Below are positions 1 through 64,000 of a DNA stretch of 64,000 bases, piece after piece. The position numbers and the translations under genes were made by a program. This stretch comes from Mytilus edulis (taxonomy: Eukaryota). The DNA lies in assembly GCF_963676685.1 (NCBI RefSeq), contig NC_092352.1:6076001-6140000 (forward strand), read 5' to 3'. Each line of letters starts with the position of its first letter. Within the stretch, counting starts at the first letter, position 1. A model generated the notes under the pieces. It had not been told where the DNA came from. It saw only the letters and a list, made by a program, of their open reading frames with translations, and made no database searches.

Positions 1-180
1 CACAGTTGGATTTTTCTTGGCTTTTGGTTCTGTGTCATTTGATCTGTTGATTACAGATTGCCATAGAACCAGAGACATATTAGTTTTAGTCTGAACTTTT
101 CTGTCTCCTGTCCATATTTCACTCTTCCAATATTTTATTTTCTTCATTTTGACCTTTTATATTCCCTCCTCCTTCTATAC

Positions 181-680
181 AACAAATGTAGTTGACATTA
201 GTATTGCTAATAGTATAAGAAAAACAGTCAAAACACAAAAACTTAAAACTGAACAATGAACCGTGAAAATAAGGTCAAATAAAACCTATGAGACTCTGAC
301 TGACATGTACATCATAAAATATTTCAGTACACCAAATATAGTTGACCTATTGCATAAAATATTAGAAAAAAGACCAAAACTAAAAAACTTAACTTTGACC
401 ACTAAACCATGAAAATGAGGTCAAGGTCAGATGACAGCTGCCAGTTGGACATGTACACCTTACAATCCTTCCATACACCAAATATACTATGCCTATTGCT
501 TATAGTATCCAAGATATGGACTTGGACCACCAAAACTTAACCTTGTTCACTGATCCATGAAATGAGGTCGAGTGAACACTGTCTGGAGGGGATGAGGACC
601 TTTCAAGGTATGCACATACCAATTATAGTTAAACTTTTCACTCATAATAAGAAAGAAATTAACATTACAAAAAATCTTCA
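181..680. repeat. Degenerate ~150-bp tandem repeat (three units), probable HINE/satellite core remnant
   Basis: Motif ccgtgaaaataaggtcaa / ccatgaaaatgaggtcaa / ccatgaaatgaggtcg recurs at ~261, ~407 and ~555. Confidence 0.55.
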
Positions 681-689
681 GTGAAATCT

Positions 690-996
690 CAGAAAGACCA
701 TGACTTACTTCAAGAAGACCTTAAAAACCTGGTAGTATGGGCAGGTAACTAGGGAATGCGGTTCAATGCCAAAAAAATGCTACATCCTAAGCATCAGAAA
801 CAAGGGCCATAAATTCTACAGTTTAAATGGACACATACTACAGCAAGTCCAGCATAACCCGTACCTATGCCTACAAATTTCGTAGGACCTCAAATAGACC
901 ACCCACATATCAAACATGGCAAGAAAGCGAACTCAACACTTGGCTTTCGAAGAAGAAACTTGAAATACTGCTCACAAGATTGTCATCAAAAACCAG
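690..996 (+). mobile_element. CR1/L2-type LINE reverse transcriptase fragment, 5' part (decayed)
   Basis: Translates with stops and shifts to DLKNLVVWAGN*GMRFNAKK..CYILSI..YSLNGHILQQVQHNPYL..ARKANSTLGFRRRNLKYCSQDC, the region just after the RT thumb in CR1-like ORF2. Confidence 0.7.
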
Positions 997-1399
997 ATTG
1001 CTCTGAGGGATACGATTGCCATTGTTTTCATTGACACATGTATGGCTGGATAGTATTATTTTCAAAACTAATTCCACTGCACATGTAAAATTAATGTAAT
1101 TTACATAATCTGAATAGTTACTCAACTCTAAAAATAGCCAATCCTCGATACAAGTGTATGAACAATGTACTTATTGTGTTTTAGATTTGTACAATCAATT
1201 CTAAGTTTACTTTCCACAGCAGTCTCTGACAGTGAGAGAAGGTATTTCAGTTCGTATCTTGTCACCTATTTTCCTACGTTAATTCTAGGAGGAACCCCAT
1301 TCCTCCTTTCTGTACACATTCCTCTGTTTAAATTGCGATCGTTTTTAATATAAGACAAAGTCTAATGACAGAACGAGTTAACTTTTCTCGATGTGCTGT

Positions 1400-1635
1400 C
1401 AGGGATGGGGTTGATTACTTTAAAATGTAATCAATTAAATTACAATCACTTTTCTAATAAAATGTAATCGATTACATTACAATTACACCCTTTTTCATAT
1501 GAAATCGATTAAATTACAATTACTTTTCTAATAAAATGTAATCGATTACATTACAATTACACCCTTTTTCATATGTAATCGATTACATTTCTTTAATGTA
1601 ATCATGATTACTTTATATTACTTATGATTACATTG
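1400..1635 (+). mobile_element. One end of a non-autonomous (hAT-like) DNA element with gtaatcgattac subterminal repeats
   Basis: Starts CAGGGATGGG, followed by repeated tgtaatcgattac/aattacaatta motifs; no matching other end found. Confidence 0.4.
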
Positions 1636-2125
1636 TATATTGCAATATCAAAGTTTTTTTTATAATTTTGTATCCTCACAAAAAGCTAATTTTGGTGATT
1701 TTTTTAAAAGCCTTAAATTATTCATCTTAATTAAAAAAAAATATTGACAAGTACAGTGTAACATGTGTAATTTGATAAAATAGCTATTACAGACAAGTGC
1801 ATGTCCTTTCTCTACATGTATGTAAAAGATATAACTTTATTTTTTTCTACAAATTTTAACCAACTGCCTAAATAACAAAAAACCTGAACAAGTAAGGAAA
1901 ATTTAATTAAGTATAGTTTTATTGTCTGTTGGGACATAATTGACACATTCATTAATGTTTTTACAGGTGTTAATCACCACTTTCTCACAGTGCTGTGTCG
2001 TATTTTGATTCAGAATATTGACAAAGGTTACTTACGGAAGTGAGACAACTCGAAACAAGTTTCAAATTAATCAATGGAGTGGGGAGTCCAAAGCAACCAT
2101 TCAATCTGATACCCCTGGAAGTCAA

Positions 2126-4414
2126 AACCAGGTGCTCCGCAGGGCGCAGCTTTATACGACCGCAGAGGTCGAACCCTGAACAGTTGGGGCAAGTATGGAC
2201 AAAACATTCAAGCGTGATACAGCTCTGAATTTGGATTGTGATCAAATTTTTGACATTACATGGTTTTTTTTTACACAAAACAAATGTCAAGATTTTACAA
2301 ATCAATTAAGGATTTCTTCTTCAAACTTTTTAAATCTAAAATTAAATAGTTGACACAGCATAGGTTTCTGACACAGAATGAATGTGGTTTAATGAACTTA
2401 AAAGTTTTTTTTTGCCTTTGAGCAATTCACTATGCTGTTGAATATTAATCCTCTCAAAAAAATGTTTGAAGAAATTTTCTTTTTATTTATGAAATCTGAA
2501 ATGAGAAAAATTTAAACCCTCCCCCCTTTTTTTTCACATCCCTGTTTCCCTTTTTCCAAAACTGATATCAATTCAAATTTCTAATGGAGTTTGCAACAAT
2601 AACTACTCTTTTAAATACATCATAAAATATTAAAATGTAAAATAAAAAGCTTGTTATCACTGAATGGTAAAGATTGGTTGGTAGTAAAAGTGAATATACA
2701 TTGTTTATTGTATAAAACAATAAAAAAAACTTCATCAGCAACATTTTATATTGGCAAATTTCCAATGAAGTTATTTACATAAAGTTATTGGCAAATAAAA
2801 ATAGAAAATGACATCATAGTCATGTCTGGCAAATGTCCAACATACATTATCTAAAAACATTTTAGATAAGATAAGGAAAAAAAGCTTCATCAGCAACATT
2901 TTATATTGGCAAATTTCCAATGAAGTTATTCACATAAAGTTATTGGCAAATAAAAATAGAAAATGACATCATAGTCATGTCTGGCAAATTTCCAACATAT
3001 ATTATCAACTACTATTCTATACAAAGAAAGATAACTCCAATTGAAAATTAATTGCTATTGCACAATATTGTGCAATTAGATATTTCTTGCTATTGTGCAA
3101 TACTGTGCAATTGAAAATTTCTTGCTATTGCACAATACTTGATAAGGAATCCTGATTTGGACCATCTTGAAAACTGGGCCCATAATCAAAAATCAAAGTA
3201 CATATTTAGATAAAGCATATCAAATAAGCCCAAGAATTTAATTTTTGTTAAAATCAAACTTAGTTTAATTTTGGACCCTTTGGACCTTAATGTAGACCAA
3301 TTTGAAAACTGGACCAAAAATTAAGAATCTACATACACAGTTAGATTTGGCATATCAAAGAACCCATTTATTCAATTTTTGATGAAATCAAACAAAGTTT
3401 AATTTTGGACCCCCCATTTGTACCAACTTGAAAACTAGGCCAATAATTAAAAATCTAAGTACATTTTTAAATTCAGCATATCAAAGAACCCCAAGGATTC
3501 AATTTTTGTTAAAATCAAACTAAGATTAATTTTGGACCCTTTGGACCTTAATGTAGACCAATTTGAAAACGGGACCAAAAATTAAGAATCTACATACATA
3601 GTTAGATTCGGCATATCAAAGAACCCCAATTATTCAATTTTTGATGAAATCACATAAAGTTCAATTTTGGACCCTTTGGGCCCCTTATTCCTAAACTGTT
3701 AAGACCAAAACTCCAAAAATCAAACCCAACCTTCCTTTTATGGTCATAAACCTTGTGTTTAAATTTCATAGATTTCTATTTACTTATACTAAAGTTATGG
3801 TGCAAAAACCAAAAATAATGCTTATTTGGGCCCCTTTTTGGCCCCTAATTCATAAACTGTTGTGACCTCAACTCCAAAAATCAATCCCAACCTTCCTTTT
3901 GTGGTCATAAACCTTGTGTTAAAATTTCATTGATTTCTATTTACTTATACTAAAGTTATTGTGCGAAAACCAAGAATAATGCTTATTTGGGCCCTTTTTT
4001 GGCCCCTAATTCCTAAACTGTTGGAACCAAAACTCCCAAAATCAATCCCAACCTTCCTTTTGTGGTCATAAACCTTGTGTCAAAATTTCATAGATTTCGA
4101 TTCACTTAAACTAAAGTTATAGTGCGAAAACCAAGAAAATGCTTATTTGGGCCCTTTTTGGCCCCTAATTCCTAAAATGTTGGGACCAAAACTCCCAAAA
4201 TCAATACCAACCTTCCTTTTGTGGTCATAAACCTTGTGTTAAAATTTCATAGATTTCCATTCACTTTTACTAAAGTTAGAGTGCGAAAACTAAAAGTATT
4301 CGGACGCCGGACGACGACGACGACGACGACGCCGACGACGACGACGACGCCGCCGACGCCAACGTGATAGCAATATACGACGAAAATTTTTTCAAATTTT
4401 GCGGTCGTATAAAA
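2126..4414 (-). mobile_element. HINE-like (Helentron-associated) non-autonomous element, family A copy 1
   Basis: Subterminal IR TTTATACGACCGCA/TGCGGTCGTATAAA, (GAC)n microsatellite at 4310-4360, ~160-bp and ~125-135-bp internal tandem arrays, conserved terminus ...gcggagcacctggtt, T-rich flanks without TSD; five copies in the window. Confidence 0.8.
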
Positions 4415-4949
4415 ATTATATGCATGTGCATAATTATCTAAACAAACCCTAGACTTGTGATTTGGAGCAACAACGTATATTAAATGTTAATTAAACGACC
4501 TAGATGGTTCTCCATTTCTTTATGGAAGAACAATATCAAATATCAGTTTCATAACGGTGACATATAAGAAAAACTCCACTTCAGTTCTAAAATGACAGAA
4601 ATAGATTTATTGGAATTCAGAGAACTCTCACATTTGATCAAAACTGGGGAATTCCCTCTGACGTGTTTCTAAATTTAAGATAAAAACACTAAATATAAAT
4701 ACTGCTTAATTCTGATTTTCCGTGTTGTTAAAAACATGCATATAAGTCGAGGGAAATATCGAAATATGAAGATTACAAGAAGAACATTATAGGACAGTTG
4801 TTTAAATTCAATCCTTTTGTTTGTTTTTACCCTTTAAAGCAAGACAATCATAAGAATCTGAGATGTTCCTTAATGTTTAGAATAAAACAGTTGACGTGAG
4901 GGAATGGCTCTGAGTCAATGGTATAAGTCTACAGTCTAAAGCAATTGTA

Positions 4950-5547
4950 TCAAAAAAAAACCAGCTTAAATCTGGCTTGTCAGATCAACGTTGGTAAATG
5001 GAGCCATAGTATGGGACGCTACAAGGTCAAAAACATAAATAAGCTTGAAAGGATACAACTTCATGCTGCAATATTTATCATCAGACATAACAAGTCAAGA
5101 GTGGACGGATGTGTCTCCAAAATGCTTGCCCAATTGGAACTACAAGATCTCAAGACAAGACGAACAAGCCAGAAGTTAATATTTATGTACAAAGTGGTTG
5201 TGGGGCTGGTTCCCGCTATTGAACCAGACAAACTCCTCAAAAAAGCATGTTCGAATAGAACCATAACTGTCAAGAAATTCGAAGAATACCAAGCAACAAA
5301 TATATTTATTCAAGTAAAGAATAACACATAAGTGTTTTGACATTCCACCAAGCAAAACACCACAATATTCAAACTCTTTCTTCGTAAAGACTGTAATCTC
5401 ATGGAATCAGCTAGACGACACTGTGGTGCGCGCATCAAGCGTAGAGAGCTTTCACCGACTCATGCCCCGTCAATAATTGGGCAGCGCTCTCATACTGTTG
5501 TTTTAAAGCCAGTATTGGTGTAGACAACGTATTCATACAGATACAGA
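4950..5547 (+). mobile_element. CR1/L2-type LINE 3' end (decayed), continuation of 690-996
   Basis: KKPA*IWLVRSTLVNGAIVWD..YKVKNINKLERIQLHAAIFI..SFFVKTVISWNQL, then a short (CAGATA)n tail at ~5534-5547. Confidence 0.7.
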
Positions 5548-6132
5548 GAACTTTGACATGTTGTGTAAGATCTCCCCCTTTAAACTTGAAAATTTTCATT
5601 TTTCAACTAAACGTCTTGGACTCATGGAGAGGTCTAGATCTAGTCTAAGAAGGCATCCCAGAAAAAAATTAAAATAGCCTTGCCAGACGTTATATTTATT
5701 TGGACTATATGTAGTCCTATAATATATGCCTTCGCATTATATGGGGACAAAGTCCCCAATTCCGGTAGAAAAATCAATAAAAAAAATAAAAAAAATTTTC
5801 ATTCTACTAATGAACTCAAAATCGTTAACTTTTTTTTTCAGATCTACTTCCTGTTCCGGTCTTGTTGGCATGAGACTTTGAATAAAATGTATGTTTATCA
5901 ACATATCAACAAATATAGGAAGGAATTCCACATTCAATCATTTTTAATAATTGTTTGATATGAAAAAAACGTTACCTGATAACAGCGTTTCTTTGTTTAC
6001 ATTGAATATGACGTCATATCTTAAATAACGTCACAATTAAATCCCTAACAACAGAACCAATAATATCGGAAACGTTACGGTATTTCCGTTTATCAACATG
6101 TTTGAATAAAAACAAATAATACAGCTTTCGTC

Positions 6133-7191
6133 CAAGGATCCGGAAATTTTTTCACCTAATTTCGGTCATTTTCATACAACTTAAAAGTTGATGTCCCTTT
6201 TCAAAAAATGATTGTCAAAATCACATTACTGCATGAGACTCATTATGAGTATGCTCATACTCGATCGTCATGTTCGTAGCATCAACAAACTTGTTTCACT
6301 GTTGCATCGCATTTACTTTATGATTTGTCCTACCATTTTCCAAAAATCGTTTAAGAGCAATTAAGGGAAGGCAACAGTTTATAAATAAAATGATTTTAAT
6401 GACTCAAAACGATAATATTCTCAGTTATTGCTTACGTTTCCTTTGATTCTGAAGTCAAAATTCAAACCGGATGTACTGCGACAATACTAAAACGAACAAT
6501 TCCGGACTCATTTCCGGGATTAGTTTTGTTTATCCAAATCACAGGAAATCATCGGCTTTTTAATATTTTACCTTTAATAGTGTAAGAATATTAATTAAAA
6601 TAGTTGCACTAGCTTTATTTAGGATGAAATTATTTTATATTTACAATTAATTGTCTAAATCTGTGGAAGAGAATTTCAAACATGCGTATTACATAGTAAA
6701 CAAAGCACGTGTGTTAGAAGTAAAAAAATATTTTTTTCTTCGTAAATTAAACCAAGTTTTAATTTAATTTTAAATCATAATTGACAATTGTCTGACCTGT
6801 TGAGTAATTAAATAATGAAGCCAGTTGGTATGGAATTTTTATTTCTTTATAATAATAGTTTGGAGCTTGTGATTAATTGCCAGGTGTGAATTAAAAACAC
6901 AGGTAAAGAGATTAGCAATCATTAGCCAATAGCTCCCCGAGGCATTAATATAGTTATTAGGAGGGCCCTCAGGATTATAGCACTTTAATGAAGTGGCAGT
7001 TTAATTACAGGAAGTCGATAACAAAACAAAAATATGTTCAAAATGGCGATTTTGAAAGTCGATCTCAACGAAATGACCGAAATTATTACGGTTGAAAAAT
7101 AAAATTTGACCTAAATCCCAATTAAAAGTTTAGGACATAATAGTTTCAGTTTAGGACATGACTGGCAAATATGACCGTTTCCGGACCCTTG
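6133..7191. mobile_element. Non-autonomous TIR element, P-superfamily-like
   Basis: TIR CAAGGATCCGGAAA / TTTCCGGACCCTTG (1 mismatch), CANRG ends, 7-bp TSD TTTCGTC at 6126-6132 and 7192-7198. Confidence 0.75.
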
Positions 7192-7699
7192 TTTCGTCCC
7201 CATTCACAGGTAATGCCTGCCTCCTCATATTATATTCACAGTTAATTTCACTATTTAATGCTGATATTTTCATTTTTTATTATTTGTCTAATGGCACATT
7301 GGTGGTAAAAAAAATATAAGAACAGTAAATAGAAATAGTAAATAATGCCCCCGAGGTCATATGAAATAGGACTAGACTAAATGGACTAGGAGACTGGAGA
7401 GGTCGAGCTATTTTTCTCTGTTTTGGAGGCTGCTTCGAGCGCTAGTTCTCATGGTTTTTGCCTTTTGTTTCTAAAAAATCTATGATCTAACCTCAACTTA
7501 AGTTACCGATTACATTTAATATGTACCTATGAATATTTCTGGAAAGTTTTGAAGACAGAAAAATTAGCCTTCTAGATGCCATAATCTCAGTTGCAAACTG
7601 GTTTCAGTTTGTCAGTTCGCTTTGAAAATAGTTTAACTTAAACAGGGAACCAGTTAATTAAGTACGTTTTCTGTTTCTAAACAAAGAAGAGCATTGCAC

Positions 7700-7720
7700 A
7701 ACACGTGCTTGGAGGTTAGT
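7700..7720 (+). promoter_or_regulatory. E-box (AACACGTG) plus candidate splice donor of a non-coding first exon of TMA16
   Basis: CACGTG at 7702-7707, GAG|GTTAGT at 7712-7720; the TMA16 ATG is directly preceded by a splice acceptor, so an upstream exon is expected. Confidence 0.35.
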
Positions 7721-8216
7721 CGTTAATATAGTCCAGCATGATCGTACAACACCACGGTATTATTATTTTAATGTTCGTGTATTTGTCTTTCTTTAATCAA
7801 GCAATAAAATAAAAATATGTGAACACGTAGGATACATTCAATTAAATATCAGTACTGCCAGTTTGGTACGGGGTCCGCTCGCCCCAAAACACATTCGCCC
7901 CTCAAGACCGTTCGCACCCTATTTTTCTGCAAATGCCGGTAAGTCGTCGTCAGTAAATCTAATTTGGCTTGGTTTCATGGTGCTCTCACCAGACACTGAG
8001 GTTCTCGTCAGCCCCCATTACCGTGGTCGCAATGCGCATGGTAAACAAGACAATATATCATGACTATGTACTATGAAATTCTGTCCTCATCTATAAAATT
8101 ATGTCTTGAGATGGACAAATTTTCATAGTGGAATTTGGTCTGTTTGATTACAATAATTCACAGATGAATAGTATGAAATTTTGTCCTGCTAAAGGGAAGT
8201 AATCATTTGTTTATAT

Positions 8217-8246
8217 CAGAGACATATATACACATACATGTCTCTG
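8217..8246. mobile_element. 30-bp P-type excision footprint or minimal element
   Basis: CAGAGACATATATACACATACATGTCTCTG flanked by the 7-bp direct repeat TTTATAT (8210-8216, 8247-8253). Confidence 0.7.
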
Positions 8247-8883
8247 TTTATATTAAGACAATATTTCATAGACTGATTGTTATGAAATTTTGTCTTATGA
8301 AGGGGAGGTTATCATCATATATCATGATGGTTAAAAATATCATTAAAGTGTTTTCTTCAATTGACAATAACAAAAAAGAAAATAATAATAAATAGATACA
8401 GGTACATAAACATGATAAATAGAAAACTAGTTTTGTCATCATGGATGGCAAGGAGTATAAAATACTTTTTGAGTTTCTCAGTCTAAAAGTTTCACTGGAA
8501 GGAATTTCAGAAAATCAGAAGAGAGTAATTAGTAGAAAGTCTTATTACTTTTGTATACAGAACAATGAAATTTATTTCAAAAGTGTTAATAAGAAATCAA
8601 ATGAAGTTATGAAAAGACTTGTGATTCATAAAGACAAATTATAAAGAGTGATGTATAGATATAAATATATATATTAATAACCAAATTACAAAATACATTT
8701 GTACTTTTTTATTATTATTCAAAAATCTGCATGCTGCATGTTTGTGTAATATAACTTGTATTAATTTGAACAAGAATTTTTATTATGGACAGTATTCTAT
8801 AGGGAAAATTAATATTATGCTGTTGACAAAATTTAATATAAAATATTGTTAGCAGACACGTTTTCATAATGATATATTGTCAT

Positions 8884-9612
8884 CAGAGACATGTATGTGT
8901 ATGTTCCAGACCGTATGAGTATTTCGACCGTACACGTACGGTCTGGACCGTATGCGTACTTTTTCAAAATACTCATACGGTCAGACCGTACGCGTACGGT
9001 CTGACTATTATTAAAAAGTTGGTCAAGTTTATTAGATACAAATGCATATAGCAGATCAACATAACTTAACTATCAAATTAATATAAAAAAGTTCAATTGT
9101 AATTGAAACTAAAACTTTATATTTTAACTTGTTTTTAATTAACGCTAATTAAATATGCTAATCTCTTGTATTAAGCATGTCGATCAGTAGTACATTAATT
9201 GTATTATGAACGCTGAAATTGAACATATCGGAAGTAAACATAAAGTGGGAGTTCAATTGTTTTAAAATATTTAGCAACTTTACCAAAAAGAAAACAAATG
9301 CAAAAGAACATGCATGAACTGCATACATGAAATTGCTAAAAATATTACGTTACTTGAATTGTGTCACCTTGGGCGAGAGTACCAAAATAGGATTCATATA
9401 TACAATTAAACAAATACCTAATTTCAATTGTTCGTTTGTTCATTTTATCTATCTAATTGTAACAAATTATCAATAACAATTTGTAAAACTAAAAATAAAG
9501 ATTGTTTCAATTTAACCCATATGATCAAGTAACATGTATTGTCAGATCGTACTGGACCTTACGCGTACGGTCCAAATACTCCTATGGTCTGGAACATGTA
9601 TATATGTCTCTG
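8884..9612. mobile_element. Non-autonomous TIR element, P-superfamily-like, nested in the Ginger-like remnant
   Basis: TIRs CAGAGACATGTATGTGTATGTTCCAGACC.. / ..GGTCTGGAACATGTATATATGTCTCTG, 7-bp TSD TTGTCAT (8877-8883, 9613-9619), subterminal gaccgtacgcgtacggtc palindromes. Confidence 0.8.
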
Positions 9613-10404
9613 TTGTCATTGACAGAATTTCATAGTGAAATATTGTCATGGACAAAATTTCATAGTGAAAATTGTCATTGACAAAATTTCATAGTGAAAT
9701 ATTGTCTTTAAGGCGGTGACAAAATTTCATGGAAAAGCACAATATTTCATAATGAAATAGTGTCCTTGACAATATTTCATTATGAAATGGTGTCTTAAGA
9801 CAATATTTCATATGAAATTTTGTCCAACAGACAATATTTCATGGAGGACAATATTTTATGTTACAATTTTTTGACTATTTATGGTCCACAAATAGTCAAA
9901 AAATAACATAAGGACCTAAGAGCTAAGGTTCCGCAGCTACATGAAACTAAATTTAGATATTTGTATTTAAAAAAAAAGTAAATAAATAAATGGGGTTTGC
10001 CACATCTCTGGAGTAGCAACTCTCAAGACAAATACTTTTTTATTTAATAAATAGTACCTGTATGACTATTTCAATAGTTTATTTTACAATGTTACATGTA
10101 AAATACTGTATGTTGTATCAATTATATATGTTATGTGTATATTTTTGGACCAAATTTGGAAAATAAAATTTATCTTATCTTGTATATTCACAGTTGTATC
10201 ATATTCGAGTTCAGACTAGTATTATATTCAAATCATTATATTTTTCCTAAACATGCATAAAATATTTGCCACTGGACCTTAGCCTTAGGCAACAAAAATC
10301 AAACACAGATTTTAGTTGGTAATTTTGTGAGTTTCCAAGATTTAACCACATGCCACATGTGGAGCAGGATCTGCTTACCCTTCCAGAGCACATGAGATCA
10401 CCCC

Positions 10405-10540
10405 GGGGTTGGAACCCCCCCTTTTTTTTGGACGATCAATGTATTTGAATGGGAATATGTGATTGAAACCCCCCCCCCCCCCCCTTTGTCCTGGGTTAGG
10501 AACCCCCCCTTTTTAAAATGGCTGGATCAGCCCTTGGACC
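10405..10540. repeat. Short interspersed MITE-like repeat (related copy at 53958-54155)
   Basis: Shared ..acgatcaatg(c/t)atttgaatgg..ccccc..tcctgggtt..ggaaccccc..aaatg(g/a)ctgga in both copies. Confidence 0.5.
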
Positions 10541-10719
10541 TGCATTTTGGGGGTTGGGGGAACATGCCCTTTTCGGTGGTGAAATCTTTGTTTTCTATTG
10601 CTGATCACAATGAAGAAAAGCATAGCATATAGGAGTATTTCTCTGAGCCCTGTTTCTTCATCAAAAGTTTATTCATGATTTGTTACTGTATTCATAAAAA
10701 CGTATTAATCATATTTCAG

Positions 10720-11256
10720 ATGCCGAAGGCCGACAAAAATAAGATTAGTCTAAAGCAAAAGCCCGTCCATCCATTGAGTAGAAAAGCACAAGTGTTATCG
10801 AAGCAAGTTGCTCGTGAACAACGTGTAAATAACAGCCATGCCAAAACTACGATAAAGAACGATGTAATTGCGCAAAAGTTGATTTGGTTTCAACAAGAAG
10901 TTGACCAAGAGAGAAAAGATTTTACAAAGAGGGATTTAATCGAATATACTAAGAAATACTTGAGGCGATTTGACGATGAACTAGATCAGATTGCTATTAT
11001 TAAAGCTGTAGGAAATCGCCATGGACATCAACATACAGCTAGAAAATCAGCAATTCAGTTAAGTATCGAAAGGGACCAACAGATGTTAGAGACCAGTGGA
11101 TTAGAGGTCCCGGATATTATTAATAGGAACCATTTGGACATTTTTAGAAAATGGGACGGAGATTTATTTGCAGTTCAAAACATTAAAACCAGAAAACTAT
11201 TTAAGAAAGACTTTGAAGAAGTTCCTGTAGAAGTGACAGAGAAAACAACTGAATAA
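10720..11256 (+). CDS. TMA16: Translation machinery-associated protein 16 (178 aa, single coding exon)
   Basis: Motifs MPKA..HPLSRKA, KLIWFQ, YLRRFDDELDQI, GLEVPDI, WDG; acceptor atttcag immediately before ATG 10720; AATAAA at 11276-11281. Confidence 0.9.
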   Translation: MPKADKNKISLKQKPVHPLSRKAQVLSKQVAREQRVNNSHAKTTIKNDVIAQKLIWFQQEVDQERKDFTKRDLIEYTKKYLRRFDDELDQIAIIKAVGNRHGHQHTARKSAIQLSIERDQQMLETSGLEVPDIINRNHLDIFRKWDGDLFAVQNIKTRKLFKKDFEEVPVEVTEKTTE

Positions 11257-11474
11257 TTCAGAAAACTAATTTTGCAATAAATTTGAATTAAATATAACTC
11301 ATTTAAAAAAAAATGGAGGTGAAATTCAGATTGAATTAAGAACAGATTGTTTTGTTGAACAGTTGAATTTCTTTCTACTTATATTATATACTTTTTACCA
11401 GTATATCACATCCTAAACTATATTAATCCTTTATAAAGTGGAAGGTAGCATGTCATATTGATATTCATATAAAA

Positions 11475-11642
11475 AAGAAGATGTGGTATGATTGCCAATG
11501 AGACAACTATCCATAAGAGACCAAATGACACAGAAATTAACAACTACGGCCTTCAACAATGAGCAAAGCCCATACCGCATAAGTGGCAAGAAAAGATCCT
11601 GAAATGACAAATGTAAAACAATTCAAACGAGAAAATGAACGT
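11475..11642 (+). repeat. Interspersed repeat (aagatgtggtatgattgccaa.. family); other copies at ~40225-40390, ~39417-39470 and reverse at ~30160-30277
   Basis: Near-identical blocks gatgtggtatgattgccaa..cggccttcaacaatga..aaacaattcaaa at several positions. Confidence 0.7.
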
Positions 11643-12412
11643 CAATCTAATCCACTTATAAATGCTCTATAGAGTCATCTCTCATCTTGTTAACGCATAT
11701 CTTTTAAGTCAATGTGTGGTGTACGCAGTATTCACGAAAAACTGTTGGACCTACACGGCCGAAAGTATCTTTTTAACAATTTTTCATTTACATATGAATG
11801 TCTTCTAACTCCTCTAATTTTAGGAAAATTTTACAAGCCAAATATAATTTTACTTGACTGGACTATAGGGCTTATGGCAAATTTGCAGACTGTAATAGTA
11901 CGCCAATGAAACCGCAAACCAACGATACAAACATCGAGAGATGTTTATTTCATCTTCAAATGAGGTGCAGGTGTAAAGCAAAATTATATCAGGGTGAAAT
12001 TTGATCCGGAGGAAAAAATGTCACAGTAGTTGTTGTTATTTTTTTATCCGGAGGAAAATATTTCCCTGGGATATTTTTTCCTTTGCCGTGAAATTCTATC
12101 TGGGTAGTTAACTTATTGAAAAGTTATTAGAAAAAACTTATCAGCGAAATTGTTAAAAAAAAATATGAAATTATAATGGGAAATAATTTCACAAATTATC
12201 CTTGAAAAAATTTCCTGAAATATTCAAGTCAATATCATCCTTTTAAAAAGAAAATTATCATGAAACATAGGGAAGAAAACCAGAAGTAGTTGTGAAAATA
12301 ATATCATGATTAAATAAGGTTAGTGAAACACATGTAAAAGTGAGTTGTTTTCAGACCTCAGTACCAATATAAATTTAAAAGTAAGGTAGAAATATAGTTG
12401 CATTACTACTGT

Positions 12413-12426
12413 CATAGATATCTATG
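12413..12426. mobile_element. 14-bp palindromic P-type excision footprint
   Basis: CATAGATATCTATG flanked by the 7-bp direct repeat CTACTGT (12406-12412, 12427-12433). Confidence 0.6.
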
Positions 12427-13418
12427 CTACTGTTAACAGTAATAACAGAATTTGATTATGATGTGATGATATTTTTAACTATATAAATAGTTTTGTCTGG
12501 GGACAGAGATGTAGTTGTTGATAATATGGAAATCAGATAAATCATAACAACAATATACTGGAACAAAAGCATGTTTAACAGCTGGATAGTTTTTATACGA
12601 CCGCAAAATTTGAAAAATTTTCGTCGTATATTGCTATCATGTTGGCGTCGTCGTCGTCGTCCGAATACTTTTAGTTTTCGCACTCTAACTTTAGTAAAAG
12701 TGAATGGAAATCTATGAAATTTTAACACAAGGTTTATGACCACAAAAGGAAGGTTTGGATTGATTTTGGGAGTTTTGGTCCCAACATTTTAGGAATTAGG
12801 GGCCAAAAAGGGCCCAAATAAGCATTTTCTTGGTTTTCGCACTATAACTTTAGTTTAAGTTAATAGAAATCTATGAAATTTTGACACAATGTTTATGACC
12901 ACAAAAGAACGGTTGGGGTTGATTTTGGGAGTTTTGGTTTCAACAGTTTAGGAATTAGGGGCCAAAAAAGGGCCCAAATAAGCATTATTCTTGGTTTTCG
13001 CACAATAACTTTAGTTTAAGTAAATAGAAATCAATGAAATTTAAACACAATGTTAATGACTACAAAAGGAAGGTTGGTATTGGTTTTGGGAGTTTAGGTC
13101 CCAACAGTTTAGGAATTAGGGGCCAAAAAGGGACCCAAATAAGCATTTTTCTTGGTTTTCGCACCATAACGTTAGTATAAGTAAATAGAAATCTATGAAA
13201 TTTAAACACAAGGTTTATGACCATAAAAGGAAGGTTGGTATTGATTTTGGGAGTTTTGGTCCCAACATAATAAAGGGCCCAAAGGGTCCAAAATTAAACT
13301 TTGTTTGATTTCATCAAAATTGAATAATTGGGGTTCTTTGATATGCCGAATCTAACTGTCATGACTGTGTATGTAGATTCTTAACTTTTGGTCCCGTTTT
13401 CAAATTGGTCTACATTAA

Positions 13419-13556
13419 TGTTGATTGGCTATTTATGGCTTCAATATAATTCTATTGTCTATTCTAATGTCTTTACTAAACTATAAACTAAACCCACCAA
13501 GTAACATGTACCTGAAAATAATATAAACAAAATAATAGAAAACACAGTAGTTAACA
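13419..13556 (-). repeat. 3' LTR of the Copia element
   Basis: Direct repeat of 18114-18251; differs only at 13457 (g) vs 18152 (a). Confidence 0.95.
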
Positions 13557-13689
13557 ATCTAATCCTTTTCTCTTTTCACTAGAAATGTTAATGTCCAAAT
13601 AAAAATGAAAATGAAGGCAATTAAAATGTCATAGTATCAAGTATTTATCTGATCTTTCTTCTCCTTTTTTTTATTGTCAGTTGCACTAA

Positions 13690-15411
13690 TTACAAAAGGC
13701 TTGAATTCAAAAGTCCTTTTTCAAAACAACGTAAAATGTCTTGTCCAGAAGCACCATGCTTTGTAAGAACATTGGCGATTTGTTCATTTGTCTGAATCCA
13801 TTTTACTTCTTTAAGCTCTCCATCTTGAAGTAATTGCTTTATTGCATTGATCTCCACCCTCAATCTCTTTTCTCCAACAGGTTTATCAGAGTATATTGCA
13901 TGATAAAGGTCTTTGTTGTCAACGAAACAATCTACTGGAGTATGCATCAAATCGTTCTCATTATGCATTAATTCCTTAAACAGAGCTGCTAAAGATATAA
14001 CACAGTCCACACCATCAGCTAAGGCCAAGGCTTCACTTGCTAAAGTACTACGTACAACTCTTCTTAATTTCTTAGACTGCCAAGTGATTGGGTTCACTTT
14101 ACCATCATCGCCCATCAAAAACACAACATAACCACCCTGACTTCCACCATCTGGAAGATTTCCAAATGATGCATCACTGAACAAAATAAATTTCACATCA
14201 TGTCCAAGATTCTGGAATTGCAGTGAAACGGGATCGTTTTGCACCTTCCTAATTATTTTATTGACTTTCTTTAGATCTTCAATAGTGCTAGACTTAATTT
14301 TTTATGAAATAGCAGCAACATCAAACGCAATGTCTGGACGTGTTTGTCTTGCTAACCATAATAATTGTCCTATTTTTGACCTCAATAGTGTCTGTTCTGA
14401 TGATGAAAGAGGAGATGTTTTAACTCTGTCTTTATCTATTAAAACCGTCTTTAACATTCTGACATAGTCTTGCTGGCTGAGAACAATAGTTTCATTTTCT
14501 TGGCTGAGGTCAAGACCTAAATATTTGAAAGACTCACAGGATTCTTTCCCTACCTTGAACATATCCCTAATTCTGGACACAACACTTTTCTCAAAGGTAC
14601 TGGATCCTGCCCAAAGAAAGTCATCTACATGAACTGCTAGGACACCAGTCAAACCTTTTTCATTATACCAATAAAAAACTGCTGAATCAATTTTGGACAC
14701 TGTTCCTCCACAATCTAGCAATGTTGCTTTAACTTTTTCATACCACTTTAAGGATGCATCAACAAGACCATATACACATTTGTTAAGGCGCCAGACTTTA
14801 CCAGTTGCTTTAACTTCTTTAGGAGGTCTCAAGTAGACTTCTCTTTGCATTTTCTCTCCTTGAAGAAAAGCAGTTTTAATGTCCACAGAATTAATTGACC
14901 ATCTTTTACTAGCAATAATTGATAAAATTAGTCGTAGAGACTGCTTTTCACATGTTGGTGAATTCTTTGGTATCTCATCTAGACTGTCTTCTTCAAAACC
15001 TTTTGCTACCAATCTAGCTTTTCTATGAAATTCGTTCTCTAATTCTTTCATAGTGTAAACCCATCTTGTTGAAATACAGTTTTGACCATTGTCTTCAACT
15101 TCTTCAAAAACATTGTGCTTTCTCCAGTTATCCAGTTCTGCCTCTCTAGCCTCAGTAAAATCAATATCACTTAAAAGTACATCTTCATTCAAGTCATCTG
15201 ACTGGTTAACAACTTTCAAATCATTGACTGTTCTTAGATCAATTGATATCTGATCACCTCTCATATTTTCTGGCTGATTGTATTCTATATTATACCAGCT
15301 CTTTTTAACAGTTGTAGCCTTTCCTGCCCTGCCTAAAATTATTGCTTCTCTTGTGTCATTTTCACCAGGGATTTTAAAATCACTATCTGATCCTTCTTTA
15401 ATTTCATACAA
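13690..15411 (-). pseudogene. Copia pol: reverse transcriptase and RNase H, with in-frame stop at 14302-14304
   Basis: KARLVAKGF, DIKTAFLQG, VYGLVDAS, HVDD; RNase H FSDASF, SEALA, VDNK, QIANVLTK. ORFs 14302-15411 and 13690-14244 are in the same frame, separated by one TAA. Confidence 0.9.
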
Positions 15412-18092
15412 TCATTTTCCTGGGACTCAGGATTATGTTCCATACTTTCCTCATGTATATCATTATCTGCCTGATTTTCCAAATCCAAACTGTCTCTCCC
15501 TTCAGACTCAGGACCATCTTCACCATTCAAACTACCATTCAAGCTACCAGCATGACTATCATCTTGATCAGCACTTTCGTCTGCAGATTCTTCAACATTT
15601 TCTTGATTTTCATCATTCTCAGTATCATTTTGATGAGGCTCTTCATCGTCACTCTCATAGTATACTAAGTCATGATCTGGTTCAGTGTTGTTATATGTTG
15701 CAGCTTGAGGCTTACGCACATGAGTTGACTTTGCTGTATGCTTATGAATAATCTTTTGTTTTCTTTCAACATCAATGTCTCTTTTTATTCTACTTTCATG
15801 TACACGCACATATGTACCTCCATATCTTACAAAAACAACTACGTTATCTTGACCAATTACCCAGCCTGGTCCTTTCCACTGATTGTCTCGTAGGAAGAAA
15901 ACTTTGTCACCATTTTTGAATTTTTCTCCTGAAGGCCGGATTTGCTTACGTAGTGCCCTTCTTACTTTCTCAGAGGATTCTGCGGCAATAAATGCTTTTC
16001 TAGCTTCATGTAAGCCAACTAAATGCTTTCCCATAACATTACTAATTGTTGTACCTTCTAATGCAGGAGGCTTGTTAACTATAGACGATGGCATGTTTGG
16101 GTTCCTTCCAAAAACTATTTGATATGGACTGTAGCCATAGACATTCAACAAACTGACTCTGTTCTTAGCATGAACTGCCCAACTGACGGAAGTCTCCCAT
16201 GAAAGGTTAGAGCTTTCTCTCATTTTATTGATTGTTTCTGTAAGCGTTGCGTTGTGTCTTTCCACTACACCATTGGACCAAGGACTATATCCTGCTGTTG
16301 TTTTAACTGACATGTTCAAGTTTTCTGCCATGTCTCTAAATATCTGTGAATTAAATTCACCTCCATTATCTGTGTAAACACCAACTTCAGGTGCACCATA
16401 AACGCCAACCCATATCTGCATGAACTTATCTACAATGACTTTAGAGTCCTTTCTTCTGATGATTGCAGCTGCACTCAATCTGCTAAATAAGTCAATAACA
16501 TGTAGATAATAAAAGTTATGGTCAATTTCATGAAGGTCCATTGCCACAATTTGATTGAAATCATTTGCATGTGAAAAGGCAACCACTGGTTTAGCTTTTG
16601 GATGCTTGAACTTATGGCAAATTAAACACTTTGTGCAGATATCTTTAAGAATGGTCTTTGTTTCAGAATCAACAGAACCAGTACTTTGCAACAGGGATAA
16701 AAGTTTATCTGATGATGCATGTCCAAACTGCTTATGCAACTTTAAAAGAATCTCCTTTTTCTTCTTAAAAGATAATTTTGTGTCAATGATCAAAACCTCC
16801 TCACTCTCATTCTTATTTCTGTTTGTGAATTGCTTGTCTTTAATGTTGATACAGTAATGACCACTTGAAGTTAGGTTTACATCCACTAATTGTCCAAACA
16901 TGGTAACCTTGTCATTTCTGAGATCTAGGATAGTGCTTGCTCTTTTCAGAGAGGTTTTACTTAATAATAACGGTATTTCACAATCCACCACTTCTGTTTC
17001 AATTGAGCACTTAACTGATCCAATAAGTGCTGGAATTTTCACTTTCTGATATGAATATACTGTTTGTCCATCACCAAATTTGAATGGTACATGACTTTCA
17101 TTACAAGTAAGTTGATCAAGTCCTGGATCAAGTGATTCTACAAATTCGTATAACCATTTAGAACCACACACTGTCTTGGAACATGCAGTATCAATAACTG
17201 CAGCATTGTAGGCTTCTGCGACAAACACTGTTAGAGGTTTAAATTCTTGTGCGGAGGTAAATAATGTTATATTTACAATTTCATTTAACTCATCACTCTC
17301 ATGTTCTGTTAAATTCACATCTAGCTGCTTGTGAGGACAATCCTTGACCCAATGAAATTTGGAATCACATATTTTACATCTTGAGACATTTCCATTAAAG
17401 ACTGGATTCATTTTAGTCTTAAGTCTACTAGAGTTGGTTGATCTATCAGCTCGATTACGAGGAAAATTTCTTCTTGAACTTCGACCTCTCTGATAATACC
17501 CATCACTGACAAAAGCTGATTCTTCTTTAACAGTTACAACAGAGTCTTGTTCTCCAGGAAAATTTTGAGATTTTGATGCAAATATCCTATTCAAAGCAGA
17601 TTTCATTGTGTCGAATTTAAGGTCAGAACATGCAGTTAATGCCAGCTGACGATTACTTTGACTTAAACCAGCATTGTCAAGAAGTTTAAAAGCTAGAATT
17701 GCATCTGGGAGTACCATTTCATATTTCTTACATTTATTGTATCTCTGCTCAAACTCAATGATATAATCAGACATGCTTACATCATCTATTCTGTGGAACT
17801 TATCAAATACAGTATATGCAGCATAAGCCTGATCTATTTTATCCTTCTCAAAAAGCTTGTCCAACTCAGTTATCAGCTTATCTACTCCTTCATCAACATT
17901 TAAATCAGTGGGATCTACTTCTAGGGCTACTTCCCTTGGTTTTCCTTGTAGCGACAAAGCTAAAGCCAAACCTCTCTTCTTCTTGTCAAGATCTGTCACG
18001 AGTTGCCACATTTTAACTTCATTTTTCCATTGTTGATAACTTTCATCTTTGGTCAAACCTGGTGGGTTCTTGTAACTAGGTGCTGTTGCCAT
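15339..18092 (-). CDS. Copia gag-protease-integrase polyprotein (frameshifted from RT near 15380)
   Basis: Zinc knuckle CKICDSKFHWVKDC, protease VIDTAC, HHCC (HKQFGH..CLIC), DDE (MDLHE, TDNGGEF, VERHN); ATG at 18092 just after the PBS. Confidence 0.9.
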   Translation of the reverse strand: MATAPSYKNPPGLTKDESYQQWKNEVKMWQLVTDLDKKKRGLALALSLQGKPREVALEVDPTDLNVDEGVDKLITELDKLFEKDKIDQAYAAYTVFDKFHRIDDVSMSDYIIEFEQRYNKCKKYEMVLPDAILAFKLLDNAGLSQSNRQLALTACSDLKFDTMKSALNRIFASKSQNFPGEQDSVVTVKEESAFVSDGYYQRGRSSRRNFPRNRADRSTNSSRLKTKMNPVFNGNVSRCKICDSKFHWVKDCPHKQLDVNLTEHESDELNEIVNITLFTSAQEFKPLTVFVAEAYNAAVIDTACSKTVCGSKWLYEFVESLDPGLDQLTCNESHVPFKFGDGQTVYSYQKVKIPALIGSVKCSIETEVVDCEIPLLLSKTSLKRASTILDLRNDKVTMFGQLVDVNLTSSGHYCINIKDKQFTNRNKNESEEVLIIDTKLSFKKKKEILLKLHKQFGHASSDKLLSLLQSTGSVDSETKTILKDICTKCLICHKFKHPKAKPVVAFSHANDFNQIVAMDLHEIDHNFYYLHVIDLFSRLSAAAIIRRKDSKVIVDKFMQIWVGVYGAPEVGVYTDNGGEFNSQIFRDMAENLNMSVKTTAGYSPWSNGVVERHNATLTETINKMRESSNLSWETSVSWAVHAKNRVSLLNVYGYSPYQIVFGRNPNMPSSIVNKPPALEGTTISNVMGKHLVGLHEARKAFIAAESSEKVRRALRKQIRPSGEKFKNGDKVFFLRDNQWKGPGWVIGQDNVVVFVRYGGTYVRVHESRIKRDIDVERKQKIIHKHTAKSTHVRKPQAATYNNTEPDHDLVYYESDDEEPHQNDTENDENQENVEESADESADQDDSHAGSLNGSLNGEDGPESEGRDSLDLENQADNDIHEESMEHNPESQENDCMKLKKDQIVILKSLVKMTQEKQ

Positions 18093-18113
18093 CTTTATAA
18101 GCTCTGCTACCAC

Positions 18114-18251
18114 TGTTGATTGGCTATTTATGGCTTCAATATAATTCTATTATCTATTCTAATGTCTTTACTAAACTATAAACTAAACCCACCAAGTAAC
18201 ATGTACCTGAAAATAATATAAACAAAATAATAGAAAACACAGTAGTTAACA
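18114..18251 (-). repeat. 5' LTR of the Copia element
   Basis: Adjacent to the PBS; direct repeat of 13419-13556. Confidence 0.95.
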
Positions 18252-20118
18252 ATTAAGGTCCAAAGGGTCCAAAATGAAACTTAGTTTGATTTTGACAAAA
18301 AAATGAATCAGTTAGGTTCTTTGATATGCTGAATCTAAAAATATACTTAGATTCTTGATTATTGGCCCAGTTTTCAAGTTGGTCCAAATCGGGGTCCAAA
18401 ATTAAACTTTGTTTGATTTCATCAAAAATTGAATAAATGGGGTTCTTTGATATACCAAATCTAACTGTGTATGTAGATTCTTCATTTTTGGTCCTGTTTT
18501 CAAATTGGTCTACACTAAAGTCCAAAGGGGCCAAAATTAAACTTAGTCTGATTTTAACAAAAATTGAAATCTTGGGGTTCTTTGATATGCTGAATCCAAA
18601 AATGTACTTAGATTTTTTATTATGGGCCCAGTTTTCAAGTTGGTCCAAATCAGGATCTAAAATTATTATATTAAGTATTGTGCAATAGCAAGTCTTTTCA
18701 ATTGCACAGTATTGCGCAATGGCAAGAAATATCTAATTGCACAATATTGTGAAATAGCAAATTTTTTTTTAATTAGAGTTATCTTTCTTTGTCCAGAATA
18801 GTAAGCAAGAAATATCTAATTGCAAAATATTGTGCAATAGCAAGATTTTTTTTTAATTGGAGTTATCTTTCTTTGTCCAGAATCAACTTAAATCTTTGTT
18901 ATATACAATATACAATGTATATTCACTTTTTACTACCAACTGATAAATTAAAATAATCTTTACCATTCAGTGATAACAAGCAGTTTTTTTACATCTTAAT
19001 ATTTTATGATGTATTTAAATGAGTAGTTATTGTTGCAAACTCCATCAGAAATTTTAATTGAGATTAGTTTTGGAATAAGGGAAAGGGGGATGTGATTAAA
19101 AAAATTGGGTTCAAGTTTTCTCATTTGAAATTTCATAAATAAAAAAGAAAATTTCTTCAAACATTTTTTTGAGAGGATTAATATTCAACAGCATAGTGAA
19201 TTGCTCTAAGAGAAAACAAAATTTTAAGTTCATTAGCACACATTCATTCTGTGTCAGAAACCTATGCTGTGTCAACTATTTAATCACAATCCAAATTTAG
19301 AGCTGAATCCAGCTTGAATGTTGTGTCCATACTTGCCCCAACCGTTCAGGGTTCAACCTCTGCGGTCGTATAAAGCTACGCCCTGCGGACCATCTGGTTA
19401 CCTGTGAAATGTTATGTCTTATTATATCAAGTTGTAAGTCATCTTTTTATATAAATGAATATATAAAAAATAAGATTCAAGGAAAAATTTCACTATAAAA
19501 TAGATTCAGAAATATATTATATTAAATATCTTTAAAATATAAATTGCTCATAATTACCTCCCTTTGATAAATTATGCAAATTTGGTCTACCTTATAATTA
19601 TAGTCCGATATTGATTGTGAGTAACTTACATAGTAGTTAATGGGACTCTATTTCACACGGTTCTGTGAAATATAGTACAGCAAATATATACCAGTACATA
19701 CTATCCGCATAACACAGCTAAATAGATTTTCACTTCTCTGGAAAAAATCAACCTGTGAAATACCATGCTTGGAAAAAAATTACCTGGACAAATTATCCTC
19801 AGGATAAAAATCACAGAGGAAGAAATAAACTGTTACACTGGTACCATCTTTTAATTTAAAGAATCAAGATAGACTAAATATAATGAGCTTTTGCTTCGCT
19901 ATAAATATCATTTTATTTTATTTTTGTTTCCCTCAATCTATGTTAGTTAATTGATATGTGTTTAAAGCACTTTCAGCACTTTTGGCTATATCTGAGTCGA
20001 GCAAACCGGGCCACCAGGAAACACAGAAATTGAACAACTTAAACCACGCCAATGGGAGGCCCTTACTGTTGAACCATGCGATATTCTGTATGTGCCTGTG
20101 AAGTTTCAGTGAATACGA

Positions 20119-20350
20119 TTTTTATGTCCGATTTATGGGCATTATGTTTTCTGGTCTGTGCGTCCGTCTGTCCCGCTTCAGGTTAAAGTTTTTGATGAAG
20201 TTGAAGTCCAATCAACTTGACAATCAGTATACATGTTCCTTAAGATATTGTAATGCCAAATTTAGAGTTTTTATCCCATTTTCACGGTCAACTGAACATA
20301 GAAAATGATAATGCGGATGGGGCATTCGTGTACAAGAGACACATTCTTTT
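20119..20350 (+). mobile_element. Short decayed HINE-like family C copy (related to 60928-61387)
   Basis: gggcattatgttttctggtctgtg, gtcc-like microsatellite, one core unit, 3' ggggcattcgtgtac..acacattctt. Confidence 0.65.
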
Positions 20351-20823
20351 TTGTTCATAAATAAGGCAGTTACTTTTCAGGTTTGATTAGTCAGCAACCA
20401 TTTGATTTTCTGGCGGAGGCTATGGATTTTTTTGGAAAAAAAAGTTTGTTTCCAGTTTTTGGAGAAAAAAAGTTGTTTGGTTCACCCTCAGCTGCCACTA
20501 TCTGTAATGATTTGTCGCCAAAAAAATAGATTGTCTTTCGCCAAAAGCGAAAAAAAAGTTTGCCCAGAAAAAAATCCATTTTCTTGTCTACTCCGTTCAT
20601 TTAAACTCTCATTTTAAGATCGTGTTTATCCTTTTATAGTCTTATTTATAATTGCAAACTATTACGATCCAAAATATTTAGGTGTACAGTAACACTTCCT
20701 GTCAAGGTCGTTAAACCGCTTTGCACGTAGAAACTTTAGAAAGCTAGATATATATATATATATTCAGTATAATCACTCTCCCCTGGAACTTGCATTTGCT
20801 AGACCATCAGAATAAATCCACAC

Positions 20824-21568
20824 GTCAGAGACTAAGCTTGTTAAATACTACAGAAAGTTAAACACGAACAACGCCAACTGGAAAACGAAAAAGAATACCC
20901 GCCGTTATCCTGTCGGACAGCAAAGGATTCTCCCTACGAAATAACATTGTAGAACAGTTTGACAATAATATTGTATGGTGGTGTAAACAATCAGTCAAAA
21001 TCGAGCAAAGTTATAGCTGGCTAAAAAGAATATTGCCAACAAAATTATATCAGCTTGGAGATATTGCCCTCTACGTCTGGCTAGGTACATGCAACCTTGC
21101 TACAAAAACTCCAGACACAAAATATATAAACCTTACATCAGAAGAAACAAGCTCCATTGAACATATAACAAAACATCTGGAAAACTTAAAAAAACTTATT
21201 GCTGAATATCCACAGGTCAAACTTACATTTCTAGAAATTCCAGTATATTCTATCAAGTCCTACAACCAACATCAAGGACATACTGAACCAGAGACTAATA
21301 TTTAAAGATCTAGACAAAGCATTAGCAGAGCAAATACATATTGTTAACTAAGAGATTCGAAATCTAAACCAGTCAATAAATACACACTCTCCAAATTTCT
21401 CCGTATTCTTAAAAGCCAGATCACAACACCGCACTCGGTCATATAGAGATATTTGGGAACACTTTAACTTCAGCCTTTATACAGACGGCATCCACCCTAG
21501 TCAATATCTAGCCCAAGTCTGGCTACGAGAAATTGCAAAACGCATCAAAATTGATTGCTGGGAATAAG
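20824..21568 (+). pseudogene. SGNH/GDSL esterase-like ORF (frameshifted), probably the 5' ORF of the RTE-X-like LINE
   Basis: Block I VILSDSKG, block III VWLGTCN, block V YTDGIHP, recovered across frameshifts. Confidence 0.65.
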
Positions 21569-21860
21569 ATTAACTTGAAAACTCCATTGATAAATAGTTG
21601 CTGTTGTAGTCTGCATGGAATGCCAAGCTAACCTACACAGCAACTAGCTATTAAACAACAAATTACAATTGCCAACCTACATCAATATTCACATCAATTA
21701 TTTCAGATCATTTACCTAACACCGCCAATATCTATTACATATTGAGATAAGCTATCTATTACCGCTTACACTCTAATACTAATATTATACTAAATTATAT
21801 GTGCAGTCTGCCTGGAATGCAAGTTAACTAGCACAATAATTAATAACAGTATACTATATA

Positions 21861-22390
21861 TATTTATTAACCAACTAAGTACATTATTGCCAAAAATGAC
21901 TGGTTATTAAAAATAACATATTTTCTGTAATGGCTCTGTTTTTTCTGTAATGGCCCTGTTTTTTCTGTAATAGTCCTGTTTTTCTGTAATGGCCCTGTAT
22001 TAATGCCCGGTTTGTCTGTATAAAGCACAGTTAGGGTTTTTAATAAAGTTAATAAAATTAAGTTGTAAAGAATATAATACTTTTTGTATTTTATTTTATT
22101 TAGTAACCAGCAACCAACATTAAAGAACCATATATAGGGATCACTGTTCCTTCTGTTTTTCAACACATAACTTCTGTTAACTTAATATCTTGGATATTTG
22201 GTATATTAACACATACACTTTTATTCAGTTGGTTAATAAATGTATTAAGAAATGGGTGTTTTTATAATGGCCCTGTTATATGTCCGAGGTCTGTTATAAT
22301 GGTCGAGGAAGTCTGTAATGGCCCGAGGCAACACCGAGGGCCATTACAGACATCCGAGGCCATTATTACTGACCGAGGATTAATACTATA
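21861..22390. mobile_element. Unclassified non-autonomous element with ctgtaatggccct repeats and a terminal hairpin (second copy 26288-26817)
   Basis: 15-bp IR atttattaaccaact/agttggttaataaat, ~19-bp tandem repeats at 21920-22000, hairpin tctgtaatggccc..gggccattacaga at ~22312-22350. Confidence 0.5.
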
Positions 22391-22417
22391 ATAATAGCAG
22401 GCGAATCAATTTATAGC

Positions 22418-23536
22418 ATGGAAATAAATAAGGTAGCAAGACCGTCAAGATTAAGAAACTCACCAGTAATATATACGCCAAGTAGTATATACCAAGGAAA
22501 ACCACAGCAAATGTCGTACATCTTTAAAAATGCAAGAAAAGCGCTAGATAAGAAAATGGACGCTGCTGAAAGGGAATTGGAAATAGAAATAACTTTGAAA
22601 GCCGGAACCCTAGTCATCACTTGTAATGCAGGGGCATATGAAGCACTCAAGCATGCCATATACAAATACTATAACGAATCTAAAGAGCTAAGTTACAAAC
22701 TACATACAAAAACAAGTAAGGACAATATAGGCAGCTCTAGCAATCAAATCATGACTGTTGCAGAGTCGTTATCAATCAAGTTCAAGAACACAACTAAGTC
22801 CAAACGACAACTATACCGTATCAATATGTTCAACACAACATGCAAAATAGATGCTAATGGGTATATGCTAAAGGACTTTATTTCAAAAGATTTGCACAAC
22901 ATATGTGAGGACTTCAAAGCTGACAAATCCTACAAAAATATAAACATGCAAATCAAGAACATCTGTATAACTGCTAAAGAACATTTAGATAAAGCAAATG
23001 GACCAAACAACAATGGAAAAACTGTAGACAAGGAGATAAACAAATTAGCTGATTCTGCAGTGCATATTACAACAACACGTGAGATCAACCCAAACCAATA
23101 CAATCTGCTAAAAAATGGACCAAACCATAATGACAACACATTACAACAGATGGCAATAGAAGAAATATCAACATGCTCAAGGGAAGGAGAAGAATCTACT
23201 GATCCAAAAATACAGAATGACAAAATCCTAGCAATTGATGAGAACCGAGAAACCTCTAAGACCGAGGAAAACAGTGAATGCCAAGGATGTGAACGACCAC
23301 TAACAAATACATCAGCAATTGAGTGTTCAGCATGCAAACTTTGGTTTCACACCTCATGTGAAGGGCTAACTGAATATCACATGGAAAACCACGTATATGA
23401 CTCATTTACATGCTCCTACTGCAAAACACTAGATCTAACAATACCATTTGAAGATAGACCATACCAAGAAGAAACTCTACCAAAACAAATTATGAACTCC
23501 ACTCATATAGAAGTCTCAAATGAACAACCCAATTAA
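22418..23536 (+). CDS. LINE ORF1-like protein with PHD finger (truncated)
   Basis: CQGCERPLTNTSAIECSACKLWFHTSCEGL..FTCSYC is a C4HC3 PHD; a coiled-coil-like continuation follows in other frames. Confidence 0.65.
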   Translation: MEINKVARPSRLRNSPVIYTPSSIYQGKPQQMSYIFKNARKALDKKMDAAERELEIEITLKAGTLVITCNAGAYEALKHAIYKYYNESKELSYKLHTKTSKDNIGSSSNQIMTVAESLSIKFKNTTKSKRQLYRINMFNTTCKIDANGYMLKDFISKDLHNICEDFKADKSYKNINMQIKNICITAKEHLDKANGPNNNGKTVDKEINKLADSAVHITTTREINPNQYNLLKNGPNHNDNTLQQMAIEEISTCSREGEESTDPKIQNDKILAIDENRETSKTEENSECQGCERPLTNTSAIECSACKLWFHTSCEGLTEYHMENHVYDSFTCSYCKTLDLTIPFEDRPYQEETLPKQIMNSTHIEVSNEQPN

Positions 23537-25166
23537 ACTACCCCCAAACCAACATTCATTTTGATTTTTGATTTTCCTTTTTGAATTTTCCTCGGAGTTC
23601 AGTTTTTTGTGTTTTTACTTTTTTCATAAAGAAAACAAACTTGAAGGAGCGGTAAGTAACAGATCTGAACACAGGAAGATGAGGTACCAACAGCTCCACA
23701 GATTTCTAGAAACTCTGAACAACGAAATACGGCTCCTCCAATTGATGATGCAAAAACTAAACCAAAAAGAGCCAAGAAAAGAGATACAGAGCAAATCATA
23801 GAGCTACAACTTGCTGAAAGTAAAGCAAAAATCTCAAACTTGGAAGAGCTAAACAAGGAATATAGGACCACAATCGATATGCTATCAGTCAAGCTAGGCA
23901 TACCTTCGCCTGTGGGATATAGCAATCCACATCCAACAATGACACATGCTACTAGTATCAGTGCGCTAGAATCCAAAATGGAACAGCAATTGAAAAACTA
24001 AGGGTGGACTTCCAACATCAAATGCAGATTATGAGTCTTGAACTTAAACATACTTCAGAAATTAATGAATTGAAATTGAAGCTCCAGTTAAATCAGACAG
24101 AATGCAACAATATCATGCAAAACTCAAATCTTGGAGCAAACAGCAATACTAACACAATACCAAGTATAACTGGTATGGATTTTCAATGCGCAATACTCAA
24201 CAGACAAATCCACCACCAAATTGGTATGGAATGCCATCACATACTACTCATGCTACTTATCAGCCAACTCCACCGCCAGTATATCAACATATGAGTCCAC
24301 AAGTAGTCATCAACCCGTATGGTAGACAGCCTTACCAATCCATGCCACCCACAAATCTCCAACACCCTCCGATACCATCATTTATCCAAAAACCACATCA
24401 TCCTCAACATACAGGGAATATTCATATACATAATCAAAGACACAAGACAATGCATGAACAAATACCAACTTAAATGAACAACAAGAGTACAAAACAACAG
24501 CAGAAGGTCATCAACACGCTAGAAAAACCACTGCAAGAACAAAAAAAAAGGCACAACAAGATAAACCTACCTATAAACCCCCTCAAACAGATAACTCAAC
24601 AGATATTGGCATTCCTACAACGGCTAATGAACCAAATCAGCACTCTACAACTACCATCAATAGAGAAAAACAATAAGAGAAGCAAATCCAGGAGACAAAC
24701 AAACACTCTACTGAACAGCATTTTTTAGGGGTAGGCAGAGTTTCGACAGTGGACTGGATAACCAAAACGCCAACATCACAATAGGAACTCTAAACATCCA
24801 GAATATAAAAGGCAACTCTATTTATCTACAAACTATTTTGAAATCATTAGATATTCTCTGTATCCAAGAACACTGGATTATATCACTAGAAAAGAATATT
24901 ATAAAAAATATCAACAATGACTTTATATCGTACGTCAAATCTGTTGATGATGAAGATCCCATAATAGATCATAAAGCAATCAGAGGGTATGGAGGTACAG
25001 CATTTTTTTGGAATAAAGATCTAGAGAAATCAATAAATATAATGCATGATGGTAACAACCGCATCCAAGTAATCACAATCAACAGCAGTCCACTGAAAAC
25101 ATGTCTAGTTAATGTCTACTATGCCATCCTTACAAGTAGCAGGAAATCTTGACTATAAAGACACAT

Positions 25167-26044
25167 TAGGGAACGACCATTTGATATTCTGGGGGGGGGG
25201 GGGGGGGGGGGGAGGATTTGTTTTTGATCGGTTATTTATTTTCGTAAGCTAAGCGGAGGACAGATTATTCATTTTCTGCACTATTGAAGCCAGATTTTTC
25301 ATTTTCATTGAAGCAAGGGACTGATTATTCATTTTCACAACTATATTTATGATATTTGAAAACATACAATTTTTAAATGATTTTTTTATTATAAATAATA
25401 CATGTATAGTCAAGTCATTATGTAGCATTTAATCAGAATTAATCATTATTCTCTGCAGAAATGAATCTTTCATATTCCCAACTGCATATACATGTATTGC
25501 ATACATAAATAGTATTAAAGTTTGGTTGTAACTAGCCCCTTTTAAAAGTATTGGCAAACATATTTAGCCGAGTGGAGCGAGGCAAAATTTTTTTTGAAGG
25601 GTTTTGGAGCTACTGAAGGCCCAAGAAGCTATAGAACAAATGATGCAAAATCATGCTTTCTGGGTGTTCCGAAGACCCTTTTATAATCTGAAAATGCAAG
25701 TTTTGTTTTAATAATTTTTTGACAATATTTTGGTCTCAAAGCAAAATACATAAATTCAGTGTAAGAGTTAAGTTTCTAGGGACAACATCAAAAGACCAAT
25801 GTGCATGATAAAGCAAAAATGGAATTCACATAGTTAAGTCTGTGGCTGCTGGTTTTTTTAAAGTTCATAACAAAACTTCTAGATGACAAATAGGAATGCA
25901 ACACTAACAGAATACAGAAGGGCAATCAATGAAAAAAAGACAAATAAATAAGAAACATTGATCCCGAAAAATCTGAGGGAAAACATAATTTGCTTCTTGC
26001 AAGGGACTCGCCGTGAACACAATTTGATATTGAGACAAGCGTTT
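25167..26044. mobile_element. MITE-like insertion interrupting the LINE endonuclease (related end at ~20388)
   Basis: Abrupt switch from A-rich coding sequence to tagggaacgaccatttgatattctg(G)n; similar ttagtcagcaaccatttgattttctg at 20388. Confidence 0.5.
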
Positions 26045-28098
26045 GAATGCCAAGCTAACCTACACAGCAACTAGCTATTAAACAACAAATTACAATTGCC
26101 AACCTACATCAATATTCACATCAATTATTTCAGATCATTTACCTAACACCGCCAATATCTATTACATATTGAGATAAGCTATCTATTACCGCTTACACTC
26201 TAATACTAATATTATACTAAATTATATGTGCAGTCTGCCTGGAATGCAAGTTAACTAGCACAATAATTAATAACAGTATACTATATATATTTATTAACCA
26301 ACTAAGTACATTATTGCCAAAAATGACTGGTTATTAAAAATAACATATTTTCTGTAATGGCTCTGTTTTTTCTGTAATGGCCCTGTTTTTTCTGTAATAG
26401 TCCTGTTTTTCTGTAATGGCCCTGTATTAATGCCCGGTTTGTCTGTATAAAGCACAGTTAGGGTTTTTAATAAAGTTAATAAAATTAAGTTGTAAAGAAT
26501 ATAATACTTTTTGTATTTTATTTTATTTAGTAACCAGCAACCAACATTAAAGAACCATATATAGGGATCACTGTTCCTTCTGTTTTTCAACACATAACTT
26601 CTGTTAACTTAATATCTTGGATATTTGGTATATTAACACATACACTTTTATTCAGTTGGTTAATAAATGTATTAAGAAATGGGTGTTTTTATAATGGCCC
26701 TGTTATATGTCCGAGGTCTGTTATAATGGTCGAGGAAGTCTGTAATGGCCCGAGGCAACACCGAGGGCCATTACAGACATCCGAGGCCATTATTACTGAC
26801 CGAGGATTAATACTATAATAATAGCAGGCGAATCAATTTATAGCATGGAAATAAATAAGGTAGCAAGACCGTCAAGATTAAGAAACTCACCAGTAATATA
26901 TACGCCAAGTAGTATATACCAAGGAAAACCACAGCAAATGTCGTACATCTTTAAAAATGCAAGAAAAGCGCTAGATAAGAAAATGGACGCTGCTGAAAGG
27001 GAATTGGAAATAGAAATAACTTTGAAAGCCGGAACCCTAGTCATCACTTGTAATGCAGGGGCATATGAAGCACTCAAGCATGCCATATACAAATACTATA
27101 ACGAATCTAAAGAGCTAAGTTACAAACTACATACAAAAACAAGTAAGGACAATATAGGCAGCTCTAGCAATCAAATCATGACTGTTGCAGAGTCGTTATC
27201 AATCAAGTTCAAGAACACAACTAAGTCCAAACGACAACTATACCGTATCAATATGTTCAACACAACATGCAAAATAGATGCTAATGGGTATATGCTAAAG
27301 GACTTTATTTCAAAAGATTTGCACAACATATGTGAGGACTTCAAAGCTGACAAATCCTACAAAAATATAAACATGCAAATCAAGAACATCTGTATAACTG
27401 CTAAAGAACATTTAGATAAAGCAAATGGACCAAACAACAATGGAAAAACTGTAGACAAGGAGATAAACAAATTAGCTGATTCTGCAGTGCATATTACAAC
27501 AACACGTGAGATCAACCCAAACCAATACAATCTGCTAAAAAATGGACCAAACCATAATGACAACACATTACAACAGATGGCAATAGAAGAAATATCAACA
27601 TGCTCAAGGGAAGGAGAAGAATCTACTGATCCAAAAAATACAGAATGACAAAATCCTAGCAATTGATGAGAACCGAGAAACCTCTAAGACCGAGGAAAAC
27701 AGTGAATGCCAAGGATGTGAACGACCACTAACAAATACATCAGCAATTGAGTGTTCAGCATGCAAACTTTGGTTTCACACCTCATGTGAAGGGCTAACTG
27801 AATATCACATGGAAAACCACGTATATGACTCATTTACATGCTCCTACTGCAAAACACTAGATCTAACAATACCATTTGAAGATAGACCATACCAAGAAGA
27901 AACTCTACCAAAACAAATTATGAACTCCACTCATATAGAAGTCTCAAATGAACAACCCAATTAAACTACCCCCAAACCAACATTCATTTTGATTTTTGAT
28001 TTTCCTTTTTGAATTTTCCTCGGAGTTCAGTTTTTTGTGTTTTTACTTTTTTCATAAAGAAAACAAACTTGAAGGAGCGGTAAGTAACAGATCTGAAC
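26045..28098 (+). repeat. Near-exact 2.05-kb duplicate of 21618-23670 abutting the assembly gap
   Basis: Offset 4427; the only difference I saw is one extra A in a homopolymer at ~27633-27638. Confidence 0.9.
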
Positions 28099-28198
28099 NN
28101 NNNNNNNNNNNNNNNNNNNNNNNNNNNNNNNNNNNNNNNNNNNNNNNNNNNNNNNNNNNNNNNNNNNNNNNNNNNNNNNNNNNNNNNNNNNNNNNNNN
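28099..28198. other. Assembly gap (100 N)
   Basis: Run of N. Confidence 1.
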
Positions 28199-31141
28199 CA
28201 TCTATACCAATATGACACTGCAAGTTGAATGGGAAGACCAAACAACCCAACATGTCAACATACAACAAGGAATACGTCAAGGAGCTAAACTATCTACTCT
28301 CCTGTACAAAATGTATAACACCACTATCCTAAAGGCAATCACAGGCAGTCACCTCGGAACAAAGATAGGTGCGGACGACATTGCTCTACTAGGTGACTGA
28401 ACCACAGGATATACAAGCAATGCTTAACATTATTGAATTCCATACAAAGAGAGACATGGTGAAAATAACCCAGAAAAATCAGAAGTCCTATGTACATAAA
28501 AGGAAAGAACTACCAATAAAAACATACACCCTCGGTGAGAAACAAATCAACAGAGTAGACAAGCTGAAACATCTTGGTATTAGAAGGAATGTCAAAAGCA
28601 AAGTAAACACTGATGAAAGGCTAAAAACTGGTAGACACACATATATGCACTTCTAGGATCTAGCCTACATGCACGTACAGGAATGTGCCCGCTATACTCT
28701 GCAAAATCTGGAAGACATATGTAGTCCCAAGATATCTCTATGGTCTGGAAGTACAAATCTGCACAAAAGCTGATATATACTAGCTGGAAAAACTACAGAG
28801 AAAAATATTTAGACAATTCCTTAGTCTACCTGAAAGGACTGCAACCTCGGCTCTCTATATTCTCCTAGGAGCGGAACCAGTTGAAACTATATAAGACAGA
28901 AATATGCTATCATTATTCCTTACAATCTCTCGGCTAGATAATGCAAAAGAAAAGACAATCCTACAGTGGGAACTTGAAATTGGAAAGGACTTCACAGAAT
29001 CCCTCATAAACAGAATAGATAAAATTTTAAATAAATAGTCTGCCAAATCCAAAAGAAATTTTAGCAAACCCGCCATCAAAATACAAATGAAAAAACATGC
29101 TGAAAAAAGCCATAAATATATACTGGTTAAATATCGGGAAAAAGGAATGCCTAATAAAAACAACCATTAAGTACTTGACAATCCAAGAAAATCCTACTGA
29201 AAACCCACATAATATCTGGAAAGCTGCCAGAAACAATCAGAATGACATTCGAAAAGCAGAATTCAAAAGTAGGCTAATAACTGGAACCTACATGCTACAA
29301 ACAACTAAAGCGAAATTTAGCAAAAATCAAATATCAAGAATATGTGAGCTATCATGTTCCAAAGCTGAGGAGGACATTAAGCACTTTCTGCTGGAATGTG
29401 AGTCTCTCGAGAGTGTTCGACTAAAACAGATGAACAAATTTCTATCTTTAACCGAGTTCAAAGGGGAAGGTGATAAAGCTAATTATAAAGAGGATGTGCT
29501 TCAAATTATATTGCACTGCTCAAAGCTATCAACAACTAGCCTATCCCACCTAAAAGCAAATGACCTGATAGAAATAGAAAAACAAATCTCAAAATTTCTG
29601 TCACAAAATGCATAAGAAACGCACCAAAATGCAAACACGATGATACGACTAGATTAGCTGCTTACATCTAATTATATGCCAAGACCTTGGCAGTTCACCT
29701 TTTACTCTAATTTTACGATATATGAAAGTTTTTTTTTAGTTACTGATATTTTTTTTTTTAATTGGTAACTTTATCTCTTAAAAGCTATTTTTTTTACCAT
29801 ACTGCCAAAAATTTAATCCCATACTTTTTGTTTTGTTTGATCAACTTATTTTTACCTTTTATCCTTTGATTTTCACATTTTAATCCTTTAATTTAATAAA
29901 CATTTGATGGAAATGTCTCATGAAAAGGAATCAAAACGGTTTTTAAAATCAATAACTCCAACCTAGGTAGAATCATAAATGATGTAAATAGCACTTAGCT
30001 GTAAACACTTGTTCTTAAAATTCAGTTTTACCTGTATATAAAGTTTTTTAAACTTGAGCACCCCACCACACTGTAAATATCTGTAAATATTTTAAAACCA
30101 TATATCCCAAGTGGGAGTGCTCCGATATATAACAGAGGAAATTACCTGAACAGAACAGAATTGGTCATTTCGGAATCTTCTCTTTTTCTAATTGTTGAAG
30201 GCCCTACGATGAGCTATAGATATTAGTTTGGTGACCATGTCATTTGGTTTACACGGAGAGTTGTCTTATTGGCAATTATGTAAAAGCTCTTTTGTTCCGA
30301 CGTTGGAAAGTTCCGGGCAGAAAGAACTAACTAGTCGAAAAGTTCCGGAGGAACTTATTAACTATAGTTACTTTGTTCTTCTGGTTTAAAAGTTCCACCG
30401 GAACAAAGCGACTAGTTGAAAAGTTCCAACTATTTTTAATTTGTACCAAACTTGGACAGAACCTAGTTTATGATCAAAAGCTAGTATCTAGAAGGAAATT
30501 TTGTTAATATTTTTGTGAAAAAAATTGGTTGCTTATATAGGGAATCACTCAAGCATGACTGGAGCGGGCCCCCACTTATGAAAATTTCTAGATCCGCCAG
30601 CGAGTCCAATGATTGGGTTTAATATGCGAGCACTCGATCCAGTCTCTTTTACTGGAGACATTTGAACTCTGATGAACGTGATGGTATATACCATTAGAAA
30701 GTTCTTCTACTGCTGTAGTACTGTCAGTGTCTAGGACAGAAAGCAAACGACTATCACTGCCAACAAGCGTTACATACACAATATATTACATAGAACCTAT
30801 TGCTCAAGTGTCCGAGAAATGGACAAAACCGAAATAACGTCAACTTAGCCAAGACGAACACCTTACAAGAAAGCCTTTTACCACATAGTTAATGGGTTAC
30901 TCATATGCAGGGAGTATTTTCCCAAGCAGTCACTGATCAATGACATGTTAGATATCAGAATATACTTGTTAATTAAATGTCTCATTTCTCATTTACAAGA
31001 CATGTATTTCGTGTCAAAAATTTGACAACAATCCAAATTCACAGTATCAACCTGGCATAAATTGTCCAAACTTGTGTAAAACTGTTAAGTGGGTCTCATT
31101 GGGGTCTAAGCGTGACGCGGGATTGCCGTTTTATTGTAAGC

Positions 31142-34100
31142 ATGACACTGATAATATCAGGAATTGAACAAAACCCAGGCCCTGTTCAAAACGGCTGCGG
31201 AATATGTCGTAAATTAGTCAAAAGAAATGACAAAGCAATACAATGTGACGAATGTGATTTATGGATACATACACGTTGTACATCGGTTGACAACACAACG
31301 TACACTAAATTACAGAACACAAATGATCAATGGTTCTGCCAAAACTGCGTTGCACCATGCGGAATTTGCTCTGGCAACATACATAACTGTGACCCAGCAA
31401 TCGAATGTGACCGATGTAAAACATGGATTCATAACTCCTGTGCAATAGTGCCAAATAATGAATATAAAAACATACAAGCAACAAATTGTACATGGATTTG
31501 TCCATTATGCGATGAAACAAACTTATCAACATCATACTCAAGTACTTCATCAGGCATAGAAATCAACAATATATTTGATACACTCAGAAACAACAAAGAG
31601 ACACACACATGTAGTAGACACATTTATACCAGTAAGATCACAATGGTTTCCATCAACATCAATGGTTTAAGAGGAAAAAAACTTGAACTGCAAGCATATT
31701 TACAAACGGAAAACCCAGACATAGTAGCACTGCAAGAGACCAAAATCAATAACAGCATTGCAACCAATGAATTAATTCCAGACACATTGGGCTATGATAT
31801 ATACCGCAACGACAGAACAGGCAATGGGGGAGGCACAATGTTACTCGTCAAAACACACCTTGACTCAGCACCTGTGAAGATCCTCGAAAATGGATCAGAA
31901 TCTATTTGGAGCAAAATAGTATTGCAAGGAAAACAGCATTACATAGGAAGCTGGTATAGACCACCTGATGCCCCTTTGGATCAAGTACAACTTCTTAAGG
32001 ACCAAATGGATAAAATCAAGAAACTAGGAAAAGCAAACAAACAACCATGCATTCACATCTTGGCTGATTTTAACTACCGTAAAATAAATTGGCGGACAAA
32101 GCTAAATAAAGATACCAACACATGCCTTAATGGTAGTGACGGCCAAGCATTGATAGACATACTAAATGAAGCTAGTGCTGAACAACTCATCCTATTTCCA
32201 ACCAGGGAAAGTAATACACTAGACCTTTTAATAACAACATTACCAGGGCAGTTCACAGACATCCACTCACCTGATCGGTTGAGCGACCACGACATTGTCA
32301 TGGGTACTCTGCGATGCACAATACCAAGAAAAATAAGACCAGAAAGGACCTCCTACCAATACTCGAAAGGAAATTACAATCAGATGAGAGATGACTCAAG
32401 GGACTTTACCAGAGACAAATACTTCAACGGCCATCAAAATAACAGAAATGTGGAAGAAAACTGGATCATGATAAAAGAATTCATACTAGGAACCACCAAA
32501 ATAAATGTACCAACTAAAATATTAAAAGGAAAACAGTCAATACCATGGATAAATAAAAACATCAAGACCATGATAAAACGAAAGAACAGAACACATGCCA
32601 ACTATAAAAGAAACAACAGCATGAGAATAAAACGAAAATGGCAAGAATTAAGACGCAATATTAACAAGGAAATTGAATTAGCCCACAACAACTATGTCAA
32701 CAACTTAATAGGCGATATAAAACAAGACTCTAAACCCTTTTGGAAATATATCAACAACCAGAAAGCAGACAAACAGGGAATACCACCACTTAAGACTCAT
32801 GATAATAAGACCGCCGATACAGACCAACAAAAAGCTGAGGCATTGAACACTCAGTTTACAAGTGTATATACAGAGACAAAATATGAATCTGTTCCATACC
32901 AAACTCCTCCTGTAGACAAAATGATAAACATCATAGTAACAACAAAGGGTGTAGAAAAAAATACTAAAAAATATTAATGCATCAAAAGCGATGGGCCCTG
33001 ATGGTATACATCCAAGAGTACTTGAAGAACTGGCACCTAACATATCAGAGGTAATGGCTCACTTTTTCCAGCAATCCATCAACAGAGGAACCATCCCAGA
33101 CGAATGGAAAAATGCTAATATATGCCCACTATTCAAAAAGAACGACAGAACCATCCCAAGCAATTACAGACCAGTTTCCCTAACATGTATCACTTGTAAA
33201 TTACTAGAACACATCATTTGCTCAAACCTAATGCAGCACTTTGAAAAACACAACATCCTAAATAGCCGACAACATGCATTTAGAAGAAGACACAGCTGTG
33301 AAACCCAACTTATCAACGTTATACATGACTGGGCAACTGCTATTGATAAAAGGAAACAAACAGATATATTTATTTTGGATTTTGAAAAAGCTTTTGACAC
33401 CGTACCGCACGAGCTCTTAAAAAGTAAACTTCACAAATATGGCGTGCCCAAAAACATCTTAAATTGGATTGACGCTTTTCTATCTAAAAGATCTCAGTGT
33501 GTGATAGTAAACGGAGTTAAATCGGAAACATCATCAGTCCTATCAGGAGTTCCTCAAGGAACGGTTCTTGGTCCAATCCTATTTCTGGTCCATATCAACG
33601 ACATAGCAGATAACGTAACATCAGAAATTAGGCTGTTTGCAGACGACTGTGTATGCTACAGAGAAATTAATACTGAAGATGACTGTGCTGAACTACAGAA
33701 GGATATTGATACCCTAGGTAACTGGGCGACAGATTGGGGAATGAGATTTCAACCAGTTAAATGCAACATGATGACATTGAGTCGCAAGAAGAAAACAACA
33801 TCATTTAAATACACCTTGAAAAATACGGAACTCCAATTTCTAACATCAATAAAATATCTAGGAGTTAACATCACGAATGATCTACACTGGGGTAAGCACA
33901 TAGAGGAGATATGCAATAAATCTTACAGGACATTAGGTTTACTAAAAAGAAATCTATCCGCATGTCCACTTGAAGTTCAACTCCAGGCCTATAAAGGACT
34001 GATACGACCTGTCCTAGAATATGCAAGCACTGCCTGGGACCCACATCAACTATATCTCCAAGACCAACTGGAAAATGTACAGAAAAGAGCGGCTAGGTTT

Positions 34101-34437
34101 ATAACATCAAACTACACTGATTACGAACCAGGAAGTATGACAGCGATTTTAGATCAGCTACAATTACCCTCACTGAAAGACCGTCGTACACAAAACAGAT
34201 TAATTCTTTTCTGCAAGAATATACATGGTCAATCAAACTTACCATCTGACCAACTGAAAAAACCATCCCGTACAACTAAGAACATGCAGTCAACATTTCC
34301 TCCGACTTCAAGCAAAAACAGACACGTTAAAATACAGTTTTATCCCAAATACCATTAAAGATTGGAACCTACTACCACCGGATATCTTCACCAAAATTCA
34401 GACAGCAGAAGAACCAGCTAAAACCTTGAAATTGTAA
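31142..34437 (+). pseudogene. ORF2 PHD-PHD-EN-RT with two frameshifts
   Basis: An extra A in the A-run near 32955-32962 separates ORFs 31112-32977 and 32991-34358; a second shift near 34288 restores QHFLRLQAKTDTLKYSFIPNTIKDWN. Confidence 0.85.
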
Positions 34438-34523
34438 GGGGGGTCCAACTAAAGTAAATTACTTGACGCACGCGCGGTGTATTAATATCCTTGGATGTTT
34501 CACCGTAAACCTATCAAGATCAA
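31149..34523 (+). mobile_element. CR1-like non-LTR retrotransposon, 5'-truncated, with 2A-like motif, tandem PHD, APE endonuclease and RT
   Basis: GIEQNPGP; two C4HC3 PHDs; EN motifs NINGL, LQET, YRPP, ADFN, SDHD; RT motifs LDFEKAFD, GVPQG, LFADD; (ATCAAG)n tail; putative 5-bp TSD GACAC (31144-31148, 34524-34528). Confidence 0.9.
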
Positions 34524-34774
34524 GACACGTGAAAGTCAAATTATTGTGCCGGGAAAACGGTAAATGACGTCTAGCGGGACACGGGAAATTACAAAAAATG
34601 AGAATTGCTTAGGAACATAGTGTAAGCGGGATCCGGGATCATAAGAATCCCCTGTTAAGGGTACGACCTCTACGGTCGTATCAAGCTGAAATCGGCAAAG
34701 ATACTAGAAGTAGACTAAATGTGGTTAGTGCAAGGATTGTGACAAAGTTCGATTAAATTTGTCTCAATTGTTTC

Positions 34775-35238
34775 AGGAGAAGACTTGTAAAAGATTACAA
34801 AATTTACGGAAAATTGGTAAATTTGACTTTAAATAAAGGGCAATAACTCCTTATGGGGTCATATTGACTTATTTGTAGATCTTACTTTGCTGAACATAAA
34901 TGCTGTTTACAGTTAAATCTCTTTCTACAATAATATTCAAGATAACCAAAAACTGCAAAATTTCCTCAAAATTACCAATTCAGGGGCAGCAACCCACCAA
35001 CGGATTGTCTGATGTGTCGGAAAAGTTCAGAACAGATAGATCTCTACCTTATTAACAATTTTACACCTTGTCAGATTTGCTCCATCTTGGTTGGTCGGGT
35101 CATTAGACACCTTTTTTAACTAGATACCCAAATGATGATTGTGGCCAAGTTTGGTCCAGTAGTTTCAGAGGAAATTTTTTGTTAAAGTTAACGACAGACG
35201 CCAAGTGATGAGAAAAACTCACTTGACATTTTAGGTCA
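34775..35238 (-). mobile_element. Decayed HINE-like family B copy
   Basis: Reverse-complement match to 51105-53943 (aaaattaccaattcaggggcagcaaccc; gacgccaagtgatg..ctcacttg). Confidence 0.65.
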
Positions 35239-36071
35239 CAACTGAAGAACGGTAAAAGTGACTCTTCAAAGTTTGCATTAGATCTTTGTTTTGTGGTAAT
35301 ATTTATTGTGTATAAACCTTTTACTATTTGGTTGAGGCTCTAGTGAGAGAAGAAACAAAAATTCAGTAATTGTTCCATGGGTTAACAAACAACTCTAACT
35401 TTAGAAGTAACACCGCCACAATTCAAAGTTGATCAGTGTTATATGGTAATAAACATGAAAAAGTTTCACATCAATTGGTGGAGGCAAACTTGAACGGAAA
35501 CCAACTTTGGGACTTGGACGCCAGTAAAACTAAGTCTTACCAAAGAAATGGAAAAGTTTGAAAATCATGTAGAAAGTGGTTCCCCTACAAATATGTAAAG
35601 AAAAAATATCCCTCCCCCTATTTTTAAGTGATGGAAATGCTTTTTTTTGGTCCTGAAATGGTGAATGTTTGAAGCGATCGCAAAGAGACCTATTCGCCAA
35701 TCATACTAATTACTATTGAGCAATAGGAAGTTGGAAAAAAAAAAGTTCCTTTCAGTACCATGCTTTCAAATCTAATAGGTGCTGTTACAATAAAGTAGCC
35801 CCAATGCCAACTGCAGTGCTGACCCCATGATCTATTTTAAGCTGTGGTCGCAATGTTGATTTATGGACCCTTGTATAACCATTTTTACAAGACAAAGTCG
35901 GTAACAAAGTGGTGGCACAAACTCAACCTAAAAATCCTCAATTCATAAATGCCTTACTTTTTTTAACGGTATGCGACTTGCCCTTTAGATATTGTACGAC
36001 ACGGTAAAAAACAGCAATTCATCCAATCTAGGACTGGCAGCAGGCACATGCAGGTCTTTAAGCAACTGTAA

Positions 36072-37474
36072 AACCAGATGCTCTGCAGGGCGCAGCTTTA
36101 TACGACCGCAGAGGTTGGGGCAAGTATGGACAACATTCAAGCTGCGATTCAGCTCTAAATTTGGATTGTGATTAAATAGTTGACACAGCATAGGTTTCGG
36201 ACACAGAATGAATGTGGTCTTATGAACTTAAAAATTTTGTTTTGCCTTTGAGCAATCCACTATGCTGTTGAATATTAATCCTCTTAAAAAAATGTTTCAA
36301 GAAATTCTTTTTATTTATGAAATCTGAAATGAGAAAAATTGAACCCCCCCTCCCCAATTTTTTTTTCACATCCCCCTTTCCTTTATTCCAAAACCAATCT
36401 CAAATTTCTAATGGAGTTTGCAACAATAACTACTCATTTAAATACATCATAAAATATTAAAATGTAAAAAAAGTGCTTGTTATCACTGAATGGTAAAGAT
36501 TGTTTTAATTTATCAGTTGGTAGTAAAAGTGAATATACATTGTATATTGATTTAAATTGATTCAACTACTATTCTGGACAAAGAAAGACAACTCCAATTG
36601 AAAATACTTGCTATTGCACAATACTGTGCAATTAAAGATTTCTTGCTATTATGCACAATACTTGATATAATAATTTTGGTTTCTGATTTGGACCAACTTG
36701 AAAACTGGGCCCATAATCAAAAATCTAAGTACATGTTTAGATTCAGCATATCAAAGAACCCCAATTATTCAATTTTTGATGAAATCAAACAAAGTTTAAT
36801 TTTGGACCCCGATTTGGACCAACTTGAAAACTGGGCCAATAATAAAAAATCTAAGTACATTTTTAGATTTGGCTTATCAAAGAACCCCAAGGATTTTGAT
36901 TTTTGTCACAATCAAACTAAGTTTAATTTTGGACCCTTTGGACCTTAATGTAGACCAACTTGAAAATGGGACCAAAAATTAAGAATCTACATACACAATT
37001 AGATTCGGCATATCAAAGAACCCCAATTACTCAATTTTTTTTATATCAAAGAACCCCCAATTACTCAATTTTTTTTTATATCAAAGTTTAATTTTGGACC
37101 CTTTGGGCCCCTTATTCCTAAACTGTTGGGATCCAAAACTCCCAAAATTAATCCCTACCTTCCTTTTATGGTCATAATCCTTGTGTTTAAATTTCATAGA
37201 TTTCTATATACGTATACCAAAGTTATGGTGCAAAAACCAAGAAAAATGCTTATTTGGGCCCCTTTTTGGCCTCTAATTCCTTAACTGTTCGGACCTCAAC
37301 TCCCAAAATCAATACCAACCTTTCTTTTGTGGTCATAAACCTTGTGTTTAAATTTCATATATTTCTATTCACTTTTACTTAAGTTAGAGTGCAAAAACTA
37401 AAAGTATTCGGACGACGCCAACGTCATACCAATATATGACCAAAAATTTTTCAATTTTTGCGATCGTATAAAAA
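36072..37474 (-). mobile_element. HINE-like family A copy 3
   Basis: Same termini and internal arrays as 2126-4414, with fewer units. Confidence 0.85.
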
Positions 37475-37629
37475 TTACCACATTGCAAGACAAGGCGGCT
37501 GAAACTGCATTCCACATCATTGATCCTGCTGATTTGATGGAAGATAAGCTCATCAAAGCTGGCTGTGATATGATAAAACACAACACATCATAACCAGTTT
37601 GATGATCTCATCAACCTCAACTACTAAAA

Positions 37630-37830
37630 CTTTACTGGATACATCACAGTTGTGTTGGTAGACTTTCCTGGATACATCACAGCTGTGTTGGTAGAATTTT
37701 CTGGATACATCACAGCTGTATTGGTAGACTTTTCTGGATACATCACAGATGTGTTGGTAGAATTTTCTGGATACATCACAGCTGTATTGGTGGACTTTTC
37801 TGGATACATCACAGCTGTTTTGGTAAAACT
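37630..37830. repeat. 33-bp minisatellite, ~6 copies
   Basis: ctggatacatcacag recurs at 37635, 37668, 37701, 37734, 37767 and 37800. Confidence 0.9.
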
Positions 37831-38393
37831 ATTCTTAATAGATCATAGTTGGTTTGACTAATGGATACAGAGCACTTGGTTTAATGCACTTTCAAAATCA
37901 AACAACACCAAGTGCAAGAATAATTAGATGCTCAGACTCCTGATAAGATTCTCATGTTTTATAGGACAACTTGAAAAGTGAAACAATTGAGCAAACATTT
38001 CAATGAGTGATTTGGCCAACTAAATTTTTTTATACCTAGGTAAATCTCTAAGCTTTCTCTACTAGGATCTGAAAACACAACATTAAAAGGTATGAACCCA
38101 TCTGTCCAGAGGATCCTGGAATATCTTCAGGAAGTAGAATTGAACATTTCAGGTCCTTGAATAAAGCTAAGCTTGATCTGATTGATTTATATCTTACTAA
38201 AATACGTTAGAAATCAAATAAAAAGAAGTTTGAATTTTGCAGCAAATACCCCTTTTCGAGTCAACATGTCTACACCCCAACATCATGCTTACAATTTAAG
38301 TAGGTTTCAAACAAATGAAGACAAACAGTTTGACCTGTACATTTATATAATAATTTATGCAAAATTTCATTCATATGTGTTTGTAATTGTTTT

Positions 38394-38473
38394 CTAATTT
38401 TCATCCTGTTCTTCAATTTTTGGTGCCAGGTAATATTTGAGAAAGCCCATGTCTGCTATCTTGTACTCGACAA
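38394..38473 (-). CDS. PCNA: PCNA coding exon 6 (80 nt, stop TAG)
   Basis: VVEYKIADMGFLKYYLAPKIEEQDEN*; AG acceptor at 38474-38475. Confidence 0.95.
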
Positions 38474-38826
38474 CTGAAAAATAAAGTACAATTATTATAT
38501 TAAGTATTTCATGAAGATGAATGAATTTATGAATTGTAAAATTAAATATAGATGGCAAAAATGCTGATCCGATATTTTTTTTCTTTTTTTTCTTTCTATT
38601 ACACTGTAAAAACAAACTATTTTCAAAAACACTGCTTTTTAAATGTGTTCTAGACAGATCAAGACTAAACCATACATCCATAAATACCATTTCAAAAAAG
38701 TCTGTACCAAACTGTTTAAGGGTTTGTCTCACCTAAACAGAATTTTAAACTCTTCTATATATTCAACCAAAATATCTTAAAATTTCTCTTCGTCCGAATG
38801 TTTTTTGTCTGACATTTTGTCGGTCA

Positions 38827-39060
<234 letters not shown>

Positions 39061-39538
39061 TCATTTAATTATTATTAACAAAGTTGACCAACAAAATCAT
39101 GTGGGATTTTTCCATGGAAAATTACTGAAAGACGTCACGGCCAAAATATGTCAGAACTTCAGAACAAACTCAAAATATACTGTGGATTTGTTATTGTTTG
39201 GATACCAATTTTAGTCGGCAAGGGTATCCCATAAATTCTAATGTTCATTTGAAACATTTATGCAACCCACATATTCAAACCTTGGTTTAATTAAATGTAT
39301 GTGAATAGTTGGGTTTTTTTTTTGGTGTAAATCACAGCATTTCTTAACTATTTCTGTCATGATTCAAAACCTTAAATTTCTGTCCTATTCTTCTATAATT
39401 TTTAATTGGATATAGGAAGATGTGGTATACGTCCCAATGAGACATCTCTCCATCCAAATAACAATTTATAAAACGCATGTTTTTACTTTTATCAGTGAAC
39501 CGATACCTAAATTCTTATAAATGTACATTGTATCTTCA

Positions 39539-39760
<222 letters not shown>

Positions 39761-40077
39761 CTAAAATAATTACATACATTGCTTAAAAAGACACATTGAA
39801 AATCCTTGCCATTAACATTCTGCATTTGAATGATGCTGTTACCAAGTTATTAACAAAATTGATGATCAGTCGATTTATTACCCTGTAGATATAATTCATA
39901 AACATAACAGAAGTACTATTTAGAACATGACATTTTGGTGGTTTTCAATGGTTAACATCATGCAAGATTTTCATACGTTACATGTAAATCTTCCAAATAA
40001 TTTTTTCAATCAGTCCAGGTCTGGTCTTGTATAAATAAAATACTTTCTTCCATTTCCTCGGTTATTAAAATACTTAC

Positions 40078-40145
40078 TGGAATTCCTAACTGTTCAGCAT
40101 CAATGTCCAACAGTTTCATTTCATAATCAGAAACTTTTTCATTAT
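40078..40145 (-). CDS. PCNA: PCNA coding exon 3 (68 nt)
   Basis: NEKVSDYEMKLLDIDAEQLGIP; GT-AG. Confidence 0.95.
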
Positions 40146-40484
40146 CTAAAATTAGAACAGTAAAGCCATTAGGAATACTGCATATTACAAAAATAAATAA
40201 ATTAAGCATGTATAATAATACAAGAAAGAAGATGTGGTATGATTGCCAACGAGACCAAAAAGACACAGAAATAAACTACAGATCACTGTACGGCCTTCAA
40301 CAATGAACAAAGCCCATACTGCATAGTCTGCTATAAAAGGGCCCGAAATGACCATGTAAAACAATTCAAATGAGAAAACTAACGACCTTATTTATATAAA
40401 AACAATTTTATTTTCAACATTCTAAATTTGAGTTATCTTCCTTTTTCCGGAACAATTGTTTAATATTTAAAGCTGTCATGATCA

Positions 40485-40673
<189 letters not shown>

Positions 40674-41431
40674 TTACAAATAATCCTTGTTTTAATAAAA
40701 AGTTTAAAGACAAACACTTAAAAGATCTCTATTTATGTTGGTGCCTTCAATCTTCTTTACAAATGAAAACAAATGTTCAGAAGAAGTATATATAAAAGTG
40801 GTTGATAGAATGTGGTCTAAATTAAAGTACATGTAGATAAAAACAATATCTACCCCTCATCTCAGTTGTGTGGCAGTGCCAAATAATCTTATTAAAATAG
40901 ATAATAAAATTGCTTTGCTTCAATATATTGTATACAGGTGTGTTTATAATTAGATAATTGTAAAGACGGAGTCTCCTAATTATCCAATTATGAATTAAAG
41001 GCCCCTGATGGGACATAATGAAATCAATACACACAACACTCTCCTTAGTCCCATTGGCATTGTCCTAATATTTTCCAGTTCATCAATTTTTCGGATTTAT
41101 ACTACTTTTTTCGCTTTAAATTTTAATATATATGGGAATTCTCAAAATTCAATTTCCCCTTAACAAGTTTTTTTTAATAGATTTCAATAAACATTACAAT
41201 AAAAGAGTAATAAAAAAATTATTTCTAAGGTTACAAAAGATAAATAAATTAAATAGCTTTTCAATTTTGTTTTTAATACATGGCCTTAGTGGTATGTGAC
41301 GAAAACGACAAGGGCCAAGCGGTGGCGTTAAAATAAAATTGCCTTTAAAGACGTTTAAATCATTATGGTCCGCAAATAGTCAAGAAATATAAGAATCTTT
41401 AAGAGCTTCGGGACCAACTCTTACTATATGA

Positions 41432-41523
41432 TAGTCCAAATAATTATGACGTCTTGAACGAAGTAAGGCGTCAATTTCCAAAAATTATAATAGCCTTTCA
41501 AGACGTCATAATTATTTGGACTA
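41432..41523. mobile_element. 92-bp MITE in PCNA intron 1 (TAG..CTA ends, 9-bp TSD; AcademH-like)
   Basis: 27-bp perfect TIR TAGTCCAAATAATTATGACGTCTTGAA; TSD ACTATATGA at 41423-41431 and 41524-41532. Confidence 0.8.
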
Positions 41524-41690
41524 ACTATATGAAATTGTCATAGATTCCTTTTTGCATTGTAAAGATAAAACCTTCCTAATTATATAATTTACAAACCTTT
41601 AATTATAATTTTTTAGCATCTTCTACTACATTTCAAATGAAACATAAAATTTTAACATTGCAAAAGAAATATAATTTTAGACGATACTTA

Positions 41691-41969
<279 letters not shown>

Positions 41970-42084
41970 TTATCACAAAGAATAAATAATTGTGTACAAA
42001 AAACACTGTCTCTTTGTTGCCAATACTACTCGGATACTTGTATTTCACCTCCTTTCACATCAAGCTCGTCAGCATTATTGAGTA

Positions 42085-42160
42085 ACTCGCGCTAAAATAG
42101 CAAATGGCGGGAACCTGATTTTGCTTCGATTTTATTGGATCATCGGATATCGCGAGAACT
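42085..42160. promoter_or_regulatory. PCNA promoter with E2F-like sites and CCAAT box
   Basis: CGCGCTAAA 42088-42096, GGCGGGAA 42106-42113, ATTGG 42134-42138, TCGCGAGAA 42150-42158; local CpG enrichment ~200 bp upstream of the ATG. PCNA is a canonical E2F target. Confidence 0.65.
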
Positions 42161-43086
42161 GCAAAAAATGGATCTTAAGAACGCTTTTGAAGACGCAATA
42201 ATTAAACTACCTTTGTAGTTGCAAATGGACACAGATTAATCAAAACATTGCTCTGGGCAAAGAACGAAATTTGAGAATGCCTGCGAAGTTCTGAAGGAGC
42301 TACTGACTGAAAGTAAGGCTGCAATATTTGTGTGCAAACTTCTTCTGTTTAAAAACTGTCTTTCAAATCATACAAGATTCAAGATGGAATTATATACACA
42401 AATAATTTGATACTATACATGTAGTACGATAAAAATTATGTCGACGTAATAAATATTTTTACTATACAAATCCTTGATAAATATATATACTTGAACTTTT
42501 GTTACATTTATGCTAACATTTATGTTTGTTTCTCTGCATTATACAATGCATATGAGGTGAGGTTTTTAGAGATCTTAAGCACACAAATGATCCAAGAGCA
42601 CTAGTACCTTTTCAGGATTTTGCAGCTAAACAATAACAAATTTTATGTTGGGAAGGACCAACACAATTTTGGTAAATAGAATTAAGATATGTGGATACAT
42701 TTCCAGTTAAAAATAGTAATTTGAGGCAGGCATTACCTGTGAAAGAGGACGACGTCTATATGAATTATTAGTTTTTAATACAAACATATTTTAACTTCAA
42801 AATCTGTTAATAAAAGAAACAGAAATTTAGCCTTTCTACCAGCCACTAGGTTTCGAGGACAATAACTCTAATACATTTCCTATATTTTTATAGGAAGTTG
42901 AAATGAGCAATGCAATCACAACTTATTTTCAATAGCCACAGACCATTATCTTGAATGGACCGTCATTCTTTGCTTATTTCCACCTTTGATTCTGTTGTTA
43001 GCATCTATTTGTTACAATCAGTCTCACTAATTAGCGACAAGAAGCGACAAGAAAACATTTTTTTTATTAAAATAACTTATTTTAAA

Positions 43087-43860
43087 CAGTCAGGGGACTT
43101 ACTGAAATAGGTGATTTTTAAATCACTTATTTGAGTAGCAAAATCGTGGTTTTGTCACAAATTGGAATTTTGTATTTTTTTCCAAATTTTAAACACATAG
43201 GTTTAAATAATATCTTTTAATTAGTAAAATTAAAAAAAAAAAAACTTTTTGCTTCTTTTAAGTAGAAAGGTTTCTGCCTTTGATGCTATCATTTAGCTGA
43301 AAATTCTATTTTAGTTGAAAAAATGCTATAATAATGGCTTTACATAATGAACTGATACTTTCTTAAAAGATTTTTCCCAGCAGTGGGAGTATTTTTCCTG
43401 TGAAGTTCAAGGTTTCATCTTTCAGATTATGTAATAAAATTCTACTGTTCGCGATAAAAATCTCACTGTTCGGGGGTGTTGAAATTAATAAGGATTATTA
43501 AAAGAATGGTACTTAAAGAAGTGATTTTTGGGAAGGAAATTGAGGTCTGATACTTAAACAAGTGATTTTTATGTCATTATCCTAGATTCAGTACAAGGTC
43601 CTCACCTGAAATGACCTGGTCATCCTAGACAACACAGATGTTGGTTCTGATAAGTTTAGAAACATAATTAGTCCCTGGATCATTAGTATTCTATATTTAA
43701 AGCTACAATAAAATTAAATCACTTCTTCTAGTGATTAATTTGTACTACTTAAATAGGTGATTATTAAAGAAAGACAACTCTTACTTCCAACCTTTATGGA
43801 AATAATGTTACTTAAATCAGTGATTTAGAAAATCACTTATTTAAGTAAGTCCCCTGACTG
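43087..43860. mobile_element. Nested non-autonomous TIR element, apparent 5-bp TSD
   Basis: ~55-bp imperfect TIR starting CAGTCAGGGGACTTACT; TTAAA on both sides (43082-43086, 43861-43865). Confidence 0.8.
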
Positions 43861-44184
43861 TTAAATAAATATTAAAAGAAAATGCAAAAGAATACAATTT
43901 TAACGACAAGAAAGTTAATATTGAAAAAAAAATGAAACATAGATCTAATTCAGTTGCTAAATTTATTTACATGATATTTTATTATGTATAATGGCAAGTA
44001 TTAAGTTAACTTGTCGTATTATGATATTACTTTTTCTTGTGTTTTAGAACAATAGTATATTTATCTTATAATTTGTTTTTAAAACTATCTTTGTAGGCCT
44101 ACAATATATAATAAACTTGCAAAATGCATTATTTGTGCATCATTGTCCAGAAAATACATACACCAATTGTGAAATACAAAGAAC

Positions 44185-44991
44185 GAATTCATGACAAATC
44201 ACCCCACTGGCAAATCGCCCCACTTTCTTAAAAATTGCCCCACTCTTGTTTATGAAAAAGGCTAAAATCCCATTGCAAATAGGTTGAATAACATACCCCA
44301 ATTAAGAAAAGCTAGGGTTAAAATCCCACTGACATAAGCCAAGGTCTGCCAACTCGCCCACTCTTGACAAATAGACAAACCACAATGATTTTATTAGTGC
44401 CGACTCGACCCACTTATGAAAAAAAGATGCAATCCCTTTGTATATATCTATGTCCCTGTCCCACTTCAATACCCATGGCCATGAAAACCTTAGTGAAATG
44501 CTATAAATCAAATTGCTGTTAATTGAAATTCTTCAATTGTATGATTATGATTGAATTAACAGGTTTATTTTCAATTGTTATACAAATATAAACTAAGCTT
44601 ACAAGTATAAAGTTATTCTCCAATAATGATACGAAATGTGTTTGCAATTATATTCTAAGAATTTTAAACATCAGATTCATTTAATTTGAAAAATAAAGGT
44701 TTAATAATTTTTTTTTGGGGGGTATTCTTTGACAGTGTAGATTAGTTTTCATTTGAGTGGGGCTAGTTGGTAGACCTGAAAATTATATATTGAAGTAGAT
44801 TTTATCTGTTTTTAATAAGTGGGGCGAGTTGACATGCAGGTGAAAAATTAATGGGATTTAACCCTTTTCACAAGTGGGGCGAGTTGGTAAACCAGTTTGG
44901 GGCGATTTTTTTAAAAGTGGGGCGAGTTAGTGAAAAAGTGGAGCGATTTCGTGTAGGGCGTTTTGCCAGTGGGGCGATTTGTCCTGCTTCC
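44185..44991. mobile_element. Nested non-autonomous TIR element with cgccccact subterminal repeats, 8-bp TSD
   Basis: gacaaatcaccccactggcaaa / tttgccagtggggcgatttgtc; TSD CAAAGAAC at 44177-44184 and 44992-44999. Confidence 0.8.
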
Positions 44992-46887
44992 CAAAGAACT
45001 GAAATCAAACAAGAGGAAAACATAATTAAAATGTGAATATTTTTCATCATTTTATTTAGTGTATTGCCTCATTTAACGATATTTATCATGTTTATGCATA
45101 TTGATTGAAGATTAAAGGAAATCAATGACAATCTTGAGTTTTCAACAGGTGTTCACTATTTACTATGATTGTATATTCTGGCGCGTGTAATTGTATAGTC
45201 TGACGCGTGTACAAAGTTGAAGGTGTTAATTAGATGTTATTGTAGCAATAAAACAAGAGACATGCTCCTCGTTAATCTCATTTGATGTTCTTCATTGTGT
45301 ATTACCTTAGGATGAAACCATAGCTAACGTTGGTCCTATCAGGAAACATGAATTGTACAGTTAGAAAGGAAATAATATTTCATGTTTTTGTTTCAATAAA
45401 TCCTTCAAAGGAAAGGTGAAAAATCTTTGTTTTTATTATCATTTTATAGCGTGTGCATTTCCTTTGCTCTTACAAATGTTTAATTTCTTCATCTATCAAT
45501 ACAAAATGTATAATAATAAAAACTACACAATCCCTTCCTCACAAATGTTTAATTTCTTCATCTATCAATATAATAATAAAAATTATCAATTTATTTCTGC
45601 CCGTATATTAAAAAAGACTAAATATATATTTTTTTATATTTAATAAAAAAAAATGTTTTCTTGTCGCTACATGTACATAGCTTCTTGTCGCTAAGATTAT
45701 TCTTCTTGTCGATTCTTGACGATTCTTGTCGTTTCTTGTCGCTAATTAGTGAGACCCGTTACAATAGATACAGTCATTGTATTGAACATAATCATTCCTT
45801 TTTGTCCCATAATTTATAGATAATGCATAATGATGCATGTTGACGGAATATGAAAGTGTATATGTAGTTGTCTCCCTTACTAATCAGTTTCAGAATGTTC
45901 ATTATTATTTACCTTGTTTAAAACTGTAAATTTCATGTTTCTTTATTCAATGATTTACATGATGCTTATTCAGTACATATTTGTAAAATTGAATAGATAT
46001 TAGTATTTTGAATTCATTGAATAAGGATATTTATTTATATTTTAAAGTTTGGTATTTGCATTGATGCAAATCATTTATAACCTCCTTTGACAGACTTAGG
46101 CCTATACATGTTACAATGTATATGACTGGTTTGGTTTAATTACAATGGATTGTCTGAGGTCTCAAGTGTATAGTCCAACCAATGAAAGCTGTGATGAATG
46201 CAATTTTTTCTTTAATTAATTGGTTTTCAAGTGCTTAGGTATGAGAAAAAAAAAACCATTTCTTTTATTTATTTTTAATTGAAATAAGAAAATAGTTGGC
46301 CCCCTAAAAATAAGAAAGAAGAAACATCCCCCCCCCCCCCCCACCATTTTATTTTTTAATCTGAAATTTCAAAATATATCAATTCACCAAACAAATTTGA
46401 CGAGACAGATTTTTTGCGGTGGTATAAAACATTACGAGAAAATGATTTCGGTCTTTGCTTGATGATTGATGAAACAGACTACATGTATGTTCCCCTTGTA
46501 TTCATTTGTTGTTTATAAACAAATAATTGAAATACTGTTTTCTCAGGCGTGCAAGAGCATACATTGTACAATGAAATGACTATTATTTCCTATAAAATTC
46601 ATGAAACAATAATTTCAAACATATAAATAAAGGTGCCCTGGTACACAGAATGTTCAGAAAATGTAATAGAGGTATTGGTTGAATACAATCTTTTTTTATA
46701 GCAAATTTGAGTGATTAGGTGTGGATTTATAATCAAAATTATTGTATTTGATGAGCTTCTTTAAAACAATAATTAAGACTTAGTCCATGCTTCGTATTTC
46801 AATCTTTCTTAATTTATTTTCTTTCATTTAAGGTTATATATCATGTATGTAGTACTAACTTTTTCATACTTTATGCTGTTTCAGAAA

Positions 46888-47198
46888 ATGTACAGATCGA
46901 CAGGAATAACTGTGAAAGGCTTGGTGAATTTAACCCAAAGAAAAACTATCAATGTTGTATTCAATACAAAGACTTCATCCTTTAGATTTATTCACCCGTA
47001 CCTAAATAATAACAATCATTTGACATGGAGGATTCAGCCTTCCTGCTGTGTACACTCTGAGGCTGTAAGACCGGAGAAAGCTGAAAAACCAGCTGGTTAT
47101 TCTGACTTTGGTCATAAAAAAACAAGGTCATGGTCAAAATTAAAGTGGTTCACCCATATAATGTGTGCAGGATCAATGTGTTTTGTGTTATTTGGAGG
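46888..47198 (+). CDS. MICU1: MICU1 first coding exon (mitochondrial-targeting-like N-terminus)
   Basis: Acceptor tttcag ends at 46884, ATG 46888, basic/hydroxylated N-terminus then a hydrophobic stretch; donor at 47199 is phase 2 and fits the next exon. Confidence 0.75.
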
Positions 47199-47549
47199 GT
47201 AAATATTCAATAGAAAAACTATTAAGATTTCTTGTCAATGTTTATTAATAGGACTTATAAGATTACCAGGTTTCACTACTCAATCCATGAAAATGGAAAA
47301 AGGAATATGCATGCATATCATTACTTGAATATAAACAATGAATGGTATTTTTCATTATTATTTTAGATTTGTAATAATATCCTATTTTTGAAATCTATTA
47401 TTGGTACTACAATATATGTGTAGGTCTGAATACAGAGAAGACCAAAAAATTCAGTACAGAATGCTATTTTGATAAATAGTCAGATTTTTCCTTTTATCTA
47501 GGAATAAACATTCTATTGCTCCATGTATAAAGCTATAAGATTTTTTCAG

Positions 47550-47676
47550 ACCAACTATTTTAGAAGAATGGTTGAAAGTTGAAGCCTCATCAAAAGAAGT
47601 TGATAAAGGTGATTCTGATGAAGTAGAGGAAGGCAAACGCAAGAAGACACAGAAAATTGGTTTTAGAGATAGAAGG
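47550..47676 (+). CDS. MICU1: MICU1 coding exon 2
   Basis: PTILEEWLKVEA..EEGKRKKTQKIGFRDRR (polybasic region and GFRDR motif); AG/GT. Confidence 0.9.
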
Positions 47677-47809
47677 GTAAACTGACCAACGCATTCTTAA
47701 CTTTCTCATCCCCATTAATCTGTAGATCTCACACAGATTTGTTTTTTTTCTCTTTATAAGGATACATACTGCATCCAGGTTCATATTGATTTTATATCTA
47801 TTACCATGA

Positions 47810-48085
47810 CATAAAATTGAGAATGGAAATGGGGAATATGTCAAAAAGACAACAACCCGACCATAGAAGAACAGAAAACAGCAAAAGGTCACCAACAGGT
47901 CTTCAATGCAGCAAAAAATTCCTGCACCCGGAGGCTTCCTTCAGCTGGCCCCTAAACAAATACATATACTAGTTCAGTGATAATGAACGCCATACTAAAC
48001 TCCAAATTGTACACAAGAAACTAAAATTAAAAATCATACAAGACTAACAAAGGCCAGAGGCTCCTGACTTGGGACAGGCGCAACA
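47810..48085. repeat. Interspersed repeat in a MICU1 intron
   Basis: ataaaattgagaatggaaatggggaat..aaaggccagaggctcctgacttgggacaggcg resembles a common mussel repeat from memory; single copy in this window. Confidence 0.45.
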
Positions 48086-48358
48086 ATGCAAACATACATA
48101 TTTTAAAGGTCAGTTCAAAGCCAATAGGACTGTTAATCTGTTGGTGGAGACAATGTTAACTATTTGTAAAAAGCTTCAAATTTGAAAAGGTAAAAGACCT
48201 GAATGCTTCATACTTCATACATTTGTATACAGATGCAGTATGCTTCATATTTCCCATCTTCATATTTCCCATCTTCATATTTCCTATCTTCATATTTTCA
48301 CTTATAAATTGAAGAATGAATAAATTTAGTTTATTGAATGACTGTACTATAATTGCAG

Positions 48359-48518
48359 GTTATTGAATATGAAAATCGTATCCGGGCATACTCTACTCCA
48401 GACAAAATTTTTCGTTACTTTGCTACACTGAAGGTACATCATAATGGAGCATCAGATGTATATATGACACCAGAAGACTTTGTTAGATCTATTACTCCAG
48501 GAATGAAACAACCAGAAG
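48359..48518 (+). CDS. MICU1: MICU1 coding exon 3
   Basis: [39 protein letters not shown], a hallmark MICU1 sequence. Confidence 0.97.
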
Positions 48519-49008
48519 GTAGGTAGCAATTATTGTAAAAGTTAAAAATCTTATTTTACGTAATTTGTTCATTTGTGTAAATTCTGAAATTTTTGCTTTC
48601 ATTTATAATTGTAATTGTTGAATAATAGAGACTAATTATTGTGATTTCAAAGAATGCAGTATACTTATACATTTTGTAGTGCAAAATTGTAAGGATTTTT
48701 TAGCAAATCTCATCACAATTTCGCAGTTATAAAATTATCTCTGTAATTTCTTATAAGAACCAGATGGTTGGTTCTAATACAGTCGAACACAAATGCAAGT
48801 GGATAATTAGGTCTGGCTTATTTCAGTTTCAATAAAATGTGGTGTATAGGCCAATATAACACAAAATAATAAAAATAATAAATATAAAAGACATACAGTA
48901 GAACAAAAAGACAGTTTTCAACAATAAACAAATTTCAATACAATTTTAAAAAAACTTTTAATGTCACCATGTCTCCATCCTGTAAAGTTGATATTGTTTT
49001 TATTTTAG

Positions 49009-49046
49009 GTTTAGGCTTAGATCAGTTTATGAAGTATGATCCACAG
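49009..49046 (+). CDS. MICU1: MICU1 coding exon 4 (38 nt)
   Basis: GLGLDQFMKYDPQ; ends in phase 0 with donor GTAAAT. Confidence 0.92.
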
Positions 49047-50374
49047 GTAAATTATTTAAATTAGCATCATTACATAATGGTAACAAGATAATTTGATAGA
49101 AAGGTTTCAGTATGACTTAATATGAATATGAGTTATTTCCCTTTGACTGCAATATTTGAGGGTGAAATAGTTCATTTTCTTATTTGAAACATGTGGTTCA
49201 AACAGGTCTGATAAAATATCCTTACTAGAAAGTAGTGATGAATCAAGCAAGGGGAAAAGAAATTTAAAATATTGCTTTAATTCTAGTGGTCAGTATAACG
49301 TGTTGAAGTTGGCTTATTTATGAACGGAATTTATAGACCTCCAAAATGGTGACAAAAGGGAAGTAACTTTTAATGAAATTATGTCAATCGCAACCTTGCT
49401 ATTGCTTTGTCTTTTAGAAAAAAATGATAATACAGACTATAGTGGCTAAACATTGTAAGAGAAACAAATGATAGTCATCTTGTGATATGTTTTATTTGAT
49501 AAACCTATTAGCCTTGTCAGGTATAAGCAGTCCTTTGTAGTAGTCAATTGTCTACAAATATTCTTTAGTTGTTTAATAAACATTAAGGAGATCTGTTGTA
49601 CATTTTCATTAATATTTTTTTTTCAAAGATAAAGTATAATACATGCAAATTGTAGAAAATAAAGATCTGGCCTTGTATTAATTAAATATATCATTTGGAA
49701 AAAAAACGAAATTTTAATCGGAATGGATGTCTTTGGATTTCATAGGAAATGTATGAGAAGATATTATTGAAATTCAAAAAAGTTATATCATAAATTGAAG
49801 AAATCTATTCCAATTTTAGATAAAACTAATTGAGATTTTAATTTTATAAAAAAAAAAGAGAAATATAAGGTTTAGTTAATACTTATTATTCAATTTCTTT
49901 AAGTATTATTCATGCACACACTTTACTGTTTTAGTTTTTTTATTGTTGTTTCTTTGACATATTGTTCACAGTTGGTTGGTATATCATGCAACTAAGGTGC
50001 AGATGCCTATTTTTAATTTAAAATATTAGGTAAAATGTCCTGCTTTTATCCCCTTTTCTTATTTTTCTTATTTTGCTTCAGTATTTCATTATTTTAGGTC
50101 ACCTTGCTCAATGGGTCCGTTTGAATTTTGCTGTCACCTGATGTCAATTAAAATGTTATACATGTATATAACATATGGGCTAAAACATGTAAACTGGAAC
50201 CGTTAATGAAAAGATTTAATAATATTTAACAGATATTTACTATAAAATTGTTTACAAAGTGGTTACAGATAATATGCAAGTTTCATATCACTTGAACTTC
50301 ATTTGTATGAATGAAATACCTTCAACCCTAAAGGTTATATCAAAAATTAAGTTTTATCCTCTTTGGCACTTGAT

Positions 50375-50990
50375 GAGGCTGGTGAATATGTCTGTACCCA
50401 TTTTTAGTTGGATGATATCCTATACCACATAAAAATAGCGGAAATCTGCCTGTACTATTTTAAGCCGATCAAATCTTCCTGTACCACATAAACCAGGTTA
50501 ATATCTGTCAAAATAAAATAGACCTGTGATATCTCCCTGAACTATTTTAAGTAAGTTGATATTTTCTTATAACACTCCAGAATAGTTGAAATATACCAAT
50601 GTAAGATTGTTGATATCTGTCTGTATCATTTATAAATGGCTTCAATTGTTAATTACTATCTGTTACCTTTTAAGCAGATTGATATCTTAATGTACCATTT
50701 CAAACTGGTTGATATCGGCTTATACCATTGTAAGATGGTTGGTATATACGTCTGTACTATTTATAAACTGGTTGATTCAACTTGATATCTGCCTTCACTA
50801 TTGAAGATGGTCGATGTCTTATTGTACCATGGTCTGACACTTCAAACATGTTGATATTTACCTGTACAATTATTAGATTGATGATGTTAACTGTACTAAT
50901 TAAGGCGGTAGATGTTGGCCTGTATAATTAAAAGCATGAGGACGTCTGCTTGTACGATTGCTAGATGGTTTGTGTTTGTCTGCAGCACTT
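50375..50990. repeat. Degenerate ~30-bp tandem repeat
   Basis: Recurrent gttgatatct..ctgtac(c/t)att units at ~30-bp spacing. Confidence 0.6.
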
Positions 50991-51244
50991 CAGCCCATCA
51001 ATACTAGGATATACAATTTAAAAAAAAGTTAAAGTTTTTTCCTATACAATAAATGTCTGCCAGTGTCTAATAAAAAGGGAGAACCATTCATTGTATATCA
51101 GTTTTTTTAGCTCACCTGGCCCGAAGGGCCAAGTGAGCTTTTCCCATCACTTGGCGTCCGTCGTCGTCCTGCGTCCGTCGTCCGGCGTTAACTTTTACAA
51201 AAATCTTCTCCTCTGAAACTACTGTGCCAAATTTAACCAAACTT

Positions 51245-52770
51245 TTTTTGTAATTTATTTTTATTTCATCTGAAAATACACCAAGTATATATTGTGATAC
51301 ATAATTATATAATTAATTCATATTACATATAATGATATTAAATTTTTCAATAACAGTCTAAAATTAAAAAGTTAGTTATGCTAATTGTTCTAAATTTTCT
51401 ACTGGATCATACACATCCTTTATCACTCTGGATTAGAATACCTGAATATGCTGATAAGGTTAATGATTGCATCAGCCCTCTCCTATAGCCACATGCATCA
51501 CTGCCTATACAGTGATGTAAAACATGAGAGGTACCAGGAGAGGCCACCAGAGATCATTAACAGATAACATATTGGACAACATGTTGGACAGAGTCACATA
51601 ATAAATGTCAACCTAAGTCAAGGGGAGATAATTCAAATACAATCAAACAAAAACTAGTATATCAATATATATATATAACAATAGCAATAAACATAGATAG
51701 TACTTTTAAGATGCACACAAATCACTGTCCAGTTGTGATGTGCATCAACATATTATTAATTCTACATGAACTATTATAAAGCCTTAAGTAAGTACATAAA
51801 TAGAAAGATCTCTCCTCAAATGTGAACTAAGTTTTTAATTAATTCCCATTTACTATTAAATTTCTCTCTTGCTCTAGGGGATCTGTAAAAGGAGGTAGAT
51901 ATTTTTTCTATTTGGTAGGAATTTTTAATCATAGCTATGACACCTTTAAGAGTCGGTAATGAAGTATTAAAGCGACATGTATAAATATAATATTTAACCA
52001 GAATAGTGAATAAGTTTAGGGAAATATCCCAAGACTCTGACCCGAGAACAATATTTTCCACATTAAGAATTAAAGTTAAATTATTTTCAACTAGAAAAAG
52101 TGCTGCAATTTCTAACCACAAATTTCTAACTAGCATACATTCCCAGAAAAGGTGACTTATAGTTTCTTTAGTTTCATTACAGAAACTACATAAGTTAGTT
52201 TCTTTTAACCCGTATTTCTGCAATAATGCATTTGTAGCGAGAGTTCTATGTAAAATCTTAAACTGGAACATACTAAATTTGTTGTTTTTAGTGCAACAAA
52301 AGGGTAAACTATAAAAGAAATCCCAATTTTCTATATAAGTCCCTAGTTCCTTACACATTTTGTCTTCTTGTTTTGTAGGACGTTCTGTATACATTGACAA
52401 GAATTTTTTATAAAAGAACTGACATGACTTTTTATTGTTTTTTATAAATTCAAATTTATCGTTAGATATGTGAGTAATTTTCTCTGAAGTAGTGATTAAA
52501 TTTTTCCAGTCTTTTGGTATCATATGCAGCAAAGAATGGTATTCCAAGAAATTAATATTAAGATTATATTTTTCGCAGAATTCTTTTAAAGTAAAAAAAT
52601 TACTGTTTTCATCAAGTAAATCACCTATAAAGAAAACTCCTGATTCAACCCACCTCTGGTAAAAGACAGTTTTATTATTAATTTTCAAACTCTTGTTTAG
52701 CCATATGGATTGTTTCATGATCCCTTCAGCAGTGCCATTAGTGACAGTGTTTAGGATATTCCAGTTTAGT
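51245..52770 (-). mobile_element. 5'-truncated L1/Tx1-clade LINE insertion
   Basis: 16-bp TSD AAATTTAACCAAACTT (51229-51244, 52771-52786); short poly(A) and AATAAA on the minus strand; open ORF2 C-terminus. Confidence 0.9.
51816..52769 (-). CDS. L1/Tx1 ORF2 C-terminal fragment with zf-RVT zinc finger
   Basis: FQFKILHRTLATN..CSFCNETKETISHLFWEC; the frame stays open up to the truncation point. Confidence 0.85.
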   Translation of the reverse strand, partial: LNWNILNTVTNGTAEGIMKQSIWLNKSLKINNKTVFYQRWVESGVFFIGDLLDENSNFFTLKEFCEKYNLNINFLEYHSLLHMIPKDWKNLITTSEKITHISNDKFEFIKNNKKSCQFFYKKFLSMYTERPTKQEDKMCKELGTYIENWDFFYSLPFCCTKNNKFSMFQFKILHRTLATNALLQKYGLKETNLCSFCNETKETISHLFWECMLVRNLWLEIAALFLVENNLTLILNVENIVLGSESWDISLNLFTILVKYYIYTCRFNTSLPTLKGVIAMIKNSYQIEKISTSFYRSPRAREKFNSKWELIKNLVHI

Positions 52771-54262
52771 AAATTTAACCAAACTTGGCCACAATCATCA
52801 TTTGGGTATCTAGTTTAAAAAATGTGTCCGGTGACCCGGCCAACCAACCAAGATGGCCGCCATGGCTAAAAATAGAACATAGGGGTAAAATGCAGTTTTT
52901 GGCTTATAACTCAAAAACCAAAGCATTTAGAGCAAATCTGACATGGGGGTAATATTGTTCATCAGGTCAAGATCTATCTGCCCTGAAATTTTCAGATGAA
53001 TCGGACATTTCGTTGTTGGGTTGCTGCCTCTGAAATGATAATTTTAAGGAAATTTTGCTGTTTTTGGTTATTATCTTGAATATTATTATAGATAGAGATA
53101 AACTGTAAACAGCAATAATGTTCAGCAAAGTAAGATCTACAAATAAGTCAACATGACCAAAATGGTCAGTTGACCACTTTAGGAGTTATTGCCCTTTATA
53201 GTCAATTTTTAACCATTTTTCGTAAATCTTAGTATTCTTTTAGAAAAATCTTCTCCTCTTAAACTACTGGGCCAAATTTAACCAAACTTGGCCATAATCA
53301 TCATAGGGGTATCTAGTTTAAAAAATGTGTCCGGTGACCCGGCCAACCAACCAAGATGGCTGCATGGCTAAAAATAGAACATAGGGGTAAAATGCAGTTT
53401 TTGGCTTATAACTCAAAAACCAAAGCATTTAGAGCAAATCTGACAGGAAGTAAAATTGTTGATCAGGTCACGATCTATCTGCCCTGGAATTTTCAGATGA
53501 ATTGGATAATTGGTTGTTAGGTTGCTGCCCCTGAATTGGTAATTTTGAGGAAATTTTGCTGTTTTTTTGCTGTTTTTTTTGTTATTATCTTGAATATTAT
53601 TATAGATAGAGATAAACTGTAAACAGCAATAATGTACAGCAAATTAAGAACTAAAAATAAGTCAGAATGACCAAAATAGTCAATTGACCCCCAAAGGAGT
53701 TATTGCCCTTCATAGTCAATTTTTAACAATTTTCTTAAAATTTGAAGATTTTCAATAACATTTTCCACAGAAAGTACTGTTATAGATAGAGATAATTGCA
53801 ACCAGCAAGAATGTTTAGTAAAGTAAGATCTACAAACACATCACCATCACCAAAACACAATTTTGTCATGAATCCATCTGTGTCCATTGTTTAATTTCAC
53901 ATAGACCAAGGTGAGCGACACAGGCTCTTTAGAGCCTCTAGTTTCTAATAGTAACACAGTGGCGGATCCACATGGTGTTTTTTTACGATCAATGCATTTG
54001 AATGGAGACATATGGTTGGACCCCCCCCCCCCCTTTTTTTTTCTCCTGGGTTGTTGGAACCCCCTTTTATAAATGACTGGAATGAAACCACTGGAAATAT
54101 TTTCACCTAATTTCGGTTAATTTGAGATAAATTAAAGCTGCTGGATTCGTCCCTGTAATGTGACCAATAACCATAGAACTAAATAAATCAATCAGTCAGT
54201 TTGTGCATGTTTTTATAGTTAGTTTGTATATATATATATTTGTATACTCTGTAATCTTACAG

Positions 54263-54274
54263 GATCCGAGAGTA
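54263..54274 (+). CDS. MICU1: Candidate MICU1 alternative microexon A (12 nt, DPRV)
   Basis: cttacag|GATCCGAGAGTA|gtatgt; phase 0, no stop. Confidence 0.5.
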
Positions 54275-54616
54275 GTATGTAAAGTTGAGCTTTCTTTGTG
54301 TGACATGATCAGTTCAATCAGAACTTGCTAAATAATTCTGTGTGGGCTGACTCTGACTTAACTGGTTATAGGCTGTGTAGTATAATGTAGATGTAAAGTT
54401 TTAGGCTTTGATGCACCATTCATAGTCATAGGCCATATATGCTAATCATTGGTAAGGGGTTATCTCCCCTTCCTGATTGTAAACATTGGCTAGCAATAGA
54501 AATATTAGGTTGAATTTGTTTGGCTGACTTGTGTAGATGTTTGTTGCTACATATAATCATATTGTATATGAATTAAAAAAGAATGTTGAATAATGTGCTT
54601 TGTTTAACATCAATAG

Positions 54617-54637
54617 AAGGATGATTTCAGAAAGTTG
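54617..54637 (+). CDS. MICU1: Candidate MICU1 alternative microexon B (21 nt, KDDFRKL; NAGNAG alternative 18 nt)
   Basis: tgctttgtttaacatcaatag|AAGGATGATTTCAGAAAGTTG|gtgagt; phase 0. Confidence 0.5.
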
Positions 54638-54865
54638 GTGAGTGGCTTACCATTTTACTAACATTTCTTGAGGATTTTTAATAATCCATTTTTTATATTT
54701 TTCATCTTTTGAATTTTAAAACAGATTTTATTATCTTATGCTAAATCTTTAAAAAAAAATATCATTCTTTACTTTGTTTTTTTTTTCATTAAAAGATATT
54801 TTAAAAAATTATATATATATATATTAGATGTTGTGAGGTGTTTTAAGTTCAAAGTTTTTTTGTAG

Positions 54866-54883
54866 ATGAGCAAAATGAAAAAG
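54866..54883 (+). CDS. MICU1: Candidate MICU1 alternative microexon C (18 nt, MSKMKK)
   Basis: tttttttgtag|ATGAGCAAAATGAAAAAG|gtaaat; phase 0. Confidence 0.5.
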
Positions 54884-55625
54884 GTAAATTGTAGTAGATA
54901 TTTTTTTGTATTGTAAGTCTTATGTAGTAAATAATATAGTATAGTAACTTTTCTTTGATAAAATCTTTTGGTATTGTAGTAGGCATTTTTTAGTATGGAT
55001 TATTGAAACCCTCTTTTCTAATTCAGTTTACTGCTTTTTGCTTGTTACTTTGCTTAAAAATTTGTTATTATAACTGATGATAAATTTTCACTATTTTGAA
55101 TAATAACTTATTTTCAGAAATATATCCCTTTCAGTGACTGTGATTTGATCCGATTCATCTCTTCTTTCTTGAATGTGGCATGATTGATTTTATAAAAAAA
55201 AAAGAAGAAAGGATTGTGCATTGACCTAAATATACTAAAAACATGCATTACATAACATGCATGAATTGTTGCATGTTTTATTTCAGCCACCATAATAGCA
55301 ATAACATGCATTGATATTGAAGAAACCTAAAATGATTTTTTTTTATTACACGTTTTTTTCCCTCATTGATGTTGAAATTGTGCTCTACCTAAGTAAAGTT
55401 AAATTTCTTGACAGTTTGTTTAAGAATGTAAAACAGCTGACTTGAACAAAATGATTCTAAAACATGTGACTGTAAGTATAAGTGTATGTAGAAGTGAGTT
55501 ATTGCCTAGGTCGTATCCAGCTGCGCTTGGCAAACCATTTTTTTTTTAATTTTTTTTTTTTTTACCATGTTACAGTCCACTTTTTTGATTGATTGAAAGT
55601 TGTTTGCCAAACATCCATTGGTAAA

Positions 55626-57744
55626 TTTTTATACGACCGCAAATTTTGAAAAAATTTTCGTCGTATATTGCTATCACGTTGGCGTCGGCGTCGTCGTCGT
55701 CGTCGTCGTTGTCGTCGTCGTCGTCGTCGTCCGGCGTCCGAATACTTTTAGTTTTCGCACTCTAACTTTAGTAAAAGTGAATAGAAATCTATGAAATTTT
55801 AACACAAGGTTTATGACCATAAAAGGAAGGTTGGTATTGATTTTGGGAGTTTTGGTCCCAACATTTTAGGAATAAGGGGCCAGAAAGGGCCCAAATAAGC
55901 ATTTTCTTGGTTTTCGCACCATAACTTTAGTTTAAGTTTATAGAAATCTATGAAATTTTGACACAAGGTTTATGACCACAAAAGAAAGATTGGGATTGAT
56001 TTTGGGAGTTTTGGTTTCAATAGTTTAGGAATAAGGGGCCAATAAAGGGCCCAAATAAGCATTTTTCTTGGTTTTTGCACAATAACCTTAGGTTAAGTAA
56101 ATGGAAATCTATGAAATTTAAACACAATGTTTATGACCACAAAAGGAAGGTTGGTATTGATTTTGGGAGTTTAGGACCCAACAGATTAGGAATTAGGGGC
56201 CAAAAAGGGACCCAAATAAGCATTTTTCTTGGTTTTCGCACTATAATGTTAGTATAAGTAAATACAAATCTATGAAATTTAAACACAAGGCTTATGACCA
56301 TAAAAGGAAGGTTGGTATTGATTTTGGGAGTTTTGGTCCCAACAGTTTAGGAAAAAGGGGCCCAAAGGGTCCAAAATTAAACTTTGTTTGATTTCATCAA
56401 AATTGAATAATTGGGGTTCTTTGATATGCCGAATCTAACTGTATATGTAGATTCTCAACTTTTGGTCCCGTTTTCAAATTGGTCTACATTAAGGTCCAAA
56501 GGGTCCAAAATTAAACTTAGTTTGATTTTGACAAAAAATGAATCGGTTGGGTTCTTTGATATGTTGAATCTAAAAATGTACTTAGATTCTTGATTATTGA
56601 AGTTTTTTTGGTCCAGTTTTCAAATTGGTCTACATTAAGGTCCAAAGGGTCCAAAATTAAACTTTGTTTGATTTCATCAAAAATTGAATCCTTGGGGTTC
56701 TTTGATATGCCAAATCTAACTGTGTATGTAGATTCTTCATTTTTGGTCCTGTTTTCAAATTTCAAATTCTACATTAAAGTCCAAAGGGTCCAAAATTAAA
56801 CTAAGTTTGATTTTAACAAAAATTGAATTCTTGGGCCTCTTTGATATGCTGAATCTAAACATGTACTTAGATTTTTGATTATGGGCCCAGTTTTCAAGTT
56901 GGTCCAAATCAGGATCTAAAATTATTATATTAAGTATTGTGCAATAGCAAGTCTTTTCAATTGCACAGTATTGTGCAATGGCAAGAAATATCTAATTGCA
57001 CAATATTGTGAAATAGCAAATTTTTTTTTAATTAGAGTTATCTTTCTTTGTCCAGAATAGTAAGCAAGAAATATCCTATTTGTGCAATAGCAAGAATTTT
57101 TTTTAATTGGAGTTATCTTTCTTTGTCCAGAATCAACTTAAATCTTTGTTATATACAATATACAATGTATATACACTTTTTACTACCAACTGATAAATTT
57201 AAATAATCTTTTACCATTCAGTGATAACAAGCAGTTTTTTTACATCTTAATATTTTATGATGTATTTAAATGAGTAGTTATTGTTGCAAACTCCATTAGA
57301 AATTTGAATTGATATCAGTTTTGAAAAAGGGAAACGGGGATGTGAAAAAAAGGGGGGGGGGTTAAATTTTTCTCATTTCAGATTTCATAAATAAAAAGAA
57401 AATTTCTTCAAACATTTTTTTGAGAGGATTAATATTCAACAGCATAGTGATTTGCTCAAAGGCAAAAAAAACCTTTTAAGTTCATTAGACCACATTCATT
57501 CTGTGTCAGAAACCTATGCTGTGTCAACTATTTAATTTTAGATTTAAAAAGTTTGAAGAAGAAATCTTTAATTGATTTGTAAAAATTTGTTTTGTGTAAA
57601 AAAAAACCATGTAATGTCAAAAATTTGATCACAATCCAAATTCAGAGCTGTATCATGCTTGAATGTTTTGTCCATACTTGCCCCAACTGTTCAGGGTTCG
57701 ACCTCTGCGGTCGTATAAAGCTGCGCCCTGCGGAGCACCTGGTT
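55626..57744 (+). mobile_element. HINE-like family A copy 4 (intronic)
   Basis: subTIRs at 55628-55641 and 57706-57719, long (GTC)n, both tandem arrays. Confidence 0.88.
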
Positions 57745-59201
57745 CATTCATGTTAAGTATGATGCAGAATTATCCAAATCTTATAGTAATGGCTCAGTTT
57801 CTCTGCCTAATTATAGCTTGGAAAATCACACATTCATGGATTAACCTCTTATTTTAGTAAAAGTAGATAAAAGTTTTAGCATTTGTCCTCAAATCAAGCC
57901 TGTGTATGGAGACTTTAAAATACAGGCATACTTCCATCCTTCTGGTCTTACAAATGCTCATCATGTAAAATTCTTGCCATATTTTTATGAAATTCATATT
58001 AAGAGTTTATTTCTGAAATCTCTCAGACAAGCTAGTAAATCAGAGTCAAACATCAGGCCTACATATCATGATGAAATTTGTATCTGTAATGTCTTTGACA
58101 AGTTAAAAAAAAAACAGTGCTGATCAATTATTTTTACATTAGCTAATGTCCCTTGGAAAATTCTAAAGGAAATTTCATTTAAACACTTGCAATTCTTCTT
58201 TTTTTTTTTTGAAATTTATATCCGAAGTTTTAATCAGCAAGGTCTTGAAAGAGTGCTGAAGTTATTTTTGTCAGGAACTAACCCTTGGAAATAAAAATTA
58301 TATGGAAAGTACATTGTTAGCTTTTTGATATTTATGATATTTATAACAAGAACACCCTAAAAATAATTGCCCTTTGTAAATAGATTGTGTGTATCTGCAG
58401 GGAACATTTAAACACTGTACTTCAATTATTTGCTGAAATTAATTGTGTTGATCCATGAATGATGGAGATAGTTTCTGAATGCACATAATAAAATAAATGC
58501 ACAGTAAGTAGCAGTATTTCTTATTTTCTACTAAACATCACTAGGACATGGAGGATAGCAAGGGGTATTCAGGATTTCACAAGAATGGAATGAAAATTGA
58601 AAATATGAGATAAATAATTGTAAAATCCTACATAATCCATAAAGCTGTCATCACTGATCTTTTCTGAGTCCAAGTCAACAAACAGAGATGCCATCATTTT
58701 CTTAAAAAGTGAGAGAAAAATGTGAAATCTCCTGTAAAGAGCTAATTGTTTCTAAACCCTGACTAAAACTGCTCTTACTATCCTTTAAACAAAGGTTCTA
58801 TACTCATTTACAACCAAACATAGCTACCACAAGTGCTAAAAAGAAAAAAAATAACATTAATAAAAATCTAAAAAATGATGTACATGGCCAATTATTTTAG
58901 CAAACATTGGATAAGTTATATATTTAAGATTCCCGTTAGAAATCATGGTTGATAACCACAATCATCATCAGTGTTACTTGAAACAAAAACTATTTTTTTT
59001 TAAATAATGAAATTAGGACCTGACCATAAAGAAAATTTTGAGTGATTAATCCTTATTTTGATCTACTCAATCTATATAAACTTATCATTCAATTAAATAC
59101 ATGATTTTTGGAAGTATAAATTAGGTAAGTTTTATTAATATATATTTGTATACCTATCAGTGTAAGACACATCTGTATTCACTGTTTATATTATTCTCTA
59201 G

Positions 59202-59313
59202 CGTGGAAAGCATGTGGATACAGAGTTGGGAGAAGATAGCATTTTTCACAGGTTGGGAGAAAGTGGACTTATTTCTTTTTCTGACTACATTTTCCTTCTA
59301 ACAGTGTTGTCAA
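59202..59313 (+). CDS. MICU1: MICU1 coding exon 5
   Basis: [37 protein letters not shown]; starts in phase 0. Confidence 0.95.
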
Positions 59314-59567
59314 GTAAGTAACATGCTGAAGAGATTAACTGAAATGATAGCAGGCGTTCAACAAATAATTTATAATCATAAGTTAAAAACAAAAAATTTT
59401 GATAAAATCATCAGTGGGACTCTTTATACACTACTAGCCAGAATACATGCGTAGACTTCAATCAAGAGATCTCTGCATGTTGGAATCCAATGAATTTAAG
59501 AAAATTAACACTAAAATAAAATGCAATGAATATCAAAATTCAGACTACCAATGCAGAATAAAAAGAG

Positions 59568-59830
59568 AGGGGCCTCAGTGGCCAAATGGTCTAAGTAGTT
59601 ACTACTGTAATCACTAGCCAGTCAACACTGAGGTTGTGAGTTCGAACCCTTATCTTGCGAGTGCACTCGACTCTAATCTTAATTGACTAGGATTGTCAGT
59701 TTTCCTATCAAGGGTCATGGTTTTCTACGGGCATTCAGGCTTCCTCCACCAATAAAAAGATGGCTGCCAGAAAATCATTCAAAAGTGATGCTTAGAAGTG
59801 GCGTTAAAACACAGCAAAATCAAATCAAAT
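59568..59830 (+). mobile_element. tRNA-derived SINE with V-domain-like core
   Basis: A-box-like tggccaaatggtctaag, B box gagttcgaaccc, core ggttttctacgggcattcaggcttcctccacc, (CAAAT)n tail. Confidence 0.75.
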
Positions 59831-59911
59831 ACAAAGACATAAATGTGCTACAATAGAGAATACACATTTAGCAGAATACATATTGAACATGTTATATCTT
59901 GTTTATTACAG

Positions 59912-59994
59912 CTCCCCAAAGAAATTTTCAGATTGCTTTTAAAATGTTTGATTTGAATGGAGATGGTGATGTTGATAGAGGAGAGTTTGACAAG
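59912..59994 (+). CDS. MICU1: MICU1 coding exon 6 (EF-hand 1)
   Basis: [28 protein letters not shown], a canonical EF loop. Confidence 0.97.
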
Positions 59995-60927
59995 GTAAAC
60001 ATTTTTAGTGGGGTTTAATCATTTTACTTGCATAAGAAAGTGGCGTCCATAGATTATTATTTTTTTTTATTTTTTTTTTTTTTTTAAATAATATCTTTAT
60101 TGCACTTTTCTTTGCTGTTATGACAAATCACTCGACCTACAGCAGTTGGCCAAGAATCCCTGTGAATTAGTCACTGGATAACCAGGGAATTTATTCAGTG
60201 AATTCATATTTATAGATAGCTTGTTATTTTTACAATTCATGGTTATTACATACATTTTGCAAAATATATTGTCTCATGATTACAGTTTTGTCCGGTTCTG
60301 TTTCTAAAGATTAAAACTTTATGATCAGTAACCTACCTTACTCTTATTGTTGAAAACCGTTGTCCGAATTAATTTATACGTTTTATTGATTCTCATGAAC
60401 AACTTAAACTTAAGTTAAAAATTGTATGTGGTAAGTCTCGACATTCTAATTGAAAATTCATTTGATTAATTATGCATAAATGTGTTTGGAGACAAAATTC
60501 TGTACATTTTCAGAAAGCATGCTCTTTAGATTATTTTTAAACAATTCTTTAAAAGAAGAATTTTGACTATAGGTTGCATGTAGTAAATACAGTTGTTTCA
60601 CAAACCACACCTCTTTTGGGGAGATATATAGTACATGTAATCATTGTTTATGTACTGATTCCCAGATATGATCTCTATGTTTCATCTCATAGACACAATT
60701 AGGGAATGCTACCAGTATATATAGACATATATAGCAGTGTAATTAAATTCTGAGGAAGACCCATAGTGAAAGGAGGGGTAGTACAGAATTTTAGGATAAG
60801 TCTAAACTCTTAGAAGTTTGGGGCATTTAAATGTTGAAAATAAACTCTTTGTTTTGACCTTTGAATAAAAAAAATAGTGCATATTAACTTTCCATTTTAG
60901 GATATAATTGGTATGAAACTTCCTAGT

Positions 60928-61387
60928 AACAAGAATGTGTCCATAGTACACGGATGCCCCACTTCCACTATCATTTTCTATGTTCAGTGGACCGTGAAAT
61001 TGGGGTCAAAACTTTAATTTGGAATTAAAATTAGAAAGATCATATCATAGGGAACATGTGTACTAAGTTTCAAGTTGATGTATCTTTAACTTCATCAAAA
61101 ACTACCTTGACCAAAAACTTTAACCTGAACTTTGCACTATCATTTTATATGTTCAGTGGACCATGAAATTGGGGTCAAAACTATAATTTGGCATTAAAAT
61201 TAGAAAGATCATATCATGGGGAACATGTGTATTAAGTTTCAAGTTGATTGGACTTCAGCTTCATCAAAAACTACCTCGACCAAAAACTTTAACCGGACGG
61301 ACGGACGGACGGATGGACGGACGGAAGAACGGAGGCACAGACCAGAAAACATAATGCCCCTCTACTATCGTAGGTGGGGCATAAAAA
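60928..61387 (-). mobile_element. HINE/pearl-like family C element
   Basis: subTIR atgccccac/gtggggcat, (ACGG)n microsatellite at 61293-61332, two ~170-bp core units. Confidence 0.8.
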
Positions 61388-61513
61388 TGGCAGTGTTAGC
61401 CATAAAGGGAGTTCCTAGGGGATATTGCATTGTCTATATTTACAAAAGTGCAAACTATAGGGAAAACTATATTTTGTGAAGTATTTGTCATTGATATTTA
61501 TATTTTTATATAG

Positions 61514-61708
61514 GTCCAAGAGATAGTACGAGCACAGACCACGATGGGAAGTCGACACAGGGATCATGCTGTAACAGGCAGTGTTATGAAGGATTACAGC
61601 TCAGCATTAATGACCTACTTCTTTGGAAAAAATGGAGAGAAGAAATTAACAGTCAAAGAGTTCTTAGATTTTCAAGCAGAAGTTTCCAAAGAAGTTCTAA
61701 GAATTGAG
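61514..61708 (+). CDS. MICU1: MICU1 coding exon 7
   Basis: VQEIVRAQTTMGSRHRDH..SALMTYFFGKNGEKKLTVKEFLDFQ..VLRIE. Confidence 0.95.
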
Positions 61709-62519
61709 GTTAGTATAAATGGTTTATAGTGTTATCGGGTCCATACTCATCCATAACAAATCTGGTGGTATTTTGTCTTGATTGAAACTTCTTTGCTAAG
61801 CTTGCATCATCTTAAAGTCAGAGAAAAGGCATGAAGTCAGAATAATGTGTGCAGGAAGTATGATATTTCTTTCTGCAGACTTTTCATGAGAATTAGTACT
61901 TTCATCTAATTTAAAGGTGAGTTCATATAGATATCATGTTAACATGTTCTTATCCTGATATGCATGTTATAGCTGCTACTGGATTTTCACCACCAATTTA
62001 TTATTGTAGTCATCATTGTTGTCTTGTCAAAAATGATATGTGACAGAACAACAAAGCTTTGTAGGACAGGAAATTTAGCATATTAGAAACAGCCATACAG
62101 CATTAATTTAAAATTGTTATATATATGTACTTGATATAGTATACACATTTACATATTTACAAATTTGTTAGAAATATATTAAGTTTTAAAAACATACAAA
62201 TGAGTTAAGCATGAGGAAATTGTATACATTTTGTTTATATCCTGAAAGTTAAAATATATTTGTAGTAAAGCTTATATTCTTATGATTGCCAGTCATTGCA
62301 ATTCTCTTTATAAAAACTAATATTTATTTGACACAGAGAGGACATGAATTGAACTGTTATGTAAACACTGATTCTAACAGTACAGGGCTTTCCAATGAGT
62401 TTGTAGCTGAGAAACAACCTTTTGTTTGAAAAACCAATGATTATCTATTTATTATAATACAAGTTAATTTTATACTAAAAAGGTGGTTTGCAAAATAAAA
62501 ACAATTTTGTAAATTTCAG

Positions 62520-62669
62520 TTTGCAAGATATGATCCCAGATATGAGAAAGATGGTTCTATATCAGAGAAAGATTTTGCCTCTATACTTCTTACCTACGCA
62601 GGATATCCAGACAGCAAAAAATCCAGGATGGTGAAAAGGGTTAAAAAGAAGTTCAAGGACGATCCAAAG
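62520..62669 (+). CDS. MICU1: MICU1 coding exon 8 (gene continues beyond the window)
   Basis: FARYDP..DGSISEKDFASILLTYAGYPDSKKSRMVKRVKKKFKDDPK. Confidence 0.93.
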
Positions 62670-62708
62670 GTATGAAAAATATATGCATGTATAAATATTG
62701 TACTGTAG

Positions 62709-63713
62709 TTTTTATACGACCCCAAAATTTTGGGTTGTTATAATGGTATGATGTCGTCGTCAGCATCGTCTGCGTCGTCCGAAGACACTTTGGTTTCCAG
62801 ATAATAACTTTAGTTTAAGTAAATAGATCTTAATGAAATTTTTTCAGAAGGTTCAATACCACTAAAGTAAGGTTGGGATTTATTTTGGGGATGATGGTCC
62901 GAACCGTTTAGGAATTAGGGGCCCAAAAGGGGCCAAAACAAGCATTTTTCTAGTTTCAGGATAATAACTTGTTTACCGGTATTTCAATTGCTTTGAAAGT
63001 ATACTGCAATGTTTAAAATCACAAGTAGAAGGTTTGGATTCATTTATGGGGTTATGGGGCCAAAGTTTAGGAATAAAGGGCCAAAAAGGGGCCAAAACAA
63101 GCATTTTTCTAGTTTCCAGACAATACCTTGTGTGTAATTGAATGGATCTCTCTGAAATTGTACCACAATATACCATATAACAAAGGGGGGGCTGGGATTA
63201 AGTTTTGGGTTAATTGCCCAAAATATTTAGGAATTAAGGGCCAAAAAAGGGCCAAAAAGAAGCATGTTTCTAGTTTCCAAACCATCATGACAATAACTTG
63301 TGTTTAAGTGTATGGATCTCTCTGAAATCGTACTACAAGGTTTAATACAAAGGAAAGCATGGGATTGAGTTTAAGGGTTATTTCTCCAAGGGGGGGTTTC
63401 AATAAATTGGGGGGGGGGGGGGGTCTCAGTTTACCATTTTTTTAAGGGATTTTTTTTTTTTGTCAACATTTTTCAAATTTCAAATTTTGAAAAGTTTCAA
63501 TAAGAAATATTCAATTGCACAGTATTGTGCAATAGATGTGTTAGATCTTGAACCACATTAATTTTGTGGCAAAAACCTATATTATGTCAAAAATTTGATC
63601 ACAATCAAAATTCAGACAGTATCAAGCTTGAATATTGTGACCAAATTTGCCCCAACTGTGCAGGGTTCGACCACTGGGGTCGTATAAAGCTGTGCCCTGC
63701 GGAGCACCTGGTT
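62709..63713 (+). mobile_element. HINE-like family A, divergent subfamily (copy 5)
   Basis: subTIR TTTATACGACCCCA/TGGGGTCGTATAAA, divergent ~160-bp array, same 3' terminus as the other copies. Confidence 0.8.
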
Positions 63714-64000
63714 TATATGTAAAATTCTGACCTTTCACCATACCATAACACATTTAAAAAAAAAAAATTCTTAAATACATATTGCCTTAATTAAGAAGAG
63801 CTGACTAGTTGCTCAAAATAGATTAACAAGTCAAACAAATTCTGTGGTTTGAAATGCCAGTTTCTAAGGTATTTGAAATATACAATACATAAACATGTCC
63901 AATGAGCATACTAATAGTTACATTGATAAGTGATAGCAATTCTTTATTGTAATTGTAATTCACTATCAATGTTGGTAAAAATATGCTTACCTGTAATTAA

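Follow-up and report, generated by a model that had tools for sequence, protein, structure and literature searches.

We put at about 65% the probability that the 30-bp sequence at 8217–8246 of the window (the whole 64,000-nucleotide stretch of Mytilus edulis DNA that was analysed) is a product of P-type transposon excision, whose repair was filled in from a scar of the same kind 637 bp away at 8884, the latter being split later by a MITE. A preliminary description had noted the match between the two places and took it for the trace of a transposon that hopped from 8217 to 8884. The two sites are indeed locally related, but not by such a hop. The novelty of the analysis rests on the variable stagger suggested by the whole class of these scars, and on a register rule that may explain it, more than on the 8217/8884 locus.

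Two matching scars, one of them split by a MITE

The features of the locus are as follows.

8044–9864: host repeat bearing both footprints, with GTAA...TTAC ends, about 1.0–1.1 kb without its inserts
8210–8216: left 7-bp TSD of the younger footprint, a single copy (empty site) in all nine other host-repeat copies examined
8217–8246 (+): P-type excision footprint, the younger of the two; 18 nt come from a family-B end and 12 nt from the end opposite
8247–8253: right 7-bp TSD of the younger footprint
8877–8883: left 7-bp TSD of the older footprint, empty in at least six other host copies
8884–8901 (–): older footprint, left part; inverted twin of 8217–8246, closed by the MITE TSD at 8898–8901
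8902–9596: nested non-autonomous Ginger2-like MITE of 695 bp, with TGTTCC...GGAACA ends, a 4-bp TSD and TATA-type targets
9597–9612 (–): older footprint, right part, opening with the second MITE TSD copy (9597–9600)
9613–9619: right 7-bp TSD of the older footprint

Perfect TTTATAT repeats bound the 30-mer at 8217. Its first 16 nt are the reverse complement of the end at 9612, and its last 19 nt that of the end at 8884 (16 + 19 – 5 = 30), while TTGTCAT repeats bound 8884–9612. On both the direct repeats and the two end matches the preliminary description proves literally exact when the sequences are compared. The match is more than chance, because the 1.37-Gb genome has only seven copies of the 19-mer variant, this locus accounting for two, and the exact intact 30-mer has just three copies genome-wide. 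That the 30-mer is a P-type excision footprint, as was first proposed, is borne out by the genome-wide counts given below, and we hold this with high confidence.

The 12-nt part of the 8217 footprint differs by one substitution from a common 30-mer of which the genome has 68 copies. The supposition that this variant might be private to the two sites does not survive. Besides the further occurrences of the 19-mer, the substitution had a separate origin in a second host repeat, and the second end of family C has it natively. It is rare, not private. At one site of the second host repeat the 30-mer occurs in the common as well as the substituted form (L023, L024, L102, L103, L032).

The segment 8884–9612 had been read as the transposon that left the 30-mer. 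When 8902–9596 and one TGTA are taken out of it, what remains is the exact reverse complement of the 30-mer at 8217. The 695-bp unit so removed has inverted ends of its own and a TGTA duplication on either side. Thus what were described as asymmetric TIR variants are really two halves of one scar, and the ATACA regarded as a repair microhomology is the 4-bp TSD of the MITE plus one shared base. It is virtually certain that 8884–9612 is a composite of footprint and nested MITE, and not a P element. A P family made of such 729-bp units was considered and rejected, since only seven ends genome-wide carry both the scar and the MITE motifs, against 1,345 MITE ends.

The MITE has a 4-bp TSD in 17 of 19 paired copies, and in 12 of the 17 this is TATA. 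A 4-bp TSD is likewise found in 14 of its 19 closest relatives, which are up to 97% identical; 18 of the 19 paired loci among these lie outside any CAGAGAC footprint, and the nineteenth is the window copy. The TGT termini, the 4-bp TSD and the RTATAY target preference resemble those given for Ginger2/TDD (PMC2836005). In contrast to the TGTNR termini of that account, the ends read TGTTC, with C and not R as fifth base, so we call the MITE Ginger2-like only. TA-rich scars have been invaded repeatedly elsewhere, by the same MITE four more times, by a 6.4-kb insert and by a repeat-tailed insert (L028, L029, L032, L034, L021, L024).

Order of events and the origin of the younger scar

Both scars lie in a host repeat with subterminal 29–30-bp repeats, whose left tip is absent in the window copy. 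Short repeats ending in a C-run and a T-run occur just past it, at 10402–10573, and are shared with another locus (L024). The copies of the host repeat date the scars relative to each other. The C3 copy, with 10 differences in 793 bases, has the 30-mer uninterrupted at 8884, while at 8217 it has TTTATAT once only, giving a 37-bp gap in its alignment to the window. The C1 copy has the same 8884 scar, interrupted by a different insert of ~6.4 kb. The scar at 8884 is thus present in the C1, C3 and C9 copies, the last being that of the window, and the scar at 8217 in C9 alone; the more distant copies, at least six, are empty at 8884 also. Sites shared between host copies number one for C9 and C3, one for C9 and C1, and none for C1 and C3. 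Since the C1 and C3 paralogs carry the 8884 scar while their 8217 site is empty, the scar at 8217 is very probably the younger. Only the window copy has the 8217 scar and the MITE.

This order is the reverse of the one first described, in which the 729-bp element left 8217 and inserted again, in inverted orientation, at 8884. The sequence matches on which that account was built are exact; given that the 729 bp consist of a scar and a MITE, and that C3 has the 8884 scar intact with 8217 empty, it can scarcely be right. To save it, the MITE and the 8217 scar would both have to have vanished precisely from C3 and again from C1. In public runs from other individuals, joints skipping the 8217 scar occur in 3 of 4 and 4 of 4, and joints skipping the whole 8884 insert in 4 of 4; in these contigs the orthologous site is inseparable from the paralogs, and we attach no weight to them. 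Among the matches listed from these runs none had a full element at 8217.

Could the twin scars nevertheless record a local hop of some other kind? A full-length family-B element with the substituted end might have moved between 8884 and 8217, with its excisions joined alike. Local hopping is documented for P (PMC7776569), identical junctions recur at unrelated sites (25 different TSDs among 27 sampled common 30-mers), and scars both cluster and occur inside the ends of the elements themselves. Against this, the scar is in three host copies at 8884 and in one at 8217, and the 18+12 join would need to have formed independently two to three more times on the right side, or the 8217 scar to have been lost precisely. 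Moreover the 18+12 form accounts for 68 of the 491 family-B arms reaching base 18, and a family-B end having only this substitution is absent among the 100 of 156 intact ends listed. We regard such a hop as unlikely.

Two wholly independent scars are still less probable, requiring the common 30-mer to form at 8217 and to gain the same substitution by chance. The substitution did arise separately in the second host repeat, and neighbouring scars are enriched about sixfold; yet our own estimate, taking ~7% for a neighbour, 68/1,976 for the common form and ~3/70 for the same substitution, comes to ~1e-4. We find it very improbable too that the 729-bp composite was mobilized from 8884 to 8217 and excised again, with the MITE 4-bp TSD guiding the rejoining. 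A join at the duplicated TGTA would restore the 30-mer exactly, and the order of 8884 followed by 8217 is consistent with it. But TIR bases 19–31, common to all 156 intact ends and bound by the transposase (PMC7776569), are missing from the composite. Two events on a defective substrate would be needed, and the five scar–MITE composites found differ from one another in scar and in site, none having spread as a unit.

The reading we prefer as the simplest, and hold to be moderately likely, is that the 8217 scar was copied from its 8884 neighbor during gap repair. A family-B element would have inserted at 8884 in the host repeat and been excised to leave the common 18+12 scar, which would then have gained its one substitution, being seen in three host copies. 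The host repeat then spread to C1, C3 and C9, where its copies now lie. In the C9 copy a second element of the family would have inserted at 8217, generating a 7-bp TSD at a site that is empty in the paralogs, and its excision would have left an 18-nt single-stranded tail on each broken end. Priming of one tail on the 8884 scar may then have yielded a strand that paired with the other tail, and with it an exact copy in inverted orientation, substitution included. Finally the MITE, with its 4-bp TSD, entered the 8884 scar. That transposase made the site at 8217 is argued by its own 7-bp TSD, which fits the target preference of the family (T at position 2, A at 6).

There is a precedent for neighbouring scars serving as repair templates. 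At C4:62003200–62003282 (L332) an excision gap with its own TSD is filled by an inverted copy of a 34-bp scar 46 bp away, and the filler holds ~33 nt of that scar's flank as well; the corresponding distance in the window is 637 bp. Among 28 long-filler scars examined there is one clear case of a distant neighbour and one of the immediate flank, and for the rest local templates are no better than control. No pair of the 68 common 30-mers is closer than 48 kb, so copying from a neighbour must be rare. Where it does occur, a neighbour-templated scar can be mistaken for a local hop and lead annotation astray, as seems to have happened here.

A genome-wide class of scars and its parent families

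How common are such scars in the mussel genome? Short remnants, taken as two 8-base ends within 20–46 bp, number 1,976 sites genome-wide against 11 for the reversed control pattern. By size there are 1,577 of 20–36 bp, 399 of 37–46 bp and 200 of 47–76 bp, while at 77–106 bp the number falls to 31 against a control of 8; per base of length the density is 93, 40, 7 and 1 over successive size classes. Scars exceed the intact parent ends, 156 genome-wide, more than tenfold. The TSDs of 87 distinct sampled scars comprise 62 exact 7-bp repeats and 11 of 7 bp with one mismatch, and none is an exact repeat of 6 or 8 bp. In the open-access literature we found no genome-wide census of P scars.

The 47–76-bp class consists of fillers, nested scars and one host-amplified form, with one of 50 listed running into the interior of an element. 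A 49–50-bp scar with an internal partial duplication, amplified in a host repeat (L017, L020), inflates this class. The preliminary description proposed a scan for CAGAGAC(N<40)GTCTCTG, with a length ceiling near 34 bp expected from 17-nt overhangs. A ceiling does exist, but for blunt joins it lies at 36 bp (18+18).

The 68 identical copies of the common 30-mer, found at many different TSDs, might be thought the work of a self-copying mini-MITE, and the preliminary description had named such copies as grounds for rejecting a footprint. They are however part of a graded series of junctions, from 18+8 to 18+18 with TA fillers, that does not enter the TIR from base 19 onward. In addition, 18-nt staggers on a 30-bp unit should leave no duplex to integrate. 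A mini-MITE seems to us highly improbable, and the 30-mer is better taken as one junction of the excision series.

The scars are not evenly scattered. Within 1.5 kb there are six neighbour pairs in 86 loci against 0.95 expected, and none in 39 control loci; the pairs combine scars of different families, which speaks for shared hot regions as much as for hops. Other inserts are drawn to scars, and one scar can serve as the template for the repair of another. Two lie within family-B elements, ~300 bp from the element's own end (C10:54940286–54940349 and C13:50177093–50177114), and the first of these holds a family-D scar nested in a family-B scar. Three others with exact 7-bp TSDs hold 39–64 nt of captured unrelated DNA between their arms (L329, L330, L019).

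The real parents of the scars are elements of 2–4 kb with 31-bp TIRs. We distinguish family A (~4.3 kb), B (~4.1 kb) and C (~2 kb), although these and families D and E below may already be named in Repbase. The TIRs of A and B are 31 bp and begin with CA, one end of C having one extra base. The 7-bp TSD is exact in 16 of 20 elements examined; two lack a second end in the stretch and in two the repeats do not match. No transposase family was detected in 65 ORF pieces from ordinary copies of A, B and C, and no coding copy of C was found.

There are 19 matches to the P GTP-binding domain, two of them inside family-B elements with exact 7-bp TSDs (C10, C13). At their far end these two elements have 15 or 18 TIR bases fused to the transposase interior, as would be expected of a one-sided aborted gap repair. 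Two further matches are in family-A sequence (C9, C11), and at C9 a non-coding family-A copy aligns on both flanks of the transposase. The Pfam families PF21787, PF21788 and PF21789 match ORFs that lie within family-B ends (C10, C13) or are flanked by family A (C9, C11). By transposase, TIR and TSD, families A and B are accordingly classed in the P superfamily. Two more families were found.

C3:6920674–6932477 (L304, L280, L305): family D, with copies at C10:60.59 and 60.64 Mb and C11:7.52 Mb
C8:80882654 and C9:18790642 (L286, L279): family E, a P element with an 855-aa ORF, one end found

Family D is an 11.8-kb element with 7-bp TSDs in two of three copies examined. Its 930-aa ORF, which sits in the C10 copies, matches the solved fly transposase, 6P5A (E 3e-15), and the acidic, FD..N and NQD motifs align, which places family D too in the P superfamily; we read the acidic motifs as the putative counterparts of the catalytic D230, D303 and E531, the first being in a low-scoring stretch. 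A second ORF of 433 aa on the other strand has a weak match to a C2H2 zinc finger. No THAP domain was matched at E up to 1 in five ORFs.

Arm ceilings and the inner repeat

In families A and B and at the first end of C, only 36 of 1,082 arms that reach base 18 keep TIR base 19, and by eye two of the 36 run on into the TIR. Arms thus stop at base 18 at these ends. Within family B, base 18 is kept in 491 of 523 arms reaching base 17, and in family A one of 47 listed arms has A at 19 (by eye). The common long forms are 18+18 and 18+TA+18. The second end of C, the one with the extra base, is different: judged by eye, of its 35 arms 11 stop at 17, six at 18, 15 at 19 and three further on. Different again is family D, where 66 of 114 arms retain base 19 and 59 of those 66 also base 20 (by eye); A follows at 21 in eight arms, most of which can be read as blunt joins, and one arm reaches 22 (by eye). 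Among 20 sampled family-D scars, 11 have an exact 7-bp TSD and five a 7-bp TSD with one mismatch.

The ceilings are therefore 18 (A, B and first end of C), 19 (second end of C) and 20 (D). The differences between ends give Fisher p values of 1e-20 and 1e-50, calculated on arms, which are not independent events, palindromic scars being counted twice and host-amplified copies included. These ceilings suggest a stagger of 18–20 nt depending on the end, not one fixed at 17. The last retained base is A in every TIR, and arms one base shorter, each extended by an untemplated A, would give the same ceilings; the differences from end to end would stand even so. The long staggered cut foreseen for a molluscan family with a 7-bp TSD is accordingly supported, but at a ceiling of 18 per arm and not at 17 nt.

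What sets the ceiling? At all five ends it falls two bases before a shared GATTRG motif, and the best internal repeat of tip bases 3–8 begins right at the ceiling (18, 18, 18, 19 and 20). In A–C this score exceeds that of the next register by little (4.5 against 4.0), in D clearly (6 against 4), and in family D the tip and the inner repeat both differ, together, from those of A–C. Applied to the 23 bases of the fly end printed in PMC11368186, the same score has its maximum at 17, where the fly enzyme is known to nick; the rule was framed with the mussel ceilings already in view, and the fly is its one outside check. In the fly transpososome the transferred strand is looped back and base-pairs with the non-transferred strand in its 5′ part (PMC7776569), and the account of that structure describes the mechanism of P cleavage as unknown.

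We take it that the inner TIR determines where the second nick falls, whether via protein binding or via strand re-pairing, which are indistinguishable here. More specifically, P-superfamily transposases probably nick the non-transferred strand just before the internal repeat of tip bases 3–8, in the register at which the looped strand would re-pair in the transpososome, and not at 17 from the tip, so that the inner repeat would probably set the stagger. Drosophila would then have a stagger of 17, one mussel family staggers of 18 and 19 at its two ends, and another, in which tip and inner repeat changed together, a stagger of 20; this too we consider probable. For family E the register rule predicts a stagger of 19, and within 1.47 Mb of sequence examined there were no family-E scars. 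The intact 11.8-kb family-D element in the same genome can test the rule. If it is true, thousands of fossil scars from one assembly read out cut lengths; as it is, the scars give inferred lengths for five transposon ends without biochemistry.

The comparison with Drosophila is close. Junctions formed by the P element there have 17-nt tails and an 8-bp TSD, with 17+17 and 17+TA+17 forms (Chan, Yu and McVey 2010, PMC2895639). Like those described in that study, the mussel scars have TIR remnants of both ends between TSDs, with blunt joins of tail to tail, TA fillers, joins at short microhomologies and flank-templated insertions. They differ in their ceilings of 18–20 nt and 7-bp TSD, and in being ~2,000 fossil events in one assembly where those of Drosophila are laboratory events (PMC2895639). 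As in the P transpososome, the mussel families have a 31-bp TIR and an RNase H domain split by a GTP-binding insertion (PMC7776569, 6P5A), and the inner tip repeat of their TIRs would allow the strand re-pairing seen in that structure (PMC7776569). Of the GTP-dependent cleavage and strand transfer of canonical P, the mussel ORFs show the GTP-binding domain. Unlike the P transpososome, their stagger appears to depend on the end. The mussel families would work like fly P excision with end joining; because the stagger differs and THAP was not matched in the five ORFs, we do not file them as canonical Drosophila P or THAP9 type.

Within the P superfamily, 1360/Hoppel and Galileo also have a 7-bp TSD and a P-type transposase (PMC3698922), and in the literature searched we found no stagger length for either. 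A natural 27-bp remnant of BuT5, a P-mobilized MITE of D. mojavensis, has 12+15 bp of the two ends between the halves of a TSD (PMC3355041). It is a single case from which no ceiling can be measured, whereas the mussel scars are a whole class. P transposase has the 17-nt staggered cut as a hallmark; in the open literature this rests on the Drosophila enzyme, and we found no stagger other than 17 reported for a P transposase in open-access sources; the mussel ceilings of 18, 19 and 20, as deduced from scars, depart from it.

The window has other features of note by eye. Long ORFs lie at 13693–18146 (–) and 31061–34355 (+), both groups looking like retroelements, and at 51819–52814 (–), and a duplicated ORF occupies 22373–23533 and 26800–27645 (+).

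What the first reader, a model, noticed from the sequence alone, without database searches (positions are those of the whole stretch)
54241..54890. Cluster of three in-frame microexon candidates at the site of the mammalian MICU1.1 microexon
Seen: in the 10-kb phase-0 intron between ..DQFMKYDPQ and RGKHVD..SIF, three AG-exon-GT units of 12 nt (DPRV, 54263-54274), 21 nt (KDDFRKL, 54617-54637, with a NAGNAG option) and 18 nt (MSKMKK, 54866-54883) lie within 620 bp of apparently TE-free sequence. All are multiples of 3 and stop-free, with plausible donors (GTATGT, GTGAGT, GTAAAT). Known: mammalian MICU1 has a 4-aa muscle microexon (EFWQ, MICU1.1) in this same loop before EF-hand 1, which raises Ca2+ sensitivity. 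Inference: this mollusc has an ancient or convergent, possibly combinatorial or mutually exclusive, microexon cassette tuning mitochondrial Ca2+ uptake by tissue; standard annotation would miss it.
Basis: partly seen in the sequence, partly recalled or inferred. Interest (0 to 1): 0.85.

Follow-up and report, generated by a model that had tools for sequence, protein, structure and literature searches.

The report
Three real MICU1 microexons in mussel
They are already in public gene models of four Mytilus species and lie where vertebrates insert their muscle/brain MICU1.1 microexon, so this spot seems to be an old place for varying the regulator of mitochondrial calcium uptake.

Summary
Confirmed. 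The window carries the 5' two-thirds of MICU1 on the + strand. Its exons are 100% identical to residues 1-399 of Mytilus edulis isoform X2.

- **The units.** In the 10,155-nt phase-0 intron between ..KYDPQ (exon ends 49046) and RGKHVD..
- **Chance.** The bare pattern is common (128 in this intron). These three have the three best splice-site scores and lie in a single-copy island.
- **Decisive evidence.** RefSeq/ENA protein isoforms of M. edulis, M. galloprovincialis, M. trossulus and M. californianus, plus de novo transcript assemblies, carry five forms here: none, m1, m2, m3 and m2+m3.
- **Age.** An m2-like 7-8-residue cassette (K-D/E-x-hydrophobic-x-x-L) recurs in scallops, oysters, clams, abalone and snails. 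Insects, decapods and vertebrates ([D/E]FWQ plus a 2-residue exon) have 4-residue cassettes at the same place.
- **Wrong sub-claim.** Standard annotation did not miss these exons.
- **Untested.** Tissue use and any effect on Ca2+ handling. The one read-laying run was swamped by an intronic transposon.
- **Open.** Orthology with the vertebrate microexon.

The parts
46888..47198 (+). MICU1 exon 1, coding part (MYRSTG..VLFG-)
   Evidence: Exact match to P0280 (M. edulis MICU1 isoform X2) residues 1-104; ORF.
47550..47676 (+). MICU1 exon 2 (PTILEE..GFRDRR, polybasic KRKK)
   Evidence: Exact match to P0280; splice sites read.
48359..48518 (+). MICU1 exon 3 ([17 protein letters not shown]-)
   Evidence: 67-79% identical to MICU1 of other phyla.
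49009..49046 (+). MICU1 exon 4 (-GLGLDQFMKYDPQ), ends in phase 0
49047..59201 (+). Phase-0 intron that hosts the microexon cluster
54100..55500 (+). Single-copy island that holds the three microexons, between repeat fragments
   Evidence: Only a self-match in the whole genome; near-zero depth in RNA runs against thousands over 55500-57900.
54204..54209 (+). UGCAUG (Rbfox-type motif) 54 nt upstream of the m1 acceptor
   Evidence: Motif match only; function not shown.
54263..54274 (+). Microexon m1, 12 nt, DPRV
   Evidence: Sequence. The peptide sits between KYDPQ and RGKHVD in M. galloprovincialis X4, M. trossulus X5 and M. edulis CAG2207395, and as EPKV in de novo transcript P0227.
54617..54637 (+). 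Microexon m2, 21 nt, KDDFRKL
   Evidence: Sequence. Present in M. edulis X2 and M. galloprovincialis X1, and as KDDFRTL in M. californianus X1/X2, M. trossulus X1-X3 and Logan P0284.
54657..54662 (+). ACUAAC (QKI-type or branch-point-like motif) 20 nt downstream of the m2 donor
   Evidence: Motif match only.
54866..54883 (+). Microexon m3, 18 nt, MSKMKK
   Evidence: Sequence. Alone in M. californianus X3 and M. edulis CAG2207393. With m2 in M. galloprovincialis X1, M. californianus X1 and M. trossulus X1/X2. MNKMKK in Logan P0284.
55178..55275 (+). GCAUG cluster (GGCAUG 55177, UGCAUG 55258, UGCAUG 55270), 295-390 nt downstream of m3
   Evidence: Enrichment is weak: 4 GCATG in the island against 1.2 expected, and 6% of equal-sized windows reach that count.
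55500..57900 (.). High-copy transposon-like repeat inside the intron; not part of the cassette
   Evidence: RNA depth in the thousands, 'goes back' joints and many variant letters.
59202..59313 (+). MICU1 exon 5 ([37 protein letters not shown]-)
   Evidence: Aligns to human MICU1 residues 190-217. Its donor is confirmed by the RNA joint 59313>59912 in 4 runs.
59912..59994 (+). MICU1 exon 6 (first EF-hand, [10 protein letters not shown])
   Evidence: RNA joint; exact match to P0280.
61514..61708 (+). MICU1 exon 7
62520..62669 (+). MICU1 exon 8; the gene runs on beyond the window

Best explanation
The three units are genuine, alternatively spliced cassette microexons of the Mytilus MICU1 gene. 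They sit in the phase-0 intron that separates the N-terminal domain (..LGLDQFMKYDPQ) from the start of the first EF-hand lobe ([18 protein letters not shown]). Differential inclusion gives at least five proteins: none, +DPRV, +KDDFRKL, +MSKMKK and +KDDFRKLMSKMKK. The inserted 4-13 residues lie in the flexible linker where vertebrate MICU1.1/1.2/1.3 carry EFWQ and a 2-residue exon. Inferred, not shown: as in mammals, the inserts change how the MICU1-MICU2 gatekeeper responds to Ca2+, and inclusion is set per tissue by splicing factors, with Rbfox and QKI as candidates. m2+m3 together are predicted to add a short cationic amphipathic helix to the linker.
For: Shown:
- Exact sequence and splice sites; top-3 splice scores in the intron.
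- The window's exons equal M. edulis X2 residues 1-399, including m2.
- The five isoform types occur in RefSeq or ENA models of four Mytilus species.
- Alignment-free de novo transcript contigs of 1.7-2.9 kb encode about 500-residue proteins with EPKV (P0227), KDDFRTL+MNKMKK (P0284) or the direct junction (P0244, P0247, P0248).
- Between lineages, frame and length are kept and the changes are conservative (DPRV/EPKV, KDDFRKL/KDDFRTL, MSKMKK/MNKMKK).
- m2-like cassettes occur in other molluscs: KDDVHSL, SEDFKQIL, KDNIAAL, KESIADL, KDNLFEM, KDSLDDL.
- The gene is expressed, and the exon 5 donor is confirmed by the RNA joint 59313>59912.
- The site equals the vertebrate one..DGK|DFWQ|(TE)|KISQ.. 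in P0058, P0062 and P0261, and the alignment to human MICU1.

From papers: human exons 5' and 5'' are combinatorial and exon 5' inclusion needs RBFOX2 (PMC8909990). MICU1.1-MICU2 binds Ca2+ more efficiently and opens MCU at lower Ca2+ (PMC8224590).

Supporting the inference: AlphaFold2 puts a helix at 216-225 over m2+m3. The 13-mer has a hydrophobic moment of 0.61 and charge +4, reached by 2% of shuffles. UGCAUG motifs lie at 54204, 55258 and 55270.
Against: - No junction counts for this genome. The single read-laying run was dominated by an intronic repeat and its tables hid low-depth joints, so inclusion levels and tissues are unknown.
- RefSeq XP_ models are predictions, and I could not see their RNA support.
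- The helix has only pLDDT 59-71.
- GCAUG enrichment is weak (p about 0.02-0.06), and its conservation could not be tested because no other mollusc genomic DNA was reachable.
- The mammalian loop is unresolved in crystal structures (PMC8909990), so there is no structural rationale to transfer.
- m1 and m3 were seen only in Mytilus.
Confidence: 0.9

Rival explanations
1. Chance AG...GT units: short in-frame stop-free stretches between AG and GT that are never spliced in.
For: The bare pattern is very common: 128 in this intron and 16 in the flagged 650 nt.
Against: The exact peptides occur between the flanking exons in models of four species and in de novo assembled transcripts. They also have the three best splice scores of the 128.
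Confidence: 0.02
2. Real but functionally neutral splicing: low-level inclusion of weak exons that annotation pipelines pick up, with no tuned role in Ca2+ handling. This is most plausible for m1 and m3.
For: m1 and m3 were found only in Mytilus. No inclusion levels could be measured. In human, the 2-residue exon 5'' alone did not change MICU1 activity (PMC8909990).
Against: Frame, length and chemical character are kept between the M. edulis complex and the M. californianus-like lineage, which differ at about 20-25 of roughly 510 residues elsewhere. m2 has counterparts across Mollusca. The exons lie in a single-copy island in a repeat-rich intron.
Confidence: 0.12
3. Independent (convergent) origin: the mussel cassettes and the vertebrate EFWQ exon arose separately, in an old intron that lies in a permissive disordered linker. 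On this view there is no ancestral bilaterian MICU1 microexon.
For: The peptides differ (DPRV, KDDFRKL, MSKMKK against EFWQ). Cassettes at the site are very varied across phyla: NIDE, HGxQ, NHAE, SAEE and long acidic decapod inserts. The single models returned for hemichordates and echinoderms show no obvious cassette.
Against: Oyster ..DFKQ.. and mussel ..DDFRK.. resemble vertebrate DFWQ. Cassettes of 12 nt recur at exactly this junction in vertebrates, insects, decapods and mussels. The combinatorial layout is the same in human and mussel.
Confidence: 0.6

Closest known systems
Vertebrate MICU1 exon 5' (EFWQ/DFWQ; MICU1.1) and exon 5'' (2 residues; MICU1.2, MICU1.3)
   Same: Same gene. Same junction, after ..D(G/P)(K/Q) and about 15 residues before the conserved DSIF motif. 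Tiny in-frame cassettes (12 and 6 nt against 12, 21 and 18 nt). Combinatorial use gives several isoforms. The inserts lie in a flexible linker away from the EF-hands (PMC8909990).
   Different: Three exons instead of two. The peptides are not alignable beyond a D-F dipeptide. m2+m3 is strongly basic (+4) and predicted helical. Muscle/brain specificity, RBFOX2 dependence and higher Ca2+ sensitivity are shown only for mammals.
m2-like 7-8-residue MICU1 cassette of other molluscs (annotated isoforms of Argopecten/Ylistrum, Ostrea/Saccostrea, Mactra/Ruditapes, Haliotis, Biomphalaria)
   Same: Same position and length (21-24 nt). Shared pattern K-[DE]-x-[FLIV]-x-x-[LMW]. Inclusion and skipping forms both occur within or between close species.
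   Different: Residues 3-6 vary freely. The second cassette differs by lineage (MSKMKK in mussels, KRQMF/KQRLL in clams, DETK in Biomphalaria, a mutually exclusive-looking SQTTSREGN in Haliotis). m1 has no counterpart outside Mytilus in my sample.
Arthropod MICU1 4-residue cassettes (Lepidoptera NIDE/NISE, beetles HG[MVF]Q, Odonata/termite NHAE/NHDK, decapods SAEE)
   Same: 12-nt in-frame cassettes directly after ..YDPK, with skipping isoforms in the same or sister species.
   Different: No sequence similarity to the mussel exons. Decapods add long acidic cassettes as well.
Neural (SRRM3/4, eMIC-dependent) microexon programme
   Same: Size class (27 nt or less), in-frame, in a surface linker of a signalling protein. 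A UGC lies 19-21 nt upstream of the m2 acceptor.
   Different: No evidence here for neural inclusion or SRRM dependence. m1 and m3 lack a UGC near the acceptor. The mammalian counterpart is mainly a muscle exon driven by RBFOX2.

Membership tests
MICU1 exon-5'-type alternative microexon (MICU1.1-like) | The host gene is a MICU1 orthologue. | tested here: met
   Exon 5 hits human MICU1 chains. The full Mytilus protein aligns to human MICU1 89-466 at E = 7e-141. The window's exons equal M. edulis 'calcium uptake protein 1' X2.
MICU1 exon-5'-type alternative microexon (MICU1.1-like) | The cassette lies at the junction between the N-domain exon (..LGLDQ[FY]..D[GP][KQ]) and the exon that encodes ..[12 protein letters not shown]. 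| tested here: met
   Mussel..KYDPQ|insert|[15 protein letters not shown]. Fish and frog..DGK|DFWQ|(TE)|KISQEREKFADEDSIF. There are 15 against 16 residues from the insertion point to the F of SIF. The intron phase in vertebrates was not checked.
MICU1 exon-5'-type alternative microexon (MICU1.1-like) | 30 nt or less, a multiple of 3, with inclusion and skipping forms both present in transcripts. | tested here: met
   12, 21 and 18 nt. Five isoform types in four species, plus de novo transcripts.
MICU1 exon-5'-type alternative microexon (MICU1.1-like) | The encoded peptide is homologous to [D/E]FWQ. | tested here: inconclusive
   m2 KDDFRKL and oyster SEDFKQIL share D-F(-x-Q) with DFWQ, but four residues cannot carry significance. 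m1 and m3 show no similarity.
MICU1 exon-5'-type alternative microexon (MICU1.1-like) | Inclusion specific to muscle and brain, and dependent on RBFOX2. | not testable with these tools
   Run identities are coded and the only read-laying run was swamped by a repeat. UGCAUG motifs exist at 54204, 55258 and 55270, but enrichment is weak.
MICU1 exon-5'-type alternative microexon (MICU1.1-like) | Inclusion raises the Ca2+ sensitivity of the MICU1-MICU2 gate. | not testable with these tools
   Needs Ca2+ uptake assays. Known only for mammals (PMC8224590, PMC8909990).
Pan-molluscan m2-type cassette | A 7-8-residue insert with K-[DE]-x-hydrophobic-x-x-[LMW] directly after ..DP[QKT]. | tested here: met
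   KDDFRKL fits the pattern. Counterparts: KDDVHSL, SEDFKQIL/TGDFKQML, KDNIAAL, KESIADL, KDNLFEM, KDSLDDL, and by alignment only KESLKDL, KDSIPIW and KSSLKFM.
SRRM3/4 (eMIC)-dependent neural microexon | A UGC motif close upstream of the 3' splice site, with neural-specific inclusion. | tested here: inconclusive
   UGC at -21..-19 of m2 only. Tissue data are unavailable.

The most novel reading that the evidence does not exclude
The junction after ..DP(K/Q) in MICU1 is an ancestral bilaterian alternative-microexon site. The 21-nt m2 exon is one orthologous exon kept throughout Mollusca for over 500 My, related by descent to the vertebrate [D/E]FWQ exon 5' and perhaps to the 12-nt arthropod cassettes. 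It would be switched by a conserved Rbfox-type mechanism to set the Ca2+ threshold of the mitochondrial uniporter in excitable or contractile tissues. In mussels, m2+m3 would add a cationic amphipathic helix that changes how MICU1 sits on the membrane or on the acidic EMRE/MCU surface.
Probability: 0.25. Interest if true: 0.7.

Novelty: new member of a known kind. Interest (0 to 1): 0.45.

Why it matters
MICU1 sets the Ca2+ threshold of the mitochondrial uniporter. In mammals a 4-residue microexon at this site gives muscle a more sensitive uniporter, and nobody knows how, because the loop is invisible in the structures. This work shows that mussels run a three-exon combinatorial cassette at the same junction, and that molluscs, insects and crustaceans all have small cassettes there. 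That turns a 'mammalian muscle curiosity' into a comparative problem. There are now many natural insert variants (neutral, basic-helical, acidic) that could be assayed side by side to learn what the linker does. There is also a concrete candidate for an ancient regulated microexon outside the nervous-system set. For annotation, it is a positive control: a sequence-only reader recovered 12-21-nt exons correctly. The exons themselves are not new to databases, and I found no paper on invertebrate MICU1 splicing in the held library.

Tried and rejected
- **Read laying on window:54100-60099** with three raw RNA runs and one contig run. The stretch includes a high-copy, highly expressed repeat (55.5-57.9 kb) that filled the joint and loose-end tables ('299 more' and '1910 more' rows not shown). 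Only the exon 5-6 joint surfaced. I draw no conclusion on microexon usage, and I do not trust my attempts to read microexon pieces out of bin depths. The X3 contig starting at 59200 fits either a direct exon-4 junction or an m3 junction, so it is uninformative.
I could fetch no genomic DNA of other Mytilus or other molluscs, so there was no test of flanking-intron or motif conservation, and no intron phases in other phyla.
- **NAGNAG at m2** (DDFRKL variant): no isoform shows it.
- **GCAUG/Rbfox idea:** motifs are present, but enrichment is only marginal. I keep it as a lead.
- **Deep homology with EFWQ:** the sequences are too short to test. Hemichordate and echinoderm models gave no clear cassette.
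- **Spliced model:** Exons were searched singly by reference, and full-length comparisons used database proteins returned by the tools.
- **Other rules:** The N run at 28099-28198 was left alone.
- **Splice-site matrix:** It is a ranking aid only.
Full report
**What is in the sequence.** The window carries the 5' two-thirds of a MICU1 gene on the + strand.
- The 37-residue exon at 59202-59313 aligns to human MICU1 residues 190-217 (..[28 protein letters not shown]) in all solved MICU1 chains.
- The 65-residue exon at 61514-61708 finds MICU1 across animals.
- Residues 1-399 of Mytilus edulis 'calcium uptake protein 1' isoform X2 (P0280) match the window exon by exon at 100%. Coding exons: 46888-47198, 47550-47676, 48359-48518, 49009-49046, 54617-54637, 59202-59313, 59912-59994, 61514-61708 and 62520-62669.
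- M. galloprovincialis differs at a few residues, so the window is M. edulis or something indistinguishable from it at protein level.
Exons were searched one at a time by reference, and full-length work used database proteins returned by the tools.

**Checking the observation.**
- m1: cag|GATCCGAGAGTA|gtatgt, 54263-54274, DPRV.
- m2: atag|AAGGATGATTTCAGAAAGTTG|gtgagt, 54617-54637, KDDFRKL.
- m3: tgtag|ATGAGCAAAATGAAAAAG|gtaaat, 54866-54883, MSKMKK.

The host intron (49047-59201, 10,155 nt) is phase 0. The bare pattern means little on its own. The intron holds 128 AG-(9-30 nt, multiple of 3, stop-free)-GT units, 16 of them in the flagged 650 nt. With a rough donor+acceptor weight matrix, however, the three rank 1, 2 and 3 of the 128, at scores like the gene's real exons. 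Three random points would fall within 620 nt of a 10-kb intron about 1% of the time. The stretch 54100-55500 is single-copy in the 1.37-Gb assembly. The sequence from 55.5 to 57.9 kb is a high-copy, highly transcribed repeat.

**What they are.** A search seeded with a gastropod MICU1 returned many mollusc MICU1 proteins. Their linker regions were read out. Listing the 90% cluster around the Mytilus entries and printing the linker settled the matter. Between ..GLGLDQFMKYDPQ and [15 protein letters not shown].. the annotated isoforms carry:

| Form | Found in |
|---|---|
| nothing | M. galloprovincialis X5, M. edulis X4, M. californianus X5 |
| DPRV | M. galloprovincialis X4, M. trossulus X5, ENA M. 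edulis CAG2207395 |
| KDDFRKL | M. edulis X2 |
| KDDFRTL | M. californianus X2, M. trossulus X3 |
| MSKMKK | M. californianus X3, ENA M. edulis CAG2207393 |
| KDDFRK(T)L+MSKMKK | M. galloprovincialis X1, M. californianus X1, M. trossulus X1/X2 |

Alignment-free evidence comes from Logan de novo assemblies. Contigs of 1.7-2.9 kb encode about 500-residue proteins, which can only be spliced cDNA for a gene whose exons span more than 15 kb here. They carry EPKV (P0227), KDDFRTL+MNKMKK (P0284) or the direct junction (P0244, P0247, P0248). These contigs come from a M. californianus-like lineage. So all three exons are included in a second lineage, with length and frame kept and only conservative changes (D>E, R>K, K>T, S>N).

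No annotated isoform is longer than m2+m3, and m1 is seen only alone. The observed repertoire is therefore none, m1, m2, m3 and m2+m3. Whether m1 is truly exclusive of m2 and m3 is not established: only 15 of the 39 cluster members were listed.

**Direct reads.** The run search found RNA-like holders and four 2026 raw RNA-seq runs. I laid three raw runs and one contig run on 54100-60099. The exon 5 to exon 6 joint (59313>59912, GT..AG) appeared in all four runs (2, 8 and 26 reads, and a 1.5-kb contig). This confirms expression and that exon boundary.

**Comparison with what is known.** In mouse and human, exon 5' (EFWQ, 12 nt) is inserted after residue 181. A second exon 5'' (2 residues) gives four combinatorial isoforms. 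Exon 5' inclusion needs RBFOX2. The loop is unresolved in the crystal structures (PMC8909990). MICU1.1-MICU2 binds Ca2+ more efficiently and opens MCU at lower Ca2+ (PMC8224590).

Vertebrate proteins in my searches show ..DGK|DFWQ|(TE)|KISQEREKFADEDSIF.. (P0058, P0062, Xenopus P0261). The mussel insertion point..YDPQ|..|[15 protein letters not shown], is 15 residues before the F of SIF, against 16 in human. Same gene, same junction, same combinatorial logic. Sequence homology of the inserts cannot be shown.

**Age of the cassette.**
- *m2-type inserts after ..DP(Q/K/T) in molluscs:* KDDVHSL (Ylistrum, Argopecten), SEDFKQIL and TGDFKQML (Ostrea, Saccostrea, another oyster), KDNIAAL (Mactra), KESIADL (Ruditapes), KDNLFEM (Haliotis, where SQTTSREGN is the alternative) and KDSLDDL (Biomphalaria, optionally followed by DETK).
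- *Skipping forms:* present in the same or sister species, such as Crassostrea gigas X6, Lymnaea, Physella and Mercenaria.
- *By alignment only:* Littorina KESLKDL, Patella KDSIPIW, the chiton Liolophura KSSLKFM and perhaps the nemertean Lineus DELDDW fit the same pattern.
- *Shared pattern:* K-[DE]-x-hydrophobic-x-x-[LMW], which argues for one old molluscan exon.
- *Second cassette:* a short basic exon follows it in clams (KRQMF, KQRLL, KKARK), as MSKMKK does in mussels.
- *Other phyla:* 4-residue cassettes occur at the same junction in Lepidoptera (NIDE/NISE/NMDE), beetles (HG[MVF]Q), Odonata and termites (NHAE/NHDK) and decapods (SAEE). Decapods also have long acidic inserts.
- *Literature:* I found no paper on invertebrate MICU1 splicing in the held library.

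**How it most likely works.**
- *Shown:* five protein isoforms that differ by 4-13 residues in the linker between the N-domain and the first EF-hand lobe.
- *Inferred from the mammalian precedent:* the inserts shift the Ca2+ dependence of the MICU1-MICU2 gate, and inclusion is tissue-regulated.
- *Predicted structure:* AlphaFold2 on M. galloprovincialis X1, with a 59-sequence alignment, places a helix at 216-225 (FRKLMSKMKK) inside an otherwise low-confidence linker, at pLDDT 59-71. The 13-mer has a hydrophobic moment of 0.61 and net charge +4, with F216, L219, M220 and M223 on one face. Only 2% of shuffles reach that moment. A cationic amphipathic helix could touch the membrane or acidic partners. 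This is speculation.
- *Possible regulators:* UGCAUG lies 54 nt upstream of m1 (54204) and twice 375-390 nt downstream of m3 (55258, 55270), and ACUAAC lies 20 nt downstream of m2. An Rbfox factor bound there would be expected to repress m1 and promote m2/m3, which fits m1 being seen alone. The enrichment is marginal, though (3 UGCAUG against 0.5 expected; 6% of equal-sized windows reach the GCAUG count), and conservation could not be tested.

**Verdict.** The claim that standard annotation would miss it is wrong, because RefSeq has these isoforms for four Mytilus species. Function and tissue use are untested. The exons are a new, undescribed member of a known kind. The wider pattern, a bilaterian hot spot with a pan-molluscan exon, is the part worth following up.

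Noticed in passing
window 55500-57900: High-copy repeat inside the MICU1 intron. RNA depth is in the thousands, with about 40:1 strand bias in two stranded runs. 'Goes back 265/545' joints suggest internal tandem units, and many molecules begin at 57339. Related ORF fragments (..KSMKFKHK.YDHKRKVGIDFGSFGPN..) also lie at about 12885-13305, 56197-56388 and 63113-63304.
   Followed up: partly
window 32955-34355 (also 26800-27645, 29091-29612): Long ORFs with a reverse-transcriptase-like sequence (467 aa), probably LINE-type retroelements upstream of MICU1.
   Followed up: no
whole window: GCATG is over-represented on both strands: 118 matches against 84 +/- 9 in dinucleotide-preserving shuffles, and none of the 100 shuffles reaches 118.
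   Followed up: no
proteins P0255, P0268, P0392, P0406, P0414 (decapod MICU1 isoforms): Decapods carry long, glutamate-rich cassettes (20-45 residues) at the same MICU1 junction, besides the 4-residue SAEE cassette. This is the opposite charge to the basic mussel inserts.
   Followed up: no
proteins P0275 and P0274 (M. trossulus X1, X2): These isoforms also differ by an N-terminal MGTNSK extension, which points to an alternative start or first exon.
   Followed up: no
window 53950-54100: A repeat fragment with a C12/T10 run and the ORF ..INAFEWRHMVGPPPPLFF.., similar to 10396-10629, ends just upstream of the single-copy microexon island.
   Followed up: no
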